From positions 773,493 through 837,492 of the forward strand of contig OZ244884.1 of assembly GCA_965221365.1 (NCBI GenBank): a stretch of DNA of 64,000 bases, in the 5' to 3' direction. Position numbers and translations under genes: made by a program. The notes beneath the pieces were generated by a model, which was not told where the DNA came from, made no database searches, and saw only the letters and a list, made by a program, of their open reading frames with translations. Positions 1-64,000 of the stretch are shown one piece after another. The DNA is from Nitrospirales bacterium (GTDB lineage Bacteria > Nitrospirota > Nitrospiria > Nitrospirales > UBA8639). The first letter of the stretch is position 1. The number at the start of each line of letters is the position of its first letter.

Positions 1-3000
1 GCGTCGGTGGCGGTGTAGGTGTACTGCGTCGCATCCTGGACCGCGCTCGGGGTGCCGGTGAGGGTGCGGTTGGTGGCGTCGAAGTTCAGGCCGGCCGGGG
101 CGTTGGGGCTCAGGCTGTAGGTCAGGGTGCCGTTGCCGCCGGTGGCTTCCGGCAGGGTCAAAGTCGCGATGGCCGTGTTGCGGGTGTAGTTCTGGTCGGC
201 GATGGTCTCGGTGCCGAAGCTGGGATCAGTATCGACCCGCGGCGTCGCGGTGACGGTGTCGGAGGCGTCGCTGTTGCCGGCGTTGTTCACCGCCCGGATC
301 TGGAAGGCGTACTGCTGGCCGTTGGTCAGGCCGGTGACCGTGTGGCTGGTGGTGCCGGCGCCGCTGCCGGTGATGTCGGCCCAGGCGGTGCTGCCGGGCA
401 CGGTTGCGCCCTGGGCCTGGCGGAGCTGGTACTTGGTGATGCTGGAGTCGTTCGGGTTGTTCCAGCTCAGGGTGACTTCGGTGTCGCCGGGCGCGGCGGC
501 CAGGTTGGCGGGCGCGGCGGGTACCGGTGGCGGCGGTGTTGCCTTGAAGATGATCTTCTGGTTGCCAATCGCAAGTTCGATGTGGAAATCGTTGTCGCCC
601 AGGGTGCTTAGCAGGGTGCCTGAAAACGTTACGTTCTTGCCCGTGAGATCGTAGGTGTTTCCGGTGAGATTGGCCTGGTCTATTTCCAATTCTCCATAAA
701 ATGTACCGAGCCAGAATGTGAAATCTCGATTGTAGTTGCTTGGGCTTTCGTATTGTGAAGTACCCGAGTAGGTATTCAGCCCGGTGGTTGTGATGTTCGG
801 GAGCGAGCTAAATCTGCTGACGGGTGTGGAATCCAAATTCGGTGGATGAATCTGCCACCTAGCCGAATCGTTAAACTGGATACCTTCGATTCCACTACCA
901 AGCCTCAACGTTGTATTGGAGGGATTACCGAAGCCGGACACATCCAAACTGCCCGAGCCCGCAATGGTCACGGTGCTGCCGTCATCGGAGAAGGTGAAGG
1001 TCAACGTGCGCGCCGGCGTCGAGGGCGCCATCGGTGTGGCCGCGGCGGTGGCCGCCTCGCCGTTGCCGGCGGTGTTGGTGGCGCGCACCGCGAAGGTGTA
1101 GCCGGTGCCGTTGGTCAGGCCCGTCGCCGTGTAGGCGGTGGCCGTGCCGGCGAGATCGGTCCAGGCGTCGCTGGCGGTGAACGGCAGGTCCGCCGTGGCC
1201 TTCCAGCGTACTTGTACGGCGCCGATCACGCTGGCGTTGGTGGGCAGGGTCCAGCTCAATTCGACCTGAGTGTTGCCGCCGGTGGCCGTCAGGCTCGTCG
1301 GCGCATCGGGCACCGCCAGCTTCGGCTGGGCGGCCACGGCCACCGAGTCGCTGCTGCCGGCGAGGTTGCTGGCGCGGACCTCGAACTCGTAGGTCACGCC
1401 GTTGTCGAGGCTGGTCACGGTGCTGGTGGTGGCGTCCTTGGCCAGCAGGGTCCATTGGCTCCAGCTTGTGTCCGTCTTCTTCTTGTGGCGCACGTCGATG
1501 GTGTCAACCGCGCCCTTGTCCGGCAGGTCCCAGGTCAGGGTCACCGTTGTGTCACCGGCGCTGGCCTGCAGGTTGCTCGGGGCTGAGGGCTTCGCCAGCT
1601 GCGGCGTGCCCTCGACGCTGGCCGACGGGCCCGTGCCCGCGGTGTTCACCGCGCGCACCTCGAACAGGTAGTCGGTGCCATTGACCAGGCCCGTCACCCG
1701 GGACCGTTCCGCCGTGCCCGCCAGCGAGGTCCACTGGCTCCAGCCGGTGTCGGGGGCCATCTTCACCTTGTGGCGCAGCTCGACGCTGTCGATCTGTCTG
1801 GTGTTGGTCGGCAGGGTCCACAGCACCACCACCTCGGTGTCGCCGGGCACCGTGCTCAGCTTGGTCGGCGCGCCAGGCGCCACCAGCGGGGGCACCGGAG
1901 TGGCCGAGACCGACGCCGCCGCGCCGGGGCCGGAGGCGTTCTCCGCCCGCACCTCGAAGTTGTACAGCTCCCCGTTGGTCAGGCCGGTCACGGTGTGGGT
2001 GGTGGCGTTCGCGGCCAGGTCAACCCAGGCCTCCCAGTCCTTCGCCGTGTCCGCCTTGTGGCGCGCCTGCACCTTGGTCAGCACGCCGGAGTTTGTCGGC
2101 AGGGTCCAGCTCAGGACGACTTGCGTGTCGCCGGGGGCCGCCGCCAGGCCGGTCGGTGCGGTCGGCACCGCCACCGGCGTCGAATCCACCTCCGCCACGG
2201 CGCCGCGGCCCGCGCCGTTCAGCGCGCGCACGATGAACGTGTACTCGCTGCCGTTGGTCAGGCCGGTGACTTCGTGGCTGGTCGCGTCCTTCGCCAGGTC
2301 AACCCAAGGCTGGAAGTTCGCCGCGCTCTTCAGCTTGTAGGCCACCTGCATCCTGTCGATTTCGCTGGTGTTGGTGGGCAGGTCCCACGTCAGGCCGACC
2401 TTGCCGTCGCCCGGCGCCGCGGTCAGGTTGCCGGGGGCGTCGGGGATCGCCAGCTTCGGCGTCGCCGTCACCGCCGAGGCCGCGCCTGCGCCGTCGGCGT
2501 TCACCGCGCGGACCTCGAAGGCGTGTTGCTTGCCGTTGGTCAGGCCGGTCACCGTGTGACCGGTGGTGCCGGCGTTGCTGCCGGCGATGTCGGTCCAAGG
2601 CTCGCTGTCGGGCACGCTGGCGCCTTCAATATAGCGGACCTGGTACTTGGTGATGCTGTTGTCCCGCGCATGGGTCCACGTCAACGTCACTTGGGTGTCG
2701 CCGGCCGTCGCCGCCAGGTCGGCGGGCGCGGACGGGACCGCCAGCTCCGGCCTTCCGGCCGTCCGCGCCGCCGGGCCGGTGCCGGACGCGCTCTCCGCGC
2801 GCACTTCGAAGAGGTAGTCCTGGCCGTTCTTTAGGTTGGCCACGGTGTGGGTGGTGGCGTCCGCAGCCAGGTCGGTCCAGGGCTCCCAGGTGGTCTCGCC
2901 CCGGGCTTGGTGGCGCACCTGCACCTTGTCCAGCACGCTGGCGTTGGTGGGCAGGTCCCAGCTCAGGCTCACCGAGCGGTCGCCGGCGGTGGCCGTCAGG

Positions 3001-6000
3001 TTGTCCGGGGCGTCGGGAACCGCCACTTGCGGCGTCGCCGTCACCGCCGAGGCCGCGCCTGCGCCGTCGGCGTTCACCGCGCGGACCTCGAAGGCGTGCA
3101 GGGTGTCGTTGGTCAGGCCGGTCACTTCGTGGCCGGTGGTGCCGGCGCCGCTGCCGGCGATGTCGGTCCAGCTCTCGGTGCCGGGTACGCTCGCGCCTTC
3201 GGCGTAGCGGAACTGGTACTTGGTGATGCTGCTGTCGCGCGACTGGGTCCACGCCAGCGTTACCTTGGTGTCGCCGACCGTCACGGTCAGATCGGCGGGC
3301 GCGGACGGCACCTTGCCCGGCCCCGCCTCGGGCGTCGCGTCCACCTTCGCCTCGGCGCCGCGGCCCGCGCCGTTCAGCGCGCGCACGATGAAGTTGTACT
3401 CGGTGCCGTTGGTCAGGCCGGTGACGTCGTAACTGGTCGCGTCTTTCGCCAGGTCGACCCAGGGCAGGTAGTTGGCCGCGCCGGACTCCCGGTAGGCCAC
3501 CTGCATCTTGTCGATTTCGCTGGTGTTGGTCGGCAGGTCCCAGGTCAGGGCCACCGCGCCGTCGCCCGCGGAGGCGGTCAGGTTGCCGGGGGCGTCGGGA
3601 ATCGCCAGCTTCGGCTGGGCGGCCACGGCCACCGAGTCGCTGCTGCCGGCGGTGTTGCTGGCGCGGACTTCGAACTCGTAGGGCACGCCGTTGTCAAGGC
3701 CGGTCTCAGTGTGGGTGGTGGCGTCCTTGGCCAGCAGGGTCCATTGGCTCCAGCTCGTGTCCGCCCTCTTCTTGTGGCGCACGTCGATGGTGTCCACGGT
3801 GCCCTTGTCCGGCAGATCCCAGGTCAAGGTCACCGTTGTGTCGCCGGCGTTGGCCTGCAGGTTGCTCGGGGCCGAGGGCTTCGCCAGCTCCGGCGTGCCC
3901 TCGACGCTGGCCGACGGACCCGTGCCCGCGGTGTTCACCGCGCGGACTTCGAACAGGTAGTCAGTGCCGTTGACCAGGCCCGTCACCCGGGACCGCTCCG
4001 CCGTGCCCGCCAGCGAGGTCCACTGGCTCCAGCCGGTGTCGGGATCCGTCTTCACCTTGTGGCGCAGCTCGACGCTGTCGATCTGGCTGGTGTTGGTCGG
4101 CAGGGTCCACAGCACCACCACTTCGGTGTCGCCGGGCACCGTGCTCAGGTTGGTCGGCGCGCCAGGCGTCACCAGCGGCGGCGCCCGCGGGGTCGCCGCG
4201 CCGGTGGCCGGCTCGCCGTTGCCGGCGGTGTTGGTGGCGCGCACCTGGAAGGTGTAGCCGGTGCCGTTGGTCAGGCCGGTGACCTTGTGGCTGGTGGCGT
4301 CGGCGGACGGCAGGTCGGTCCATTTGTCGCGGGCGTCGTCGAACGGCAGGTCCACCGTCGCCTTCCAGCGCACCTGCACGGTGACAATCTCGCTGGTGTT
4401 GGTGGGCAGCGTCCAGTTCAGGTCCACTTCGGCGTTGCCCGCCGTGGCGCTGAGCCCGGTCGGGGCGCCGGGGACCGCCAGCTCCGGCCTTCCGGCCGTC
4501 CGCGCCGCCGGGCCGGCGCCGGACGCGCTCTCCGCGCGCACTTCGAAGAGGTAGTCCTGGCCGTTCTTCAGGTTGGTCACGGTGTGCGTGGTCGCGTCTG
4601 CGGCCAGGTCCGTCCAGGGCTCCCAGGTGGTTTCGCCCCGGGCCTGGTGGCGCACCTGCACCTTGTCCAGCACGCTGGCGTTGGTGGGCAGGTCCCAGCT
4701 CAGGCTCACCGAGCGGTCGCCCGCGGTGGCCGTCAGGTTCTCCGGGGCGTCCGGGACCGCCACTTGCGGCGTCGCCTTGATCGCGTCGGAGGCGTCGCCC
4801 GGGAGGCTGCCGGCCACGGCGCGGATCTGGAAGGTGTACTCGGTGCCGTTGGTCAGGCCGGTCACGGTGTGGGTGATGGTGTCGGCGCCGCTGCCGGGAA
4901 TGTCATCCCACAGGTCGATCCCCGCGCTTTCAAAATCGAATATCTGGTACTTGGTGATGCTGTCGTCACCGGGGTCGGCCCAGATCAGGGTGACTTCCGT
5001 GTCGCCGGCTACGGCGGTGAAGTTTCTGGGCTTGGCGGGCGGCTCGACCGCCTTGGCGATGGTGATGTTGAACGTCAGGCTCGCCGTGTCGCCGTCCGCG
5101 TCGGTGACGGTGTAGGTGTACTGCGTCGCATCCTGGACCGCGCTCGGGGTGCCGGTGAGGGTGCGGTTGGTGGCGTCGAAGTTCAGGCCGGCCGGGGCGT
5201 TCGGGCTCAGGCTGTAGGTCAGGGTGCCGTTGCCGCCGGTGGCTTCAGGCAGGGTCAGCGTGGCGATGGCCGTGTTCTGGGTGTAGGTCTGGTCGGCGAT
5301 GGTCTCGGTGCCGAAGCTCGGCGCAACGTCCGCCTCCACCGTCACGACGAACTCGTCGTCCACCGTGCCGGCCTTGTTGTCGTCCGCCGTCACCGTCACC
5401 GTCGACGTGCCCGCCGCGACCCCGACAACCGTCACCGTCGCGTCCTTCACCGTCACCGTCGCCTTCGACGTGTCGTCCGAACTTGCCGTGTAGGTCAACG
5501 GGTCCTTGTCCGGGTCGTTGAACACCAGCGACACGTCCACGTCCCGCGTCTCGCCCACGGACAGCGTCAGGTCCTCGATCTCCTTCGCGACTATCGGCGG
5601 ATCGTTCGGCAGCCCATGCACCGTCACCGTGAACGTGGTCGAGACCGTGCCGCCCCTGCCGTCGTCCGCCGTCACCGTCACCGTCGGTTTGCCGGCCGAC
5701 ACCGACGTGTAGGTGAGCGTGGACCCGTTCACCGCCACCGTCACCTGGGTGGTGTCGCTCGATACCGCGCTGAAGGTCAGCGGGTCCTTGTCCGGGTCAC
5801 TGAACACCGCCGACAGGTCCACGGTGCCGGACTTGCCCTCGTTCAGCTCCGCGTCCGGGATCGCCTTGTCCACCACCGGCGGGTTGTTCGGCGGCGCCAC
5901 GGCGATGTTAAACGTCAGGCTGACCGCGTCGCCGTCGGCGTCGGTGGCGGTGTAGGTGTACGCCGTCGCATTCTGGGTGGCGGTGGGCGTGCCCGTCAGG

Positions 6001-9000
6001 GTGCGGTTGGTGGCGTCGAAGTTCAGACCGGCCGGGGCGTTCGGGGTCAGGCTGTAGGTCAGGGTGCGGTTGCCGCCGGTGGCTTCAGGCAGGTTCAAGG
6101 TCGCGATGGCCGTGTTCTGGGTGTAGGTCTGGTCGGCGATGGTCTCGGTGCCGAAGCTCGGCGCAACGTCCGCCTCCACCGTCACGACGAACTCGTCGTC
6201 CACCGTGCCGGCCTTGTTGTCGTCCGCCGTCACCGTCACCGTCGACGTGCCCGCCGCGACCCCGACAACCGTCACCGTCGCGTCCTTCACCGTCACCGTC
6301 GCCTTCGACGTGTCGTCCGAACTTGCCGTGTAGGTCAACGGGTCCTTGTCCGGGTCGTTGAACACCAGCGACACGTCCACGTCCCGACTCTCGCCCACGG
6401 ACAGCGTCAGGTCCTCGATCTCCTTCGCGACTATCGGCGGATCGTTCGGCAGCCCATGCACCGTCACCGTGAACGTGGTCGAGACCGTGCCGCCCCTGCC
6501 GTCGTCCGCCGTCACCGTCACCGTCGGTTTGCCGGCCGACACCGACGTGTAGGTGAGCGTGGACCCGTTCACCGCCACCGTCACCTGGGTGGTGTCGCTC
6601 GATACCGCGCTGAAGGTCAGCGGGTCCTTGTCCGGGTCACTGAACACCGCCGACAGGTCCACGGTGCCGGACTTGCCCTCGTTCAGCTCCGCGTCCGGGA
6701 TCGCCTTGTCCACCACCGGCGGGTTGTTCGGCGGCGCCACGGCGATGTTAAACGTCAGGCTGGCCGTGTCGCCGTCGGCGTCGGTGACGGTGTAGGTGTA
6801 CGCCGTCGCATTCTGGGTGGCGGTGGGCGTGCCCGTCAGGGTGCGGTTGGTGGCGTCGAAGTTCAGGCCCGCCGGGGCGTTCGGGGTCAGGCTGTAGGTC
6901 AGGGTGCCGTTGCCGCCGGTTGCTTCGGGCAGGGTCAGCGTGGCGATGGCCGTGTTCCGGGTGTAGTTCTGGTCCGCGATGGTCTCGGTGCCGAAGCTGG
7001 GCGTGGTGTCGGCCTCCGGCGTTGCCGTGGCGGTATCGGAGGCGGCGCTGTTGCCGCGGGCGTTCACCGCGCGAATCTCGAAGGCGTACTCGGTTTCGTT
7101 GGTGAGGCCGCTGACCGTGTGGCTGGTGGTGCCGGCGCCGCTGCCGGTGATGTCTTCCCAGTTGGCGGTAGTGGGCACGGTGGAACCCGCGCCGTAGCGC
7201 ACCTGGTACCTGGTGATGTTGCTGTCGTTCGGGTTGGTCCAAGCCAGGTCAACCTGGGCATTGCCCGCAGTCGCGGCCAGTCCGGTTGGCGCGTTTGGCA
7301 CCGTGGCCGGGTTCGCCGTCTGGAACACGATCTTCTGGTTGCCGATGGCGAATTCGATGTCGAAGTCGTTGTCGCCCAGCGTGGATTGCAGGGTGCCATC
7401 GAAGGTCGCCGCGCCGTTCGCGATCTGGTAGATGTCGCCGGTGAAATTGGCGCTGTCCATTTCCAGGTACTTGGAATAGGTGCTGAACCGGATGTAATAG
7501 CTAGAACTGTAATTGACCATGTTTTCCAGTTCGCTAGTGCCACCGTAGGACGTCTCGCCGGTGGTCACGAAGTCCGGCAGCGAGTCATAACGTTTGATCG
7601 GGATGGAATTGGGCGGGTGGATGCCCCAGATTTCCGTATCGTTCATCCGGATCCTCGAGAGATCCGCCGGCACACCGACTCGATCAAAATTGAAGCTTGA
7701 GGCATCCAGGCTGCCCGAGGCGGCGATGGTCACGGTGCTGCCGTTATCGGAGAAGGTGTAGGTCAGCGTGCGCGCCTGGGTCGGGGGCGCCATCGGTGTG
7801 GCCGCGACGGTGGCCGCGGGGCCGTCGCCGGCGGTGTTGGTGGCGCGCACTTCAAAGGTGTAGCCGGTGCCGTTGGTCAGGCCCGTCGCCGTGTAGGCGG
7901 TGGCCGTGCCGGCGAGGTCGGTCCAAGCGTCGCTGGCGGTGAACGGCAGGTCGGCGGTGGCCTTCCAGCGCACTTGCACGGCGCCGATCACGCTGGCGTT
8001 GGTGGGCAAGGTCCAGCTCAATTCGACCTGGGCGTTGCCGGCGGTGGCCGTCAGGCTCGTCGGGGCTTCCGGCACCGCCAGCTTCGGCTGGGCGGCCACG
8101 GCCACCGAGTCGCTGCTGCCGGCGAGGTTGCTGGCGCGGACCTCGAACTCGTAGGTCACGCCGTTGTCGAGGCCGGTCTCAGTGTGGGTGGTGGCGTCCT
8201 TGGCCAGCAGGGTCCAGAGGCTCCAGGCCGTGTCCGTCTTCTTCTTGTGGCGCACGTCGATGGTGTCCACGGTGCCCTTGTCCGGCAGGTCCCAGGTCAG
8301 GGTCACCTGGGTGTCGCCCGCGCTGGCCTGCAGGTTGCTCGGGGCTGAGGGCTTCGCCAGCTGCGGCGTGCCCTCGACGCTGGCCGACGGGCCCGTGCCC
8401 GCGGCGTTCACCGCGCGGACCTCGAACAGGTAGTCGGTGCCGTTGACCAGGCCCGTCACCCGGGACCGCTCCGCCGTGCCCGCCAGCGAAGTCCACTGGC
8501 TCCAGCCGGTGTCGGGGGCCATCTTCACCTTGTGGCGCAGCTCGACGCTGTCGATCTGTCTGGTGTTGGTCGGCAGGGTCCACAGCACCACCACCTCGGT
8601 GTCGCCGGGCACCGCGCTCAGCTTGGTCGGCGCCCCAGGCGCCACCAGCGGGGGCACCGGGGTGGCCGAGACCGACGCCGCCGCGCCGGGGCCGGAGGCG
8701 TTCTCCGCCCGCACCTCGAAGTTGTACAGCTCCCCGTTGGTCAGGCCGGTCACGGTGTGGGTGGTGGCGTTCGCGGCCAGGTCAACCCAGGCCTGCCATT
8801 GCTTCGCCGTGTCCGCCTTGTGGCGCGCCTGCACCTTGGTCAGCGCGCCGGAGTTTGTCGGCAGGGTCCAGCTCAGGACGACTTGCGTGTCGCCGGGGGC
8901 CGCCGCCAGGCCGGTCGGTGCGGTCGGCACCGCCACCGGCGTCGCATCCACCTCCGCCACGGCGCCGCGGCCCGCGCCGTTCAGCGCGCGCACGATGAAC

Positions 9001-12000
9001 GTGTACTCGGTGCCGTTGGTCAGGCCGGTGACCTCGTAACTGGTGGCGTCCTTCGCCAGGTCAACCCAGGGCTGGAAGTTCGCCGCGCTCTTCAGCTTGT
9101 AGGCCACCTGCATCCTGTCGATTTCGCTGGTGTTGGTGGGCAGGTCCCACGTCAGGCCGACCTTGCCGTCGCCGGGCGCCGCGGTCAGGTTGCCGGGGGC
9201 GTCGGGGATCGCCAGCTTCGGCGTCGCCGTCACCGCTGACGCCGCGCCCGGGCCGTCGGCGTTCACCGCGCGGATCTCGAAGGCGTGTTGCTTGCCGTTG
9301 GCCAGGCCGGTCACCGTGTGGCCGGTGGTGCCGGCATTGCTGCCGGCGATGTCGGTCCAAGGCTCGCTGTCGGGCACGCTGGCGCCTTCAATATAGCGGA
9401 CCTGGTACTTGGTGATGCTGTTGTCCCGCGCATGGGTCCACGTCAACGTCACTTGGGTGTCGCCCGCCGTCGCCGCCAGGTCGGCGGGCGCGGACGGCAC
9501 CTTGCCCGGCCCCGCCTCGGGCGTCGCGTCCACCTTCGCCTCGGCGCCGCGGCCCGCGCCGTTCAGCGCGCGCACGATGAAGTTGTACTCGGTGCCGTTG
9601 GTCAGGCCGGTGACGTCGTAGCTGGTGGCGTCTTTCGCCAGGTCGACCCAGGGCAGGTAGTTGGCCGCGCCCGACTCCCGGTAGGCCACCTGCATCTTGT
9701 CGATTTCGCTGGTGTTGGTGGGCAGGTCCCAGGTCAGGGCCACCGCGCCGTCGCCCGCGGCGGCGGTCAGGTTGCCGGGGGCGTCCGGGACCGCCAGCTT
9801 CGGCTGGGCGGCCACGGCCACCGAGTCGCTGCTGCCGGCGGTGTTGGTGGCGCGGACTTCGAACTCGTAGCTCACGCCGTTGTCAAGGCCGGTCTCGGTG
9901 TGGGTGGTGGCGTCCTTGGCCAGCAGGGTCCATTGGCTCCAACTCGTGTCCGTCTTCTTCTTGTGGCGCACGTCGATGGTGTCGACGGTGCCCTTGTCCG
10001 GCAGATCCCAGGTCAGGGTCACCTGGGTGTCACCGGCGCTGGCCTGCAGGTTGCTCGGGGCCGAAGGCTTCGCCAACTTCGGCGTGCCCTCGACGCTGGC
10101 CGACGGGCCCGTGCCCGCGGTGTTCACCGCGCGGACCTCGAACAGGTAGTCGGTGCCGTTGACCAGGCCTGTCACCCGGGACCGCTCGGCCGTGCCCGCC
10201 AGGGAGGTCCATGCGCTCCAGCCGGTGTCGGGGGCCGTCTTCACCTTGTGGCGCAGCTCGACGCTGTCGATCTGGCTGGTGTTCGTGGGCAGGGTCCACA
10301 GCACCACCACTTCGGTGTCGCCGGGCACCGTGCTCAGGTTGGTCGGCGCGCCAGGCGTCACCAGCGGGGGCGCCCGCGGCGTCGCCGCGCCGGTGGCCGG
10401 CTCGCCGTTGCCAGCCTTGTTGGTGGCGCGCACCTGGAAGGTGTAGCCGGTGCCGTTGGTCAGGCCGGTGACCTTGTGGCTGGTGGCCGCGGAGGACGGA
10501 AGGTCGGTCCAGGCGTCGCGGGCGTCGTCGAACGGCAGGTCCACCGTCGCCTTCCAGCGCACCTGCACGGTGACAATCTCGCTGGTGTTGGTGGGCAGCG
10601 TCCAGTTCAGGTCCACTTCGGCGTTGCCCGCCGTGGCGCTGAGCCCGGTCGGGGCGCCGGGGACCGCCAGCTCCGGCCTTCCGGCCGTCCGCGCCGCCGG
10701 GCCGGTGCCGGACGCGCTCTCCGCGCGCACTTCGAAGAGGTAGTCCTGGCCGTTCTTCAGGTTGGTCACGGTGTGCGTGGTCGCGTCTGCGGCCAGGTCC
10801 GTCCAGGGCTCCCAGGTGGTTTCGCCCCGGGCCTGGTGGCGCACCTGCACCTTGTCCAGCACGCTGGCGTTGGTGGGCAGGTCCCAGCTCAGGCTCACCG
10901 AGCGGTCGCCCGCGGTGGCCGTCAGGTTCTCCGGGGCGTCCGGGACCGCCACTTGCGGCGTCGCCTTGATCGCGTCGGAGGCGTCGCCCGGGAGGCTGCC
11001 GGCCACGGCGCGGATCTGGAAGGTGTACTCGGTGCCGTTGGTCAGGCCGGTCACGGTGTGGGTGATGGTGTCGGCGCCGCTGCCGGGAATGTCATCCCAC
11101 AGGTCGATCCCCGCGCTTTCAAAATCGAATATCTGGTACTTGGTGATGCTGTCGTCACCGGGGTCGGCCCAGATCAGGGTGACTTCCGTGTCGCCGGCTA
11201 CGGCGGTGAAGTTTCTGGGCTTGGCGGGCGGCTCCAGTTCCTTATAGATAGCGGTGACCGTGGTCGCGGCGGCGTTGTCGTTGCCGGCGGCGTCCTGGGC
11301 CACGCTCGCCGCCACGGCGACGCTGAACTCGCCCGCGGCCTTCGGCGTGATCTTCGCCGTGTAGACCGGCGCTGCCGGATCCGGCTGGGCGAAGTCCGAA
11401 GCGTCGGCGTTGGTCAATGTGATGTCGCCGGCCTCGAAGCCGGTGACGGACTCGCTGAAGGTGAAGGTGGCATCCACCGCTGCGTTGACCGTTCCGGAAA
11501 CGCCCGTGATGGCCACCGTCGGCACCGTGTTGTCCAGCTCGTACGTAATCTGATTGCCGCGGGGCGGGGTCCGGTCACGGAGCGTATTGCCAACGCAGTC
11601 CGTGACCTCCGCATGATTCAGCGTCAAGGTGGCCGTGCCGTTGTAGCCAGCCAATGCGCCGCCGGAAATGTTTACGACGTAGGGAGCGTAGACTCCGCAG
11701 GTATTCGGATCGTCGGCCCCCGGGGTCACGGTCAGCGTCGGCTCCTGCGTGATCGCCGGCACGAAGGTAACCGTATAGGCAGCCGCACTACCGGCCCCCG
11801 AATGGCGCATGCTTTCGTTGTATTGAACCGCCCACTGCACCGAATCCCGGTTGGTCGGCGACTTCGCGTCGGTGTTCCCGGTTTCGCTGTCGTAACGGTG
11901 AATTGAAGTTACGTGTGGCGGGGTCCTGTCCAGCAGGTAGGTGTCGTCGTTGGTCCCCGTCGGCGTGGTGTCGGTCAGCGCGTTGCCGGCGGTATCCTCG

Positions 12001-15000
12001 ATGTCCTGGCCTTGCACGAACTCCAGGTTCACCGTGCCGGCCAGCACCACCAAATTGCCACCGGCCACGTTCACGTCCCAGGTGGTGCCGTCCGTGCCGA
12101 CTGCCGTCGCCGTCTCCGTCCCGTCCGTACCCCGAACGTGGAAGTCATCGTCGGACACATTCACCACCGCCTCGCTGAACGTCACCCGCCAGGTCAAGGT
12201 CACCGCGTTGGTGGGCGAAGTTGGCGGATCATGTCGCACAATGCTCGCCACCCGCGGCGCTTGGGTGTCCGCAGTGACAGTGATGTTGAACGTGAGGCTG
12301 GCCGTGTCGCCGTCGGCGTCGGTGGCGGTGTAAGTGTAGGCTGTCGCGCTCTGGGCCGTGGTCGGAGTGCCCGTCAGGGTGCGGGCGGTGGCGTCGAAGG
12401 CCAGGCCCGCCGGGGCGGCCGGGGCCAAGCTGTAGGTCAGGGTGCCGTTGCCGCCGGTGGCCTCGGGCAGGTTCAAGGTGGCGATGGCGGCGTTCTGGGC
12501 GTAGGTCTGGTCGGCAATCGTGACGCCGGCGGCGAAGCTGGGCGCAGGATTGTACTGCGCGGTCACGGTAGTCGCCGCCGCATTGTCGTTGCCGGCGGCG
12601 TCTTGCGCCGCGCCCGCCGCAACGCCGACGCTGAACTCGCCCGCGTCCTTCGGCGTGATCTTCGCCGTGTAGACCGCTCCCGCCCCCGTGCCCGATTGGG
12701 CGAATTCCGTGGCGTCGGCGTTAGTCAGCGTGATGTCACCAAGCTCGAAGCCGGTGACCGGTTCGCTGAAGGTGAAGGTGGCATCCACCGCTGCGGTGAC
12801 TGTCCCGGAAACGCCCGTGATGGCCACTGTCGGCGCCACGTTGTCCACCACGAAGGTGTTGTCGTTGGTGCCGGTCGGCGTCCGGTCCCGGACCGCAACG
12901 CTGGCGCAGTTTCGGATAACCCCGTCCGACTTCAACGTCATCGTCACCGTGCCGTTGTAGTTGGCGAGGTCGCCGCCGTAAAGCTCGACGGAGAATGCCA
13001 GTCCCGCATCCCCGCGGATCCGGCATCTGCGGGCCGCGCCCAACCTGTTCGCGACCAGCGTCGGCGCGTTCGCGATCGGCGGGTCGTAGGCAACCTCGTA
13101 TGCCCCCGGTCCGCCGGCCTGCCCGTACAGCACCAGTTCGCTGAACACAACCTGCCACGTCAACGTGTCCGCGTTCGTCGGGGAGGTTGTTGGCATGTGC
13201 CGCGTGATGTCTTCCACGCCGGGCACCGTGCCCGTCGTCACGCTCACCTCGCTCGCCTCGCCGTTGCCGGCGGAGTTGGTGGCGCGCACTTGAAACCTGA
13301 ATTCGGTGCTTTCGGTCAGGTTATACGCGTCGAAGTACGTGCGCGTGGCAGGGAGATTGGTCCAAATGTCGGTGGTGTCATCAAACGGCAGGTCAGCCGT
13401 GGCCTTGTAGCGAACCTGGAGGTTGGTAAGCGAACTGGCGTTGGTCGGGTTGGTCCAGGACAGGGTGACCTGGTTGCCGCCGACGAAGGCGGTCAGGTTC
13501 GTCGGCGCGTCGGGGACGGCCAGTGCCGGTGTTGCGGTGACAGTGCTGGAGGCGTCGCTGTTGCCGTTGGCGTTGACGGCGCGGATTTCGAAAGCATATT
13601 GGGTGGCGTTGGTGAGGCCGGTGACCACGTGGCTGGTGGTCTGGTCGTCACTGGGGTCGATATCGTCCCAGGTGGCGGTGGCCGGCACGGTGGAACCCGC
13701 GCCGTAGCGGACCTGGTACTTGGTGATGCTGGTGTCGGACGGATCGGTCCAGTTCAGCGTGACCGTGGTGTCGCCCGCGGTGGCGGCCAGGCCGGTGGGC
13801 GCGGCGGGTGCCGGCGGCGCCTCGATGGTGATGTTGAACGTCAGGCTGGCCGTGTCGCCGTCCCCATCGGTCACCGTGTACGTGTATTCGGTGGCGGCCT
13901 GGGCGGTGGTCGGCGTGCCGGTGAGGGTGCGGGCGGTGGCATCAAACGTCAGGCCCGCCGGCGCCGTCGGCGTGAACGTGTACGTCAGCGGGGCGTCGCC
14001 GCCGGTGGCCTGCGGCAGGTCGAGCTGGGTAATCGCCGAGTTCTGCAGGTAGGTCTGGTCGGCAATGGTCTGGGTGCCGAAGTCCGGCAGGTTGTCCGCG
14101 GTAATCGTGATGTTGAACTTCAGCTCGGCCACATCCCCGTCGCCATCGGTCACCGTGTACGTGTATTCGGTGGCCCCCTGGGCGGTGGTCGGCGTGCCGG
14201 TGAGGGTACGGGCAGTGGCGTCAAACGTCAGGCCCGCCGGCGCCGTCGGCGTGAAGGTGTACGTCAGCGGGGCGTCGCCGCCGGTGGCCTGCGGCAGGTC
14301 GAGCTGGGTAATCGCCGAGTTCTGCAGGTAGGTCTGGTCGGGAATAGTCTGGGTGCCGAAGGTCGGTAGCGCGTTCGCGGTGACCGAGACCGTCGCCGTG
14401 AGGCCGGCGTAGTTGCCGCCGGCGGCGGTCAAGGTGAGGGTCGCATTACCGTCAGTCGGGCTCGCCGCCATGTTCACGGTGACCGTCTGCGCGGTGTTGT
14501 AGTTCGTGGCGGTGAACGTCAGCGACGTCGGGCTGACTGTCACGTCCGTGTCGTCGCTGGCCACGGTGACGGTGACCGAGGCGGTCGGGGCCGCGGCCAG
14601 GGTCACGTCAAAGGTGGCGCTGCCGCCCTCATCCACCTCCAAGGTGGCCGGTGAGACTTGGATGGCCGGATCCGGTCTGGGCGTGGCCGTGACCGTGTCC
14701 GAGTCCGGGCCGTTGGCCGTGCCGACCACGGCGCGGACCTGGAACGCATAGGTCGTGCCGTTGGTCAGGGTGTCAACGGTGTGGGTCGTGGTCGTCGCGC
14801 CGCTGCCGGTGATGTCCCCCCAGGTGGCGGTGGCGGGTACGGTGGACCCGGCGCCGTAGCGCACCTGGTACTTGGTAATGGTGCTGTCATTCGGGTTGGC
14901 CCAGGTCAGCGTGACCTCGGTGTCACCGGCCGTGGCGGTCAGGTTGGCCGGCTTGGCCGGGGCCTCGTCCACATCGGTGACCGTCACCGTGTAGGCGGCC

Positions 15001-18000
15001 GAGGTCACCGTGTTGGTGTTCGCATCCGTCGCCGTTAACGTGTACTCGTAGGTGTTGCTGGTGTCACTGTCGGTCGGGGACTCAAAGTCCCGCGCCGCCA
15101 AGCTCACCCGCGCCCCGGTCTGACTCTGGTTCGCCGCCGGCAGCGTAAACTCGCCCGCATCCGCCCCGCCCAGCGTCCAGGTGACCGCACCCAACGCGCC
15201 GACTAAGGTCGCATCAATGGTGTAGGCCTGGTTCTCGCTCACACTGGCATCGGCCAGGCCCGTGAGCGTCAGCGTTGCGGTCTCGTTGACATTGGTAATG
15301 GTGATGGACACGCCGACGGTGGCGCTGTTGCTGTCATCGTCGGTGGCCGTGAGCGTGTACTCGTAAATATTGTCGGTATTGTTGTCCGTCGGGACCTCGA
15401 AGTCCTTCGCCGTCAGGGTCACGGTGGCGCCGGTGTTGGTCGCGTTCGACAGCACAAACCCGTTCGCGTTGGCGTCGTCACCGGTCAGGGACCAGGTGAT
15501 GTTGCCCACCGGCGTGCCAGTCAGGGTCGCATTGCCGGTGTAGGCCGCATTCTCGGCTTGGTCGGCATCGGCCACATCGCCGATGGTCAGGGTGGCCGCG
15601 ACGCGGATGTCAAACGTCAGCGTGACCGGATCCCCGTCCGCATCGGTTGCGGTGTACGTGTACTCCGTCGCCGCCTGAGGCACGGTCGGGGTGCCGGTGA
15701 TCTCCCGACTGCTCGCGCTGAACGCCAGGCCCGCGGGCAGCACCGGACTCAGGCTGTACGTCAGTGTCCCGTCACCGCCGGTGGCTTGGGGCAGGTTCAG
15801 CGTGGTGATGGCTGTGCCCTGGGTATAGGTCTGGTCGGGAATGGTCTGGGTGCCGAAGCTCGGCAGCGCATTCGCTGTGACCGCGACCGTGGCCGTGAGG
15901 CCGGCGTAGTTGCCGCCGGCGGCGGTCAAGGTGAGGGTCGCAGTGCCGTCGGTCGGGCTCGCCGCCATGTTCACGGTGACCGTCTGCGCGGTACTGTAGT
16001 TCGTGGCAGTGAATGTCAGCGGAGTCGGGCTGACTGTCACGTCCGTGTCGTCACTGGCCACGGTGACGGTGACCGAGGCGGTCGGGGCCGCGGCCAGGGT
16101 CACGTCAAAGGTGTTGCTGCCGCCCTCATCCACCTCCAGGGTGGCCGGTGCGACTTGGATGGCCGGGTCCGGTCTGGGGGTGGCCGTGGCCGTGGCTGCA
16201 GCGCCGTTGCCGGCGGTGTTGCTGGCCCGCACGGCAAAGGTGTAGCCCGTGCCGTTGGTCAGGCTCGTGGCCGTGTAGGTCGTGACGGTGGGGGCCAGAT
16301 TGGTCCACGTATCGGTGGTGTCATCAAACGGCAGGTCAGCCGTGGCCTTGTAGCGGACCTGGAGGTTGTCAATCGTGCTGGCGTTGGTCGGGTTGGTCCA
16401 GTTCAGCGTGACCGTGGTGTCGCCCGCGGTTGCAGTCAGGTTGGTGGGCGCGTCAGGGATAGGCAAGGTCGGGGTGGCGGTGGTCGTGGCGGCCGTACCG
16501 TCCCCGGCAGTGTTGCTGGCGCGCACCTCGAAGGTGTAGCCCGTGCCGTTGGTCAGGCCGGTCGCCGTGGTGGTCGTGGCCGTGACGGCAAGATCGGTCC
16601 AGGTGTCGGTGGCGACGAACGGCAGATTGGCGGTGGCCTTCCAGCGCACCTGGACCTTGTCAATCGTGCTGGCGTTGGTGGGCAGCGTCCAAGCCAGTGT
16701 CACCGTGGTGTCACCCGCCGTGGCGCTCAGCCCCGTCGGCGCGGCCGGAACGGCCAGCGCCGGCGTCACCGTGACCTCGTCCGACTCGGCCCCCTCGCCC
16801 TGCTCGTGGACCCCGCGCACCTTGAAGGTGTAGGTGGTGCCGTTGGTCAGCCCTGTCACGTCCTTGCCGGAAATCGACAAGGAAGCGCTGTCGGCGATGT
16901 CGGTCCAGGCGAGAGAGGTGCCGTCATCGCCAGTGTAGGTGTACTGCCACTTCAGGATCGCCGGCCCACGCTGCACCACCGTGGCCGCCAGCGTCACCTT
17001 CGCATCCCCGGCGGTTGCGGTGAAGCTGGACGGTTTCTCAAGCAGGTAGAGCGGCCTGCCGCTCAGACCATCACTGAGGTGACCGACCCATTCATCGCAG
17101 GCGAAGGAATGGACGAGCACACGGGCATCGTAAGTCGTGTCATCAAGCGTGACGGCAATCTCGTTGGGATTGTTAGTATTAATCGGGGTTTGCTGGTTGA
17201 TGGTGAAGCGCTTGTTGGTAACGCCATTACCAAGATTCTCAACAACTTCAAAGCTTCCGCTGTTGACGTCGTTATTGATAAGGGGGTTACCTTGCCAAGC
17301 GTCACCAGTCTTCTTGTATTGGACTAAGTAGCGCTCGACTGCACAAGAATTGCCCTTGCTCCAGCTCCAGACCACGTCGAGGTCGGTATCGTTGGTGCCC
17401 GGCCCCACGCTGACTATTGTTGGAGCGGGCGGCACCTCGTTGATTGACGGCACCTCCCACACCGTGTCCGAGGCATCGCTCTCACCGCCGGCATTTACCG
17501 CGCGGATCTGGAATGCGTATAGGAAGCCGTTGGTCAGGTTGTCAACGGTGTGGGTCGTGGTCGAGGCGCCGCTGGACGGGATATCCGCCCAGGACACGCT
17601 GTCCGGAATGTCCACAACGTTAACATCGTAGCGCACCTGGTACTTGGTGATGCTGGCGTTTTGCGGGTCTGTCCACGACAGTGTCACTTCGGCTTCGCCC
17701 GCTGCGGTGGTCAGGCCGGTGGGCGCGTTCGGGATCGGCGGCAATGGCGTGGCCGTGGTCGTGACGGCCGTCCCGTCCCCGGCAGTGTTGCTGGCGCGCA
17801 CGGCAAAGGTGTAGCCCGTGCCATTGGTCAGGCCCGTCGCCGTAGTGGTCGTGGCCGTGCCGGCAAGGTCGGTCCAGGTGTCGGCAGCGACGAACGGCAG
17901 ATTGGCGGTCGCCTTCCAGCGCACCTGCACCTTGTCAATCTCACTGGCGTTGGTCGGCAGCGTCCAGGCCAGGGTGGCCTCGGTGTCACCCGCCGTGGCG

Positions 18001-19964
18001 CTCAGCCCCGTCGGCGCGTTCGGGATCGGCAGCACCGGCGTCGCCGTGGTCGTGGCGGCCGTCCCGTCCCCGGCGGTGTTGCTGGCCCGCACGGCAAAGG
18101 TGTAGCCCGTACCATTGGTCAGGCCCGTCGCCGTAGTGGTCGTGGCCGTGCCGGCAAGGTCGGTCCAGGTGTCAGCAGCGACGAACGGCAGATTGGCGGT
18201 GGCCTTCCAGCGCACCTGCACCTTGTCAATCTCACTGGCGTTGGTCGGCAGCGTCCAAGCCAGGGTGGCCTCGGTGTCACCCGCCGTGGCGCTCAGTCCC
18301 GTCGGCGGGTCCGGGATCGGCAGCACCGGCGTCGCCGTGGTCGTGGCGGCCGTCCCGTCCCCGGCGGTGTTGCTGGCCCGCACGGCAAAGGTGTAGCCCG
18401 TACCATTGGTCAGGCCCGTCGCCGTAGTGGTCGTGGCCGTGCCGGCAAGGTCGGTCCAGGTGTCAGCGGCGACGAACGGCAGATTGGCGGTGGCCTTCCA
18501 GCGCACCTGCACCTTGTCAATCTCACTGGCGTTGGTCGGCAGCGTCCAGGCCAGGGTGGCCTCGGTGTCACCCGCCGTGGCGCTCAGTCCCGTCGGCGGG
18601 TCCGGGATCGGCAGCACCGGCGTCGCCGTGGTCGTGGCGGCCGTCCCGTCCCCGGCAGTGTTGCTGGCGCGCACGGCAAAGGTGTAGCCCGTGCCATTGG
18701 TCAGGCCCGTCGCCATAGTGGTCGTGGCCGTGCCGGCAAGGTCGGTCCAGGTGTCGGCAGCGACGAACGGCAGATTGGCGGTCGCCTTCCAGCGCACCTG
18801 CACCTTGTCAATCTCACTGGCGTTGGTCGGCAGCGTCCAGGCCAGGGTGGCCTCGGTGTCACCCGCCGTGGCGCTCAGCCCCGTCGGCGCGTTCGGGATC
18901 GGCAGCACCGGCGTCGCCGTGGTCGTGGCGGCCGTCCCGTCCCCGGCGGTGTTGCTGGCCCGCACGGCAAAGGTGTAGCCCGTACCATTGGTCAGGCCCG
19001 TCGCCGTAGTGGTCGTGGCCGTGCCGGCAAGGTCGGTCCAGGTGTCAGCAGCGACGAACGGCAGATTGGCGGTGGCCTTCCAGCGCACCTGCACCTTGTC
19101 AATCTCACTGGCGTTGGTCGGCAGCGTCCAGGCCAGGGTGGCCTCGGTGTCACCCGCCGTGGCGCTCAGCCCCGTCGGCGCGTTCGGGATCGGCAGCACC
19201 GGCGTCGCCGTGGTCGTGGCTGCCGTCCCGTCCCCGGCAGTGTTGCTGGCGCGCACGGCAAAGGTGTAGCCCGTGCCATTGGTCAGGCCCGTCGCCATAG
19301 TGGTCGTGGCCGTGCCGGCAAGGTCGGTCCAGGTGTCGGCAGCGACGAACGGCAGATTGGCGGTGGCCTTCCAGCGCACCTGCACCTTGTCAATCTCACT
19401 GGCGTTGGTCGGCAGCGTCCAGGTCAGGGTGGCCTCGGTGTCACCGGCCGTGGCGCTCAGCCCCGTCGGCGCGTTCGGGATCGCCAGCGTCGGGGTGGCC
19501 GTGGCAAGGGCATGGATGCTGTTGCCGACGCTATTGGTGGCGCGCACCTCGAAGGTGTAGGCCGTGCTGTTGGTCAGGCCCTCCACCGTGTGGCTCGTGG
19601 TCGTAGCGTTGCTGCCCGGAACGTCAGGCCAGTGCTGATTCAACGCACCAGCTTGGTAGCGAAACTGGTACTTGGTGATGGTGCTGTCACCCGGGTCGTT
19701 CCAGGTCAGGGTCACCTTAGTGTCGCCAGCAGTCGCAACGAAATTCGCCGGCTTGGCCGGCACGGATTGCGCCAGCAGCGACTGGGGGCTGAGTAGCACC
19801 AGGGCGAAGCCCAAGACCGGCCAGACCCATTGCAGGGGTCCATGCAGACTCAGGCAGCCTCGCCCGCCGCGCGTGCGAGATGGGGATTCTACGCCCGCCT
19901 TCATGGCAGCCGGGTTACCCCCCCCCCCGCTGATGCGATGGGGAAAATGTCCATTTCTACTCAT
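1..19964 (-). CDS. Giant secreted repeat-rich surface protein, 5' portion only (>=6,654 codons in window; 3' end lies left of position 1)
   Basis: ATG at 19964 (in-frame TGA 8 codons upstream; second in-frame ATG at 19904). No track ORF lies in this minus frame (top coordinate = 2 mod 3), as expected if it reaches the window edge without a stop. Hand translation at 19964-19500, 17459-17041, 15410-15276, 7778-7320, 1052-540 and 59-1 is stop-free. It reads as a signal peptide (..WVWPVLGFALVLLSPQSLLA/QS), then FN3-like units (AGDxxVTLxW..P....I.KYQ/VR........W.D.....T.HTVTGLTNGTxYxFxVRA.N..G), He_PIG-type Ig units (LP.ATGG.G.LTYSL.P..PAGL.FD...RTLTGTP....AT.YTYT.TD.DGD) and cadherin-like units (AKDFEVPTDNNTDNIYEYTLTATDDDSNSATVGVSITITNVNE). 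The long + strand track ORFs (e.g. 2847-7700) are its codon-aligned antisense. Confidence 0.85.
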   Translation of the reverse strand, partial: MSRNGHFPHRISGGGGNPAAMKAGVESPSRTRGGRGCLSLHGPLQWVWPVLGFALVLLSPQSLLAQSVPAKPANFVATAGDTKVTLTWNDPGDSTITKYQFRYQAGALNQHWPDVPGSNATTTSHTVEGLTNSTAYTFEVRATNSVGNSIHALATATPTLAIPNAPTGLSATAGDTEATLTWTLPTNASEIDKVQVRWKATANLPFVAADTWTDLAGTATTTMATGLTNGTGYTFAVRASNTAGDGTAATTTATPVLPIPNAPTGLSATAGDTEATLAWTLPTNASEIDKVQVRWKATANLPFVAADTWTDLAGTATTTTATGLTNGTGYTFAVRASNTAGDGTAATTTATPVLPIPNAPTGLSATAGDTEATLAWTLPTNASEIDKVQVRWKATANLPFVAADTWTDLAGTATTTMATGLTNGTGYTFAVRASNTAGDGTAATTTATPVLPIPDPPTGLSATAGDTEATLAWTLPTNASEIDKVQVRWKATANLPFVAADTWTDLAGTATTTTATGLTNGTGYTFAVRASNTAGDGTAATTTATPVLPIPDPPTGLSATAGDTEATLAWTLPTNASEIDKVQVRWKATANLPFVAADTWTDLAGTATTTTATGLTNGTGYTFAVRASNTAGDGTAATTTATPVLPIPNAPTGLSATAGDTEATLAWTLPTNASEIDKVQVRWKATANLPFVAADTWTDLAGTATTTTATGLTNGTGYTFAVRASNTAGDGTAVTTTATPLPPIPNAPTGLTTAAGEAEVTLSWTDPQNASITKYQVRYDVNVVDIPDSVSWADIPSSGASTTTHTVDNLTNGFLYAFQIRAVNAGGESDASDTVWEVPSINEVPPAPTIVSVGPGTNDTDLDVVWSWSKGNSCAVERYLVQYKKTGDAWQGNPLINNDVNSGSFEVVENLGNGVTNKRFTINQQTPINTNNPNEIAVTLDDTTYDARVLVHSFACDEWVGHLSDGLSGRPLYLLEKPSSFTATAGDAKVTLAATVVQRGPAILKWQYTYTGDDGTSLAWTDIADSASLSISGKDVTGLTNGTTYTFKVRGVHEQGEGAESDEVTVTPALAVPAAPTGLSATAGDTTVTLAWTLPTNASTIDKVQVRWKATANLPFVATDTWTDLAVTATTTTATGLTNGTGYTFEVRASNTAGDGTAATTTATPTLPIPDAPTNLTATAGDTTVTLNWTNPTNASTIDNLQVRYKATADLPFDDTTDTWTNLAPTVTTYTATSLTNGTGYTFAVRASNTAGNGAAATATATPRPDPAIQVAPATLEVDEGGSNTFDVTLAAAPTASVTVTVASDDTDVTVSPTPLTFTATNYSTAQTVTVNMAASPTDGTATLTLTAAGGNYAGLTATVAVTANALPSFGTQTIPDQTYTQGTAITTLNLPQATGGDGTLTYSLSPVLPAGLAFSASSREITGTPTVPQAATEYTYTATDADGDPVTLTFDIRVAATLTIGDVADADQAENAAYTGNATLTGTPVGNITWSLTGDDANANGFVLSNATNTGATVTLTAKDFEVPTDNNTDNIYEYTLTATDDDSNSATVGVSITITNVNETATLTLTGLADASVSENQAYTIDATLVGALGAVTWTLGGADAGEFTLPAANQSQTGARVSLAARDFESPTDSDTSNTYEYTLTATDANTNTVTSAAYTVTVTDVDEAPAKPANLTATAGDTEVTLTWANPNDSTITKYQVRYGAGSTVPATATWGDITGSGATTTTHTVDTLTNGTTYAFQVRAVVGTANGPDSDTVTATPRPDPAIQVSPATLEVDEGGSATFDVTLAAAPTASVTVTVASDDTDVTVSPTSLTFTATNYNTAQTVTVNMAASPTDGNATLTLTAAGGNYAGLTATVSVTANALPTFGTQTIPDQTYLQNSAITQLDLPQATGGDAPLTYTFTPTAPAGLTFDATARTLTGTPTTAQGATEYTYTVTDGDGDVAELKFNITITADNLPDFGTQTIADQTYLQNSAITQLDLPQATGGDAPLTYTFTPTAPAGLTFDATARTLTGTPTTAQAATEYTYTVTDGDGDTASLTFNITIEAPPAPAAPTGLAATAGDTTVTLNWTDPSDTSITKYQVRYGAGSTVPATATWDDIDPSDDQTTSHVVTGLTNATQYAFEIRAVNANGNSDASSTVTATPALAVPDAPTNLTAFVGGNQVTLSWTNPTNASSLTNLQVRYKATADLPFDDTTDIWTNLPATRTYFDAYNLTESTEFRFQVRATNSAGNGEASEVSVTTGTVPGVEDITRHMPTTSPTNADTLTWQVVFSELVLYGQAGGPGAYEVAYDPPIANAPTLVANRLGAARRCRIRGDAGLAFSVELYGGDLANYNGTVTMTLKSDGVIRNCASVAVRDRTPTGTNDNTFVVDNVAPTVAITGVSGTVTAAVDATFTFSEPVTGFELGDITLTNADATEFAQSGTGAGAVYTAKITPKDAGEFSVGVAAGAAQDAAGNDNAAATTVTAQYNPAPSFAAGVTIADQTYAQNAAIATLNLPEATGGNGTLTYSLAPAAPAGLAFDATARTLTGTPTTAQSATAYTYTATDADGDTASLTFNITVTADTQAPRVASIVRHDPPTSPTNAVTLTWRVTFSEAVVNVSDDDFHVRGTDGTETATAVGTDGTTWDVNVAGGNLVVLAGTVNLEFVQGQDIEDTAGNALTDTTPTGTNDDTYLLDRTPPHVTSIHRYDSETGNTDAKSPTNRDSVQWAVQYNESMRHSGAGSAAAYTVTFVPAITQEPTLTVTPGADDPNTCGVYAPYVVNISGGALAGYNGTATLTLNHAEVTDCVGNTLRDRTPPRGNQITYELDNTVPTVAITGVSGTVNAAVDATFTFSESVTGFEAGDITLTNADASDFAQPDPAAPVYTAKITPKAAGEFSVAVAASVAQDAAGNDNAAATTVTAIYKELEPPAKPRNFTAVAGDTEVTLIWADPGDDSITKYQIFDFESAGIDLWDDIPGSGADTITHTVTGLTNGTEYTFQIRAVAGSLPGDASDAIKATPQVAVPDAPENLTATAGDRSVSLSWDLPTNASVLDKVQVRHQARGETTWEPWTDLAADATTHTVTNLKNGQDYLFEVRAESASGTGPAARTAGRPELAVPGAPTGLSATAGNAEVDLNWTLPTNTSEIVTVQVRWKATVDLPFDDARDAWTDLPSSAATSHKVTGLTNGTGYTFQVRATNKAGNGEPATGAATPRAPPLVTPGAPTNLSTVPGDTEVVVLWTLPTNTSQIDSVELRHKVKTAPDTGWSAWTSLAGTAERSRVTGLVNGTDYLFEVRAVNTAGTGPSASVEGTPKLAKPSAPSNLQASAGDTQVTLTWDLPDKGTVDTIDVRHKKKTDTSWSQWTLLAKDATTHTETGLDNGVSYEFEVRATNTAGSSDSVAVAAQPKLAVPDAPGNLTAAAGDGAVALTWDLPTNTSEIDKMQVAYRESGAANYLPWVDLAKDATSYDVTGLTNGTEYNFIVRALNGAGRGAEAKVDATPEAGPGKVPSAPADLAATAGDTQVTLTWTHARDNSITKYQVRYIEGASVPDSEPWTDIAGSNAGTTGHTVTGLANGKQHAFEIRAVNADGPGAASAVTATPKLAIPDAPGNLTAAPGDGKVGLTWDLPTNTSEIDRMQVAYKLKSAANFQPWVDLAKDATSYEVTGLTNGTEYTFIVRALNGAGRGAVAEVDATPVAVPTAPTGLAAAPGDTQVVLSWTLPTNSGALTKVQARHKADTAKQWQAWVDLAANATTHTVTGLTNGELYNFEVRAENASGPGAAASVSATPVPPLVAPGAPTKLSAVPGDTEVVVLWTLPTNTRQIDSVELRHKVKMAPDTGWSQWTSLAGTAERSRVTGLVNGTDYLFEVRAVNAAGTGPSASVEGTPQLAKPSAPSNLQASAGDTQVTLTWDLPDKGTVDTIDVRHKKKTDTAWSLWTLLAKDATTHTETGLDNGVTYEFEVRASNLAGSSDSVAVAAQPKLAVPEAPTSLTATAGNAQVELSWTLPTNASVIGAVQVRWKATADLPFTASDAWTDLAGTATAYTATGLTNGTGYTFEVRATNTAGDGPAATVAATPMAPPTQARTLTYTFSDNGSTVTIAASGSLDASSFNFDRVGVPADLSRIRMNDTEIWGIHPPNSIPIKRYDSLPDFVTTGETSYGGTSELENMVNYSSSYYIRFSTYSKYLEMDSANFTGDIYQIANGAATFDGTLQSTLGDNDFDIEFAIGNQKIVFQTANPATVPNAPTGLAATAGNAQVDLAWTNPNDSNITRYQVRYGAGSTVPTTANWEDITGSGAGTTSHTVSGLTNETEYAFEIRAVNARGNSAASDTATATPEADTTPSFGTETIADQNYTRNTAIATLTLPEATGGNGTLTYSLTPNAPAGLNFDATNRTLTGTPTATQNATAYTYTVTDADGDTASLTFNIAVAPPNNPPVVDKAIPDAELNEGKSGTVDLSAVFSDPDKDPLTFSAVSSDTTQVTVAVNGSTLTYTSVSAGKPTVTVTADDGRGGTVSTTFTVTVHGLPNDPPIVAKEIEDLTLSVGESRDVDVSLVFNDPDKDPLTYTASSDDTSKATVTVKDATVTVVGVAAGTSTVTVTADDNKAGTVDDEFVVTVEADVAPSFGTETIADQTYTQNTAIATLNLPEATGGNRTLTYSLTPNAPAGLNFDATNRTLTGTPTATQNATAYTYTATDADGDAVSLTFNIAVAPPNNPPVVDKAIPDAELNEGKSGTVDLSAVFSDPDKDPLTFSAVSSDTTQVTVAVNGSTLTYTSVSAGKPTVTVTADDGRGGTVSTTFTVTVHGLPNDPPIVAKEIEDLTLSVGETRDVDVSLVFNDPDKDPLTYTASSDDTSKATVTVKDATVTVVGVAAGTSTVTVTADDNKAGTVDDEFVVTVEADVAPSFGTETIADQTYTQNTAIATLTLPEATGGNGTLTYSLSPNAPAGLNFDATNRTLTGTPSAVQDATQYTYTVTDADGDTASLTFNITIAKAVEPPAKPRNFTAVAGDTEVTLIWADPGDDSITKYQIFDFESAGIDLWDDIPGSGADTITHTVTGLTNGTEYTFQIRAVAGSLPGDASDAIKATPQVAVPDAPENLTATAGDRSVSLSWDLPTNASVLDKVQVRHQARGETTWEPWTDLAADATTHTVTNLKNGQDYLFEVRAESASGAGPAARTAGRPELAVPGAPTGLSATAGNAEVDLNWTLPTNTSEIVTVQVRWKATVDLPFDDARDKWTDLPSADATSHKVTGLTNGTGYTFQVRATNTAGNGEPATGAATPRAPPLVTPGAPTNLSTVPGDTEVVVLWTLPTNTSQIDSVELRHKVKTDPDTGWSQWTSLAGTAERSRVTGLVNGTDYLFEVRAVNTAGTGPSASVEGTPELAKPSAPSNLQANAGDTTVTLTWDLPDKGTVDTIDVRHKKRADTSWSQWTLLAKDATTHTETGLDNGVPYEFEVRASNTAGSSDSVAVAAQPKLAIPDAPGNLTASAGDGAVALTWDLPTNTSEIDKMQVAYRESGAANYLPWVDLAKDATSYDVTGLTNGTEYNFIVRALNGAGRGAEAKVDATPEAGPGKVPSAPADLTVTVGDTKVTLAWTQSRDSSITKYQFRYAEGASVPGTESWTDIAGSGAGTTGHEVTGLTNDTLHAFEVRAVNADGAGAASAVTATPQVAVPDAPDNLTATAGDRSVSLSWDLPTNASVLDKVQVRHQARGETTWEPWTDLAADATTHTVANLKNGQDYLFEVRAESASGTGPAARTAGRPELAVPSAPADLAATAGDTQVTLTWTHARDNSITKYQVRYIEGASVPDSEPWTDIAGSNAGTTGHTVTGLTNGKQHAFEVRAVNADGAGAASAVTATPKLAIPDAPGNLTAAPGDGKVGLTWDLPTNTSEIDRMQVAYKLKSAANFQPWVDLAKDATSHEVTGLTNGSEYTFIVRALNGAGRGAVAEVDSTPVAVPTAPTGLAAAPGDTQVVLSWTLPTNSGVLTKVQARHKADTAKDWEAWVDLAANATTHTVTGLTNGELYNFEVRAENASGPGAAASVSATPVPPLVAPGAPTKLSTVPGDTEVVVLWTLPTNTRQIDSVELRHKVKMAPDTGWSQWTSLAGTAERSRVTGLVNGTDYLFEVRAVNTAGTGPSASVEGTPQLAKPSAPSNLQASAGDTTVTLTWDLPDKGAVDTIDVRHKKKTDTSWSQWTLLAKDATTSTVTSLDNGVTYEFEVRASNLAGSSDSVAVAAQPKLAVPDAPTSLTATGGNTQVELSWTLPTNASVIGAVQVRWKATADLPFTASDAWTDLAGTATAYTATGLTNGTGYTFAVRATNTAGNGEAATAAATPMAPSTPARTLTFTFSDDGSTVTIAGSGSLDVSGFGNPSNTTLRLGSGIEGIQFNDSARWQIHPPNLDSTPVSRFSSLPNITTTGLNTYSGTSQYESPSNYNRDFTFWLGTFYGELEIDQANLTGNTYDLTGKNVTFSGTLLSTLGDNDFHIELAIGNQKIIFKATPPPPVPAAPANLAAAPGDTEVTLSWNNPNDSSITKYQLRQAQGATVPGSTAWADITGSGAGTTSHTVTGLTNGQQYAFQIRAVNNAGNSDASDTVTATPRVDTDPSFGTETIADQNYTRNTAIATLTLPEATGGNGTLTYSLSPNAPAGLNFDATNRTLTGTPSAVQDATQYTYTATD
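543..1007 (-). other. Unrecognised ~155-aa module inside the giant protein, copy 1 (visibly lower GC than flanking FN3 units)
   Basis: Hand translation: TLTFTFSDDGSTVTIAGSGSLDVSGFGNPSNTTLRLGSGIEGIQFNDSARWQIHPPNLDSTPVSRFSSLPNITTTGLNTYSGTSQYESPSNYNRDFTFWLGTFYGELEIDQANLTGNTYDLTGKNVTFSGTLLSTLGDNDFHIELAIGNQKIIFKA. It matches no motif I recognise. Confidence 0.7.
1000..5045 (-). repeat. Segmental duplication copy A (block of about 14 FN3 units)
   Basis: Track ORFs recur in copy B at constant offsets: 1402/8164, 1675/8437, 2368/9130 (offset 6762) and 3220/9409, 3691/9880, 3964/10153, 4261/10450, 4573/10762 (offset 6189). Copy A has 573 extra bp. This equals the distance between two copies of TCGGCGGGCGCGGACGG at 2719-2735 and 3292-3308. 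Confidence 0.85.
5100..6780 (-). repeat. Two tandem copies of an 840-bp block (one He_PIG-like unit plus two Ig/cadherin-like units)
   Basis: Track ORF pairs 5299/6139, 5506/6346 and 5713/6553 are all offset by 840 bp. The first pair is identical and the second differs by one residue. A third partial He_PIG-like copy follows at about 6780-6990, and another lies at the window start (1-210). Confidence 0.85.
7320..7769 (-). other. Unrecognised ~150-aa module inside the giant protein, copy 2
   Basis: Hand translation: TLTYTFSDNGSTVTIAASGSLDASSFNFDRVGVPADLSRIRMNDTEIWGIHPPNSIPIKRYDSLPDFVTTGETSYGGTSELENMVNYSSSYYIRFSTYSKYLEMDSANFTGDIYQIANGAATFDGTLQSTLGDNDFDIEFAIGNQKIVFQ. The ends are conserved with copy 1 and the centre has diverged. 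Confidence 0.7.
7760..11235 (-). repeat. Segmental duplication copy B (block of about 12 FN3 units)
   Basis: See copy A. Translations of 4573.. and 10762.. are identical over 158 codons (about 474 bp). Similarity ends at about 5045/11235, where the flanks diverge. Confidence 0.85.
13790..14350 (-). repeat. Two tandem 279-bp He_PIG-like units
   Basis: Track ORFs 13720-14052 and 14065-14331 end 279 bp apart and share a near-identical 70-residue C-terminal translation. Confidence 0.8.
14340..14690 (-). repeat. Dispersed duplicate of an Ig-like module (partner at about 15840-16190)
   Basis: Track ORFs 14506-14751 and 16003-16245 (offset 1497 bp) share nearly identical translations over about 60 residues. 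Confidence 0.75.
15840..16190 (-). repeat. Dispersed duplicate of an Ig-like module (partner at about 14340-14690)
   Basis: See partner feature. Confidence 0.75.
17815..19560 (-). repeat. Six tandem 291-bp (97-codon) near-identical FN3 units
   Basis: Out-of-frame track ORFs end at 18105, 18396, 18687, 18978, 19269 and 19560 (constant 291-bp spacing). Translations of 18115-18396 and 18406-18687 are identical. 17818-18105 and 18691-18978 differ by one residue, which suggests an 873-bp (3-unit) higher-order repeat. Confidence 0.9.
19918..19928 (-). repeat. G11 homopolymer (C11 on + strand) in the 5' end of the giant gene
   Basis: Read directly: ..gggttaCCCCCCCCCCCgctgatg.. on + strand. Sense-strand position is +37..+47 relative to ATG 19964 and -24..-14 relative to ATG 19904. 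Confidence 0.9.
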
Positions 19965-20030
19965 ATTGTGAACTCTTTTGCCCAGTCACAGCGTTGCTCT
20001 CGTTGCTCAGTCGCCCTCCTAGTCCACACC

Positions 20031-20083
20031 AACGCATTTGCGTTATATTTTCGTTGAAAATATGCACACTTAGCTGAAAATAT
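20031..20083. promoter_or_regulatory. Candidate regulator-binding sites in the AT-rich region upstream of the giant gene
   Basis: Perfect 14-bp palindrome AACGCATTTGCGTT (20031-20044). Two copies of TGAAAATAT lie 20 bp apart (20055-20063, 20075-20083). I could not assign a convincing -35/-10 pair. Confidence 0.3.
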
Positions 20084-20330
20084 CACTTTTACCAACCTTA
20101 GGGCAAGTCCTTAGGAAAAAATTCTTCAGGAACAATTGATGACATTTTTTGGGCCTCCTGCCTCAACGTGTGCTCGCCCACGGGGGCTGTTGCCCTCCCA
20201 GCGGACGCCCATCTCGCTTGTGGCGGACAGACAGCCGCGTCTGCCGTACGCCATCGGATGCCATAGACGTGTCAGGATCTACGGCCATGGGTGACGGTGG
20301 GACGCGCGGTGCTTGGCAACCGTCTGGCCC

Positions 20331-20678
20331 TCATGGTGTTGGTTGCTCTTTCGTACATTGAAACCGGATGCCCCACCGAGATTCGGTCAGGATTTCCGCG
20401 CCCCCCATGCCCTCGACCATTCGCTGGCGGCCTTTTGCTTTGCCTTCCTTGAGCACCTGATACGGGCCACGACACGCCTCGCGCATCTTTTCAAAGGCCT
20501 TCGCGCGGTTGGATGAGCGCAGGTGCCCCTCCTCTCCCTTGTAGACGTACGTGACGACCCCGGAGTCAGGGCTTTCTCGAATGACCCGAACCGCGCCTTC
20601 ACACCCCGGAAGCCCCATCATGAGCCCCATCAACACGAGGCACGCTCCTGCTCTTGACCGCGTTCCGAACGTGGGCAT
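20331..20678 (-). CDS. Small lipoprotein of unknown function
   Basis: The track ORF 20331-20720 starts at GTG. The first ATG (20678) gives MPTFGTRSRAGACLVLMGLMMGLPGC.., a signal peptide with a lipobox (LPGC). The start is uncertain because neither candidate has a clear SD. Confidence 0.6.
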   Translation of the reverse strand: MPTFGTRSRAGACLVLMGLMMGLPGCEGAVRVIRESPDSGVVTYVYKGEEGHLRSSNRAKAFEKMREACRGPYQVLKEGKAKGRQRMVEGMGGAEILTESRWGIRFQCTKEQPTP

Positions 20679-20744
20679 AGGATGTTTCAGTAGCCGCAAT
20701 GGTTGTTGATGCTCCTCCACATTCGTCAGACAGGGAGGTTCTTC

Positions 20745-21173
20745 ATGAAAATCCGGACGATCCTTTCCCGTATCATCGGGCTTTCACTCGGCCTGGTTCT
20801 GCTCGGCGGTTCCGTATCGGCTCACCCAACGTACGTCCTCAGCGTCCAGGAACTGAATCGCGGGCTCCAAAAAGCTCCGAGCCTCCAGCAGAAAGGGTTT
20901 TTTCTTGTCGACGTTCGCACCGAAGAGGAACACCTGACTGGCTTTATTCCGGGCACCGACCGCAACATCGATTTTCGCGAGATCGATCAGCGCCACCAGG
21001 AAATCGGAGCCGGGTTCACGGATCATATCGTCGTGTATTGTCAATCCGGGCACCGGAGCAACATTGCCGCCAACACGCTGGCCGGGCTTGGATACCAAAA
21101 CGTGTATAACGTCGCAGGAAGCATGAACGCCTGGAACGAGGCCGGGTATCCGGTGGACTTTCCCCAGCGATGA
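20745..21173 (+). CDS. Secreted single-domain rhodanese (sulfurtransferase-like)
   Basis: The track ORF starts at TTG 20703. ATG 20745 is preceded by GGGAGG. The product has a signal peptide (MKIRTILSRIIGLSLGLVLLGGSVSA) and the rhodanese active-site loop CQSGHRS. Confidence 0.8.
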   Translation: MKIRTILSRIIGLSLGLVLLGGSVSAHPTYVLSVQELNRGLQKAPSLQQKGFFLVDVRTEEEHLTGFIPGTDRNIDFREIDQRHQEIGAGFTDHIVVYCQSGHRSNIAANTLAGLGYQNVYNVAGSMNAWNEAGYPVDFPQR

Positions 21174-21343
21174 ATGTTGTCCTCTCTGCCGGTGTTTCCG
21201 GGGCGGCATGCGGCCCTCACCCCGGCCCTCTCCCTGAGGGAGAGGGAGCATAACCCAGCGGAGCCGGTGCTCTCCCATCAGGGAGAGGGAGCTGAGAGGG
21301 AGCTTGATCCGGCCCTCCGAACAGGCCCGGATGGCTCGCCGCT

Positions 21344-22183
21344 CTACCGCGCCGCCTCTTCGTCCCTGATGGTCGAAAAAATCCGATCAAACTCCAGGTG
21401 CCTTTCCCGAAAGGCTTCCAGCAGGGTCGGATCGAAATGCTGGGGTCTGGTGCGCTCGTTTCCATTGAGCATGATGTCCCGTGTTTTCTCATGGGACAAG
21501 GCCGGTTTATACGGCCGCACGCTGCGCAAGGCGTCATAGGTGTCTCCCAGCATGACCATGCGCCCGCCCAAGGGAATGGCCTCGCCTTTCAACCCCTGCG
21601 GGTATCCGCTCCCGTCCCACCGTTCATGATGCGTGAGGGCGATCTCTCGCGCGGTCTGAAGCAACAACGACGGCGAACCGGCTAATAAATTCGCGCCCAG
21701 GATCGGGTGCTGCTTGACGATTTCCCATTCCCGTTCGTTCAACGGTCCCTGTTTTTGCATGATCCTGTCCGGGATCGCCACCTTGCCCACGTCATGCATG
21801 GGGGCCGCGTCGAAGATCAGTTGGGCGTCCTGTTCATCGAGTTCGATGAACCGCGCCAGGATCCTGCTGTAGTGACTGAGCCGCTGAATGTGGGCGCCGG
21901 TTTCTTCATCCTTGTACCGGGACGCCAGGGTCAGGCGCACCACCGTATCGGCATAGGCTGTTTCGAGTTCCCGCGTTTTTTCCCGTTGGGCGTCATAGGC
22001 CACCTTCAGGTCATGGGCATAGGCCTGCAACTGCTTGTTCGTCGTTTCCAGTTTGGACGACTCCTTGCGTTCACGGGACAACAGGGCGTTCAAATCCTTG
22101 GCATACAGGTCCAGTTGGGATCGGGCCGAACGCAGTCGTTTATTCAGGTCATCATCCGGCACGAAATCCTGCGAGAGTTTCAT
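21344..22183 (-). CDS. HD-GYP domain phosphodiesterase (c-di-GMP signalling type)
   Basis: Motifs HDVGKVAIPD and HHERWDGSGYPQGL. It starts 14 nt after the stop of the upstream receiver gene. Confidence 0.85.
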   Translation of the reverse strand: MKLSQDFVPDDDLNKRLRSARSQLDLYAKDLNALLSRERKESSKLETTNKQLQAYAHDLKVAYDAQREKTRELETAYADTVVRLTLASRYKDEETGAHIQRLSHYSRILARFIELDEQDAQLIFDAAPMHDVGKVAIPDRIMQKQGPLNEREWEIVKQHPILGANLLAGSPSLLLQTAREIALTHHERWDGSGYPQGLKGEAIPLGGRMVMLGDTYDALRSVRPYKPALSHEKTRDIMLNGNERTRPQHFDPTLLEAFRERHLEFDRIFSTIRDEEAAR

Positions 22184-22197
22184 CGGTCACCCATTGG

Positions 22198-22584
22198 CTA
22201 CCGGGGGCTGGAGTTTTCCATCTGCCCGAGTGCCCGTCTGACGGTCTCCAGGAGTTTCAGGGGGCTGAACGGCTTGACCAGATAGGCAAAGACCTCCGGC
22301 ACCTGCTCATCATCACCGGCCGCGGGTTGCTCCAGGGCCGTCAGGAGAATCAGCGGGATATGCCGGATGGCCGGATCCGTCAGCACGGCCTGGGCCACTT
22401 CCAGGCCGTTCAGGTTGGGCATGATCCGATCCAGAATGACCGCGTCGGGTCGTTCCTGCCGCACGAGACGCAGGGCCGATTCCCCGTCCGAGGCTTCGAG
22501 GATGCGATAGGCCGGATCTTCCAGGGTGGTTTGCAGCAACAACCGGAGATCGGGGTCATCATCTGCAATGAGAAGCGTTTTCAT
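22198..22584 (-). CDS. Stand-alone response-regulator receiver (CheY-like)
   Basis: MKTLLIADDDPDLRLLL...PDAVILDRIMPNLNGLEV...LVKPFSP carries the canonical DD/D/K receiver residues. Confidence 0.85.
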   Translation of the reverse strand: MKTLLIADDDPDLRLLLQTTLEDPAYRILEASDGESALRLVRQERPDAVILDRIMPNLNGLEVAQAVLTDPAIRHIPLILLTALEQPAAGDDEQVPEVFAYLVKPFSPLKLLETVRRALGQMENSSPR

Positions 22585-22616
22585 CGCCGAAGCTCCAGGA
22601 TCCGCAGCGCATGGGT

Positions 22617-23489
22617 TCAGCCGCCGTCGAACCCCTGGTCTTCCTCCCCGGACGCGGCCACGGAGAGTGGTTGTGCCGAGCTATCGCCCCTTTCCACGCG
22701 ACGGGCAACGGTGATGAAGCCCGAATGCGCGATCATCCGCAGGTCCGGCCGCACGCTCCGGCCTTCGATGTTCCACGGCCGCACCAGGGTCTCGAAGGTT
22801 TCGATCAGCCCGAAGGCCCTGGTTTGTCGAAGGGCCTCAACCGTCTGCACGACCTGGGGAACCGTTGGGACAAAGCTCAGATAGATGCCGCCCAACCTGA
22901 GGGCCGCGGGCACGTGGGGGACGACGTTCCAGGGTTCCGGCAAATCCAGGATCACCCGGTCGAAGACGTGCTCCGTTCCTTCTGCATCCCGGCCAATGCC
23001 TTCATACGCATCGTGCTGCACCAAGTGAAAGTTGGCTACGGGGCCCAGGAATCTTTCGATGTTCTTCATCGCGGTGCGAGCAAAGTCTTCCCGTTTTTCA
23101 TAGCTCACGACTCGTCCGCGGTCCCCCACGGCCCGCAACAATCCCAATGTCAGCGCCGCAGAGCCGACTCCCGCTTCGAATACGGAAGCCCCGGCATACA
23201 CGTCGGCCCACATGAGGATCATGGCCACGTCCTTGGGGTACAGGACTTGCGCCCCACGAGGCATCTTCAGCGTGTATTCCGCCAGGGTGGGCATCAAGGC
23301 CGTCATGGTTTTTCCTCCGGACAGACGAACCATCGTGCCGTCGGACCGTCCGATGAGATCGTCATGCGGAAGGATCTCTCCACCATGTTGAAACCGATCG
23401 CCGGCCTTGAGCGTGAGCGCATACTGACGCCCTTTTTTATCCACCAAATGGACTCGCTGGCCTGCTTGAAACGCGTGCATCATGCGCAT
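22617..23489 (-). CDS. trmI: tRNA (adenine-N1)-methyltransferase, TrmI/GCD14 family
   Basis: SAM-binding motif VFEAGVGSAALT and the GAQVLYPKD motif. The track ORF extends to 23789 only by reading into the repeat array. ATG 23489 (MRMMHAFQAG..) lies 8 nt downstream of GGGGGAGG. Confidence 0.8.
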   Translation of the reverse strand: MRMMHAFQAGQRVHLVDKKGRQYALTLKAGDRFQHGGEILPHDDLIGRSDGTMVRLSGGKTMTALMPTLAEYTLKMPRGAQVLYPKDVAMILMWADVYAGASVFEAGVGSAALTLGLLRAVGDRGRVVSYEKREDFARTAMKNIERFLGPVANFHLVQHDAYEGIGRDAEGTEHVFDRVILDLPEPWNVVPHVPAALRLGGIYLSFVPTVPQVVQTVEALRQTRAFGLIETFETLVRPWNIEGRSVRPDLRMIAHSGFITVARRVERGDSSAQPLSVAASGEEDQGFDGG

Positions 23490-23529
23490 TCTAGGAGCCT
23501 CCCCCTGGGGTTGCAACCTGCCGCATGTC

Positions 23530-25315
23530 TGATTCGTCATTCCTGCGCATGCCCCCTTCCGTCGAACACGCACACACCACCAATCGTCATCCCCGACGTT
23601 TTTAATCGGGGATCCAGGGCTTTTTCTCTTTCCTTTGTTTCCTGGATGCCGGATCGGGGTCCGGCATGACGGTTGGGGGGGATGCCATGTCGAGTCCGGC
23701 ATGACGGTTGTGGGGCCTTTGCGTCCTTCCCCGACGCGCCCCATTCGTCGCACACGCACCTTCTTCGTCATTCCTGCGAAGACCTCCATTCGTCATCCGC
23801 ACGCGCTCCAATCGTCATTCCCGCGAAGACCACCAATCGTCATCCCCGTGAAGACCACCATTCGTCATCCGCACGCGCTCCAATCGTCATTCCCGCGAAA
23901 GCGGGAATCCAGGGTCGTTGCCTTTCCTTTTTTCTGGATGCCGGATCGGGGTCCGGCATGACGGAGGGGGGGGGGATGCCATGTCGAGTCCGGCATGACG
24001 TTGAGGGGGATGCCCGTCGCAACCGCACACACCACCAATCGTCATCCCCGACGTTTGTAATCGGGAATCCAGAGTCGTTGCCTTTCCTTTTTTCTGGATG
24101 CCGGATCAAGTCCGGCATGACGGTGGGGGGGGGATGCCATGTCGAGTCCGGCATGACGTTGAGGGGGATGCCCGTCGCAACCGCACACACCACCAATCGT
24201 CATCCCCGACGTTTGTAATCGGGAATCCAGAGTCGTTGCCTTTCCTTTTTTCTGGATGCCGGATCAAGTCCGGCATGACGGTGGGGGGGGGATGCCATGT
24301 CGAGTCCGGCATGACGTTGGGGGCCTTTGCGTCATTCCCCCACGCGCCCCATCCGTCGCACACGCGCCTTCTTCGTCATTCCTGCGAAGACCTCCATTCG
24401 TCATCCGCACGCGCTCCAATCGTCATTCCCGCGAAAGCGGGAATCCAGGGCCGTTGCTTTTTCCTTTTTTTCTGGATGCCGGATCAAGTCCGGCATGACG
24501 GAGGGGGGGGGGATGCCATGTCGAGTCCGGCATGACGTTGGGGGCCTTTGCGTCCTTCCCCGACGCGCCCCTTCCTTCGCACACACACCTTCTTCGTCAT
24601 TCCTGCGAAGACCTCCATTCGTCATCCGCACGCGCTCCAATCGTCATTCCCGCGAAAGCGGGAATCCAGGGTCGTTGCCTTTCCTTTTTTCTGGATGCCG
24701 GATCGGAGTCCGGCATGACGAAGGGGGGGATGCCCGTCGCACCCGCACACACCACCAATCGTCATTCCCGCGAAAGCGGGAATCCAGGGTTGTTGCTTTT
24801 CCTTTTTTCTGGATGCCGGATCGAGTCCGGCATGACGGAGGGGGGCCTGTGGTTTTTCTGGATGCCGGATCGGGGTCCGGCATGACGGAGGGGGCCTGTG
24901 GTTTTTCTGGATGCCGGATCGGGGTCCGGCATGACGGAGGGGCCTGTGCGTCATTCCCCGACGCGCCCCATTCGTCGCACACGCACCTTCTTCGTCATTC
25001 CTGCGAAGACCTCCATTCGTCATCCGCACGCGCTCCAATCGTCATTCCTGCGAAGACCACCATTCGTCATCCCCGACGTTTGTAATCGGGGATCCAGGGT
25101 CGTTGCCTTTTCCTTTCTTTCTGGATGCCGGATCGGAGTCCGGCATGACGGTGGGGGCCTGTGGTTTTTCTGGATGCCGGATCGGGGTCCGGCATGACGG
25201 AGGGGGGGATGCCATGTCAGAGCCCGGCATGACGGAGAGGGACGCGAGGTCAAGGCCCGACATGACGGTGGGGACGGCATGGCGAATGAAGGGCATGACG
25301 AAGAGAGGGCGTAAC
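23530..25315. repeat. Array 1 (1.8 kb) of the modular nested-palindrome repeat family, between divergent trmI and nfeD-like genes
   Basis: Dozens of modules in these forms:
- CGTCAT-TCCCGCGAAAGCGGGA-ATCCAGG
- CGTCAT-CCCCGACGTTTGTAATCGGGG-ATCCAGG
- pyrimidine-rich spacer (e.g. GTCGTTGCCTTTCCTTTTTT)
- CTGGAT-GCCGGATCGGGGTCCGGC-ATGACGG
- GATGCCATGTCGAGTCCGGC-ATGACG. Confidence 0.9.
24036..24351. repeat. 158-bp tandem duplication of a composite repeat unit inside array 1
   Basis: CAATCGTCATCCCCGACGTTTGTAATCGGGAATCCAGAGTCGTTGCC.. starts at both 24036 and 24194. About 135 bp are identical in the two copies, each including a G9 run. Confidence 0.85.
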
Positions 25316-25332
25316 GAAGAGGGGCTGTTTTC

Positions 25333-25361
25333 TTGACAGTCTTCGGAGGGGATCGTAAGAT
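25333..25361 (+). promoter_or_regulatory. Candidate sigma70-type promoter for the nfeD-like/stomatin operon
   Basis: TTGACA (25333-25338), 17-nt spacer, TAAGAT (25356-25361). AGGAGG follows at 25371-25376. Confidence 0.5.
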
Positions 25362-25387
25362 GATTTCTGTAGGAGGTTTCCTCCGCC

Positions 25388-26761
25388 TTGAACGTCTTTC
25401 ATACAACGCCTTTCCGGTTTTGGCCCCTGCCCGGTTTTGTACGGCAGAATCGGAACGGCCCTGTGCTCATCGCGCTGAGCGTTCTGTTTTTCGCGTTTCC
25501 TGTTCACGTCGACGTCTCCCGGGCCGAGCCTTCCCTGGTGATTACCGCGGCTTATGAAGGCGTGATCAATCCCGTTGCTGCCGAATATCTGCACGAAGCC
25601 ATTGCCCATGCGGAGCAGGAACGCGCCCAGTTTCTCGTGTTTCAACTCGATACGCCCGGTGGCCTGGACACGTCGATGCGCGAGATGATCAAGGATATGA
25701 CCGGGTCCCATCTTCCGATCGTGGTCTACGTGGCTCCGACGGGCGGACGCGCCGCGTCGGCCGGGGTCTTTCTCACCCTGGCGGCCCACGTGTCGGCCAT
25801 GGCTCCGGGGACCAACATCGGAGCGGCCCATCCCGTGGCCATGGGAGGCGGGGAAATGGATGAGGTGATGAAGGAAAAGGTGGAGAACGACTCGGTCGCC
25901 TATATCCGTTCCATTGCCGAACGTCGCGGACGGAACGTCGAATGGTCGGAACAGGCCGTCAAGAAGAGTGTCTCGGCCACGGCCACGCAAGCGCTCGAAC
26001 TGGGCGTGATCGACCTGATGGCGTCGGACCTGGATGACCTGTTACGCCAACTCGATGGACGGCAACTCTCCTTCGACGCCCGGGCCCTCACCCTTCGGAC
26101 GCAAGACGTGGACGTGCGGGCATTTCCCATGAGTTGGCGACTCGAAACCATGAAAGCCATCAGCGATCCGAACATTGCCTACGTCCTCATGACCCTCGGC
26201 ACCATCGGGCTGATTGCCGAACTCTACAACCCCGGGGCGATTCTGCCCGGCGTGGTCGGCGCCATCAGCCTGATTCTGGCCTTTTATTCCCTCCAGTCCC
26301 TGCCCGTGAACTACGCGGGGGTGCTGTTGTTCATTCTGGGCATCGTCATGCTGATCCTGGAGATCACCGTCACCAGTTACGGGTTGCTGGCGATCGGAGG
26401 CATTACCGCGATGATTCTGGGATCGCTTTTTCTCATCAATCAGGATTTCCCCTATTATCAGATTTCCTGGTCTGTTATTCTTCCCATGGTTGGCCTGGCG
26501 ATCGGCTTTACGTTGCTGGTGGTCAATTTCGGGGTCCGGGCCTTGCGTCGGCAACCGGCGACCGGCCCCGAAGGGATGGTCGGCCTCATGGGATCGGCGA
26601 AGACGAATCTGACGCCGAACGGAAAAATTTTCGTGCAGGGGGAAATCTGGGATGCCGTCAGTTCGGTGCCGGTCACCGAAGGGCAGCCCATTCAAATCAC
26701 CCAAATCGACGGCCTCACGGTGCACGTGAAACCCGTCGAGCTTCATCACGAGAGTCAATAA
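25388..26761 (+). CDS. NfeD-family membrane-bound ClpP-class serine protease
   Basis: GGLDTSMREMIKDM...PIVVYVAPTGGRAASAGVFL (ClpP-like), several TM helices and a C-terminal OB-like NfeD domain. The track start is TTG 25388 (AGGAGG 11 nt upstream). GTG 25463 is an alternative. Confidence 0.8.
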   Translation: MNVFHTTPFRFWPLPGFVRQNRNGPVLIALSVLFFAFPVHVDVSRAEPSLVITAAYEGVINPVAAEYLHEAIAHAEQERAQFLVFQLDTPGGLDTSMREMIKDMTGSHLPIVVYVAPTGGRAASAGVFLTLAAHVSAMAPGTNIGAAHPVAMGGGEMDEVMKEKVENDSVAYIRSIAERRGRNVEWSEQAVKKSVSATATQALELGVIDLMASDLDDLLRQLDGRQLSFDARALTLRTQDVDVRAFPMSWRLETMKAISDPNIAYVLMTLGTIGLIAELYNPGAILPGVVGAISLILAFYSLQSLPVNYAGVLLFILGIVMLILEITVTSYGLLAIGGITAMILGSLFLINQDFPYYQISWSVILPMVGLAIGFTLLVVNFGVRALRRQPATGPEGMVGLMGSAKTNLTPNGKIFVQGEIWDAVSSVPVTEGQPIQITQIDGLTVHVKPVELHHESQ

Positions 26762-27571
26762 ATGCCATTCAATTCCACCATGCTGTTTGTCCTGTTCCTG
26801 GGTCTCATCATCCTGCTCTCGAAGGGGTTCTATATCCTGCGGGAATATGAACGAGCCGTTATTTTTCGCTTTGGCCGTCTGGCCAGGGGGGTGTTCGGGG
26901 GGAATGGACCCGGGGTGATCGTCATTATTCCGTTCATCGATAAGCTGCTTCGCGTGAGCCTCCGGACCGTGACCATGGACGTACCTCCCCAGGACGTCAT
27001 TACGAAGGACAACGTCTCGGTCAAGGTCAACGCGGTGATCTATTTCCGCGTGGTCGATTCGGAAAAAGCCATTGTCGGCGTGGAAGACTATTATTACGCC
27101 ACGTCCATGATCGCCCAAACGACCCTGCGCAGCGTCCTGGGCCAGAGCCAGTTGGACGACCTGCTCTCGAAGCGGGATGAAATCAACGCGGATCTGCAAC
27201 GGATTATCGATCAAGCGACCGAACCCTGGGGCATCAAGGTGTCCGCGGTCGAAGTCAAGAACGTGGACCTCCCTCAGGAAATGCAGCGGGCGATTGCACG
27301 GCAGGCGGAAGCCGAGCGGGAGCGCCGGTCGAAAGTCATCCACGCCGAAGGCGAATTTCAGGCGTCCCAGCGCCTTTCCGATGCCGCCAACATTCTGAGT
27401 CAGAATCCGGCGGCCCTGCAATTACGGTATCTGGAAACCATCATGAACGTCGCCGGAGATAAAAATTCCACGATCCTGTTTCCCATCCCCGTTGACCTGC
27501 TGAGTCCGTTTCTTCAACAGGCGCAACCGCTGCCCCCTCCACCTCCATCCGAAGGTCCCCCTTCGGAATAG
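26762..27571 (+). CDS. SPFH/band-7 (stomatin/prohibitin-like) protein
   Basis: TM anchor then [30 protein letters not shown]... The ATG immediately follows the nfeD-like stop. NfeD-stomatin pairing is a known operon type. Confidence 0.9.
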
Positions 27572-27609
27572 CATGACGTGCCCCACCCTCCGATGAGTCG
27601 CGTGACGTC

Positions 27610-28299
27610 ATGAAGCGTTTGTTTGCGGTGATCGGCCTGGGCCGATTCGGCTATGGCGTCGCTGAATCCCTGGTGCAAAAGGGCTGTGAGGTTCTCGCGA
27701 TCGATCGCGACGAAGCGAAGGTGCAGGCGATCAGCGATATTGCGACCTTTGCGGTGCAGTGCGACGCGACGGATGAACGCGCGCTGAAATCCGTCAGCAC
27801 GCAAAACGTGGACGTGGCGGTGGTGAGCATCGCCGAAAACATCGAAGCGAGCATCCTCATCGTCCAGACGTTGCACGAAATGGGGATCGATTCCATCATT
27901 GCCAAGGCCATGACCACCCTGCATGGAAAAATTCTCACGAATCTCGGGGTGACCGAAGTGATTTACCCCGAACGGGACGCCGCGATTCGGCTGGCGCATC
28001 GACTCGTCTCTCCCAAGGTTCTGGATTATCTCAAGTTGGCGCCCGGGTACAGCGTCGAGGAAATCACGGTGCCGGATCGATTTTCCGGCATGAGCATCAA
28101 GGAAACGAAAATCCGCGAACTGCACAACCTCAACATCATCGGCATCAAGAAACAGGTCAATCGCATGATCAAGGGACAGTTGAAGAAAGAAGACACCTTC
28201 AATTTCACTCCCTCGCCCGGTGACATGATCGAAAAAGGCGACATTCTGGTCATGATCGGGAAAGAGCACGACCTGGACGGATTCAGTAATTCCGAATAA
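27610..28299 (+). CDS. TrkA/KtrA-like RCK-domain K+ transport regulatory subunit
   Basis: Rossmann motif VIGLGRFGYGVAESL and a C-terminal TrkA-C-like segment. No membrane partner gene is adjacent. Confidence 0.85.
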   Translation: MKRLFAVIGLGRFGYGVAESLVQKGCEVLAIDRDEAKVQAISDIATFAVQCDATDERALKSVSTQNVDVAVVSIAENIEASILIVQTLHEMGIDSIIAKAMTTLHGKILTNLGVTEVIYPERDAAIRLAHRLVSPKVLDYLKLAPGYSVEEITVPDRFSGMSIKETKIRELHNLNIIGIKKQVNRMIKGQLKKEDTFNFTPSPGDMIEKGDILVMIGKEHDLDGFSNSE

Positions 28300-28360
28300 G
28301 CGTCCCCTGTCCACCCTGCATGACAAGACGGACGGCACCCCAGACGACGATCCGCGTGAC

Positions 28361-28687
28361 ATGAATCCTGCCGCGTCACCGCACGAGACCGTCCTCGATG
28401 AATTCCGTCAGAACCTGGAGGCCTTTTATGCGGCCCTGCACCTCGCGCCCCCCTATGACAGCGTGGAAAAAACCATCAGATGTCTCTCCGCTCTCTTCAA
28501 CGACAAAACGGCCGAGGAACAGCGACAACTGCTCACGGACGATTCCCTGAAACAGAAACTGCACATCCAGGCTTTTCTGAACGCGGGGCTCCACAAAAAA
28601 CACCGGGGGATCATCTCCGGACTCGCACGCACCGGTGAGCCGTTCCCCGAATCCGTGCGATACCTGTTGGAACCCTTTCGATCCTGA
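28361..28687 (+). CDS. Hypothetical protein (108 aa)
   Basis: ATG-initiated ORF on the same strand as its neighbours. No recognisable motif. Confidence 0.5.
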   Translation: MNPAASPHETVLDEFRQNLEAFYAALHLAPPYDSVEKTIRCLSALFNDKTAEEQRQLLTDDSLKQKLHIQAFLNAGLHKKHRGIISGLARTGEPFPESVRYLLEPFRS

Positions 28688-28852
28688 ATCAGACTCGCTC
28701 CTTGAGCCCCGGCTGTTGTTTTTGTGCAACACCACTATTGATTTTTCGCATCATCTTCAAATTCATGAAAGTCAAGTATCTTATATTTCAACAGGTTAGG
28801 TTAATGGAATTCATGGAAAATTTGGCCTATATCTTGCATAAGAATAGGACTA

Positions 28853-29794
28853 ATGAAAATATTTGCACAACGACAGCATACCATCGAGCAAACCGTATCA
28901 GTCTCAGGCGTTGGGCTCCATTCAGGATGTTCCTCGAAGGTCAGTCTTTCCCCTGCCCCCACGGACAACGGCCTTGTGTTTCGCCGAAAAACCAATGGTC
29001 ACGTCGAACGCTGCCGCGCGTCGATTCATAATCTCAGGCCCATGGAGCTCTGTACCGCGGTCGGCTCCAATGGATTCCAGATCCAGACGACCGAGCACGT
29101 CCTAGCGGCGCTCTGGGGGTTGGGAATCGATAACGCCTTTATCGACATCGATTCGGAAGAAGTTCCGGTGATGGACGGCAGTGCCGCGCCGTTTACCAAA
29201 CTCATTCAAGACGCCGGGATCATTCCCCAGGAACAGCCTCGCCCGTATCTCAAAATTCTGGAACCCATTCGGATCGGTGATGCCGAGCGAGGGATCTCCA
29301 TCATGCCCTCCCCCCTTCCCAGGATCACCTATACGATCGACTACCCGCATCGGTTGATTCAGGAGCAAACCTACGAACACGAATGGTCCGCGGTGGAGTT
29401 CGAGGCCAATATCGCGCAGGCCCGGACCTTTGCGTTTTCGCATGAGGTGCAAGCCCTCTGGGACCGTGGCTTGGGCAAAGGCGGTTCTCTGGACAATACC
29501 ATCGTGTTTACCGACACCGGCATCCTGAATAAAGAGTCGCTTCGTTTCCCTGACGAATGCGTTCGCCACAAGGTCTTGGACCTCATTGGCGATCTGTCGC
29601 TCCTCGGCTTCCACATCATCGGACATATTATTGCCAGACGATCCGGGCATCGACTCCACAACCAGCTCGTCCAGGCGATCCTGGACAATCCCCAGGCCTG
29701 GACGCTTCTGGGCTCCCATGACCAGCCGGAACCCGATTCGGTCGAACGGGTGTCGATGCATGCCGTGCCTCTCTCCGAAGGCTTCGCGCGCTGA
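28853..29794 (+). CDS. lpxC: UDP-3-O-acyl-N-acetylglucosamine deacetylase
   Basis: QHTIEQTVSVSGVGLHSG..., TTEHVLAAL and HKVLDLIGDLSLLG....SGHRLH are LpxC hallmarks. AT-rich upstream region. Confidence 0.9.
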   Translation: MKIFAQRQHTIEQTVSVSGVGLHSGCSSKVSLSPAPTDNGLVFRRKTNGHVERCRASIHNLRPMELCTAVGSNGFQIQTTEHVLAALWGLGIDNAFIDIDSEEVPVMDGSAAPFTKLIQDAGIIPQEQPRPYLKILEPIRIGDAERGISIMPSPLPRITYTIDYPHRLIQEQTYEHEWSAVEFEANIAQARTFAFSHEVQALWDRGLGKGGSLDNTIVFTDTGILNKESLRFPDECVRHKVLDLIGDLSLLGFHIIGHIIARRSGHRLHNQLVQAILDNPQAWTLLGSHDQPEPDSVERVSMHAVPLSEGFAR

Positions 29795-29840
29795 GTCCCT
29801 CGCCGTTGAGTTCCCGAACGAAGGATGATACGGTGGCGAG

Positions 29841-30338
29841 ATGACGCCACGTCCGCATCCCCTCGTGCTTCTCGTTTGCTGGCTGCTTCTTCTCGCGGCG
29901 AACATGCCTGCTGCGAAGGGATTTCAGGGAATTCCCTGGGGCAGTGCGCTTGCGGAATTTCCGCAACTCGTCCTCGTGGAGCCTGACGAGCGGGTCGACA
30001 TGTATCAATACAAGGAAGGCCCCCTGCATTTTGCGAACGAACCGGTCGACTCCATCAAGCTCTACGCCATCGACGCCCAATTCGCCCGCGTGATGATCCG
30101 CTACCGCCATGAAGCCACGCACACCCGGATCAAGGACGCGCTGGATTCGGAATTCGGAGCCATTCAACACAACCGGGGATCGATGATCCGAGGGCTGAAT
30201 CAGGAATATTCCTGGCGGGACGAGGACACCGAGGTCAATCTGAGTTACCGGGGATTGGGCGAACGCGGATTGCTGGTGATTCAGAGTCGCGTCCTGGCCC
30301 CGCGTTTTCTCGAACTGTTGAGCGAACACACGCATTAG
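29841..30338 (+). CDS. Hypothetical secreted protein (165 aa)
   Basis: N-terminal hydrophobic signal-like segment LVLLVCWLLLLAANMPAA. No recognised domain. Confidence 0.55.
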   Translation: MTPRPHPLVLLVCWLLLLAANMPAAKGFQGIPWGSALAEFPQLVLVEPDERVDMYQYKEGPLHFANEPVDSIKLYAIDAQFARVMIRYRHEATHTRIKDALDSEFGAIQHNRGSMIRGLNQEYSWRDEDTEVNLSYRGLGERGLLVIQSRVLAPRFLELLSEHTH

Positions 30339-30389
30339 CCCGAGACGGAGTCGTTCCCGCAGGCAGGACCCTGGCTGCACGGGAATCGG

Positions 30390-31181
30390 ATGGCGTACCA
30401 CACCCGGGAGTCACGCGTGCCCCTCTCACCCGATGCCTTCGCGATCAATTCCGACTGCCGGGTTTCCATCGAGCACGTCGGCCTGGGCCGGCACAAGGTC
30501 GTCATGGTCGACGGGTTTTATCAGCACCCCGAGCACGTCCTGCAACTGGCCCTGGAGCTTCCTTATACCGATCGCTTCGAGATCGTCGGCAACTTTCCCG
30601 GCGTTCGGGCGTCGGTGAACGCCGAGACCGGGCCGATCGTGGAGGCGATCAGTGCCTTCTGGGGCGTGAGGCTGTACCCGTTCTTCGATCCCCAACCGGT
30701 CGTGTTTCAGGGCATCACCACCCGGGAGTACCGGCTCAACGTGGGTCAGCGTCAACCCCACGTCGATCAGGACGTGACCGCCATGGTCTACCTGAATCCC
30801 GCGGAATCCTGCATGGGCGGAACCGGCCTGTACCGCCACGTTCCCACGGGGCTGGAACGCGTGCCCATCGTTCCCGATCAGGGCATTCGGGAACTGGCCG
30901 ACAGGCTGGAACTGAGCGATGAATTTCTCGGGAGTCCGGAGGGCTATGACAACTTCCAGAACAGCATGATTTTCAATCCCCTGTTCGCGACCAGGGACAA
31001 TGCGTACATCAACGACGGTAACGCCTATTGGGAACTCCTCTTTCTCATGCGCATGAAGCCCAATCGTCTGATCATTTTCGATGGACGCTGTTTCCATTCG
31101 CAATACATCACGGCCGATCAGTACGCCCATGCCTTCCGGGTCAATCAGGTTCTGTATCTGAGTCAGCAGCCCAGATCCTGA
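30390..31181 (+). CDS. Hypothetical protein, possible 2OG-Fe(II)-oxygenase-like fold
   Basis: Candidate H-x-D...H triad (PHVDQD ... CFHSQY). The family assignment is from memory only and is weak. Confidence 0.6.
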   Translation: MAYHTRESRVPLSPDAFAINSDCRVSIEHVGLGRHKVVMVDGFYQHPEHVLQLALELPYTDRFEIVGNFPGVRASVNAETGPIVEAISAFWGVRLYPFFDPQPVVFQGITTREYRLNVGQRQPHVDQDVTAMVYLNPAESCMGGTGLYRHVPTGLERVPIVPDQGIRELADRLELSDEFLGSPEGYDNFQNSMIFNPLFATRDNAYINDGNAYWELLFLMRMKPNRLIIFDGRCFHSQYITADQYAHAFRVNQVLYLSQQPRS

Positions 31182-31192
31182 ACCTGCATCCG

Positions 31193-32536
31193 TCAGGAGC
31201 CCTGCCCTTGCAGATAGGTCTGGCCCTTGTAGCGCCGGGCCACCGCGACGAAGAGCATCGACATGCCCAGCATGACGATCGTGAAAAACCAGTAATACGC
31301 CGGGCCTTCCAGGCGCACGCTACCGTCGTCGTTCTGAATGAAATAATTCACCAATGAGGTAAAGGCGTTGCCCAGGGACACCGACAGGAGAAAGAGCGCC
31401 ATCACGAACGATTTCAAGGCCCGTGGCGCCTGCGTATAGGAAAACTCCAGGCACGTGATCGAGACCATGACCTCCGCCGCGGTGATCACCACAAACGCCG
31501 CAATCTGCCAGACCACGTTCGGCCGCAGTCCCGCGGCAATCTGCATCTCGATCACCGCGGAAATCACGAAGGCGATGACCGTCACGAAAAACCCGATGCT
31601 GATCTTTCGCAGGGGCGTCAGCGGCACCACCTTCTCGACGGCGGGATAGAGGAAGGAGGCAAAGACCGGAATGAGGAGCATGATCAGGAACGGATTCACG
31701 AACTGAATCTGCGACGGCAGCCATTCCACCCCCAGCCAGTATAAATCCATCTTGCGTGCCTGGAGGACCCAGGCCGACCCTGTTTGATCGTAGAGCGCCC
31801 AGAACATCGCCACGAACAGATAGATCGGCGTAAGGTGCCACAGGGCCACCAGGCTCTCGCGCGTCAGCAATTCCTGAAAAAACGCCCTGCCCCTGGCGGG
31901 CACATGCGCATATTCCCGCCGCCCCAACCAGAAGACCCACGTCGCCAGCAGCATCAACAGGCCGGGGACGCCAAAGGCCAGATGGGGCCCGACGTGCCGA
32001 AGCAGCCAGGGAGTCAGCAGCGTCGACAGCCCCGCGCCGAAATTGATCGCAAAGTAAAACCAGTAAAAGGCCTTGCTGAGCAGATGCCCGTTGGTCGCAC
32101 TGAACTGGTCCCCCAGGTTCGCGGAGACACAGGGTTTGATGCCGCCGGACCCCACGGCGATCAGCGCAAGCCCCACGGCCAAGCCGACTCTGGTCTGATC
32201 CATTGCGAGGGCCAGATGCCCCAGGCAATACACCAGCGACAAGGACATGATCGTGGCGTACTTGCCACCCCACGCGTCCGCGATCAGGGCTCCGATCACC
32301 GGGAAAAAATACACCGCGGACGTAAACAGATGATAATAGGAGCGCGCTTCGGGTTCGCTCATCACGTCCAGGGTCCCATCCGCGTTCAGGAGATACTGGG
32401 TCATGAAGATGACCAGGATCGTTCGCATGCCGTAGAAACTGAATCGCTCCGCGGCTTCGTTCACGATCAGGAACGGAATGCAGGACGGCATCTGCTCCGA
32501 GGGTTCGGGTTGGGTCCGGTATCCGGCGTTGCTCAT
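31193..32536 (-). CDS. Proton-dependent oligopeptide transporter (POT/PTR2 family, MFS)
   Basis: PTR2 signature region NEAAERFSFYGMRTILV and a multi-TM profile throughout. Confidence 0.9.
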   Translation of the reverse strand: MSNAGYRTQPEPSEQMPSCIPFLIVNEAAERFSFYGMRTILVIFMTQYLLNADGTLDVMSEPEARSYYHLFTSAVYFFPVIGALIADAWGGKYATIMSLSLVYCLGHLALAMDQTRVGLAVGLALIAVGSGGIKPCVSANLGDQFSATNGHLLSKAFYWFYFAINFGAGLSTLLTPWLLRHVGPHLAFGVPGLLMLLATWVFWLGRREYAHVPARGRAFFQELLTRESLVALWHLTPIYLFVAMFWALYDQTGSAWVLQARKMDLYWLGVEWLPSQIQFVNPFLIMLLIPVFASFLYPAVEKVVPLTPLRKISIGFFVTVIAFVISAVIEMQIAAGLRPNVVWQIAAFVVITAAEVMVSITCLEFSYTQAPRALKSFVMALFLLSVSLGNAFTSLVNYFIQNDDGSVRLEGPAYYWFFTIVMLGMSMLFVAVARRYKGQTYLQGQGS

Positions 32537-32664
32537 GGTGCAATCATGATTCCTCTGCGGCTCAAGGACCGTTCAGGCACGATCATCCCGTGGCGCGAAA
32601 GGCGTCCTGGAAGAAGAGGCGTGTATAACACAGATCGACCGGGGATGAGAAGCGGCCCTCGTTC

Positions 32665-33735
32665 GGCGTCATCGGGGACCCGGCATGACGTTGTGGGCCT
32701 TGAGTCGTCATTCCCGACGCGCGTGCCATCCGTCATACACACGCGCCCAATCGTCATTCCCGCGAAAGCGGGAATCCAGGGCCGTTGCTTTTTCCTTTTT
32801 TTCTGGATGCCGGATCGGAGTCCGGCATGACGGTGAGAGGGATGCCAGGTCGAGGTCCGACATGACGTTGGGGCCTTGAGTCGTCATTCCGCGTCCCCGT
32901 CCGTCGCACCCGCGCACACGCCCCAATCGTCATTCCCGCGAAAAGCCTGCCCTCGACGTTTTTAATCGGGGGCGGGAATCCAGGGCCTTTGCCTTTGCCT
33001 TTTCCTCTGGATGCCGGGTCAGGCCCGGCATGACGGTGGGGGTCTGCCGTCATTATCGCACGCGCTCCGTCATTTCCATGAAGGCCCCCATTCGTCATTC
33101 CCGCGCGCCCCATCCGTCATTCCCGCGAAAACCACCAATCGTCATCCCCGACGTTTGTAATCGGGGATCCAGTGTTTTTTCTTTTTCCTTTCTTCCTGGA
33201 TGCCGGATCGAGTCCGGCATGACGAATGAGGCCTGTGGTTTTTCTGGATGCCAGGTCGAGTCCGGCATGACGTTGGGGCCTTGAGTCGTCATTCCGCGTC
33301 CCCGTCCGTCGCACCCGCGCACACGCGCCCAGTCGTCATTCCCGCGAAGGCGGGAATCCAGGACCGTTGCTTTTTCCTTTTTTTCTGGATGCCGGATCAA
33401 GTCCGGCATGACGGTAAGAGGGATGCCAGGTCGAGTCCGGCGTGACGGAGGGGAGGCCAGTGCGTCATTATCGCGCGCGCTCCGTCATTCCCGCGAAGAC
33501 CACCAATCGTCATCCCCGACGTTTGTAATCGGGGATCCAGGGCAGTTGCTTTTTCCTTTTTCTCTGGATGCCGGATCGGGGTCCGGCATGACGAATGAGG
33601 CCTGTGCCTTTTCCTTTTTCTGGATGCCGGATCGGAGTCCGGCATGACGGAGAGAGGGATGCCGGGTCGGAGCCCGGCATGACGGAGAGGGATGCCGGGT
33701 CAGTCACGGCATGACGACTGGGCGTGACACGGACG
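32665..33735. repeat. Array 2 (about 1.1 kb) of the nested-palindrome repeat family
   Basis: Same modules as array 1. It includes the 108-nt composite element at 32928-33035. Confidence 0.9.
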
Positions 33736-33740
33736 GACAT

Positions 33741-34010
33741 CTAGGCTTTGTGAAAAGCAATGTGCTCTCTGTATTCCTGTATGGCCGCGCGTAACGCGGC
33801 TTTGCCGAGAGGGATGTTGGCTTCGAGGGTTTCTTCGATCGTGGCATCGTCGATGACCACTTCGTATTTCTCCTGCACGTTCGTGAGGATCACCCCCTTT
33901 TCAACCTGCCGGGGCAGGAAAATTTCCGTCCACACTTCCTTTTCGACGAGACAGACGTCGCAAAACCGTTCGTACAACATCTCCATCCGTTCGGGATCCG
34001 TTTCTTTCAT
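33741..34010 (-). CDS. Small protein (89 aa) translationally coupled to hyuB
   Basis: Its ATG (34010) overlaps the hyuB stop (ATGA, 34007-34010). No recognised domain. One CxxC (FCDVC). Confidence 0.55.
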   Translation of the reverse strand: MKETDPERMEMLYERFCDVCLVEKEVWTEIFLPRQVEKGVILTNVQEKYEVVIDDATIEETLEANIPLGKAALRAAIQEYREHIAFHKA

Positions 34011-35596
34011 GCTTCAGGCCTCCTGTCTGATTCACCCATCGACTCCCCATAGCCACCACCGCCCGGTGTTTCGATCCGCAACCGGTCTCCCTTCATGACG
34101 GTCAGCGTGGTTTTACCGGGAAGCTTCTTTTCCCGTCCTTTCCGAATCAACACGTTTCGACCGGATTGCCCGGCTCCGCCTCCGGCCAGCCCGAAGGGCC
34201 TGGTTTTCCGTCGATCGGAAACAATCGTCACACTGGCTTCCTCCAGGAATTCGATTTCGCGCGTGACTCCGTTTCCGCCTTCATGGATTCCCGCTCCACC
34301 CGTGCCTTCGCGAAGCACGTAACGGGCTATCCGAAAGGGATAGGCATATTCCAGGGCCTCGACCGGCGTGTTCAGCGTATTCGTCATGTGGGAATGAATG
34401 CCGCTCGCCCCCTGCTGTTCTCTCCCGGCCCCCATGCCGCCACCCAGGGTTTCATAATAGGCAAACGGCCGCTGCTTTTGGTGATCCCAGCCCCCGATCG
34501 TGAGGTTATTCATGGTGCCCTGACTCGCGGCAGGCACCCGGTCGGGACAGGCCTGCGCCAGGGCCCCCAGCAGGACGTCGACGATTCGCTGAGCGGTTTC
34601 CACGTTTCCTGCGGCCACGGCCGCGGGAAACCGGGCGTTGACCACCGACCCTTCGGGGGCCCGAACGTGGATGGGCACCATACACCCACTGTTTCCGGGA
34701 ATATCCAGGCCCAGCAGACAGCGAAACACGTACGCCGTGGCCGAGACCGTGATCGCGTAGACCGCGTTGACGCTTCCCGTGCACTGCGGCGCGCTTCCTT
34801 CAAAATCGACCACCACCTCTTCATCGCGGATCGTCACGGTGACGGCAATCGTGATCGGGTGGGGATCGAAGCCGTCGTCGTCGAGCACGTCTTCATACCG
34901 ATAGGTGCCATTCGGCAACGTCCGGATGCCGTGCCGGGTCAGCGTTTCACTGTAGCGCAACAACTCGGCCATGTTGTCCCGAACGCGCTCCGCTCCGTAT
35001 CGTGCCACCAGTTCCTGAAGCCGCTCTGCCCCTATGCGGTTGGCTGCCAATTGCGCCTGTACGTCACCGGCGCGTTCCCGCGGGGTCCGCACGTTCGCCA
35101 GAAAGAACTCCCACAGGGCCTGGTTCATCCGGCCCGCTTCCATGAGCTTGACCGGTGGAATGATCATCCCTTCCTGATACAGTTCCCGTGACAACGGCAT
35201 GGAGCCCGGCGACATGCCTCCAACGTCGGCGTGATGCGCACGATTCGCGACGAAGCCCAAGAGGCTGCCGTCTTCGACGAAGACCGGGGACACGACCGTG
35301 ATATCCGGCAGGTGCGTCCCACCCTGAAACGGGTCGTTCAGCATGACCACGTCACCCGGCCCAACGGTCAGGTGCCGGCAACAGGCTTCTACGGAGAGCG
35401 GCATGGCCCCGAGATGGATCGGGATATGGGCCGCTTGCGCTACCAGCCGTCCCGCGTGATCGAAGACGGCGCAGGAGAAATCGCGGCGCTCCTTGATATT
35501 GGGGGAAAAGGCCGAGCGTTGCAGGCGCACGCCCATTTCCTCGGCAATCGAGCCGTACAGATGCTTGAAGATTTCCCGATCAACGGCCTTCTGCAC
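34007..35596 (-). CDS. hyuB: Hydantoinase B/oxoprolinase family protein
   Basis: Family-typical N-terminus ..DREIFKHLYGSIAEEMGVRLQRSAFSPNIKERRDFSCAVFD. The track ORF extends to 35809 inside hyuA. GTG 35596 is preceded by GGAGG plus 5 nt and overlaps the hyuA stop region by 17 nt. Confidence 0.85.
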   Translation of the reverse strand: MQKAVDREIFKHLYGSIAEEMGVRLQRSAFSPNIKERRDFSCAVFDHAGRLVAQAAHIPIHLGAMPLSVEACCRHLTVGPGDVVMLNDPFQGGTHLPDITVVSPVFVEDGSLLGFVANRAHHADVGGMSPGSMPLSRELYQEGMIIPPVKLMEAGRMNQALWEFFLANVRTPRERAGDVQAQLAANRIGAERLQELVARYGAERVRDNMAELLRYSETLTRHGIRTLPNGTYRYEDVLDDDGFDPHPITIAVTVTIRDEEVVVDFEGSAPQCTGSVNAVYAITVSATAYVFRCLLGLDIPGNSGCMVPIHVRAPEGSVVNARFPAAVAAGNVETAQRIVDVLLGALAQACPDRVPAASQGTMNNLTIGGWDHQKQRPFAYYETLGGGMGAGREQQGASGIHSHMTNTLNTPVEALEYAYPFRIARYVLREGTGGAGIHEGGNGVTREIEFLEEASVTIVSDRRKTRPFGLAGGGAGQSGRNVLIRKGREKKLPGKTTLTVMKGDRLRIETPGGGGYGESMGESDRRPEA

Positions 35597-37613
35597 GAAC
35601 GCCTCCGATGGTGACCAGCAGGTTCTGCCAGGCGTCAACCTGCGCGTGATCGGTTTCCGACAGGAGAATGGTGGTATCGTCCTGGAAGATAACCGCGGGC
35701 CCGGCGATGCAATGCCCCGGATGGAATCGTCGGCGATCATAGAATGGAACGGTCCGGGCCCCTGAAGCGAACACGACTCGGCGTTCGTGGCACAGGGCTT
35801 CGGAGGCATCGGGCGGCCCTATTTCCCGTGGCTCGATGCTCGGAGGGGTGACGGCTCCAATCGCCCGCACCCGAAGATTGACGATTTCGAGCTCCGCGGC
35901 CTCGTTCCGGTACCCATAGCGTTGGGCGTGCCGCTCATGAAAGGCCGCTCGAAAATCAGGAGAGAACGGCACGGTCAATTCAAAGGACTGGCCTTCATAG
36001 CGGAGAGCCACTTCACAATGCACGCGTCGAGCGGGAAGCGGGACCTTCTGCGTCGCCAGATCTTCCTGAGCCCGTTCGATCACGGGCACAAAACGACCTT
36101 CCAATTCCTCGAACGACGTCTCGCCCGGACACATCACCGTTTGGACGTAATCCAGAAACACGTTCGCCGTCAACATGCCCCGCGCGGACAACGTCGAGGC
36201 GGCCAGGGGAATCAGGACCCGTCCGACGTTGAGCGACCGTGCGAGTTCACAGGCGTGGACGCCTCCGGCCCCACCGAAGGAGAGCAGCACGTAATCCCTG
36301 GGATCATGCCCGCGCTCGACCGAGATCACGCGAATCGCCCGCTCCATCTCGGCATTGACCACGGAGACCACGCCCAGGGCCGTCTCCTCGAGGTCCACGC
36401 GGGGCACCCCGGCATGCCGGGCCAACTCCCGCGAGAGCACGGTGAGCGCCTGCCGTCCGGCCTCCGGGTCCAAGGGCAGCGTGCCGCCCAGCAAGCCCGT
36501 TGCGGGCAACCGCCCCAACAGGGCATTGGCATCCGTGACCGTGGCCGTCCGTCCGCCTCGTCCGTAGCACGCCGGACCCGGGTCGGCGCCGGCGCTCTCC
36601 GGCCCGACGCGCAGGGCGCCGCCTGCATCGACTCGCGCCAACGACCCGCCTCCGGCCCCTACCGTGTGCAGATCAATCACCGGCACCCGAATGGGCAGGC
36701 CCGCGATTTCCGCTTCCGCGGTCACGTGAATCGCGCCGTCGACCACGGAGACGTCCGTCGACGTGCCGCCCATGTCAAACGTGATGATTCGGGAAAAGCC
36801 CGCCAGGCGGGCCAGGGACTCGGCCCCGACCACCCCTCCCGCGGGTCCGGACAGGATGGAACGGACCCCCTCCTGCCGTGCCCGGGTCGCCTGCATGCGT
36901 CCGCCATTCGATTGCATGACGTGGAAGGACCCGAACGAACGGGCGAGGGTTTCCAGATACCGGCTGAGCACCGGGGAGACGTAGGCGTTCACCACCGTGG
37001 TGGAGGCTCGTTCAAATTCCCGAAACTCCGGGATCAGCTCATGCGAGGCCGTGACGAAGAAGCCCGCGTCCCGGAGGCCTTGCGCGATCCGGCGTTCATG
37101 CTCGGGATTCACAAAGGCAAACAGCAGGGAAAGCGCCACGGCCTCGACCCGTTGTTTCCGCAAGGTTTCGATAAGAGGGGCCAGCGTTTTGGGGGCCAGG
37201 GGCCGCAACACGCGCCCGCGATGATCGAGCCGTTCCCGAACTTCCAGGCACCGGTCCGGCGGCACGAGTGCCGGCACTCCGCCACTGAACCAGTCATAGA
37301 GACGCCGACGAGTCTGTCGGCCAATCTGCAACACGTCCCGAAACCCCTGCGTGGTGATGAACGCCGTACAGGCCCCTTTTCGTTCGAGCAGTGCGTTGGT
37401 GGCCACGGTCGAACCATGGACGACGGTCGGATCCGCGGACGGCGACAGCCTCCGGAAGCCCTCCAGCACCGCTTGTGCAGGGTCATCGGGGGTCGAAAGG
37501 ATTTTGAAGGTCTTCTCGTATTTGGCGTCGTGGTCATAGACCACGAAATCCGTGAAGGTCCCGCCGATGTCGATGCCGACCGAAAGGGATGAACGTTCGC
37601 TGTCCTGATTCAT
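35580..37613 (-). CDS. hyuA: Hydantoinase A/oxoprolinase family protein
   Basis: GIDIGGTFTDFVV near the N-terminus and a later DMGGTSTDV motif. ATG 37613 is one codon inside the GTG 37616 used by the track. Confidence 0.9.
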   Translation of the reverse strand: MNQDSERSSLSVGIDIGGTFTDFVVYDHDAKYEKTFKILSTPDDPAQAVLEGFRRLSPSADPTVVHGSTVATNALLERKGACTAFITTQGFRDVLQIGRQTRRRLYDWFSGGVPALVPPDRCLEVRERLDHRGRVLRPLAPKTLAPLIETLRKQRVEAVALSLLFAFVNPEHERRIAQGLRDAGFFVTASHELIPEFREFERASTTVVNAYVSPVLSRYLETLARSFGSFHVMQSNGGRMQATRARQEGVRSILSGPAGGVVGAESLARLAGFSRIITFDMGGTSTDVSVVDGAIHVTAEAEIAGLPIRVPVIDLHTVGAGGGSLARVDAGGALRVGPESAGADPGPACYGRGGRTATVTDANALLGRLPATGLLGGTLPLDPEAGRQALTVLSRELARHAGVPRVDLEETALGVVSVVNAEMERAIRVISVERGHDPRDYVLLSFGGAGGVHACELARSLNVGRVLIPLAASTLSARGMLTANVFLDYVQTVMCPGETSFEELEGRFVPVIERAQEDLATQKVPLPARRVHCEVALRYEGQSFELTVPFSPDFRAAFHERHAQRYGYRNEAAELEIVNLRVRAIGAVTPPSIEPREIGPPDASEALCHERRVVFASGARTVPFYDRRRFHPGHCIAGPAVIFQDDTTILLSETDHAQVDAWQNLLVTIGGVRAEGR

Positions 37614-37662
37614 CACGCAGGCTTCCCTGAACGCGGAAGATCGAAGCGGGCGGGAGGGCGCG

Positions 37663-39192
37663 TCAGCCCTTGACGGTTCCGCTCAGGGTCACGATTCTTG
37701 GTCCACCCGGCGCATTGTCAAAAATACGCAGCAACGCCTGATGTTCTCCGGGCTCCACACTCTTGAAATGAATGGGCACGGCACAGAGTTCTCCCGTGTC
37801 CAGGGTGGCCCCGGCACAGGATTCCTGGTCAACGGAAAAGGCTCGCGATCCCTCCAGCACGATATCGTCGATGCTCAAGGAGCCGAGCCCCACGTTGGAG
37901 ACGGTCAATTGAATGGTCCTGGGAGCCGGCACGGCGACGGCTTCGTCAAACCGGATGGTCTCGGCGCTCAAACTGATGGACGGAATCACGGCCTTGCCGT
38001 TCAGCAGAATCGACACGTCATCGGAGCCACTGTTGGCCGTCACGACGTCCGGCAACCCGTCATTGTCAAAATCCTCGATCCCCATCGCGGTCGGCATGGC
38101 CCCGACGGCATAGTGCCCCGCGGGCTGAAACGACCCGTCCCCCCGCCCCAGAAGGATGGAGGTGCTGTTGGAGGCGCGATTCGTGGAGATCAGGTCGCGG
38201 GAGCCGTCACCATCCAGATCCTCGTAGGCCACCGCCACGGGACCGAATCCCACCTCCAGGTTCGCGGGCTTCGTATACCGGTCCGGATGGAGTTGAAGAA
38301 GCAGCTTGATGCTGTCGGTGAACAGGCTGGCCACCATGAGATCCAGGGTTCCATCCGCGTCCACGTCCGTTTGGGTCACGGCGCTCAACGTCAACCCCGC
38401 TTGAATCGTTTTCCAGAAGGCAAAGGCACCCCCTCCCTGGTTCCGAAACACGGACACGTAGCCATTCGGTGTCCGCCAACTCGGCTGACTCCACGTCAAC
38501 GTGATCTCCGGCAGCCCGTCGTCGTCGAGATCCGCCAGGGAGGCGCCGGTGGGGAACAAGCCGTTGTGGTCCGGCTCTTCCTCGCGTTGCGTCAACGCAA
38601 ACGTTCCCTGTCCTTCGTTCACCAGCACCGACCAACTGAATGGTGGATAATGACCGAATCGTCCGCTGTTGACCACGACCAGATCCGGAGCTTCATCCCC
38701 GTCCACGTCACCCACTGCGAGAAACGTCGGGCCTTTCCCCGAGGGATACGTCACGGGTTCGTGGAAGGTGCCATTCCCCTTGCCCAACAGGACGGCGATG
38801 CGATCGGCGCCGGTCTCGGCCACGACCAGGTCCGGTTTCCCATCCACGTCGAGATCGCCGGTCGTCACAAACATGGGACTTTTCCCCACGCCGAAGGAAT
38901 AGCTCGCGCGAAACGTGCCGTTTCCGTTGCCCAGTAGCACCGAGACGTCGTCCGATTCGCTGTTGGCCGTCGCAACGTCCGAATAGCCATCCTGATTGAA
39001 ATCTCCAACCGTCAGTCCTTCCGGATGCCTGCCAACGGGCGCGGATAGCACCGGGGTCAGGACGAGGTTCTGGGCAAGGACGGAACCGGCCCCGATCAGC
39101 ACCAACGCACCGCAGCCGATCCATTGCGCGAGCATCGGCCGCCAGGCCCCTGGACGGGCGTGACCGATTCGACGCGTCGCGGCTCCTTTCAT
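37663..39192 (-). CDS. Secreted FG-GAP/VCBS-repeat protein with C-terminal Ig-like domain
   Basis: Repeated D.D.DG..D.......D.V.VLLG.G.G.F units. The track ORF extends to 39528 by reading through repeat array 3. ATG 39192 gives MKGAATRRIGHARPGAWRPMLAQWIGCGALVLIGAGSVLA (signal peptide). Confidence 0.8.
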   Translation of the reverse strand: MKGAATRRIGHARPGAWRPMLAQWIGCGALVLIGAGSVLAQNLVLTPVLSAPVGRHPEGLTVGDFNQDGYSDVATANSESDDVSVLLGNGNGTFRASYSFGVGKSPMFVTTGDLDVDGKPDLVVAETGADRIAVLLGKGNGTFHEPVTYPSGKGPTFLAVGDVDGDEAPDLVVVNSGRFGHYPPFSWSVLVNEGQGTFALTQREEEPDHNGLFPTGASLADLDDDGLPEITLTWSQPSWRTPNGYVSVFRNQGGGAFAFWKTIQAGLTLSAVTQTDVDADGTLDLMVASLFTDSIKLLLQLHPDRYTKPANLEVGFGPVAVAYEDLDGDGSRDLISTNRASNSTSILLGRGDGSFQPAGHYAVGAMPTAMGIEDFDNDGLPDVVTANSGSDDVSILLNGKAVIPSISLSAETIRFDEAVAVPAPRTIQLTVSNVGLGSLSIDDIVLEGSRAFSVDQESCAGATLDTGELCAVPIHFKSVEPGEHQALLRIFDNAPGGPRIVTLSGTVKG

Positions 39193-39204
39193 GTCAATGC
39201 CTCT

Positions 39205-39545
39205 TCCGTCATTCCCGGACGCCTGCTCCACACCCCACGTGTCCTCGTCCGCCATTCTCGCGTCTCGCTCCGTCATTCCCGACGCGCCCGAGTTCGTCAT
39301 TCCCGCGAAAGCGGGAATCCAGGTCTTTGCTTTTTCCTTTTTTCCTGGATGCCGGATCGGGGTCCGGCATGACGGTTGGAAGCCTGCCGTCATTATCGCA
39401 CGCGCTCCGTCATTTCCATGAAGGCCCCTGTTCGTTATTCCCGCGCGCCCTCGTCTGTCATTCCCGTGAAGGCCCCTGTTCGTTATTCCTGCCAATGCCC
39501 TTTCCGTCATTCCCGCGAAAAGCCCCATTCGTCATCCCTGACGTT
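39205..39545. repeat. Array 3 of the nested-palindrome repeat family
   Basis: CGTCATTCCCGCGAAAGCGGGAATCCAGG...CTGGATGCCGGATCGGGGTCCGGCATGACGG plus degenerate CGTCAT modules. Confidence 0.85.
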
Positions 39546-39570
39546 TTCATGTTGCTAACTTGACGAACGT

Positions 39571-39599
39571 TTGATACTCACGTCAATTATTGTTATTTA
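39571..39599 (+). promoter_or_regulatory. Candidate sigma70-type promoter for the small 39622 gene
   Basis: TTGATA (39571-39576), 17-nt spacer, TATTTA (39594-39599). GAGGAG lies 11 nt upstream of ATG 39622. Confidence 0.45.
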
Positions 39600-39621
39600 T
39601 TATCGAGGAGTTAGGGCAAAC

Positions 39622-39825
39622 ATGGCAGTGATGCTTTCCAAGACGTACGAAGCATTTCGGGCGGCAGGCGCTCCAGATGACAAGGCGTGTGAAGCAGCCG
39701 AAGAGATCGCTGCGTTTGAAATTCGGTTGGCCAGCATCGAAAACCGACTTATACGTCTTGAAGTTCTGATAACTATTGTCCTTACCGGGGTCGTGAGTCT
39801 TGTAGTCAAAACCTTCCTTGCGTGA
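39622..39825 (+). CDS. Small coiled-coil protein with C-terminal TM helix (67 aa)
   Basis: MAVMLSKTYEAFRAAGAPDDKACEAAEEIAAFEIRLASIENRLIRLEVLITIVLTGVVSLVVKTFLA. The track start (TTG 39571) is unlikely. The gene sits in a low-GC segment between two repeat arrays. It recalls DUF1640-type proteins (memory only). Confidence 0.5.
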   Translation: MAVMLSKTYEAFRAAGAPDDKACEAAEEIAAFEIRLASIENRLIRLEVLITIVLTGVVSLVVKTFLA

Positions 39826-39854
39826 AAAGCATGCCGTCAAGTTAACTACTTGAT

Positions 39855-40035
39855 TCCCTTCTCTTTTCCTGGATGCCGGATCGGGGTCCGGCATGACGGT
39901 TGGTGCTTTTTCTTTTCTCTGGAATGCCGGATCAAATCCGGCATGATGAATTGTACGGATCCGGTATGACGTGTGGTCAGTGCCCGGCATGACGAATGGC
40001 GCCCGTGGTTTCCCTGGGTGCCGGGTCGGGAACCA
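39855..40035. repeat. Array 4 of the nested-palindrome repeat family
   Basis: CTGGATGCCGGATCGGGGTCCGGCATGACGG, then degenerate GCCGGATCAAATCCGGCATGATG and GCCCGGCATGACG modules. Confidence 0.85.
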
Positions 40036-40036
40036 T

Positions 40037-40321
40037 TCAGAATTCCGACGATGATTCCGTTGAAAACGTTTTTTCCAGGGCAATTTCCACTTCATCCATC
40101 GCCGCCATCCCCCTGTTGCGAACATGCACGGACCAGGAAGGATGGCCGCGCAGCGCAGCGATCACGGTTTTGAGCAATTCGGGTTTGATCCGGGTCTCCC
40201 AATCATGCAGCCAGGCATACCCGTCTTCGTCGCCATCGTAGTCTTCCGGAAACCCGGCGACGAGATTCACCCGAAGGGTAAACGTTTTTTCTTCTTCGAA
40301 CATCTCCGGGCCTTTGCTCAT
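40037..40321 (-). CDS. Hypothetical acidic protein (94 aa)
   Basis: ATG-initiated ORF. No recognised domain. Confidence 0.45.
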   Translation of the reverse strand: MSKGPEMFEEEKTFTLRVNLVAGFPEDYDGDEDGYAWLHDWETRIKPELLKTVIAALRGHPSWSVHVRNRGMAAMDEVEIALEKTFSTESSSEF

Positions 40322-40474
40322 GCGCGTGCCATCCGGCTGAACCCGTTCTTGTCGCTCGCACGTTCCTGCGCCACGTTCAGCGTCTCGAGTCCGCCCAAGG
40401 CCTTCAGCGTTGCACGGCGGCTCTCTCCGTCGAACGACAGCCTCACGGGTGAGCGCGGCGGCAGGAAGCCAACT

Positions 40475-41377
40475 TCATTCCCGAATATCCCGGGCCCGAC
40501 GATCGAAATACTCCGACCGGGCGGACCCGTACAGATCGATCATGGACGCTTCGATTCCCTCGAACCTCTCGATGTTGAGCGCACGGCTATTCAAGCGATC
40601 CGCCGCGTTGAGGCCTGCATTCGGGACAACCGGAATAAAATAATTGAAGGGGTTCATGAAGATATCGCCGACAAATCCCACTGCGTCTCGAACCGTCACC
40701 GGAGGAAACAGCGGCAGAACCAGATAGGGTCCGGAATCCACTCCATAGGACGCAAGGGTTTGACCGATATCTTCCTTTGGCGGGGCTTCGAGATCGAACA
40801 TGTACGTGGCCACGTCGAACAGACCGGCCACGCCAAGGGTCGAATTCAAAAGGAACCGTTGCAGTTCGGTGACGGCCCGATCACCTTTCCCCTGCAAGAC
40901 CCCGTTAAGAAATCGCGAGGGAAACCCCATGTTGTTGAAAGCGTTTCCCAAGGAATTCTGAACGTCGGGTGGCAGGATGCCGGAGTACACCTTGGCTAAG
41001 GGTTTCAGGGCATAGCGGTCCAGATTATAATTGAAGGCAAAGGTGGTCGAATTGAACGGTTCCCAGGGGTCCCGGACCGGTTCGCTCTCGGTACTAAACG
41101 GATCCTGAAAGGTGTCTTCGACGAACGTTTCTTCTATCAGGGGGACTTCTTCCTCATCGGATTCCCCGGCATCACGGCTCGATCGGTCGGCCCCATCCGC
41201 CGGTTCTGGTGGAGAATACGCCAGCAGCTCCGCCTGAAAATGCAACAGGGTAGGCGTCACGATGAAAGACGTCGTCTCGGAAGCTTGTATTGCAGGTGGA
41301 TTCGCAGGGCTGGCCAAGGCGGGAAGACCCAGCACGCACCACATGCCTATCAGGGACACGCAAACCCGTCTCCTCAT
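40475..41377 (-). CDS. mlaA: MlaA/VacJ-family outer-membrane lipoprotein
   Basis: PFNSTTFAFNYNLDRYALKPLAKVYSGILPPDVQNSLGNAFNNMGFPSRFLN matches the VacJ pattern. ATG 41377 gives a signal-like MRRRVCVSLIGMWCVLGLPALA. The track start is 41437. Confidence 0.8.
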   Translation of the reverse strand: MRRRVCVSLIGMWCVLGLPALASPANPPAIQASETTSFIVTPTLLHFQAELLAYSPPEPADGADRSSRDAGESDEEEVPLIEETFVEDTFQDPFSTESEPVRDPWEPFNSTTFAFNYNLDRYALKPLAKVYSGILPPDVQNSLGNAFNNMGFPSRFLNGVLQGKGDRAVTELQRFLLNSTLGVAGLFDVATYMFDLEAPPKEDIGQTLASYGVDSGPYLVLPLFPPVTVRDAVGFVGDIFMNPFNYFIPVVPNAGLNAADRLNSRALNIERFEGIEASMIDLYGSARSEYFDRRARDIRE

Positions 41378-41447
41378 GCCTTTCTCCTCAAAAATGCGCC
41401 TCGCACGAGATTTCAAGCCCTGACGGCTCCTCACCATAGGGGACTCG

Positions 41448-41687
41448 TTACTCGGAACTGCCTAACATATCATCGATCAGCGGACGGTTGATATCTTCAC
41501 AGCCCGGGCACAGAAGATCGAACAGGGCCTCGTAGTTCTCGACGTAGTTGCGGGCATCGACCAATTGTTCATCGACCACGTCCTGATAACAGGGATCACA
41601 CAACATCATGACCCCACGCATCACCGACACGGTTTTTCGGCCATGGCTCCCGATCATACGGCACCGCCTTTCAGAACCCGATAGCAT
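41448..41687 (-). CDS. Hypothetical small protein with two CxxC motifs (79 aa or shorter)
   Basis: CDPC ... CPGC. Several internal Met residues could be the true start. Confidence 0.4.
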   Translation of the reverse strand: MLSGSERRCRMIGSHGRKTVSVMRGVMMLCDPCYQDVVDEQLVDARNYVENYEALFDLLCPGCEDINRPLIDDMLGSSE

Positions 41688-41739
41688 GGAACACCCGTCC
41701 CGACCATGGTCTCCGTCTTTCCCGAGCGCTCAACCGCGG

Positions 41740-41934
41740 TCATGACCAGCCGCGTTGCTGGGCCAGAAAAAAATCTTCCGTTTCAAGGTCAATACCGCAT
41801 TCCGGACATTCGTATGGTTGATCGGGCGGCGGAATGGACAATGCCTTTTCCTGGATACGGCCCTGGCAAACGTGATAAAAATGTCCACCGGAATGTTCGG
41901 AATCCAATGGCTCATTTTCATACTTGAGAATCAT
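41740..41934 (-). CDS. Hypothetical zinc-ribbon-like small protein (64 aa)
   Basis: HFYHVC ... YECPECG. Its start codon overlaps the divergent dehydrogenase start by 2 nt, so one of the two starts may be wrong. Confidence 0.45.
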   Translation of the reverse strand: MILKYENEPLDSEHSGGHFYHVCQGRIQEKALSIPPPDQPYECPECGIDLETEDFFLAQQRGWS

Positions 41935-43120
41935 GCCCTACTCTCTCCGCCTCCGTTATAACAAGGACTCGAAACGGCGTGCAATCCTCAACTTGCTTGG
42001 GGGTTGTATCACGGTCTTCCTGCTGTTGTCAGCCCATCCTGCAGGGGCCCTGTCTCAACGGCCTGCCGCGCAGCAGCCTTCGACTCCACGAATCGCCCTG
42101 ACGCCCATTCTCACGCAGGGACTCACCCAACCGGTCTTCATCGGGCACGCGGGTGACGCCCGGCTCTTCATCCTCGAACAGCCGGGAAGAATCCAGATCC
42201 TTCGGGACGGGGCCCTGGAGCCTTCGGCATTTCTGGACGTCTCCGACCGCGTCGACTTCGGTGGGGAAATGGGGCTCCTGGGCTTGGCGTTTCATCCCCG
42301 CTTTTCGCAAAACGGCCGTTTTTTCGTCAATTATACAAGAAAGCCGGACGGCGCCACCATCGTTGCGGAGTTCCGGGTTTCGGAAGACCCGAACCGCGCC
42401 CTCCAGGCCGCCACCCCGCTGCTCGCGATTCCCCAGCCCTATGGCAATCACAACGGAGGCATGCTGGCGTTCGGGCCTGACGGCTATCTGTATATTGCCA
42501 CGGGAGACGGCGGAGCCGGCGGTGACCCGGGGAATCGAGGACAGAACCCGGAGACCCTGCTCGGCAAGCTGTTGCGCATCGACGTTGACGGCGGAGATCC
42601 TTATGACCTCCCGCCCGATAATCCGTTCGTCGGGCAACGAAGCGGAGGGGAAATCTTTGCCCTGGGCTTCCGGAATCCCTGGAGATTTTCCTTCGACCGG
42701 GAGACCGGTCACTTGTGGGTCGCCGACGTAGGACAGAACCACTGGGAAGAAATCAACGTGGTGGAAGCCGGGCGCAACTACGGTTGGCGCATCATGGAAG
42801 GGAGCCATTGTTTCGACCCGCCTCAAGGCTGCGACACGACCGGGCTCACGCTCCCCGTGGCGGAATACCGGAATCAATCGCCTTCCTGTGCCATCACGGG
42901 CGGCTACGTGTATCGTGGACGCCGCGTGGCGTTCTTGCGGGGCACCTACGTGTTCGGCGATTACTGCAGTGGCCGGATCATGGGCCTGATCGACGGACAG
43001 CCCCACGTCCTGCTGGCTTCGGGGTTGAGAATTTCTTCCTTCGGGGAGGATCGGGAAGGCGAACTCTACGTCGTGGATCACGGGGGCGGAATCTACAGGA
43101 TCACCGGTCACACCCCGTAG
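41933..43120 (+). CDS. PQQ-dependent sugar (glucose/sorbosone) dehydrogenase family beta-propeller
   Basis: LGLAFHPRFSQNGRFFVNY..., PYGNHNGGMLAFGPDGYLYIATGDGG and GFRNPWRFSFD. Signal peptide after ATG 41933 (the track uses TTG 41924). Confidence 0.85.
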   Translation: MPYSLRLRYNKDSKRRAILNLLGGCITVFLLLSAHPAGALSQRPAAQQPSTPRIALTPILTQGLTQPVFIGHAGDARLFILEQPGRIQILRDGALEPSAFLDVSDRVDFGGEMGLLGLAFHPRFSQNGRFFVNYTRKPDGATIVAEFRVSEDPNRALQAATPLLAIPQPYGNHNGGMLAFGPDGYLYIATGDGGAGGDPGNRGQNPETLLGKLLRIDVDGGDPYDLPPDNPFVGQRSGGEIFALGFRNPWRFSFDRETGHLWVADVGQNHWEEINVVEAGRNYGWRIMEGSHCFDPPQGCDTTGLTLPVAEYRNQSPSCAITGGYVYRGRRVAFLRGTYVFGDYCSGRIMGLIDGQPHVLLASGLRISSFGEDREGELYVVDHGGGIYRITGHTP

Positions 43121-43212
43121 CCTTCTGCCCTGCCCCGGGAACGGACGGGGTCCAGTTGACGGAATCATCGGATCCTGTTATTCACCTTCTATCGTCTCTC
43201 CACGTAGCAACC

Positions 43213-44676
43213 GTGAATAAAACAACCCTCTTCTCCGTCATTGCGTTCGTCGTCATTGCCTTCTACCTGGTCATGGTGGGCCTGTATCGATGGGGAGACG
43301 GAACGCCGCCTCGCATCACGCTGGTCGAGCCGTTTACCCAGGCCGGGCCGGTGACTCCCCTGGTTCTCCACGTCGAAGATGCCGAAACGGGACTCCGGGA
43401 CGTCCACGTCAGCATTGTCCAGAACCTCGAGCAGTACCCCCTGGCCCAGGAGCAGTTCCCCTCGCAGGCGTTCCGTGCCATGGGAGGCGAGGGCCATCCT
43501 GCGTTCGACCTCAACGTCATTCCCTTTGGTGACGACGCGATCCCCAAACGCCGAGGCCTGATCAAACTGGTGATCGAGGCCCGGGATCATTCCTGGCGAG
43601 GCTTCTTCGAAGGAAACTGGGCGCGCATGGAACAGGACGTCGACGCGAAATTTACGCCCCCGCGGCTGGAAGTCCTGTCGTCTCCCCTGTCCATTTCCCA
43701 GGGAGGAGCGGGCGTTGTGGTGTATCGCGTCTCCGACGATGCGCAGCAACACGGCGTCCGAATCGGCAAGACCGTGTTTCCGGGATACCCGAACCCCAAT
43801 CAGGCCTTCAGCATGTTTTCACTCATTGCCTTTCCTCATGACGCCCCGGCCTCGACGCCGGTGGTGCTCGTGGCGGATGACGGCTTGGGCAATCATGCCG
43901 AACAACGGCTCCACGTGAGCGTCCTCTCCAGACAATGGCGAACCCGAACCCTGACGATTTCCGATCGCTTCATCGAACAGACTATTCGTCCCATCATTGC
44001 CCAGACCCCCGGGATCGAGGATCTGGACGATCCGCTCGGCAATTTTCTACAGGTCAACAAGGTGTTGCGACAACGAACGGCCGACCAACTCACGGCCATG
44101 GCCTCGGAAAGCCACCCCGAGTTCCTGTGGCACGGGGCCTTCGTCCAGTTGTCCAACTCCCAGGTGGAAGCGGTCTTCGCCGATCATCGCGAATATCGCT
44201 ACCGCGGAAAGGTCGTGGACCGGCAGTCTCATCTGGGGTTCGATCTGGCCGTCACCAAACACTACCCCGTGGAAGCCGCGAATGACGGACGCGTCGTACT
44301 GGCAGAATATTTCGGGATTTATGGCAACACCGTGGTGATCGATCACGGCTATGGCCTTCAGTCGCTGTACGCGCATTTATCCTCGTTCGTGGTGGAGCAA
44401 GGAGAGGCCGTGCGCAAAGGCCAGGTCATCGGACGATCCGGCATGACGGGTCTGGCTGCGGGCGATCATCTGCATTTCAGCCTGCTTCTTCACGGAGTCC
44501 AGATCAATCCCATGGAATGGTGGGACCACCGCTGGGTGCAATCCCATCTCACCGAGCCCCTTCTCATGAACGACGCCGCGGGTTCCTCTTCCGGGCCTCG
44601 CCCCCCCATGGTCCCCTCACCGCCCAACGGGAACGCTTCTTCGCCTCCCTCCCCCGAGCCCCAACCGGCCTTCTAG
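43213..44676 (+). CDS. Membrane-anchored M23/LytM-family metallopeptidase
   Basis: HLGFDLA (HxxxD) and GDHLHFSLLLHG (HxH) at the C-terminus. N-terminal TM TLFSVIAFVVIAFYLVMVGLY. The track ORF starts at 42715 inside the upstream gene. GTG 43213 or TTG 43156 are plausible starts. Confidence 0.8.
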   Translation: MNKTTLFSVIAFVVIAFYLVMVGLYRWGDGTPPRITLVEPFTQAGPVTPLVLHVEDAETGLRDVHVSIVQNLEQYPLAQEQFPSQAFRAMGGEGHPAFDLNVIPFGDDAIPKRRGLIKLVIEARDHSWRGFFEGNWARMEQDVDAKFTPPRLEVLSSPLSISQGGAGVVVYRVSDDAQQHGVRIGKTVFPGYPNPNQAFSMFSLIAFPHDAPASTPVVLVADDGLGNHAEQRLHVSVLSRQWRTRTLTISDRFIEQTIRPIIAQTPGIEDLDDPLGNFLQVNKVLRQRTADQLTAMASESHPEFLWHGAFVQLSNSQVEAVFADHREYRYRGKVVDRQSHLGFDLAVTKHYPVEAANDGRVVLAEYFGIYGNTVVIDHGYGLQSLYAHLSSFVVEQGEAVRKGQVIGRSGMTGLAAGDHLHFSLLLHGVQINPMEWWDHRWVQSHLTEPLLMNDAAGSSSGPRPPMVPSPPNGNASSPPSPEPQPAF

Positions 44677-44679
44677 CAC

Positions 44680-47079
44680 ATGGCACGGGCCCGCACGTCA
44701 CCCAGAGGCGATGTCGCCCGAGCCCCTATCACTACGGTGCCGCTGGATCAGACCACGCGCCAGCGGTACCTGAACTACGCCCTGTCCGTGATTACCGCCC
44801 GTGCCCTGCCCGACGTGCGAGACGGGCTGAAGCCGGTGCAGCGCCGCATTCTGTTTTCCATGTTTCACAACCACCGGTTATCCCCCGACCGTCCGCCCAT
44901 CAAGAGCGCCAAGGTCGTGGGGTCGGTGATCGGCGAATGGCATCCCCACGGTGATTCCGCGGTCTATGACGCCATGGCCCGCATGGCCCAATGGTGGTCC
45001 CTTCGCGCGCCCCTCGTGGACGGTCATGGCAACTTCGGCAGCCTGGACGGGGACCCGCCGGCGGCGTACCGGTATACCGAAGCCAGGCTCACCCCGATCG
45101 CCGTCGAACTGCTGACCGAACTGAACAAGGACACGGTTGACTTCCAGCCGAATTACGACGGCAAGGACGAAGAACCGCTGATCCTGCCCGCTCCGTTTCC
45201 GAACCTGCTGGTCAATGGGTCCACCGGCATTGCCGTGGGGATGACCACCAACGTGCCCCCCCATAACCTCGAAGAAGTCATCAACGGAGCCGTGGCCCTG
45301 ATCGACGACCGAACGTGCACGACGTCCGACCTCATGAAGTCGATCAAGGGTCCCGATTTTCCCACCGGCGGGGAAATCCTGAACTCCCGAACCGAGCTTC
45401 GCGAGATCTATGAGACCGGCCAGGGGATGGTGCGCCTGCGCGGGGAGTTCACCGTGGTGCCGGGCTCGCATGGCAAATCCCGGATCGTCGTCACCTCGAT
45501 CCCCTTTGCCGTGGATAAAGCCACGATCCTCGAACGCATCGGCGAACTCATCGCCGGCAAAAAAGTGCCGCAGTTGGTGGACGTTCGCGACGAGTCCACG
45601 ACCGACGTCCAGATCGTGCTGGAACTTCAGAAGGACGCCGATGCCGACGTGGCCATGGCCTATCTGTTCAAACATACTCCACTCCAGGGTAATGTGTCCG
45701 TGAATCTGACGAGTCTGATTCCGGTTCCGGGAACCACGACCGTCCGTCCGCAATGCCTGCCCCTCAAGGAGATCCTCGAACAGTTCATCGATTTTCGCTT
45801 TGAAACGGTCACGCGCCGGTTGTCTCATGACCTGCGCATCCTGGAGCAACGGCTTCACATCCTGTCGGGGTTTCGCGTCATCTTCGATGCCCTGGACGAG
45901 GTGCTGACCATCATCCGTCAGAGTGACGGCAAAGCCGATTCCGCGAAAAAGCTGAAACGTCGATTCCGACTCGACGACGCCCAGACCCACGCGATCCTGG
46001 AGACGCCGATCTACAAGCTCTCCCGGACGGAAATCCAAACCATGTTGGATGAGCTGGCCGACAAGACGAAGCAGGCCCATGACCTCAAGACCCTGCTCGC
46101 CTCGAAGAGCAGGATGTGGAACGTCGTCAAGCAAGAGCTCCGGGCCCTCGCCAAGACGTATGGCGACAAACGGCGGACCAGGGTCGGACGACGCCAAGGG
46201 GACCCCGTCGAATTCGACCCCGAGGCCTACATCGTCAAGGAAGACGCCGTGGTGACGATTTCCACGGACGGATGGATTCGCCGCGTCGGGATGATCAAAG
46301 ACCTGTCGAAAGCCCGGCTCCGGGAAGGGGATACCCTCCTGACGGCCTTGATCGGCAGCACGGTGGATACCATGGTGTGCTTTTCGAATTTCGGTAGCGC
46401 GTACACCATTCGCATTGGCGATCTGGCCCCGGCTCGAAGCGGGTATGGCGATCCCGCGCAAAAGTTGTTCAAATTCAAAGACGGGGAACGCATCATTGCC
46501 GCGCTCAGTGCCGATCCCAGATGCGCGGCCTCGTCAGCTGAACGCCCCGCGACGTCGGCCCTTCCGCTTTTCGACGGAGCACCGTCACCCGCCCTTCGGC
46601 AAGGGCTCGCCGTCTCATCGGCCGGCATGGGCGTGCGCTTTGACGTGGCCCCCTTCAAGGAGCCCTCGACCCGACTCGGTCGAAAATTCATGAAACTCCG
46701 GGACCGGGAAGAAGTCGTGGGCGTCGAAACCCTGGACCCCGCGGCCACGTCCATCCTCGCGGTCGCCTCCCGACGCGGGCGCGCGCTCCTGTGCCAAGCC
46801 GAAGAAATCAGCGTGCTCTCCGGTGCGGGACGAGGGGTCACGGTCATCAAACTCGAGAGCGGGGACCACGTCATGGCCGTGCGCATGTTGTCGCGGAAAC
46901 AGGACCAGTTGATCGTCCTGAAACAGGACGGCGGCAAGCTCCCGATTTCGGCGAGGAAATACCAGCCCGTCAGCCGCGGGGGCAAGGGTCACGTGCTGTT
47001 CAAACGCGGAACCCTGAAAGGAGCCGAACCGTTGCCCGTCGAACTGCCGGTCCTCGATTCGGAACGTCACGACGCGTAA
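44680..47079 (+). CDS. Type IIA DNA topoisomerase subunit A (GyrA/ParC family; ParC-like length)
   Basis: YLNYALSVITARALPDVRDGLKPVQRRILF, HPHGD and the catalytic-Tyr region AAYRYTEARL. 799 aa. I saw no GyrA-box at the usual position in the CTD. Confidence 0.9.
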   Translation: MARARTSPRGDVARAPITTVPLDQTTRQRYLNYALSVITARALPDVRDGLKPVQRRILFSMFHNHRLSPDRPPIKSAKVVGSVIGEWHPHGDSAVYDAMARMAQWWSLRAPLVDGHGNFGSLDGDPPAAYRYTEARLTPIAVELLTELNKDTVDFQPNYDGKDEEPLILPAPFPNLLVNGSTGIAVGMTTNVPPHNLEEVINGAVALIDDRTCTTSDLMKSIKGPDFPTGGEILNSRTELREIYETGQGMVRLRGEFTVVPGSHGKSRIVVTSIPFAVDKATILERIGELIAGKKVPQLVDVRDESTTDVQIVLELQKDADADVAMAYLFKHTPLQGNVSVNLTSLIPVPGTTTVRPQCLPLKEILEQFIDFRFETVTRRLSHDLRILEQRLHILSGFRVIFDALDEVLTIIRQSDGKADSAKKLKRRFRLDDAQTHAILETPIYKLSRTEIQTMLDELADKTKQAHDLKTLLASKSRMWNVVKQELRALAKTYGDKRRTRVGRRQGDPVEFDPEAYIVKEDAVVTISTDGWIRRVGMIKDLSKARLREGDTLLTALIGSTVDTMVCFSNFGSAYTIRIGDLAPARSGYGDPAQKLFKFKDGERIIAALSADPRCAASSAERPATSALPLFDGAPSPALRQGLAVSSAGMGVRFDVAPFKEPSTRLGRKFMKLRDREEVVGVETLDPAATSILAVASRRGRALLCQAEEISVLSGAGRGVTVIKLESGDHVMAVRMLSRKQDQLIVLKQDGGKLPISARKYQPVSRGGKGHVLFKRGTLKGAEPLPVELPVLDSERHDA

Positions 47080-47087
47080 CCCCTGCT

Positions 47088-47850
47088 CCGTCATTCGCGA
47101 GAAGCCCCCCATTCGTCATCCCTGCGGCTCTCGTCGTCATTCCTGCGAAGACCCCCAATCGTCATCCCTGCGGCTCTCGTCGTCATTCCTGCGAAGACCC
47201 CCAATCGTCATCCCCGCCAATGCCCCTTCCGTCATCCCCGACGTTTGTAATCGGGGATCCAGGGCTTTTGCTTCTTCCTTTTTTCTGGATGCCGGATCGG
47301 AGTCCGGCATGACGGAGAGGGATGCCAGGTCGAGTCCGGCATGACGTTGAGGCCCTTGAGTCGTCATTCCGCGTCCCCGTCCGTCGCACCCGCACACGCC
47401 CCCAATCGTCATTCCCGCGAAAAGCCTGCCCTCGACATCTTTAATCGGGGGCGGGAATCCAGGGCCTTTGCCTTTTCCTTCTTCTGGATGCCGGATCGGA
47501 GTCCGGCATGACGACTGAAGGCCTGTGGTCCGTCATTGCTATGAAGACCACCATTCGTCATCCCCGACATTTTTAATCGGGGATCCAGGGCCTTTGCTTT
47601 TTCCTTTTTCTGGATGCCGGATCGGGGTCCGGCATGACGGAGAGGGATGCCAGGTCGAGCCCGGCATGACGGAGAGGGATGCCAGGTCGAGCCCGGCATG
47701 ACGACTGAAGGCCTTGAATCGTCATCCCCCGACGCGCCCAATCCGTCGCACCCGCCTCCAATCGTCATTCCCGCGAAAGCGGGAATCCAGGGTCTTTGCC
47801 TTTTCCTTCTTCTGGATGCCGGATCGGGGTCCGGCATGACGGAGAGGGAT
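47088..47850. repeat. Array 5 of the nested-palindrome repeat family (forward orientation)
   Basis: Modules as in array 1. It includes the 107-nt composite element at 47407-47513. Confidence 0.9.
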
Positions 47851-48011
47851 TCAGAGACAACTCGTGGAAAGGGTACCTCTGAAGCGTTGCAAAATGATCT
47901 ACCCGCCTGCCTGATCCGTTGAATGTTGCGCAATAATGGTGCATAATAGATACAAATAAGAGCTAAAAGGCGCTATATTGATGACAAATTGATTCTATTT
48001 GGAGACAAAAG

Positions 48012-48272
48012 ATGCCAAGAAGAAGCATTTCTATCACAGAAACACATAATGAATGGCTGAAAGCCCAAGTTGCGAGCGGACAATATCGCTCGGAAAGTGA
48101 AGTCATCAGCGATCTTATCCGGGACCGACAAAACCGGGACGCGGGCGTCGAGGCCATTCGCCTTGCGCTGATCGAAGACGAGAAATGCGGCCCCGGCACC
48201 CCCACGACTGAAAACGTCCGAACTGCGGTGCAGGAGCGATTACGGAAAAGCGGCCCGCTGCCCATTCAGTAA
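48012..48272 (+). CDS. ParD-type ribbon-helix-helix antitoxin-like protein (no cognate toxin gene adjacent)
   Basis: ISITETHNEWLKAQVASGQYRSESEVISDLIRDRQNRDAGVEAIRLALIEDE matches the ParD (COG3609-type) pattern from memory. GGAGA lies 6 nt upstream of the ATG. Confidence 0.75.
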   Translation: MPRRSISITETHNEWLKAQVASGQYRSESEVISDLIRDRQNRDAGVEAIRLALIEDEKCGPGTPTTENVRTAVQERLRKSGPLPIQ

Positions 48273-48483
48273 TCCCTTGCCGACTCGGATCGCCGCGGCA
48301 AATACGGAGTCCTGCCATATTCAGGATTGAGACCAAGCAGAGAAGAGGTCTACAGTTCAACTTATCCGGCACCCCGACCTTTCTGAAAATCGGCATAGAC
48401 GTCGACCGGAACGGGTCTTGACTGTCGATGCATCGCATGATGAACCCGACGCGGCAGATGAGGAATGCTAATGGAGAAAGCTG

Positions 48484-49743
48484 ATGATCACGCTGATTGA
48501 AGCACTGAACTACCGTTGCTTGCGGTACGTGCAGAGACCCCTGAAGCCGTTTCACGTCCTGGTCGGGCCGAACGCATCGGGAAAGACCACTTTCTTGGAC
48601 GTCATTGGTCTGCTGAGTGATCTCGTATCCAACGGGTTGGACGCCGCTCTGTCCGATCGCACCTCGAATCCCCAAGAACTCCTCTTTCGGCGCCAAGGTG
48701 ATGGGCTGGAATTGTTGATCGAGGCGCGCATTCCCGAGGAGCTTCGTCAGCAGACGTCGAAACCTGAACTGGACACAATAAGATATGAAGTGGCAATCGG
48801 CTTTGATGAAACGCGGCACCAATTCGAGTTGAAGGCCGAAACCCTGTTATTGAAGAAAGCCAAGGCCTTGAACCTGCCCCAACGCTCATTATTTCCCATG
48901 CCTCCCAGTACACCGGATTCCCTGCTGACCAAGTCCCGTCAACGGGGCAACAAGATCGTGATGAAAAAGATGCCGGGAGGAAACGACAATTTTTATAGTG
49001 AGAAAGATTCTCGTGCTGGCAAGGGTTGGGCACCCTCGATCAGATTGGGACCGGGGAAATCTGTCCTCGGCCATTTCCCTTTCGACGGAAATCAATTTCC
49101 CGTGGCTGCATGGTTTCGAGCATACTTAACCACTGGAGTTCAGCGGTTCGTGCTCAACAGCCATGCGATCAAGCACCCCAGTCCTCCCATGAAGTTTTCG
49201 GGGTTTTTGTCGGACGGCTCAAATCTTCCCTGGGTTGTGCGACGTCTCCGGAAGGACGATCCGGAACGGCACCGTGCTTGGATCGCTCATCTTCGGACGG
49301 CCCTTCCCGATCTGGTGGACGTTGCAACCTCTTTACGGAGAAACGACAGTCACTGCTATATGTTCTACGAATATGAAGGCAGGCTGAAAGTGCCTTCATG
49401 GCTGGTTTCCGATGGCACGCTCAGACTGACGGCCCTCACCTTACCTGCATATCTGAACGATCATCGAGGCATCTATCTGATAGAGGAGCCTGAAAACGGG
49501 ATTCATCCGAAAGCCGTGGCCACCGCGTATGATTCCCTCTCCTCGGTCTATGAGGCCCAGGTGTTGTTGGCGACCCATTCTCCGGTCGTCCTGAGCAAAG
49601 TCGACATGAAAGACGTGCTGTGCTTTGCCAAGAATGACGACGGCTCAACCGACGTCGTTCTTGGCTCTGAACATCCCTTGCTTCAACAATGGCAGGGTAC
49701 CACTGACCTTGGGACCTTGCTCGCCTCCGGGGTCCTGGGATGA
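48484..49743 (+). CDS. SMC/RecF-like ABC ATPase (AAA_15/AAA_21 type) without a fused nuclease domain
   Basis: Walker A GPNASGKTT, signature-like SDGTLRL, Walker B IYLIEEPENGIHP and H-loop LATHSP. GGAG lies 7 nt upstream of the ATG. Confidence 0.85.
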   Translation: MITLIEALNYRCLRYVQRPLKPFHVLVGPNASGKTTFLDVIGLLSDLVSNGLDAALSDRTSNPQELLFRRQGDGLELLIEARIPEELRQQTSKPELDTIRYEVAIGFDETRHQFELKAETLLLKKAKALNLPQRSLFPMPPSTPDSLLTKSRQRGNKIVMKKMPGGNDNFYSEKDSRAGKGWAPSIRLGPGKSVLGHFPFDGNQFPVAAWFRAYLTTGVQRFVLNSHAIKHPSPPMKFSGFLSDGSNLPWVVRRLRKDDPERHRAWIAHLRTALPDLVDVATSLRRNDSHCYMFYEYEGRLKVPSWLVSDGTLRLTALTLPAYLNDHRGIYLIEEPENGIHPKAVATAYDSLSSVYEAQVLLATHSPVVLSKVDMKDVLCFAKNDDGSTDVVLGSEHPLLQQWQGTTDLGTLLASGVLG

Positions 49744-50369
49744 CCAGAAAAAACCTCATTGTTCTCGCAGCCGATAAAAACATCGAATATGCTCTGAAAG
49801 GACTGTTCAGCAGACCCGAAGCACTCGGAATCCGTCGAATTGAGACGGAGATTTTCATTCATCCCCGCCGTGACCCCGGGTGCGTGCAAGACGGCGTTGC
49901 ATTTCTGTCCAACTTCTCGGAGCAATATGACTACGGTCTGCTCATGTTTGATTATGCAGGAAGTGGGAAAGAGCGAAAGCAACAGCCCAAGGAGTTACAG
50001 GAGCTGCTGAACCATGAATTGGACGGTTCGGGATGGCATGGGCGAGCCAAGACAATCGTGTTGTTGCCGGAGATTGAGGCGTGGATCTGGAGTGATTCTC
50101 CCCACGTTCCCGACGTGGCAGGATGGAAGCGTCGGCAGCCGTCACTTCGACAATGGCTGATTGAGCAAGGCTGGCTCGAAAAAGATGCCGTCAAACCCAA
50201 TCAACCAAAAGAGGCGTTCCTGGCAACCTTGCGCGAGGCTCGCACGCAGCGCAGTGCATCCCTGTATCAGCAGATTGCGGAAAAAGTTTCCTTACGTCGA
50301 TGCAAGGATCATTCGTTTCAGGAATTCAGAGACATTCTGAGAGCCTGGTTCCCACAAGAGAGCCAATGA
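49740..50369 (+). CDS. Small partner of the ATPase (209 aa), possibly DUF4276-like
   Basis: ATGA start/stop overlap with the ATPase gene. Motifs LIVLAADKNIEYAL, LLMFDYAGSG and LLPEIEAWIWSD. The family assignment is from memory and unverified. Confidence 0.7.
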   Translation: MTRKNLIVLAADKNIEYALKGLFSRPEALGIRRIETEIFIHPRRDPGCVQDGVAFLSNFSEQYDYGLLMFDYAGSGKERKQQPKELQELLNHELDGSGWHGRAKTIVLLPEIEAWIWSDSPHVPDVAGWKRRQPSLRQWLIEQGWLEKDAVKPNQPKEAFLATLREARTQRSASLYQQIAEKVSLRRCKDHSFQEFRDILRAWFPQESQ

Positions 50370-50438
50370 TGAGTAACAACTGACGTCACACGTTGCGGAT
50401 TGCCGGAAAATACAACCGCAGAACACGGCAAGCGGGGC

Positions 50439-51983
50439 ATGACCCTGGCCAAAGCCTTTCACGCAAGCGACCAGAGTCTGCCAATGGATGCAGACAGATT
50501 CCAGCCCTTGCCGACGCCGAGCTACGATAGCAATGAGCCTCCAGGACAATCCCCGATGAGCCGTCGTGTCGCCACTTCAACCCACTTATGCGAGCGCCCG
50601 ATGTCATGGGTTAAAGCGAACCCTGGGTTGGCTGTTCTGTGGGCTCTGCTTTTCATATTCGTTCTGATTTTCGCGACTTTCCTGTTCGTCATGTTCTCCG
50701 AGGATTGTGAAGCATGGATCGGCCAACGTTTGGGGTTATCCGAAAAAAACGAAATTCTCTCCTTTCTGGGAATCGGCATGGGTGGCATCCTGCTGACCAT
50801 ACAAGCCGTGATCGCGAACAGGCGCGCTAAAGCGATGGAAGAGCAAGCGAAAGCGCAAGTCACGGCCACGGAAAATCAGGCAGAGGCCAACCGACAAACC
50901 GAGAGAGGGCAGCGGCAGGAACGCCTGAAACTCGGCATTGAACACCTGGGACACGGCTCATACTCCGTGCGGCTGGGCGGGGCTTATGAACTGTTCCACC
51001 TTGCTCAGGATACAGAAGAACTGCGCCAGACGGTTCTGGACATTCTCTGTGCTCATCTCCGCCAAACTACGGGCAAAACGGACTATCGGGAGCAATACCC
51101 TAACAAGCCTTCAGAAGAAGTTCAAAGCCTGCTGACCCTGATGTTCGTAGAGGAACATACAGTCTTCGAGGGCCGGCGGATCAATTTGCAAGGAAGCTGG
51201 CTGAATGGGGCCCGGCTCTGGAAAGCGCGCCTGCAGGAAGCCAACCTTACAGATGCACACCTGCAAGGAGCCTACCTTGTAGCTGCACGCCTACATAAGG
51301 TTAATCTCGCAAAGGCACAACTCCAAGGTTCTATTCTTCATGTCGCGTGCCTGAATGGAGCCTTCCTTGCAGATGCACACCTGCATGGGGCTGATCTCGA
51401 AGAAGCAGAAGCGAAAGGCTTTTATTCTAATCTCCAGAGAGCGCACTTGTATGGAGCTAATCTTGCGGGCGCGAAGCTGCAAGGAGCACGTCTTTCTAGC
51501 GCATTCCTTCGAGGAAGTATTCTTGATCATACGCACTTAGAAGGAGCTGCTCTTTCGAAGGCCTCCCTACAAGGAGCGAACCTTGTTGGTGCCTCCCTGC
51601 AAGGAGCTACACTCAGAGGCGCTCATCTGGGAGGAACCACGACTCATGGGTCTTATAATGACATGTCTTTCCCTGAGCGCATAAGAAAGCAGATCGGCAA
51701 GCCCTCTGAGTTTATCAATGCGACCTTCGCGGGCGGATTGAACCAAGAAGACGTAGACTCCAGCGTCCAAGGATTGGACGACCAACAGGCAAACTTGTTA
51801 CGTCGGATACTCAACCCCCATATCAACAGGCCAGCCAGCAATCAACTACCGGAAAACAGCGAGGCCAATACCGGAACCTATTCCTCAGAAGATGCCGAAC
51901 AATGGATCGCCGAATACGAAAAGGCTATGGCGAAGGACAAAGACCGCTCAACCCATGCCAAATCTGAACTGGTTGACCCATGA
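50439..51983 (+). CDS. Membrane-anchored pentapeptide-repeat protein
   Basis: Two TM helices (LAVLWALLFIFVLIFATFLFVMF; ILSFLGIGMGGILLTIQAVIA), a coiled coil rich in A/E/Q/R, then about 30 A(D/N)LxX-type pentapeptides (ANLTDAHLQGAYLVAARLHKVNLAKAQLQGS...). The start is uncertain (TTG 50400, ATG 50439, ATG 50601). GC is visibly lower than the flanks. Confidence 0.8.
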   Translation: MTLAKAFHASDQSLPMDADRFQPLPTPSYDSNEPPGQSPMSRRVATSTHLCERPMSWVKANPGLAVLWALLFIFVLIFATFLFVMFSEDCEAWIGQRLGLSEKNEILSFLGIGMGGILLTIQAVIANRRAKAMEEQAKAQVTATENQAEANRQTERGQRQERLKLGIEHLGHGSYSVRLGGAYELFHLAQDTEELRQTVLDILCAHLRQTTGKTDYREQYPNKPSEEVQSLLTLMFVEEHTVFEGRRINLQGSWLNGARLWKARLQEANLTDAHLQGAYLVAARLHKVNLAKAQLQGSILHVACLNGAFLADAHLHGADLEEAEAKGFYSNLQRAHLYGANLAGAKLQGARLSSAFLRGSILDHTHLEGAALSKASLQGANLVGASLQGATLRGAHLGGTTTHGSYNDMSFPERIRKQIGKPSEFINATFAGGLNQEDVDSSVQGLDDQQANLLRRILNPHINRPASNQLPENSEANTGTYSSEDAEQWIAEYEKAMAKDKDRSTHAKSELVDP

Positions 51984-52034
51984 TGAAGTCCTTTGCGCTG
52001 CCATGCGCGGCCTCGGTTGCTGGAAGAGGGCGCG

Positions 52035-52400
52035 GGGATGACGATTCAAGAGCCTCATCCGTCATGTCGGACTCCGATCCGGCACCAGAAAGACTGAAAG
52101 ACAAGACAAAGAAAAAGCCCTGGATTCCCGCGTTCGCGGGAATGACGTATTTGGACGCCGGACTCCTCCATTCGTCATGCCGGCCCTGACCTGGTGGCCA
52201 GAAAAGCAAAGGCACCAGTCGTCATGCCGGACCCCGATCCGGCATCCAGAAAAAAGGGAAAAGCAAAGACCCTGGATTCCCGCCCCCGATTAAAAACGTC
52301 GAGGGCAGGCTTTTCGCGGGAATGACGGATCGGGGCATTGGCGGGGATGACGAATGGTGGTCTTCGCGGGAATGACGAACTGGGCGTGCGGGAATGACGG
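52035..52400. repeat. Array 6 of the nested-palindrome repeat family (reverse orientation)
   Basis: CCGTCAT-GTCGGACTCCGATCCGGC-ACCAG...CTGGAT-TCCCGCGTTCGCGGGA-ATGACG and related modules. Confidence 0.9.
52208..52327. repeat. 120-bp perfect direct repeat, copy 1 (copy 2 at 53320-53439)
   Basis: Character-by-character comparison shows AAAGGCACCAGTCGTCATGCCGGACCCCGATCCGGCATCCAGAAAAAAGGGAAAAGCAAAGACCCTGGATTCCCGCCCCCGATTAAAAACGTCGAGGGCAGGCTTTTCGCGGGAATGACG is identical at both sites. Confidence 0.9.
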
Positions 52401-52500
52401 GCTGGGGGGACTCAAAAGTCGATCGATTCCATCGATGTGGTGCACTCGATTCGTTCTGCCACTCTATGGTCCACGCCCTACAGCCTGCCTTGTGGAGGCC

Positions 52501-52546
52501 TTGAAACGACTCATTCCTTAATGTAATAATTTCTTACATCCTTACA
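52501..52546 (+). promoter_or_regulatory. Candidate promoter/operator of the AbrB-PIN cassette
   Basis: TTGAAA (52501-52506), 17-nt spacer, TAATAA (52524-52529). The inverted repeat ATGTAA/TTACAT (52521-52526 / 52534-52539) overlaps the -10. A second TTACA lies at 52542-52546. Confidence 0.45.
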
Positions 52547-52558
52547 ATCCTGAATGTC

Positions 52559-52783
52559 ATGCTTGCCAAACTGACATCAAAAAACCAGTTGACTCTCCCG
52601 AAAGCGATATTGGCCGCTTTCGAAGGGGTGGAGTATTTTGAGGTAACCGGAGCGAATGGCTCCATCGTTCTGACGCCCGTGCAGATCAGTCGCGTGGGCA
52701 CCGTGCGCGCCAAGTTGGCCGCATTGGGCCTGTCCGACGCAGACGTGGCCGACGCTGTGGCTTGGGCGCGTCAAGCGGAATGA
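52559..52783 (+). CDS. AbrB/SpoVT-fold antitoxin (VapB/MazE-like)
   Basis: MLAKLTSKNQLTLPKAILAAF is a swapped-hairpin AbrB-type N-terminus. Its stop overlaps the downstream PIN gene start (ATGA). Confidence 0.75.
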   Translation: MLAKLTSKNQLTLPKAILAAFEGVEYFEVTGANGSIVLTPVQISRVGTVRAKLAALGLSDADVADAVAWARQAE

Positions 52784-53220
52784 GCCCACCCCGAGTTGTC
52801 ATCGATACCAACGTGCTGCTTTCGGCACTCCTGTTTCAGGCCGGGACGCTCTCCTGGCTACGCACGGCTTGGCAGGCCCGCCGCATCTGTCCACTGGTAA
52901 GCCGCGAAACGATGAACGAATTGCTTCGAGCGCTGGGCTATCCGAAGTTCGCCCTGACCAACGACGAGCGGGAGGAGCTGCTGGCGGATTATCTGCCCTG
53001 GTGCGAAACCGTCCACGTATCGAAACCGTCAGGGATTCCACCGTGCCGTGATCCATTCGATCTCCCTTTCCTTGAACTTGCGCGCGTGGCTCAGGCCGAT
53101 GCCTTAGTCACCGATGACAAGGATCTGCTTGATATGGCTCAAGGCTTTCCCATTTCGATTCTCACCCCTCGCGCCTTCCGTAAGCGCCTCCCACCCGCCA
53201 AACGGCCGGTGAAGTCGTAG
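52780..53220 (+). CDS. PIN-domain toxin (VapC-like)
   Basis: VVIDTNVLLSALLF... and LVTDDKDLL carry the acidic PIN residues. ATG 52780 overlaps the antitoxin stop. The track start is TTG 52762. Confidence 0.8.
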   Translation: MSPPRVVIDTNVLLSALLFQAGTLSWLRTAWQARRICPLVSRETMNELLRALGYPKFALTNDEREELLADYLPWCETVHVSKPSGIPPCRDPFDLPFLELARVAQADALVTDDKDLLDMAQGFPISILTPRAFRKRLPPAKRPVKS

Positions 53221-53302
53221 AGCGCGCGTTGGTTACATCGCCCGGGGAGGACAAATTCGGATTCAAGTGGCTGGCTGAAACGGTCGCGTTTCAAACATGG
53301 GG

Positions 53303-53485
53303 GCATGCGGGAATGACGGAAAGGCACCAGTCGTCATGCCGGACCCCGATCCGGCATCCAGAAAAAAGGGAAAAGCAAAGACCCTGGATTCCCGCCCCCG
53401 ATTAAAAACGTCGAGGGCAGGCTTTTCGCGGGAATGACGATTGGGACGCGTGAGGTGTGGAGGGGCATGCGCGGGGATGACGAAT
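53303..53485. repeat. Array 7 of the repeat family (contains copy 2 of the 120-bp perfect repeat, 53320-53439)
   Basis: See 52208-52327. The 3' extension ATTGGGACGCGTGAGGTGTGGAGGGGCATGCGCGG is shared with array 8. Confidence 0.9.
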
Positions 53486-53639
53486 GGGGCGTGCTGTGGA
53501 TAGAGAACGAGAACCTGCACAGGCCATCGTCTCGGTTATTGGAAGAGGTGACCGGGGCGGCGGTAAGGACAGGTGTTGGCGTTGACTCAAAAATCGTTTG
53601 ACGTTTGCACCTTACCGCTTTGCATAGTATGTTTTTGCC

Positions 53640-53927
53640 ATGCTCCGGTCATGGCGCAACACGGCGAGCCGCCAAATCTGGGAAGGAAAACGGCTCAACA
53701 GATTCCGTGGTCTGGATTTTGATATGGCTATCGATTTGTTGCTGGCGCTGAATGCCGCTGAAACGATTCGAGACGTGAGTCCACTCAAGAGCGTTGGGCT
53801 GCACAAACTCAAGGGGGAGCGAAAAGGACAATGGGCGATGACCGTAAACGGACCTTGGCGGATTTGCTTCGGGTTTCGTAAAGGTGACGCATTCAATGTC
53901 GAGATTGTCGATTGCCACAGAGGATAA
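53640..53927 (+). CDS. higB: HigB-type (RelE-fold, plasmid maintenance system killer) toxin
   Basis: 95 aa with ..LHKLKGERKGQWAMTVNGPWRICFGFRKGDAFNVEIVDCH, the typical HigB C-terminus. It is followed 4 nt later by higA. Confidence 0.8.
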   Translation: MLRSWRNTASRQIWEGKRLNRFRGLDFDMAIDLLLALNAAETIRDVSPLKSVGLHKLKGERKGQWAMTVNGPWRICFGFRKGDAFNVEIVDCHRG

Positions 53928-53931
53928 AACC

Positions 53932-54216
53932 ATGCACCCTATTGCACACCCTGGCAGATTGTTGAAGCGCGAGATTGAGGCGCGCAACTTGAGCGCCAAT
54001 CGGTTGGCCTTAGCTCTCGGCGTTCCTTCTGGCCGTATCACGGATATCTTGAACGGCCGCCGATCCATCACGGCTGAGACCGCAGTGCGGCTTGGCCGCT
54101 ATTTCGGCAACAGTCCCCGTTTCTGGCTCGAGCTCCAGAGCCAATACGATGTTGCCCTGGTCGAACGTGACCGCGGCACAGAAATAGCCGAACAGGTGCG
54201 GCCTGCCCGTGCCTGA
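53932..54216 (+). CDS. higA: HigA-family HTH (XRE) antitoxin
   Basis: HPGRLLKREIEARNLSANRLALALGVPSGRITDILNGRRSITAETAVRLGRYFGNSPRFWLELQ. ATG 53932 follows AGAGGA. The track start is GTG 53884, inside higB. Confidence 0.85.
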   Translation: MHPIAHPGRLLKREIEARNLSANRLALALGVPSGRITDILNGRRSITAETAVRLGRYFGNSPRFWLELQSQYDVALVERDRGTEIAEQVRPARA

Positions 54217-54282
54217 CGGCGTCGGCGGAATCCATCAAGGTGTTCGACGAACAGGCTCGACAGCTCGTTGCGGAGACGTGTT

Positions 54283-54540
54283 TGGAGGCCGGACTCCTCC
54301 ATTCGTCATGCCGGACCCTGATTCGGCATCCAGGGGAAAAAAGAAAAAGTAAAAGCCCTGGATCCCCGCCCCCGATTAAAAAAGTCGAGGGCAGGCTTTT
54401 CGCGGGAATGACAATTGGGACGCGTGAGGTGTGGAGGGGCATGCGCGGGAATGACAGACTGGGCGCCGGGAATGACTGAAGGGGCGTGCGAAAGGGACAA
54501 GGCCTTGCAGGAATGACGGACGGGGGATCGGGATGCCAGG
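54283..54540. repeat. Array 8 of the repeat family (diverged third copy of the 120-bp element at about 54303-54411)
   Basis: CGTCATGCCGGACCCTGATTCGGCATCCAGGGGAAAAAAGAAAAAGTAAAAGCCCTGGATCCCCGCCCCCGATTAAAAAAGTCGAGGGCAGGCTTTTCGCGGGAATGAC. Confidence 0.85.
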
Positions 54541-54573
54541 GGGGAAACGACGGGGATCATCGAAAGGACTTCC

Positions 54574-56490
54574 ATGACTGCTAAATACGATGCGAGCGAA
54601 ATTCTTGTGCTGGAAGGGATTGACCCGGTTCGCCGAAGACCGGCGATGTACATCGGCGGGACCGACAAGACCGGCCTGCATCATCTCGTGTGGGAAATTC
54701 TGGACAATGCCATCGACGAAGTCATCAATGGGTATGCCACGATGATCACGGTGGAACTCGATAAGACGGGTGACGGCATTCGCATCACCGACAACGGTCG
54801 CGGGATTCCGGTCGATCAGCACAAGCAATACAAAAAGTCGGCACTGGAAATCATCATGACGACGCTCCACGCCGGCGGCAAATTCGAAACCGGCAGCTAC
54901 ATCCATTCCGGCGGATTGCACGGGGTCGGGGCCTCGGTGGTCAATGCCCTCTCCGATTACATGGAAGTCACCGTGAAACGGCACGGGCATGAATGGCAAC
55001 AACGGTATCGGGCCGGCAAGCCCCTGGGGCCGGTCAAACAGGGGAACGCGGCGCGGGGCACGGGCACGTCGGTGTATTTTCGCCCGGACCCGATCATTTT
55101 CGGGAAGCAGACGACCTTCGATTCGACCCTGTTACGGAACACGCTGGAAGCCAAATCCTATCTGCACAAAGGACTCCGGCTCTCGTTCAAGGACGGGCAC
55201 ACGCACGAGTTCGTCCATGAGCAGGGTATCGAAGAATACCTCGTCAAGCTCGTGAAGGATCGTGGCTCGAACCCCACTGCGGACTTCGTGTTTTATCTGG
55301 AGCGTCGCCTGGACAACACCGCTGCGGACGGCTTTGCCATGGAAGTCGCCCTGCAATGGACCGATGAACCCGCGGAATTCATCCGGAGTTACGTGAACGG
55401 CGTGGCCACGTCGAGCGGCGGCACGCATGAATCGGGTCTGCGCAGCGGCATCGTGAAGGCCATGCGTCATTACATGGAGACGCACAACCTCACGCCGAAA
55501 GGGCTCAGTATCCAGGCCGATGATATTCGCGAAGGCATGGCCTGCGTCCTGAGCGTTCTCATTCTGTCTCCGCAATTTCAGGGCCAGACCAAGGAACGGC
55601 TCAATAATCCCGAGGTCCAGGGGCTTGTGGACAACGCCCTGCGACCACCCCTGGAAAATTTTCTTCACGAAAATCAAACCATTGCCGAAACCCTGGTCGG
55701 CCGCATGATCCTGGCGGCGCGCGCGCGGGAAGCGTCCCGTGAGGCGTCAAAGGCCGTCATCCGCCAATCTGCCGTGAGTCATCGCCTGAATCTGCCGGGC
55801 AAGCTGACGGACTGCCAAAGCACGGATCCTGCATGCAGCGAGCTGTTCGTGGTGGAAGGGGATTCCGCAGGAGGGACAGCCAAGCAGGGCCGCGATCTGA
55901 ACACCCAGGCCATCTTCCCCATCCGGGGCAAGGTGCTGAACACGGAGGAACTGACCCTCGGCAAGGTGGTGGAGAACAAGGAACTGTCGGACCTGGTCAA
56001 AGTCCTGGGCTGCGGGATCGGGCGGGATTTCGATCTCAAGAAGTTGCGATACCACAAGATCATCCTGCTCATGGACGCGGACGTCGATGGCTACCACATC
56101 AGCACGTTGCTGCTTACCTTCTTTTTCCGGCACGTCCCGGAATTGATCAGGCAGGGATACGTGTATCTTGCTCAACCGCCCCTCTACCGCATCGACGTGG
56201 GGAAGACCGTCCATTGGGCAGGCTCGGATGAAGAGAAGGAACACGTTCTGGCCAAGGCCCCGGGCAATACCAAGCCGGTCATCAGCCGATTCAAGGGGCT
56301 CGGCGAAATGTTTCCTCAACAGCTCAAGGAGACGACAATGGATCCCGGGACGCGCCGGCTCCTGAAAGTCGAACTGCAGGATGAACTCGATACCGACCGC
56401 ACCTTCCGGGATCTCATGGGCAAACGCACCGAAGCCCGGTATGAGTTTCTGATGGCCAATGCCGCCCTCGCCGATCATCTGGACGTGTAG
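54574..56490 (+). CDS. Type IIA DNA topoisomerase subunit B (GyrB/ParE family; 638 aa)
   Basis: LEGIDPVRRRPAMYIGG, LHHLVWEILDNAIDE (GHKL ATPase), EGDSAGG (Toprim), PIRGKVLN and LMDADVDGYHI. Confidence 0.9.
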   Translation: MTAKYDASEILVLEGIDPVRRRPAMYIGGTDKTGLHHLVWEILDNAIDEVINGYATMITVELDKTGDGIRITDNGRGIPVDQHKQYKKSALEIIMTTLHAGGKFETGSYIHSGGLHGVGASVVNALSDYMEVTVKRHGHEWQQRYRAGKPLGPVKQGNAARGTGTSVYFRPDPIIFGKQTTFDSTLLRNTLEAKSYLHKGLRLSFKDGHTHEFVHEQGIEEYLVKLVKDRGSNPTADFVFYLERRLDNTAADGFAMEVALQWTDEPAEFIRSYVNGVATSSGGTHESGLRSGIVKAMRHYMETHNLTPKGLSIQADDIREGMACVLSVLILSPQFQGQTKERLNNPEVQGLVDNALRPPLENFLHENQTIAETLVGRMILAARAREASREASKAVIRQSAVSHRLNLPGKLTDCQSTDPACSELFVVEGDSAGGTAKQGRDLNTQAIFPIRGKVLNTEELTLGKVVENKELSDLVKVLGCGIGRDFDLKKLRYHKIILLMDADVDGYHISTLLLTFFFRHVPELIRQGYVYLAQPPLYRIDVGKTVHWAGSDEEKEHVLAKAPGNTKPVISRFKGLGEMFPQQLKETTMDPGTRRLLKVELQDELDTDRTFRDLMGKRTEARYEFLMANAALADHLDV

Positions 56491-56507
56491 GCCGCGCCCT
56501 TGCTCCC

Positions 56508-56755
56508 ATCCGTCATGCCGGACTTGATTCGGCGCCAGAAAAAAGAAAAGGCAAAGGACCTGGATTCCCGCTTTCGCGGGAATGACGTATTTGGAGGCCG
56601 GACTCCTCCAGTCGTCATGTCGGACGCGGTCCGGCGCCAGAAAGACTGAAAGACAAGACCAAGAAAAAGCCCTGGATCCCCGATTACAAACGTCGGGGAT
56701 GACGAATGGGGGCGTGCGCGGGAATGACGGATCGGGGCATTGGCGGGGATGACGA
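56508..56755. repeat. Array 9 of the repeat family (reverse orientation)
   Basis: CCGTCATGCCGGACTTGATTCGGCGCCAG...CTGGATTCCCGCTTTCGCGGGAATGACG ... CTGGATCCCCGATTACAAACGTCGGGGATGACG. Confidence 0.9.
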
Positions 56756-56803
56756 GATACACCCAATGCTCTGTCATGGCCCAGGGTCTGCACAGACGGG
56801 GCT

Positions 56804-56832
56804 TTGTCCTGAGACGCGGAGGGCGGTAGAAT
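56804..56832 (+). promoter_or_regulatory. Candidate promoter giving a (near-)leaderless transcript for the SagB-type gene
   Basis: TTGTCC (56804-56809), 17-nt spacer, TAGAAT (56827-56832). The ATG at 56842 is only 9 nt after the -10 element, and there is no SD. Confidence 0.4.
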
Positions 56833-56841
56833 CCACGTCAG

Positions 56842-58557
56842 ATGGAACCCCTCGAATTCGTGAAACATTATCATGCCCAAACCAAGCATGATTTCAACCG
56901 TTATGCCCGCGCCCTCGGGTACATGGACTGGGCCAACCAGCCCGATCCCTTTCGGCGTTATGAAGGAACGATGCTCTATGAATTGCCGCTGATCGAGGCT
57001 GGGGATGATCCGGTGGCGCCTGCGTATGCCTCGTTGTTTTCCTCACCACCGATTCCGCCGCAACCCCTGAATCTGAACGGGCTTTCCCGATTTTTCGAAT
57101 ACGGCCTCTCCATCACCGCGTGGAAGGAGTACGGGGGGAATCGCTGGGCGTTGCGCAGCAATCCGTCCAGCGGCAACCTGCACCCCACCGAAGGCTATCT
57201 GCTGATCAGGGAAACTCCCGGGCTTCCGCTGCAACCCGGGCTCTACCATTATGCTCCCAACGAACATGGGCTGGAGCACCGGTGGCAGGGCTCGAACGAG
57301 TTCCTCGAAGCCCTCCTTCGCCCCTTTCCTGCGCAATCCTTTTTCGTCGGGCTGAGTTCGGTTCATTGGCGGGAGGCCTGGAAATACGGGGAGCGGGCGT
57401 TTCGCTACTGCCAGCACGACGTTGGCCATGCGCTGGGCACGCTTCGGATTGCCGGAGCCGCCCTGGGTTGGCGCGTGTTCCTGCTCGCCGGGCTTGCCGA
57501 TCACACGATGAGCCTTCTTCTCGGCTTGAACCGGTTGCATGAATTTGAACACGCCGAGCCCGAATGTCCCGAACTCATGTGCGTCGTCTGTCCCGCAGAC
57601 GACTCCCGGACGGAAGCCCTGCCGCTCACCGTCGAGCAGGCCGTTCTCGAGCATTGGGAACACGGCGACTGGCGAGGCCAGGCCAATCGACTAAGCCGGG
57701 ACGATCCCGTTTCCTGGGACATTATCGACGCCGTGACCAAGGCGTCCTGGAAACCCGCCACTGAAGCGTTTGGAATAGTCCCTGCGCCGTGCCCGGAACA
57801 GGGCGGGATCGAACCGGCCTCCCCTCCCGATCCCGGACCGAACGTGCTCTCGGCCCACCACGTCATTCATCAACGCCGAAGTGCCGTGGCGTTTGACGGG
57901 CACACGTCGATTGCCGCGGAACGATTCTTCGCGATGCTGGCGCGCGTCATGCCTCACGCCACCCGACCCGTTGCCCAACGACCGATGCCGTGGGATTCGC
58001 TCCCGTGGGAGCCCACCATTCACCTGGCTCTCTTCGTTCATCGGGTCGACGGCCTCCTGCCCGGGCTCTACATGCTCCTGCGACGTTCGGACCCTGCGCT
58101 CAAGGCCACCTTGCAACAATCCATGCATCAACAATTCGTCTGGACCGTTCCCGCACAATGTCCGGAAACGCTTCCCCTGTACCTGTTGGAGGATGGGAAC
58201 GCGCAACGCCTGGCCATGCAGTTGAGTTGCCACCAGGAAATCGCAGGAGCCGGGGCGTTTTCCCTGGGGATGATTGCGGAATTCGAGGCGTCGTTGGAGA
58301 ACCATGGCCCGTGGTTCTACAAGCGCCTGTTCTGGGAAACCGGCCTCATCGGGCAGGTGCTGTACCTGGAGGCGGAAGCGGCCGGTGTTCGTGCAACGGG
58401 CATCGGGTGTTTTTTCGATGATCCCGTGCATCGCGTCCTCGGCTGGTATCCCGAGACGCGCTTTCAGTCCCTGTATCACTTCACCGTGGGTGGAGCCGTG
58501 GAGGATCATCGCCTCACCACCCTGCCTCCCTATGGCAAACGGAGAGGGACGCCGTGA
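56842..58557 (+). CDS. SagB-type dehydrogenase / double nitroreductase-fold protein
   Basis: N-terminus FVKHYHAQTKHDFNRYA..DWANQPDPFRRYEG is typical of the SagB/ThcOx family (memory). The C-terminus GIGCFFDD..H is nitroreductase-like. 571 aa. Confidence 0.75.
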   Translation: MEPLEFVKHYHAQTKHDFNRYARALGYMDWANQPDPFRRYEGTMLYELPLIEAGDDPVAPAYASLFSSPPIPPQPLNLNGLSRFFEYGLSITAWKEYGGNRWALRSNPSSGNLHPTEGYLLIRETPGLPLQPGLYHYAPNEHGLEHRWQGSNEFLEALLRPFPAQSFFVGLSSVHWREAWKYGERAFRYCQHDVGHALGTLRIAGAALGWRVFLLAGLADHTMSLLLGLNRLHEFEHAEPECPELMCVVCPADDSRTEALPLTVEQAVLEHWEHGDWRGQANRLSRDDPVSWDIIDAVTKASWKPATEAFGIVPAPCPEQGGIEPASPPDPGPNVLSAHHVIHQRRSAVAFDGHTSIAAERFFAMLARVMPHATRPVAQRPMPWDSLPWEPTIHLALFVHRVDGLLPGLYMLLRRSDPALKATLQQSMHQQFVWTVPAQCPETLPLYLLEDGNAQRLAMQLSCHQEIAGAGAFSLGMIAEFEASLENHGPWFYKRLFWETGLIGQVLYLEAEAAGVRATGIGCFFDDPVHRVLGWYPETRFQSLYHFTVGGAVEDHRLTTLPPYGKRRGTP

Positions 58558-58584
58558 ACAGGAAGGCATCTGGCGGGCCTCAAC

Positions 58585-58740
58585 CTTTGCTTTTTCTTTT
58601 TTCTGGATGCCGGATCAAGTCCGGCATGACGGTGGGGGATACCGGATCGGAGTCCGGCATGACGACTGCTCGCCTGTGGTCTTCTGGATGCCAGGTCGGA
58701 GTCCGGCATGACGGATTGTAGGTATCCGGCAGGACGGCAG
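58585..58740. repeat. Array 10 of the repeat family (forward orientation)
   Basis: CTTTGCTTTTTCTTTTTTCTGGATGCCGGATCAAGTCCGGCATGACGG ... CTGGATGCCAGGTCGGAGTCCGGCATGACGG. Confidence 0.85.
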
Positions 58741-58896
58741 GGCGGAGAGGGAGGCAGGACGCATGGAAGGTGGGAGCCCGTTCTCTTGCAGTCTGCCCAT
58801 GGAATAGGATAGGGTTATGACTATTCAATCCGGCTCGACTCGCGAGATCGTTTCCTTCAGCGACACCGAGCATCATCCACGATCAAGGAGGACGTC

Positions 58897-58986
58897 ATGA
58901 ATCCACTCGACTCGATCCCCGGCACGATAGCCGCAGGATTCGTACTGACCGTCGTTCTATATTTTTTCGTGAAACTGCTTGTCTAG
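58897..58986 (+). CDS. Candidate 29-aa hydrophobic micropeptide (below the track size cut-off)
   Basis: AAGGAGG lies 6 nt upstream of the ATG. Translation is MNPLDSIPGTIAAGFVLTVVLYFFVKLLV, followed by a stop. It sits 55 nt upstream of the next membrane-protein gene. Confidence 0.4.
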   Translation: MNPLDSIPGTIAAGFVLTVVLYFFVKLLV

Positions 58987-59041
58987 CACTTCTTGAACGT
59001 TTCCTGTACTTCCCTGCAATCAACCGAAAGAGGATATACAA

Positions 59042-59524
59042 ATGGAAACCTTATTAGCTTGGGGACATTTTCTGGCGGGTATCACCTGGATCGGTATTTT
59101 GTATTATTTCAATTTCATTCAAGTGCCCTTTTTGGGAAAGGTCACTCCTGAAACCAAGGCTGAAGCCTTCAAACATTTAGTCCCGAACGCCCTCTGGTGG
59201 TTCCGCTGGGGCGCGCTCGCCACGTGGCTGTTCGGGGCCCTGCTCCTGATGAACCAAGCGCGATTCGCCTCGGCATTCGCCCTGCAGGGGCAAGATGCCA
59301 TCATCGGAATGGGGGCTTGGCTCGGAACCATTATGCTTTTGAACGTCTGGGGCATTATCTGGCCCAATCAGAAAAAGGTCCTGGGGCTCAAGGAGGCCAC
59401 CGCGGACGAGAAGAAACAATCCGCCCGCATGGCCCTGTTGGCTTCGCGGACCAATACGATGCTTTCGATTCCCATGTTGTTCTTCATGGCCTCGTCCGGG
59501 CATCCATCCGCCGGGCTGTTTTAA
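59042..59524 (+). CDS. Integral membrane protein (160 aa), resembles the membrane domain of PuuD-type urate hydroxylases
   Basis: HFLAGITWIGILYYFNFIQVPF... and 4 predicted TM helices. AGAGGA lies upstream of the ATG. The functional assignment is from memory and weak. Confidence 0.7.
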   Translation: METLLAWGHFLAGITWIGILYYFNFIQVPFLGKVTPETKAEAFKHLVPNALWWFRWGALATWLFGALLLMNQARFASAFALQGQDAIIGMGAWLGTIMLLNVWGIIWPNQKKVLGLKEATADEKKQSARMALLASRTNTMLSIPMLFFMASSGHPSAGLF

Positions 59525-59540
59525 ACGGAGGAGAAGCGTT

Positions 59541-60368
59541 ATGGTGCAGTCATCCGTTGCAATGACGGGGCGTCATGCCACCCGTCTCCTTCTCCTGCTG
59601 ATGGCGGCGTCGTGGATTTTCACGACGGGGGCATGGGCAAACGACACTGAAGGCTTCTTCGCCGGGATTCGGTTCGGCCATGAACTCGCCGACGTGGAAA
59701 AGACCAAAAGCGTCTTTTACAACGCCGGGGTGCTCCCCTCCCATCCGAATGGCAGTGCCTTGGCGACCACGAATAGCGAAGGCGATGGATTCAATTCGTT
59801 CTCGGCGAACCTGGGCTATCGCCTGTTCTTGTCCGACCGGGTCTACCTTTCCGGCGAGGTCGAAGGGGCGATCTACTCCAATGCGGTGCAGGGCTTTCTT
59901 CGGGGCACGTACAGAGGAGACGCACACCCCATTCCCTCCCAGAACGTCCTGCCCGGCGCCTGGAAAGTGGAAAAGAACCACAGCCTCGGGTTCAACGCCC
60001 GCTTGGGGTACGTGCCTCAGGGCTTTGCCTTTCTGGGCGCAGGCCGCTCCATCTACCTGATTTCCGGGGTGAAGTGGCTGGATGCGACGTTTGAATCCGC
60101 CTATGATAATTTTGGCGATGGGGCTGCCGCCATTCGCGGCGTAACCCGCAAGACACGGGATGCGGTTCCCTGGCTCATCGGAGGCGGCCTGGAGTTCGGG
60201 AGCAGCACCAATCGCTTCGACGTGCGTATCCACTATTCGAATTGGAGCATGGACTACGCCAGCGGATCCGGGGCCACGGAACAGAGTGCCTATGTGCCGT
60301 ATGATTTTGAAGTCGACGAAGTCGGCGTCTCATTGGGATATACCAGATCGTTTACCCTCGGCCTGTAA
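59541..60368 (+). CDS. Putative outer-membrane beta-barrel protein
   Basis: GGAGGAG lies 7 nt upstream. Signal peptide RLLLLLMAASWIFTTGAWA, then alternating hydrophobic/aromatic strands (GYRLFLSDRVYLSGEVEG, RFDVRIHYSNW, VGVSLGYTRSF). Confidence 0.65.
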   Translation: MVQSSVAMTGRHATRLLLLLMAASWIFTTGAWANDTEGFFAGIRFGHELADVEKTKSVFYNAGVLPSHPNGSALATTNSEGDGFNSFSANLGYRLFLSDRVYLSGEVEGAIYSNAVQGFLRGTYRGDAHPIPSQNVLPGAWKVEKNHSLGFNARLGYVPQGFAFLGAGRSIYLISGVKWLDATFESAYDNFGDGAAAIRGVTRKTRDAVPWLIGGGLEFGSSTNRFDVRIHYSNWSMDYASGSGATEQSAYVPYDFEVDEVGVSLGYTRSFTLGL

Positions 60369-60528
60369 GGTCGCGTCTACGCCGATCCTGCCCCAAGAGA
60401 CGCGGGGCAGACTTCGGCCATCCGCAGAACCCGCGGCGTCGCATCGAGGTTGAGCAACGATGAGCCGAGCCGGGCCGTGATTGTGGGCGCCGGTTCATTC
60501 CGTCATAATTTTCACGAAAGAGGAGACC

Positions 60529-60957
60529 ATGAGCAAGACTCTCAAGGGCACCCAGAGCCATGATAATCTCAAGGCCGCGTTCGCCGGGGAATCCCAGGCC
60601 AATCGCCGGTATCTGTATTTTGCACGCCGGGCCGATATCGAAGGGTACACGGACATCGGCGGCCTGTTCCGCGACACGTCCGAAGCCGAAACCGGCCATG
60701 CCTTCGGTCATCTGGATTTTCTGAAGGAAGTCGGGGACCCCGCCACGGGCGAGCCCATCGGGAACACCGAATCGAATCTCAAGGCCGCCATCGAAGGCGA
60801 AACCTACGAGTACACGCAAATGTATCCGGGTATGGCCAAAACCGCTCGGGAAGAAGGCTTCGAAGAGCTGGCGGAATGGTTCGAGACCCTGGCCAAGGCG
60901 GAACGCTCCCACGCCAACCGCTTCACCAAAGGGCTGGAGTCTCTCAGCAACGCGTAA
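60529..60957 (+). CDS. Rubrerythrin-family diiron protein without rubredoxin domain (erythrin-like)
   Basis: Four-helix ExxH pattern: [44 protein letters not shown] 60529 is preceded by AGAGGAG. The track start (60481) is less likely. Confidence 0.85.
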
Positions 60958-60972
60958 TCCCTGCTACACCCC

Positions 60973-62304
60973 ATGGAGCGGAGTCGCCGTGTTCCACGAC
61001 TCCGCCTCGCGTGGGTTCCCAGAGCTTCGTTGAAAAACCTTCACCTCATTTCCCCTGACTGGACGCGGGACGATCTCGTCCAGGAGACGAATCGCGTGTT
61101 CGACGTCTGCGACGGCTGTCGTCGATGCTTCAACCTCTGTCCTTCCTTCAACACGCTGCTGGACCGGATCGACGAGTACGAGAGCGACGTCTCCCGCATG
61201 GCCGCCGCGGATTATGAACGGGTCGAACGGGAATGCTACTACTGCAAGCTCTGTTACAACCACTGCCCGTACACGCCGCCCCATGACTACCAAATCGATT
61301 TCCCGCGTCTCATGGCCGCGTGGAAAAAGCAACGGGTCCGGGAACAGGGGGCATCCTGGCGCGATCGCCTGCTGATCAAAACGGACCTGATCGGAAGAAT
61401 GGGAGGCCTGACCGCCTCGCTGACCAATTGGGCACTCTCGACGCCGTGGATCCGGACCCTGCTGGAAACGATGATCGGCCTGCACCGGGATCGGCACGTG
61501 CTCGCCTTTTCCCGGGAAAGCTTTCCCGCGTGGTGGCACAAACGCGGCCCTGCCCTGCACCCCGCGGGTGCCACACACAAGGTCGTGCTGTTCCCGAGTT
61601 GCATGGTGAACTATCAGGCCACCGACGTCGGGAAAGCCACGGTGCAGGTGCTGGCCAAGAACCACGTGGAGGTCGTCGTACCCGAGGGGCAACGCTGTTG
61701 CAGCATGCCGTCCTTCGATCTCGGGGATACCGAGACCATGGTGCAGACCGCCATGCACCACGTCCGCCTGTTTCTGCCGTATCTGGACCAGGGGTATGAC
61801 CTGGTCGTCCCGACCCCCAGTTGCAGCCTCATGTTCAAACGGGAATATCCGTATCTGCTGCCAACGCCCGAGGTGACGAGGCTGGCCGAACGCACGTTCG
61901 ACGTCTGTGAATACCTGATGCGGCTCAACAAAGAGGGGGCCTTGTCAACGGATTTCAGGTCCGTGCCGCAACGCATTGCGTATCAGGTGCCCTGTCATCT
62001 GCGTGATCAGAACATCGGCTTCAAATCCAAGGAGCTCCTGGAACTCACGGGCGCCCGGGTCGAGGTGATTGAAAAATGTTCCGGCCACGATGGGTCCTGG
62101 GGCGCCAAGGTCGAATTTTTCGAACGTTCCATGAAGATCGCTCAAAAGGCCGTCCGCGCCGTTTCCGATTGCGAACCCGACCTGGTGGCGTCGGATTGTC
62201 CGCTTTCGGCGCTGCAACTCGATCAGGCCGGGGCCACGCATTCGACCAACAGGACCCGACATCCCATACAGATCATTCGCGACGCGTACAACCTGCCCTC
62301 ATGA
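60973..62304 (+). CDS. Fe-S oxidoreductase with two 4Fe-4S motifs and CCG domains (HdrD/GlpC-like)
   Basis: [12 protein letters not shown] and [12 protein letters not shown], followed by CCSMP / PSCSLM / VPCHLRD cysteine-rich CCG-type motifs. A 9-bp hairpin (GCGGAGTCG..CGACTCCGC) lies in the first codons, so the start is not certain. Confidence 0.8.
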
Positions 62305-62885
62305 CCCCTTTGACTCAAGCCGATCTCCTCTCTCACGCCGACTATGAGGCGCAACGTCAGACGTTGCGGCAGGAGATTATCGCCCTCAAGAAACGACGCC
62401 GGATTGCCGTGGGGCCCCTGGTCACGCTGATCTTCGAGAATCGACGGACGATTCTCTTTCAGATTCAGGAAATGCTTCGGGTCGAACGCATCTTCGACCC
62501 GGTGAAAATCCAGGATGAACTCGACGTGTACAATGCTCTGCTTCCCCGAACGAGCGAACTCAGTGCTACCGTGATGATTGAAATTACAACACAGGAACGC
62601 ATCCGGGAGATTCTGGATTCCTTTCAGCATTTCGATCGATCAGACACGTTGGCGCTCACCGTCCGGGACCAGGTCGCGTTTGCCGACTTCGAGGCCGGCC
62701 ACAGCAAGGAGGACAAAATCAGTGCGGTCCATTTTGTCCGCTTTCCGGTTCCTGCATCTTTTCGGCACGCGCTTGGAGAGGACGGCGCACCAGCCGGCAT
62801 TCGGATTACCCATGAGCACTACCGGGCTGAGGCGAACGTCCCATCGGCCCTGCGGGAAGAATGGCTGAAGGACCTGGACGCCTGA
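62301..62885 (+). CDS. DUF3501-like protein (194 aa)
   Basis: ATG 62301 overlaps the Fe-S gene stop (ATGA). The track ORF starts earlier (62076), inside the upstream gene. The family assignment is from memory of the conserved Fe-S protein/DUF3501 pairing. Confidence 0.65.
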   Translation: MTPLTQADLLSHADYEAQRQTLRQEIIALKKRRRIAVGPLVTLIFENRRTILFQIQEMLRVERIFDPVKIQDELDVYNALLPRTSELSATVMIEITTQERIREILDSFQHFDRSDTLALTVRDQVAFADFEAGHSKEDKISAVHFVRFPVPASFRHALGEDGAPAGIRITHEHYRAEANVPSALREEWLKDLDA

Positions 62886-62915
62886 GTATTTTTTCAGAAT
62901 TTTTTCTTCGACAAA

Positions 62916-62944
62916 TTGACAACCACCGGGAGGGTGGTTATGAT
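62916..62944 (+). promoter_or_regulatory. Near-consensus sigma70 promoter upstream of the IscA/ErpA-like gene
   Basis: TTGACA (62916-62921), 17-nt spacer ACCACCGGGAGGGTGGT (itself an inverted repeat), TATGAT (62939-62944). A T-rich tract lies upstream. Confidence 0.55.
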
Positions 62945-63016
62945 TAATCTTCAGCAACGTTCTGGATCGTCCGGAGGCGTCTAACCTATTCATCTTATAT
63001 GTGAGCGGAGGGATTT

Positions 63017-63340
63017 ATGGTTACGATCACCCCAATGGCCGAAGAAAAGATCAAAGAGCTGATCCACGATGAAGAAGAAGACGTGATCGGATTGCGGATC
63101 TACGTCAAAGGCGGCGGGTGCAGCGGCTATCAATACGGGATGTCCTTTGAATCCAAGATGGATGATGATGACACGGTGATTGAAAAAGGCAACGTCAAAG
63201 TCATCGTCGATTCGCAAAGCGCTCCCATGCTGAACGGCGCGGAAGTCGATTACGTCGACAGCCTGCAAGGCTCCGGGTTTGCGATCAAGAACCCGCAAGC
63301 CAAAAGCACGTGCGGATGCGGTAGTTCTTTCAGCACTTGA
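63017..63340 (+). CDS. HesB/IscA/ErpA-family Fe-S cluster insertion protein
   Basis: LRIYVKGGGCSGYQYG ... CGCGSSF carries the three conserved cysteines. GGAGGG lies upstream of the ATG. Confidence 0.9.
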   Translation: MVTITPMAEEKIKELIHDEEEDVIGLRIYVKGGGCSGYQYGMSFESKMDDDDTVIEKGNVKVIVDSQSAPMLNGAEVDYVDSLQGSGFAIKNPQAKSTCGCGSSFST

Positions 63341-63360
63341 TCCCCGCGCATTCGACCTCG

Positions 63361-63407
63361 AAAAGGCCAGGCGTTCCACCCGTAAGGGCAAGAACCCTGG
63401 CCTTTTT
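63361..63407 (+). terminator. Rho-independent-type terminator hairpin after the IscA-like gene
   Basis: AAAA-GGCCAGG (63365-63371) ... CCTGGCC (63396-63402) -TTTTT (63403-63407). The 24-nt interior can extend the stem (TTC/GAA, CCC/GGG). Confidence 0.6.
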
Positions 63408-63430
63408 CGTTACAGCGCCGATCATCGAGC

Positions 63431-64000
63431 ATGACGCGATCCACCCTCACGAAGCGAATCGAGTTTTCCGCGTCCCATCGGTACTTCCGAACGGAATGGG
63501 ACGAGGCGCACAATCAGCGGGTTTTTGGCCCTTGTAGCCAGGAACATGGGCACAATTATCTCCTCGAAGTGACCCTGGACGGCCGAGTCGATCCCGTCAC
63601 GGGCATGATCATCAATTTGTACGACCTGAAACACATCGTCACGGACGTGCTCGAAGAGTTCGACCATAAACACCTCAACCTCGATACCCCCTACTTTGAC
63701 CGGCTGGTCCCCACCACTGAAAATCTTGCCCTGGTGCTGTGGAGGAAATTCCGCGCGCGCCCCGAGACCCGGGAAGTCAAATCGATCCGGATTTGCGAAG
63801 GTGACGACCTGTGGGCCGAACTTCATTCGCCGAACCACCCGACGTCATGGGACGATGAGGAACCGACCGAAGCCCTGCTGACCCGCCGGTATGTTCTGCC
63901 GGTCCCCCTCCACGCGGCGTCTTCCCACGTGGACACGTGGCTCCGTTCCTTGGACGTCACGGTGGAAGGCCCGATCGACCCCATCACGGGTCGCGTCACG
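63431..64000 (+). CDS. 6-pyruvoyl-tetrahydropterin synthase / QueD-family protein, apparently tandem-domain (partial, runs off right edge)
   Basis: It is absent from the track because it is edge-truncated. Hand translation: MTRSTLTKRIEFSASHRYFRTEWDEAHNQRVFGPCSQEHGHNYLLEVTLDGRVDPVTGMIINLYDLKHIV..FDHKHLN, with the Cys + HGH zinc motif. A second PTPS-like half begins at about 63880. No stop to 64000. Confidence 0.8.
   Translation, partial: MTRSTLTKRIEFSASHRYFRTEWDEAHNQRVFGPCSQEHGHNYLLEVTLDGRVDPVTGMIINLYDLKHIVTDVLEEFDHKHLNLDTPYFDRLVPTTENLALVLWRKFRARPETREVKSIRICEGDDLWAELHSPNHPTSWDDEEPTEALLTRRYVLPVPLHAASSHVDTWLRSLDVTVEGPIDPITGRVT

Follow-up and report, generated by a model that had tools for sequence, protein, structure and literature searches.

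We asked whether three consecutive genes on the forward strand of a Nitrospirales contig, proposed in an earlier note to be a single conflict or defence operon, act as one system. The window, that is the whole stretch of DNA analysed, spans 64,000 nt. The ORF call recovered three frames at 48484-49743, 49740-50369 and 50400-51983 (+), and the described motifs and the 4-nt ATGA, by which the start of gene 2 overlaps the stop of gene 1, were all present. The start of gene 3 at 50400 is merely the mechanical first TTG. Public annotation places it at ATG 50556 (475 aa), and we favoured ATG 50601 because the upstream frame is closed in the orthologue from the closest relative genome (L002). The genes are therefore given as follows.

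48484-49743, + strand: gene 1, 419 aa, MAD3-type / HEC-01A-type ABC ATPase with no fused nuclease
49740-50369, + strand: gene 2, 209 aa, MAD4-type small partner, predicted to be Toprim-like
50601-51983, + strand: gene 3, 460 aa, membrane-anchored pentapeptide-repeat protein (PRP), judged independent of genes 1 and 2

We consider it likely that the three genes make up two conflict modules, independent of each other and neighbours within a variable defence/toxin-antitoxin (TA) island, the gene 1-gene 2 pair being a split OLD-type cassette and the PRP a separate gene.

Gene 1 matched AAA_21 (103.8 bits), AAA_15, DUF2813 and SMC_N in a Pfam search, which found no Toprim or nuclease domain in it. 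Its Walker A (G28-x4-G33-K34-T), signature-like (S309-D-G-T-L-R), Walker B (Y331-L-I-E334-E335) and H-loop (T364-H365) motifs were invariant in the 10 homologues compared, and OLD (6p74) and PtuA are the solved structures nearest to it by sequence. The protein matched NCBIfam NF047739 (antiphage_MADS3) over its full length at 491.5 bits (cut-off 420). Its best PADLOC match was HEC-01A (PDLC04182; 135.3 bits, E 6.6e-40, residues 2-416), and the AriA model (110 bits, partial) and mad3 (100 bits) were also matched. Pfam, PADLOC and the motifs thus agree with the earlier reading of gene 1 as an ABC ATPase of the OLD/PtuA/AriA type with no nuclease fused to it.

Gene 2 reached 215.9 bits against NCBIfam NF047734 (antiphage_MADS4; cut-off 160), and its sole PADLOC match was a weak one to HEC-01B (PDLC04210; 21.6 bits, E 3.6e-5). 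The three acidic motifs quoted for it (AADKNIE, MFDYAGSG and PEIEAWIWSD) were found and are the most conserved blocks of its family, in which the acidic residues D12, D45, D71, E78, E111 and E113 are invariant. A suggested resemblance to DUF4276-type partners had no Pfam support, since PF14103 gave no match to gene 2 even at E ≤ 1, and was right only in spirit, as pointing to a small Toprim-like partner; DUF4435/AriB was matched in neither Pfam nor PADLOC. With the AlphaFold model of gene 2 (pLDDT 92), the top Foldseek match in the PDB, ahead by a wide margin, was 6njv, the Toprim-containing C-terminal region of a Xanthomonas OLD protein; this match is borderline (E 6.5e-3, prob 1.0, TMq 0.48) and concerns the overall fold. 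HEC-01B likewise resembles the OLD Toprim region, conserved metal site included (Payne et al., 10.1101/2024.01.29.577857). Because the gene 2 model best matches the OLD Toprim region, gene 2 probably supplies the nuclease in trans to gene 1, and the pair would then not be nuclease-less.

A homologue search for the pair returned 485 loci in 185,579 species genomes, and the neighbourhoods of the best 80 were examined. The MAD3-like gene lay directly upstream of the MAD4-like gene in all 80, which, with the ATGA overlap, bears out gene 2 as an obligate and translationally coupled partner of gene 1. No further neighbour family exceeded 13 of these best 80 loci. Twenty of them had type I R-M or DUF499/DUF1156 (Hma-type) genes nearby, with metabolic genes elsewhere, and about 60 of the 80 were without detectable modification genes nearby. 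The relatives keep 50-77% identity across phyla, and the nucleotide similarity of the pair to other loci stops at the edges of the two ORFs.

On sequence evidence, genes 1 and 2 form a pair already known as an anti-phage candidate, MAD3/MAD4 in NCBIfam and HEC-01-type in PADLOC, and not a new system; the claim of an uncharacterised pair therefore falls. In MADS of Pseudomonas aeruginosa SMC4386 (Maestri et al., 10.1101/2023.03.30.534895), whose MAD3/MAD4 equivalog cut-offs both window proteins pass, the gene order MAD3-MAD4 and the tight coupling are as in the window, and deletion of mad3 and of mad4 impairs defence. There, however, the two proteins act with six other genes, absent here, in an eight-gene operon that includes the methyltransferase MAD2, the specificity subunit MAD5 and the mandatory MAD6-8, whereas MAD2, MAD5 and MAD6-8 were absent from the window and from the sampled neighbours of the best 80 related pairs. 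Within ±10 genes of the window pair no MAD6, MAD7 or MAD8 was found, all neighbours (an M23 peptidase, the topoisomerase subunits, ParD, the PRP, MazE/PIN, HigBA and a nitroreductase-like gene) being assigned to other families. The island contains no methyltransferase (MAD2) or specificity subunit (MAD5, HsdS-like), and the large ORFs elsewhere in the 64-kb window gave no MADS matches. With no other MADS gene present, the locus carries an orphan MAD3-MAD4 pair and not a MADS system.

HEC-01, a PADLOC candidate in which an ABC ATPase and a TOPRIM partner are embedded in Hma systems (Payne et al., 10.1101/2024.01.29.577857), has a two-gene architecture that the window pair appears to share, and a quarter of the pair's relatives sit in Hma-type or type I R-M loci; the window pair differs in lying outside any modification system and in the weakness of its HEC-01B match. 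OLD-family nucleases (P2 Old, class 1 and class 2 OLD) and GajA of Gabija share an ABC ATPase from the same clade and, as far as the model of gene 2 indicates, a related Toprim/C-terminal fold, but their ATPase and Toprim are domains of a single chain and in the window they are two proteins; the GajB helicase of Gabija is also missing. PARIS, with the AriA ABC ATPase and the DUF4435 Toprim nuclease AriB, would be alike in splitting an ATPase scaffold or sensor from a separate Toprim effector, although gene 2 is not a DUF4435/AriB protein.

The two subunit genes (A and B) of a type IIA topoisomerase flank the island, and the following features surround the three genes.

47089-47900, no strand: left cluster of dispersed palindromic repeats (repeat families D2-D6 and I1-I16)
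48012-48272, + strand: ParD-like RHH gene (Pfam ParD_antitoxin, E 1.4e-9), conserved left edge of a variable slot
48274-48284, + strand: 11-nt direct repeat CCCTTGCCGAC, left copy, bounding the MAD3-MAD4 block
50505-50515, + strand: right copy of the same 11-nt direct repeat, bounding the MAD3-MAD4 block
52559-53220, + strand: MazE-like antitoxin (52559-52783) and PIN_3 toxin (52780-53220), from Pfam; called genes in L001
53724-54216, + strand: HigB-like toxin (53724-53927) and HTH HigA-like antitoxin (53932-54216), from Pfam; called genes in L001

The proposed defence/TA setting was borne out by the MazE/PIN and HigB/HigA pairs; the ParD-like gene has no ParE partner. GC content is 0.51-0.56 over 47.5-52 kb, and the housekeeping genes on either side have 0.60-0.66, so the reported dip is real, but it spans the whole island to ~54 kb and not the three genes alone. 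The 107-nt inverted repeats said to bound the segment are present as well (47377-47483 and 52251-52357, 84% complementary). They are copies of a dispersed genomic repeat and not element ends; since at least 20 copies of its 30-nt core are spread across 23.6-58.7 kb, the inverted pair does not specifically delimit the segment. Counterpart repeat clusters at 52034-52400, 53320-53445 and 54275-54420 are oriented opposite to the left cluster.

Gene 3 scored 106 bits against Pfam Pentapeptide and had no match in PADLOC. Its AlphaFold model (pLDDT 87) begins with two hydrophobic helices, at 8-32 and 49-73, the latter of which runs on as one long helix to residue 116. A helical domain comes next, then the beta-helix, and an alpha/beta domain makes up the C terminus; the two TM helices and about 30 pentapeptide repeats read from the sequence are thus recovered. 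The repeat block lies as follows.

51147-51641, + strand: pentapeptide beta-helix of gene 3 (residues ~183-347, ~33 pentapeptides, by DSSP of the model)

Conserved N- and C-terminal modules flank a length-variable repeat block in the family alignment, and the repeat number and surface residues of the beta-helix vary among homologues. Gene 3 is a fast-evolving member of a large, uncharacterised family and has a pN/pS of 1.86 against the L002 orthologue. All Foldseek matches were pentapeptide-repeat proteins, including the MfpA, Qnr and AlbG folds. MfpA, Qnr, AlbG, McbG and the cyanobacterial PRPs HetL and Np275/276 have the right-handed quadrilateral beta-helix in common with gene 3, which differs from them in having more than this fold: a TM hairpin at the N terminus, a long stalk helix, a helical domain under strong conservation and a C-terminal domain that is conserved too. 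The family also keeps other company, its conserved partners being a type III-like Mod/Res pair and not topoisomerase or heterocyst genes. About 20 PRP loci were sampled, several of them from two related lineages, and at about half of the sampled loci (10 of ~19) the PRP gene is the first of a PRP-methyltransferase-ResIII operon resembling type III R-M. The stop codon of the PRP gene overlaps the start of the N6_N4_Mtase gene (511-517 aa), after which comes the ResIII gene (879-889 aa), in L085, L086, L087, L091, L092, L101, L102 and L104, with a KAP NTPase interposed in the operon of L084 and L090. In the window Mod and Res are absent beside gene 3 and left no remnants in a tblastn with a Mod protein; the gene is an orphan there, as are the PRP copies in L002 and L103.

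One functional three-gene system, in which for example the PRP would sense or provide a membrane tether and the pair would be the effector, could be read from the shared strand and the 231-nt gap between genes 2 and 3, where no terminator was predicted and read-through co-transcription is thus possible. At two other loci (L085 and L091), moreover, the PRP homologue is immediately preceded by another, unrelated pair of an ABC ATPase and a small DUF4276-like protein, so that the adjacency of such pairs to PRP genes might not be pure chance; the 170-aa partner in L085, unrelated to gene 2, matches DUF4276 weakly (E 0.005). Most sampled PRP loci, however, are without such a pair, and no PRP homologue occurs at any of the best 80 pair loci. 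In L002, whose syntenic flanks are ~97% identical to the window (95-98% by blastn of the window; pS 0.048), ParD is followed directly by gene 3 without MAD3-MAD4. Blastn and a junction alignment showed that a block of 2.2 kb carrying the pair (48285-50504) is cleanly missing there. The 11-nt direct repeat that bounds this block has just two copies in the window (0.09 expected by chance) and a single copy at the empty site, and the native 5' region of the PRP gene is preserved on the downstream side of the junction. The slot in front of the PRP, preceded in L002, L084, L086 and L092 by a ParD-like gene 70-99% identical to that of the window, holds unrelated cassettes in other genomes (an SLFN-type ATPase, an ATPase + DUF4276-like pair, Fic or HigBA) or nothing. 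Together with the Mod/Res partners of the PRP elsewhere, these comparative data already speak against a single system and largely refute it, and we regard it as quite improbable; judged by gene content, gene 3 is not part of the MAD3/MAD4 system and is independent of genes 1 and 2. The pair thus matches a known system and the PRP gene is not conserved next to it, which is the outcome that the earlier note had named as counting against its proposal.

It is also unlikely, though less so, that genes 1 and 2 are what remains of a full MADS or a type I R-M/Hma-embedded arrangement, now carried as non-functional cargo. The detection model of the MADS authors (MacSyFinder, inter-gene distance ≤ 10) treats MAD6-8 as mandatory and MAD3/4 only as accessory, a quarter of the best 80 related pairs do sit in type I R-M or Hma-type settings, and HEC-01 protected E. 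coli from none of the phages tested (Payne et al., 10.1101/2024.01.29.577857). Yet both ORFs are intact and keep all family-invariant residues, the window holds no Mod, Res or MAD gene fragments, and the ~60 relatives that stand without modification genes are still so similar across phyla that selection on the pair itself is argued. Hardly credible, finally, is a Qnr/MfpA/McbG-like topoisomerase protector placed between the two subunit genes to serve that enzyme, for all that the position, the MfpA-, Qnr- and AlbG-like beta-helix and a SagB-like dehydrogenase gene downstream would fit it. Gene 3 scores 31-43 bits against Qnr/MfpA cut-offs of 240-360, and it is a membrane-anchored protein of 460 aa with two extra conserved domains, whereas those protectors are small and soluble (~180-220 aa). 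Another lineage has the PRP between amidohydrolase and CoA-transferase genes with no topoisomerase near, the recurrent partners are Mod and Res, and a pN/pS of ~1.9 is unexpected for a housekeeping protector.

Under the preferred reading of two separate modules, the first (48484-50369) would be a self-contained, translationally coupled cassette of the MAD3/MAD4 (HEC-01) type, which would amount to an OLD-family nuclease whose ABC ATPase and Toprim-like nuclease parts are encoded by two genes. OLD, PARIS and Gabija serve as analogies for how it may work: an oligomer of the ATPase would bind the gene 2 partner and hold it inactive until the insert regions of the ATPase sense a cue from the phage, which might be a DNA end or an anti-restriction protein. 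The nucleotide state of the ATPase would then change, upon which the Toprim partner would be activated or released and cut nucleic acid, stopping the infection. Being without a methyltransferase or MAD6-8, the cassette must act autonomously or be inert. Such pairs are common in species-representative genomes and strongly conserved across phyla, and stand-alone pairs are ~3 times as frequent as pairs beside modification systems; this suggests, from genome comparison, that MAD3/MAD4-type pairs are autonomous split-OLD modules and not accessories specific to MADS. If so, the 2.2-kb cassette would be a good test case for such pairs defending alone.

The MAD3-MAD4 pair is ordinary, and the PRP family is the more interesting lead, as a large, unannotated, membrane-anchored family that repeatedly leads type III-like R-M operons and whose gene is hypervariable. 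No description of a PRP as partner of a type III-like R-M system was found in the literature searched, and PADLOC-DB v2 gave no match. The second module (50601-51983) would be an inner-membrane-anchored protein with its beta-helix facing the cytoplasm, placed so by the positive-inside rule, and may present, tethered to the membrane, a DNA-shaped surface with which phage proteins or DNA enzymes interact. Proteins that mimic DNA are mostly known from other roles, as anti-restriction tools of phages or as protectors of topoisomerases. We tentatively propose, as a possibility short of an even chance, that the family is an undescribed immunity component, a hypervariable DNA-shaped cytoplasmic surface on the inner membrane that partners a type III-like Mod/Res subfamily, translationally coupled to it as the leading gene, and could also persist alone, as in the window. 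Such a protein might regulate restriction or fix its place at the membrane, or it might sense phage anti-restriction proteins or act as a decoy for them. The elevated pN/pS of gene 3 and a PRP allele replacement that we saw in another lineage would then be the footprint of an arms race.

The three open reading frames (ORFs) claimed for this region were all present on the + strand, together with the ATGA overlap between the first two:

48484-49743, + strand, gene 1, ORF of 419 aa
49740-50369, + strand, gene 2, ORF of 209 aa, ATGA overlap with gene 1
ORF end at 51983, + strand, gene 3, pentapeptide repeats (Pfam)

For gene 3, the membrane-anchored pentapeptide-repeat protein (PRP) gene, candidate starts were TTG 50400, a mechanical call that is too early, and ATG 50556 of the public annotation (475 aa). 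ATG 50601 is the likely start (460 aa), because in L002, the closest available relative, the orthologue has no open frame ahead of its first TM helix.

Genes 1 and 2 were assigned to MAD3 (491.5 bits, cut-off 420) and MAD4 (215.9 bits, cut-off 160), respectively, by the curated equivalog models of NCBIfam. Among PADLOC models, HEC-01A ranked best for gene 1 (135 bits), followed by the AriA, mad3, AbiLi, Old and GajA models, and the sole match of gene 2 was HEC-01B (E 3.6e-5). Gene 1 carries the Pfam domains AAA_21, AAA_15, DUF2813 and SMC_N, and the solved structures nearest to it by sequence were an OLD-family nuclease (6p74) and PtuA. Its Walker A (G28...G33-K34-T), signature-like SDGTLR (309-314), Walker B (YLIEE, 331-335) and H-loop (T364-H365) were invariant among homologues. 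Gene 2 had no match in Pfam even at E ≤ 1, and a profile of the MAD4 alignment retrieved nothing meaningful from PDB sequences, leaving fold comparison alone informative. An AlphaFold model of gene 2 from 24 homologues (pLDDT 92) found its best PDB match, well apart from the rest, in 6njv, the C-terminal Toprim-containing region of Xanthomonas OLD (E 6.5e-3, probability 1.0, TM 0.48, 230 aligned columns). The acidic motifs quoted for gene 2 in the earlier note house the family-invariant residues D12, D45, D71, E78, E111 and E113. The Toprim-like OLD match agrees with HEC-01, for which Payne et al. (10.1101/2024.01.29.577857) described an ABC ATPase and a TOPRIM partner sharing the OLD metal-binding site, and reported that no protection was seen in their E. 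coli assay. We interpret the pair as a putative split OLD-type ATPase/nuclease because of the MAD3/MAD4, HEC-01 and OLD/PtuA matches and the predicted Toprim-like fold of gene 2. The label 'nuclease-less' used previously fits gene 1 alone, in which Pfam detected no nuclease domain, but not the pair, since the gene 2 model matches the OLD Toprim region. The proposal of a defence-type ATPase/partner pair within a defence island was thus borne out; as a new system it does not stand, because the pair belongs to an already named candidate family (MAD3-MAD4/HEC-01 type; NCBIfam, PADLOC).

MADS, the methylation-associated defence system, comprises eight genes according to its preprint (10.1101/2023.03.30.534895), of which MAD1/2/5 resemble R-M components, MAD6-8 are mandatory in the detection model and MAD3/4 are accessory; defence was impaired by deletion of mad3 and of mad4. 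No reference MADS operon was recovered from the plasmid collection, where all matches were distant ATPases (33-35% identity) outside a MADS context, and MAD1/2/5-8 were tested by NCBIfam scans of the neighbours of the pair. Large neighbours tested in the best 80 pair loci matched no MAD model above cut-off, and there was no MADS match among large ORFs elsewhere in the window. Up to ten genes away on either side of the pair lie genes for an M23 peptidase, topoisomerase A and B subunits, a ParD-like protein, PRP, MazE/PIN, HigB/HigA and a nitroreductase/SagB-like protein. MADS membership was rejected, as all genes within ten positions were accounted for and none was another MAD gene. The pair in the window is an orphan MAD3-MAD4/HEC-01-type cassette.

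A scan with one genome per species recovered 485 loci with a MAD4 relative, and the neighbourhoods of the best 80 were analysed. These 80 loci came from many phyla, and many of them look like sponge symbionts (Latescibacterota, Dehalococcoidia, Caldilineaceae, Binatia, Nitrospinota, Spongiisociaceae). Results showed that a MAD3-like gene (47-77% identical) stood directly upstream of the MAD4 relative in 80/80 loci, and that no other neighbour family exceeded 13/80 when all neighbouring ORFs were clustered. Type I R-M genes (HsdS/M/R) were found near the pair in 12 of the 80 loci and DUF499/DUF1156 genes of the Hma modification type in 8, the remaining loci having metabolic or miscellaneous neighbours. 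Nucleotide similarity between the window and the pair loci ran from about 13 nt before gene 1 to the gene 2 stop codon, and the conserved unit is genes 1 and 2 themselves. Across distant phyla, the MAD3/MAD4-type pairs of these loci (L003-L082) were 50-77% identical in amino acids, and in this collection they were concentrated in MAGs of lineages typical of marine sponge symbionts. Such strong conservation across phyla, together with this concentration, suggests frequent horizontal transfer of the pairs within the sponge habitat.

The earlier note had suggested a candidate operon of all three genes, which was not supported: gene 3 is absent near the pair in the 80 loci analysed, the PRP gene occurs without the pair in L002, and unrelated cassettes occupy the slot upstream of it. 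By tblastn, a gene-3 homologue lay within ±10 kb of the pair in none of the best 80 of the 485 loci. In L002, whose flanks are 95-98% identical to those of the window (pooled pS 0.048) with shared gene order, the PRP gene directly follows ParD and the block at window 48285-50504 is missing. In other genomes, the slot upstream of the PRP gene holds a SLFN_AlbA_2/HATPase_c_4 protein (L084, L086, L092), an AAA_15/21 ATPase distinct from gene 1 and paired with a 170-aa protein that is weakly DUF4276-like (L085, L091), Fic (L101) or HigBA (L103), and it is empty in L002 and L104. A single copy of the 11-nt CCCTTGCCGAC marks the empty site of L002; in the window, one copy flanks the block on each side (48274-48284, 50505-50515). 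These two are all that the 64 kb contain, against 0.09 expected. Either insertion with duplication or deletion by microhomology could account for the block. A role of the 11-nt sequence as a general recombination site was rejected, as, apart from this site, it turned up only by chance. Leader and tail of the 2.2-kb block were not conserved in other loci, and therefore no mobile-element ends could be defined. With either origin of the block, the pair is a discrete indel, and gene 3 retains its native upstream region.

The family of gene 3 is large: full-length homologues are 45-60% identical, and about 400 clusters, many of them truncated forms, matched its N-terminal 190 residues alone. Many of the database proteins that matched this N-terminal module only (P0247-P0366) measure 170-330 aa, and some of them are encoded on megabase contigs. 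Frameshift or truncation of gene copies, misassembly of the repeats or phase variation could explain them. In the family alignment, the TM hairpin is conserved and the helical domain (LGGAYELFHLA...KPSEEVQSLLTL) highly so; next come a pentapeptide block that varies in length and surface and a conserved C-terminal domain (...WIAEYEKAMS). In the AlphaFold model (pLDDT 87), helices span residues 8-32 and 49-116, and therefore the second TM helix would continue as a long stalk; a helical bundle extends to residue 182, followed by a beta-helix (183-347) and an alpha/beta domain (350-444). Structural matches were to pentapeptide proteins only. The beta-helix would be cytoplasmic by the positive-inside rule, because the loop between the TM helices is acidic and NRRAK follows the second. 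The L002 orthologue (8172-9704) has its N-terminal TM-hairpin module duplicated in tandem, with four predicted TM helices versus two. PADLOC-DB v2 has no model for the gene 3 protein, and our literature searches turned up no account that ties pentapeptide proteins to type III R-M or to defence systems. A metagenome scan returned 14 loci with gene 3 relatives and a viral-contig scan none.

With its recurrent operons and hypervariable gene, the PRP family was the most interesting by-product of the analysis. In eight loci (L085, L086, L087, L091, L092, L101, L102, L104), the PRP stop overlaps the start of an N6_N4 DNA methyltransferase gene (Mod; 511-517 aa, 64-92% identical between L085, L101 and L104), which is followed by a ResIII gene (Res) of about 880 aa, giving a type III R-M-like arrangement as in the following loci:

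L085, 7001-13765, PRP-Mod-Res operon
L104, 7001-13498, PRP-Mod-Res operon
L101, 7001-13129, PRP-Mod-Res operon
L102, 7001-13955, PRP-Mod-Res operon

Small cassettes (DUF1902, HD-associated, GIY-YIG) may stand between Mod and Res, a KAP NTPase is interposed in L084 and L090, and in L095 a DUF499 gene ends within the PRP gene. On Rhodococcus and Anabaena plasmids, more distant homologues have DUF262/HEPN/methyltransferase/TIR and AbiEii genes as neighbours. Mod/Res are missing beside the PRP gene of the window, of L002 and L103 and of several short metagenome contigs, and no Mod/Res remnants were found in the window. At window 53232-53288, a 19-residue stretch resembles the N-terminal end of the KAP NTPase between PRP and Mod in L084 (63% identity, E 0.007) and is a weak candidate for a remnant of a deleted KAP-Mod-Res block.

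Gene 3 (window 50601-51983) differed from its L002 orthologue (8355-9701) by 120.6 nonsynonymous and 20.4 synonymous changes. The resulting pN/pS of 1.86 (binomial p = 0.003), versus 0.11 for four pooled flanking genes, was obtained from one orthologue pair and in a repeat protein; gene conversion may therefore be behind the divergence. Differences clustered in residues 211-460, where pN (0.194) was four times the synonymous divergence of the flanks, and the non-repetitive C-terminal domain had the same pattern (ratio 1.99). In a second lineage, allele replacement accounts for the differences in PRP and in the 5' part of Mod, with dS of 0.7-1.6 versus 0.004-0.4 in the flanks and ratios of 0.2-0.36. 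The PRP gene is hypervariable in both lineages. DGR-type mutagenesis was rejected, as the substitution spectrum was not adenine-specific and no reverse transcriptase lay nearby.

The pair is defined by its family identity, obligate pairing, intact ATPase motifs and autonomy from any conserved third gene, and its second member by a modelled Toprim-like fold. By analogy with OLD, PARIS and Gabija, an oligomer of the gene 1 ATPase would hold the Toprim partner in check, and the sensing of a phage cue would let the partner cleave nucleic acid. For the PRP protein, known only by its architecture, its operon linkage to Mod/Res in relatives and its hypervariability, we speculate on a role as a membrane-tethered DNA-like surface for the positioning or regulation of restriction enzymes or for contact with phage proteins.

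GC content was 0.51-0.56 over 47.5-52 kb versus 0.60-0.66 in the flanks; the lower GC noted for the three genes is real, but the drop spans the entire island. The 107-nt inverted repeat taken as their boundary likewise exists, but it is one occurrence of a palindromic repeat that is dispersed over 23.6-58.7 kb in at least 20 copies, and it therefore delimits no element. Copies of this intergenic repeat (core CTGGATGCCGGATCGGGGTCCGGCATGACG) lie at window 23642-58713 (e.g. 47285-47841, 52220-52249, 53332-53361), in + orientation for every copy up to 47841 and in - orientation for those at 52220-54333, and spurious ORFs of the 'PAKAGIQ / WIPAFAGMT' type are its translations. Promoter and terminator scans gave chance-level results only, and an Rfam scan of the island gave no match. 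The island (47089-54500) is flanked by type IIA topoisomerase A- and B-subunit genes (44680-47079, 54574-56490), and the same site in L002, L084 and L086 holds other cassette sets with modules in shuffled order; cassettes at this site in relatives include an SLFN-type ATPase, KAP NTPase, Mod/Res, GIY-YIG and a second PRP copy. It looks like a lineage-specific defence/TA hotspot. The ParD-like RHH gene (48012-48272) has no ParE toxin partner and is conserved as the left border of the variable slot in L002, L084, L086 and L092 (70-99% aa identity); its role may be regulation and not that of an antitoxin. Elsewhere in the window, at 2847-19796, five large + strand ORFs (1617, 873, 818, 589 and 748 aa) had no NCBIfam match, and short repeated tblastn hits suggest that they contain internally repeated segments.

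Follow-up and report, generated by a model that had tools for sequence, protein, structure and literature searches.

Repeats of the NTS/dRS3 type and the Ssn-related motif (SRM) are known from Neisseria, where they go together with SsnA, a GIY-YIG nuclease acting on single-stranded DNA (Chenal et al. 2025, Nat Commun 16:2388, PMC11893778). A wider super-family of CGTC-tagged REPs has also been described (Di Nocera et al. 2013, BMC Genomics 14:522, PMC3733652). We analysed a stretch of 64,000 nucleotides (the window) from the 2.19-Mb genome of an uncultured Nitrospirales bacterium, in which two identical 120-base repeats flank a pair of AbrB-like and PIN-domain genes. The locus resembles the Neisseria system in its oriented hairpins, which are tagged CGTC and have an ATCCAG tail, in intergenic arrays that surround variable genes, in one small GIY-YIG gene flanked by hairpins, and in an order-of-magnitude expansion in one lineage compared with its relatives. 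It differs from Neisseria in its host, in the commonest hairpin stem (GCCGGA, not TCCCGC), and in a repeat module whose second hairpin carries a 31-nt loop insert and neither of whose hairpins fits the SRM pattern.

With the CGTC-tagged REPs and the Neisseria intergenic mosaic elements (NIMEs) the repeats share the tag, an AT-initial stem, frequent inverted dimers with 20-100 bp spacers, large mosaic clusters like those of Neisseria and Wolbachia, and the lack of a dedicated transposase; the modules here are longer, however, with lineage-specific leader and loop segments, and Nitrospirota are not listed in that survey (PMC3733652). REP and REPIN elements likewise consist of short palindromes in inverted doublets, scattered through intergenic DNA, but the tag here is CGTC rather than GTAG and the 99.7% complete genome gave 0 matches to RAYT (IS200/IS605-like Y1 transposase, PF01797), so a REP-RAYT reading was rejected. 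Chromosomal integrons (attC sites, e.g. the VCRs of Vibrio) also have structured repeats of ~120 nt between small same-strand cassettes that include toxin-antitoxin pairs; unlike them, the present locus has no integron integrase or attC core sites, and its repeats are dispersed over the whole genome on both strands.

A genome-wide family of CGTC-tagged hairpin repeats

The 120-base repeats are copies of one module of a mosaic, NIME-like hairpin repeat family that extends over the whole genome and appears to be of the known Ssn type (NTS/dRS3, CGTC-tagged). A blastn search with the repeat returned 351 pieces on both strands, 38 of them near full length, and repeats sit between housekeeping genes as well. 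Short tag motifs numbered 866 as against 35 in one shuffle, and 114 arrays span ~32 kb. The exact 28-nt Neisseria NTS consensus occurs in 92 copies, compared with 0 in five dinucleotide shuffles of the genome and 0-8 copies in each of 37 congeners. Matches to dRS3 (116 vs 0-2 in shuffles) and to the SRM pattern (137 vs ~22) were in excess as well. Of 213 hairpins of the GCCGG type, 131 lie on the leading strand, a weak bias, and canonical NTS copies showed no consistent strand bias relative to replication.

The genome holds a single candidate Ssn-like gene (G000:C1:1038720-1039007), predicted to encode a single-domain GIY-YIG protein of 96 amino acids (Pfam GIY-YIG, 60.7 bits). This gene is flanked, in gene orientation, by hairpins of the type found on the left of the 120-base module (~213 genome-wide), ~100 nt away on the upstream side and immediately adjacent downstream. 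Homologues of ~96 amino acids number more than 3,000. The size, single domain, context and homologues of the predicted protein are consistent with membership of CDD cd10448 and with homology to SsnA of N. meningitidis. Genes for RecA, ComEC and DprA are present.

The perfect repeat pair and its module

The repeats lie in an island of accessory genes between parC and parE, whose features are as follows (positions in the window).

44680-47079, + strand: parC (topoisomerase IV subunit A), which borders the island on the left
47080-47900, no strand: array A47, filling the junction between parC and RHH, with 18 motif hits; conserved blocks end at 47063 and resume at 47908
47407-47517, - strand: inverted copy of module E in array A47, 92.9% identity; inverted-repeat pairs I1-I3
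47763-47790 (+), 52120-52147 (-) and 56560-56587 (-): exact matches to the 28-nt NTS consensus in island arrays
52030-52420, no strand: array A52, from the pentapeptide gene to AbrB-PIN, holding copy 1 of E; collinear with A56
52208-52327, + strand: module E, copy 1
52220-52249, + strand: left hairpin unit of E, an NTS variant with CGTCAT tag, GCCGGA/TCCGGC stem and ATCCAG tail
52272-52327, - strand: right unit of E, with canonical NTS arms and a 31-nt loop insert that has a small hairpin of its own
52501-52530, + strand: promoter-like site of the AbrB-PIN operon (TTGAAA, 18-nt spacer, AATAAT, TG motif; 10/12 matches)
52559-52783, + strand: AbrB/SpoVT-like putative antitoxin gene, an ORF of 74 aa
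52780-53220, + strand: PIN-domain putative toxin gene, 146 aa (PIN_3, E=6.8e-21; TIGR00305)
53239-53299, + strand: 5'-terminal remnant of a KAP-family NTPase gene, cut off where A53 begins
53290-53500, no strand: array A53, from PIN to HigBA, holding copy 2 of E
53320-53439, + strand: module E, copy 2, whose right flank resembles that of copy 3 and not that of copy 1
53440-53483, + strand: 3' extension common to copies 2 and 3, absent at copy 1
53640-54216, + strand: HigB-HigA cassette (Pfam HigB-like toxin, HTH_3)
54280-54560, no strand: array A54, from HigA to parE, holding copy 3 of E
54299-54413, + strand: module E, copy 3, a diverged copy (88.6% identity with copy 1), 3' of HigA
54574-56490, + strand: parE (topoisomerase IV subunit B), which borders the island on the right
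56500-56780, no strand: array A56, 3' of parE, a paralogue of A52 by alignment

The sequence-only reading had described a perfect direct repeat around the cassette, and this holds: copies 1 and 2 agree at 120/120 positions with a start-to-start spacing of 1,112, and the promoter-like site, the AbrB-like gene and the PIN gene all lie between them. The third, diverged copy after HigA and the inverted copy beyond the ATPase genes, also claimed there, were recovered too. Copies 2 and 3 share their 3' extension (53440-53481 vs 54414-54455, 41/42 bases), and the best genome-wide match of this extension is local.

Module E is an inverted doublet with its tags pointing outwards: a leader of 12 nt is followed by a hairpin tagged CGTCAT, a spacer rich in A and a canonical NTS in reverse with the loop insert. 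Both hairpins bear the CGTCAT tag and a CCAG tail, and in both the palindrome begins with AT and is followed by a C. The module termini, CGTCAT and ATGACG, form terminal inverted repeats. Neither hairpin matches the published degenerate SRM pattern, one having a different stem and the other the long loop, which recurs in 18 NTS units genome-wide. The intrinsic structure of the module is weak (fold z=-1.65 only), and a search of Rfam over 46900-57000 gave 0 hits at E<=1. A role as terminator was considered and rejected; the scan found none on the gene strand, overall counts were near chance, and there was one weak minus-strand match at the left edge of the module (52228-52211).

The identity of the pair ends abruptly, extending by 0 bases at either side, and both ends are natural module borders found at many other loci. 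No target-site duplication is present at either perfect copy. We set aside a long target-site duplication made by staggered Ssn nicks, since the identity stops 12 nt and 0 nt beyond the two CGTCAT tags, and at natural module borders; SsnA nicks, unlike these borders, were reported to be symmetric and a few nucleotides upstream (PMC11893778). Simple tandem duplication was rejected as well, because the repeat covers just 120 nt of a period of 1,112 nt.

Among the 22 full-length copies of the module E subtype the median pairwise identity is 0.85, the runner-up pair reaches 0.98 and the rest are at or below 0.944. Against these values, chance is not the source of the 120/120 identity. Similarity is higher between copies separated by less than 20 kb than between distant ones (0.885 vs 0.825, permutation p=0.006, the perfect pair included), and no further identical copy of the 120-nt module exists elsewhere in the genome.

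Sequencing error or misassembly had been named as what would undo the finding. An artefact of assembly or polishing that homogenised two similar repeats could be suspected from the perfect identity of this pair only, and is highly improbable: a separately deposited contig (ENA ERZ26695579, ctg115524_5.96x_l, 80,277 bp) matches the assembly at 100% identity along 12,441 bp (window 46780-59220), both copies included, although it may share reads with the assembly; long reads easily bridge a spacing of 1.1 kb; and the assembly contains several other perfect local repeats.

Age of the AbrB-PIN cassette in the parC-parE gap

The start of the PIN gene overlaps the stop of the AbrB-like gene (ATGA), and a PIN gene overlapping a small upstream antitoxin gene with a promoter-like site of its own is the VapBC-like layout of a putative type II toxin-antitoxin system. 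The AbrB-like protein gave a weak MazE/PemI match only (19 bits, below the cut-off), and is 74-81% identical to its counterparts in congeners at the amino-acid level. Homology with congeners begins at the promoter-like site, and the block 52519-53222 has ~80% DNA identity in at least six of them (G019, G008, G004, G017, G012, G001), in five of which it lies within the parC-parE gap. Tag-motif arrays are absent between the cassettes in these congeners, and no direct repeats flank AbrB-PIN in G008 or G001. Judged by this comparison, AbrB-PIN is an old resident of the gap, and a recent insertion of the cassette from outside is unsupported, because copies ~80% identical exist in at least six congeners, without flanking repeats where these were inspected. 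The earlier proposal that perfect identity implies a very recent event therefore stands for the repeats, typical copies of which are ~85% alike, and is unsupported for an insertion of the cassette from outside.

Over 38 species of the genus the gap measures from 36 bp to 16 kb. Congeners have the order parC, AbrB-PIN, RHH, HigBA, whereas the order here is parC, RHH, ATPase pair, pentapeptide gene, AbrB-PIN, HigBA. In the present genome a stretch of ~100 nt on the 5' side of RHH is homologous to the spacer after AbrB or PIN in G002 and G019. The HigB-HigA cassette has ~88% nucleotide identity in congeners, and the KAP remnant aligns to G003 and to the start of a 718-aa ORF in G019 that matches KAP_NTPase with E=7e-50.

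Repeat arrays occupy every cassette junction of the island in this lineage, and their parts are combined as a patchwork. Writing b and x for heads, E1 to E3 for module versions, and d and ext for tails, A52 reads b-E1-d, A53 x-E1-ext, A54 b-E3-ext and A56 b-E2-d; tail d is identical between A56 and A52 at 39/39 positions (56717-56755 vs 52315-52353). When 50-nt windows were slid along A52-A56, 47 of 100 were matched best, out of the whole genome, by sequence within the island, where ~4% of all array sequence lies. Such near-perfect patches, shuffled among neighbouring arrays, point to conversion or duplication of a module and not to a special property of the cassette. Other long exact repeats in arrays are mostly local tandem duplications, which indicates that the arrays turn over locally.

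Proposed recombination between neighbouring arrays and its rivals

We take the perfect pair to be the youngest recombinational exchange, by gene conversion or module duplication, between neighbouring Ssn-type arrays, and put the probability of this reading at roughly 0.6. The exchange would have been RecA-dependent. Left of the identity the arrays of copies 1 and 2 have no homology, so that a simple conversion tract must resolve inside the module. Between copies 2 and 3 the core has 13 differences in 114 positions and the extension 1 in 42, a contrast that is only suggestive; no sister strain was seen to carry a diverged module at 53320. At three other loci with a repeat-gene-repeat layout the repeat takes in unique DNA, and insertion or duplication fits these better than conversion.

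The main rival, which we consider unlikely, is that the cassette itself was relocated: AbrB-PIN with short flanks and one E would have been excised as a 1,112-bp circle through flanking repeats and re-integrated by a single crossover at another E, located between the pentapeptide gene and HigBA, so that an E would stand on either side of it. The gene order that differs from that of congeners speaks for such a move, as does the spacer homology upstream of RHH, a site which the cassette thus seems to have left. Comparable layouts are a Fic gene between perfect repeats of 259 nt and 82 nt that include the 3' end of lspA, a DUF4926 gene between repeats of ~350 nt with 92% identity, and, in G019, AbrB-PIN between two RHH copies (300 nt, 94%). 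But crossover between different E copies yields reciprocal chimeras, which are identical only if the parents were, and typical copies differ by 7-15%. The E copy remaining in A47 is moreover inverted, and neither a circle junction nor an empty site was observed in the few assemblies available. A further idea, which we regard as doubtful indeed, is that the inverted hairpin doublets, possibly nicked by the Ssn-like nuclease, serve as portable homology sites, by which small toxin-antitoxin and defence cassettes could be shuffled as circles without an integrase and re-inserted at any module copy; were it true, the repeat-gene-repeat layouts of AbrB-PIN, Fic and DUF4926 would be its footprints.

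Little can be said for two independent recent insertions, on either side of the cassette, of a mobile MITE-like element of 108-120 nt that was possibly mobilised in trans. The terminal inverted repeats CGTCAT/ATGACG, the extent of the identity (exactly one whole module) and a third young copy, which differs at 2 positions and lies in reverse orientation 74 kb away, would suit it. Yet the genome offers no other identical copy, the 12-nt leader common to the pair is absent from this 98% copy, target-site duplications are lacking, no RAYT was found (CGTC-tagged REPs have been reported without a dedicated transposase; PMC3733652), and two insertions in the same orientation 1.1 kb apart would be a coincidence. 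Reading the island as an integron-like array, with the 120-nt repeats as attC-type sites, has been effectively refuted, for all that same-strand cassettes of ~1 kb are split by structured repeats of ~120 nt and toxin-antitoxin cassettes are typical of chromosomal integrons. The modules end in CGTCAT/ATGACG with no GTTRRRY or RYYYAAC at their borders; the only two tyrosine recombinase genes of the genome (PF00589), at 1.148 and 1.807 Mb, lie far from the island; repeats are found on both strands throughout the genome, also between housekeeping genes; and congeners hold the same cassettes without repeats.

For exchange between neighbouring arrays we propose the following course. The CGTC-tagged family has expanded in this Nitrospirales lineage, and its arrays have settled in every junction of the old parC-parE island of accessory genes. 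Neighbouring arrays would then have swapped modules by homologous recombination, that is by gene conversion, unequal exchange and local duplication and deletion. By analogy with Neisseria, the Ssn-like nuclease might cut hairpins in single-stranded DNA and thereby unlink each cassette from the flanking DNA in the course of transformation; as a change of the stem was reported to abolish SsnA activity (PMC11893778), cutting of the GCCGGA-stem hairpin is hypothetical. The direct pair could also bring about removal of the cassette, a loss against which the toxin-antitoxin genes would select. The sequence-only reading had regarded the pair as a substrate for deletion, which is plausible for a RecA-mediated event given 120 bp of direct homology and the presence of RecA; no deletion variant was met in the few assemblies. 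When the PIN, HigA and pentapeptide proteins were looked up by exact match, all that came back had this same architecture, with no deletion or empty-site variant in these assemblies, and two metagenome scans with junction 44-46-mers gave no matches.

The locus is best read as a case of fresh local recombination in an ordinary repeat system, not a novel type of mobile cassette. The perfect repeat now has its place in the known Ssn/NTS hairpin system, to which a Nitrospirales host is added, and the lineage-specific tenfold expansion mirrors that in pathogenic Neisseria. The parC-parE gap is a clear insertion hot spot and could serve as a comparative system. The locus offers a compact natural example for asking how arrays colonise the junctions of an island, how they exchange modules, and whether they favour or hinder the gain and loss of toxin-antitoxin and defence cassettes.

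The identical pair and its repeat family

The 120-nt sequences at 52208-52327 and 53320-53439 are identical at 120/120 positions and lie 1,112 bp apart, start to start. The identity shows no gradual decay and stops abruptly on both sides. The sequence-only reading placed the AbrB-PIN promoter and both genes between the two copies, and the coordinates bear this out:

52501-52530, promoter-like site between the two 120-nt copies
52559-52783, AbrB-like gene, 74 aa
52780-53220, PIN gene, 146 aa, whose start overlaps the AbrB-like stop

The further copies described there were recovered as well: a diverged third copy at 54299-54413, after HigBA (88.6% identity), and an inverted copy at 47407-47517 (92.9%). 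Copies 2 and 3 have in common a 3' extension (41/42 bases match) that copy 1 lacks. Misassembly, considered there as a source of the identity, is unlikely, because a separately deposited 80-kb contig (ENA ERZ26695579) is 100% identical across 12,441 bp, the whole island between parC and parE included. Exact-protein look-ups and two metagenome scans yielded no variant allele of the locus. The 22 full-length copies of the module subtype have a median pairwise identity of 0.85; the pair stands at 1.00, one copy 74 kb off at 0.98, and the remaining pairs at 0.944 or below.

The 120-mer is not peculiar to the AbrB-PIN cassette. Blastn detected 351 pieces on both strands of the 2.19-Mb genome under study (G000), 38 of them near full length. 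Short tag motifs number 866 in this genome vs 35 in a shuffle, and they form 114 arrays of at least three motifs each, ~32 kb in total. The module is composed of four parts:

Part 1, 12-nt leader
Part 2, 30-nt unit with CGTCAT tag, GCCGGA/TCCGGC stem and ATCCAG tail
Part 3, 22-nt A-rich spacer
Part 4, on the opposite strand, arms CGTCATTCCCGCG and GCGGGAATCCAG with a 31-nt insert between them

On either side the 120-nt identity ends at a natural module border, and both borders recur at many loci. Much larger arrays of the same family lie at 23535-25233 (35 tag motifs) and 32680-33683 (20), and hold perfect tandem duplications, e.g. 195 nt with a period of 158.

The repeats fit the CGTC-tagged REP super-family. 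Such REPs are without a dedicated transposase and occur as inverted dimers, plus large clusters in Neisseria and Wolbachia, the Neisseria CGTC-1 members being dRS3 (PMC3733652). The Neisseria Transformation Sequence (NTS) is a 28-nt oriented hairpin containing dRS3, which the 94-aa GIY-YIG protein SsnA binds in single-stranded DNA, cutting a few nucleotides upstream (Chenal et al. 2025, PMC11893778). The exact published 28-nt NTS consensus occurs 92 times in G000 vs 0 in five dinucleotide shuffles, with 3 of the 92 copies within island arrays, and 0-8 times in each of 37 congeners. The expansion is lineage-specific and resembles the one reported for pathogenic Neisseria. The repeats have no Rfam match, and no RAYT was found in the genome. 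Genome-wide, the GCCGG-stem hairpin lies on the leading strand in 131/213 cases and canonical NTS has no consistent bias, the leading strand being assigned from an origin inferred at the GC-skew minimum (~1.20 Mb, next to gyrB).

A small GIY-YIG ORF with a single domain (96 aa) occurs once in the genome, outside the window at G000:C1:1038720-1039007 (locus L099:1444-1734, minus strand). On both its upstream and its downstream side, in gene orientation, it has the hairpin with the GCCGGA stem found in part 2 of the 120-nt module. The protein family has >3,000 members of ~96 aa. Such an Ssn-like gene is found in 25/37 congeners, at <=66% identity to the G000 gene; its closest homologues, at ~68-71%, are metagenomic and marine gammaproteobacterial proteins. 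These identities hint that the gene was horizontally acquired before the repeat expansion.

The parC-parE island among congeners

The parC-parE gap is a genus-wide insertion hot spot. Across 38 species it ranges from 36 bp (G011) to ~16 kb (G003), and in one species, G007, 1 Mb separates parC from parE. The usual congener order is parC, AbrB-PIN, RHH, HigBA, other genes and parE, with spacers of 45-160 bp. In G000 the order is parC, RHH, ATPase pair, pentapeptide gene, AbrB-PIN, HigBA and parE; arrays occupy the parC-RHH junction and all cassette junctions from the pentapeptide gene on, and none is found at the other junctions. The conserved blocks are:

up to 47063, parC
47908-48265, RHH
50606-52029, pentapeptide gene
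52501-53222, AbrB-PIN
53594-54280, HigBA
from 54552, parE

The AbrB-PIN block 52519-53222 has ~80% nucleotide identity to copies inside the gap of G019, G008, G004, G017 and G012, and to a copy outside it in G001, where parC is adjacent to parE and the pentapeptide gene also lies elsewhere; partial copies are present in G002, G003, G009 and G015. No direct repeats surround AbrB-PIN in G008 or G001. Because congeners carry the same cassettes with no tag-motif arrays between them, the cassette is a long-standing resident of this locus and the arrays are a later invasion, with which the NTS counts (92 here vs 0-8 per congener) are consistent. Directly after the PIN stop, at 53239-53299, 60 nt remain from the 5' end of a gene for a KAP-family P-loop NTPase, truncated where array A53 starts; G019 (L011:10906-13062) and G003 have an intact copy of this gene. 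The island has therefore been rearranged, and eroded at the edges of arrays.

Between parC and an AbrB remnant, G002 carries a distinct AbrB/SpoVT-PIN pair in the opposite orientation (L017:9120-9790), preceded by NTS-like hairpins with stem TCCCGA; congeners therefore have their own hairpin variants at this site. Distant small GIY-YIG ORFs lie within the islands of G008, G053 and G003.

Origin of the identity

The island arrays, named by window kb, are patchworks of one another. A52 and A56 are collinear, with common head modules and identical tails (39/39) around different central modules. The central module of A52 is also that of A53, and the tail of A53 (the 3' extension) is common to A54 and different from that of A52 and A56. 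With b and x as heads, E1 to E3 as central modules, and d and ext as tails, the shared parts thus give the combinations b-E1-d, x-E1-ext, b-E3-ext and b-E2-d. For 47/100 sliding 50-nt windows across A52-A56 the best genome-wide match lies inside the island, which holds ~4% of array sequence, and copies separated by <20 kb resemble each other more than distant copies do (permutation p=0.006). Elsewhere, local tandem duplication (periods of 140-430 nt) accounts for most of the longest exact within-array repeats and shows that local turnover is rapid. RecA is present in the genome. On the simplest reading, the pair arose recently when one whole module was duplicated, or passed on by non-reciprocal exchange, between two neighbouring arrays. 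The longest exact repeats in the genome belong to a near-perfect 279-nt tandem run, apparently coding, outside the window (G000:C1:757832-761000).

Relocation of AbrB-PIN as a circle that recombined into another module agrees with the gene order changed relative to congeners and with the repeat-gene-repeat layout, which recurs at a Fic gene, at a DUF4926 gene and at AbrB-PIN in G019; however, if two unlike modules had crossed over, the resulting chimeras would differ from each other rather than be identical copies. A scenario in which a mobile module inserted twice, independently, is disfavoured: the pair's common leader is missing from the 98% copy, the pair has no target-site duplication, and neither a further identical copy nor a transposase was found in the genome. 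An integron is excluded, as the genome's only two tyrosine recombinases are far from the island, and the identity borders do not agree with a long target-site duplication from staggered cutting by a nuclease. The only thing that sets this locus apart is that a toxin-antitoxin pair is flanked by a very recent local exchange.

The Fic/DOC gene (370 aa; L111, G000:C1:1535800-1539400) is bracketed by perfect direct repeats (259 nt and 82 nt) that include the lspA 3' end and array sequence, the copies differing by one 153-nt array unit. The DUF4926 gene (79 aa; L110, G000:C1:1448300-1451000) lies between ~350-nt direct repeats of 92-93% identity, made of unique DNA and one full repeat module. At a third locus (L112, G000:C1:1300800-1306200), several ORFs lacking Pfam matches lie between two perfect copies of a 280-nt direct repeat spaced 3,090 bp apart; the repeat consists of array sequence and an apparent integrase/transposase C-terminal remnant, also without Pfam match. 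In G019 (L011:7436-9014) the layout involves a different repeat, two ParD-like RHH copies (300 nt, 94% identical, 1,279 bp apart).

Possible consequences for the cassette

ComEC and DprA are present in the genome. By analogy with Neisseria, the hairpins on both strands either side of the cassette would allow incoming single strands to be cut by the nuclease, and in transformation such cutting would free the cassette from its coupling to parC and parE homology. The perfect direct pair would also be a substrate for deleting the 1,112-bp unit, a deletion that antitoxin loss would penalise.
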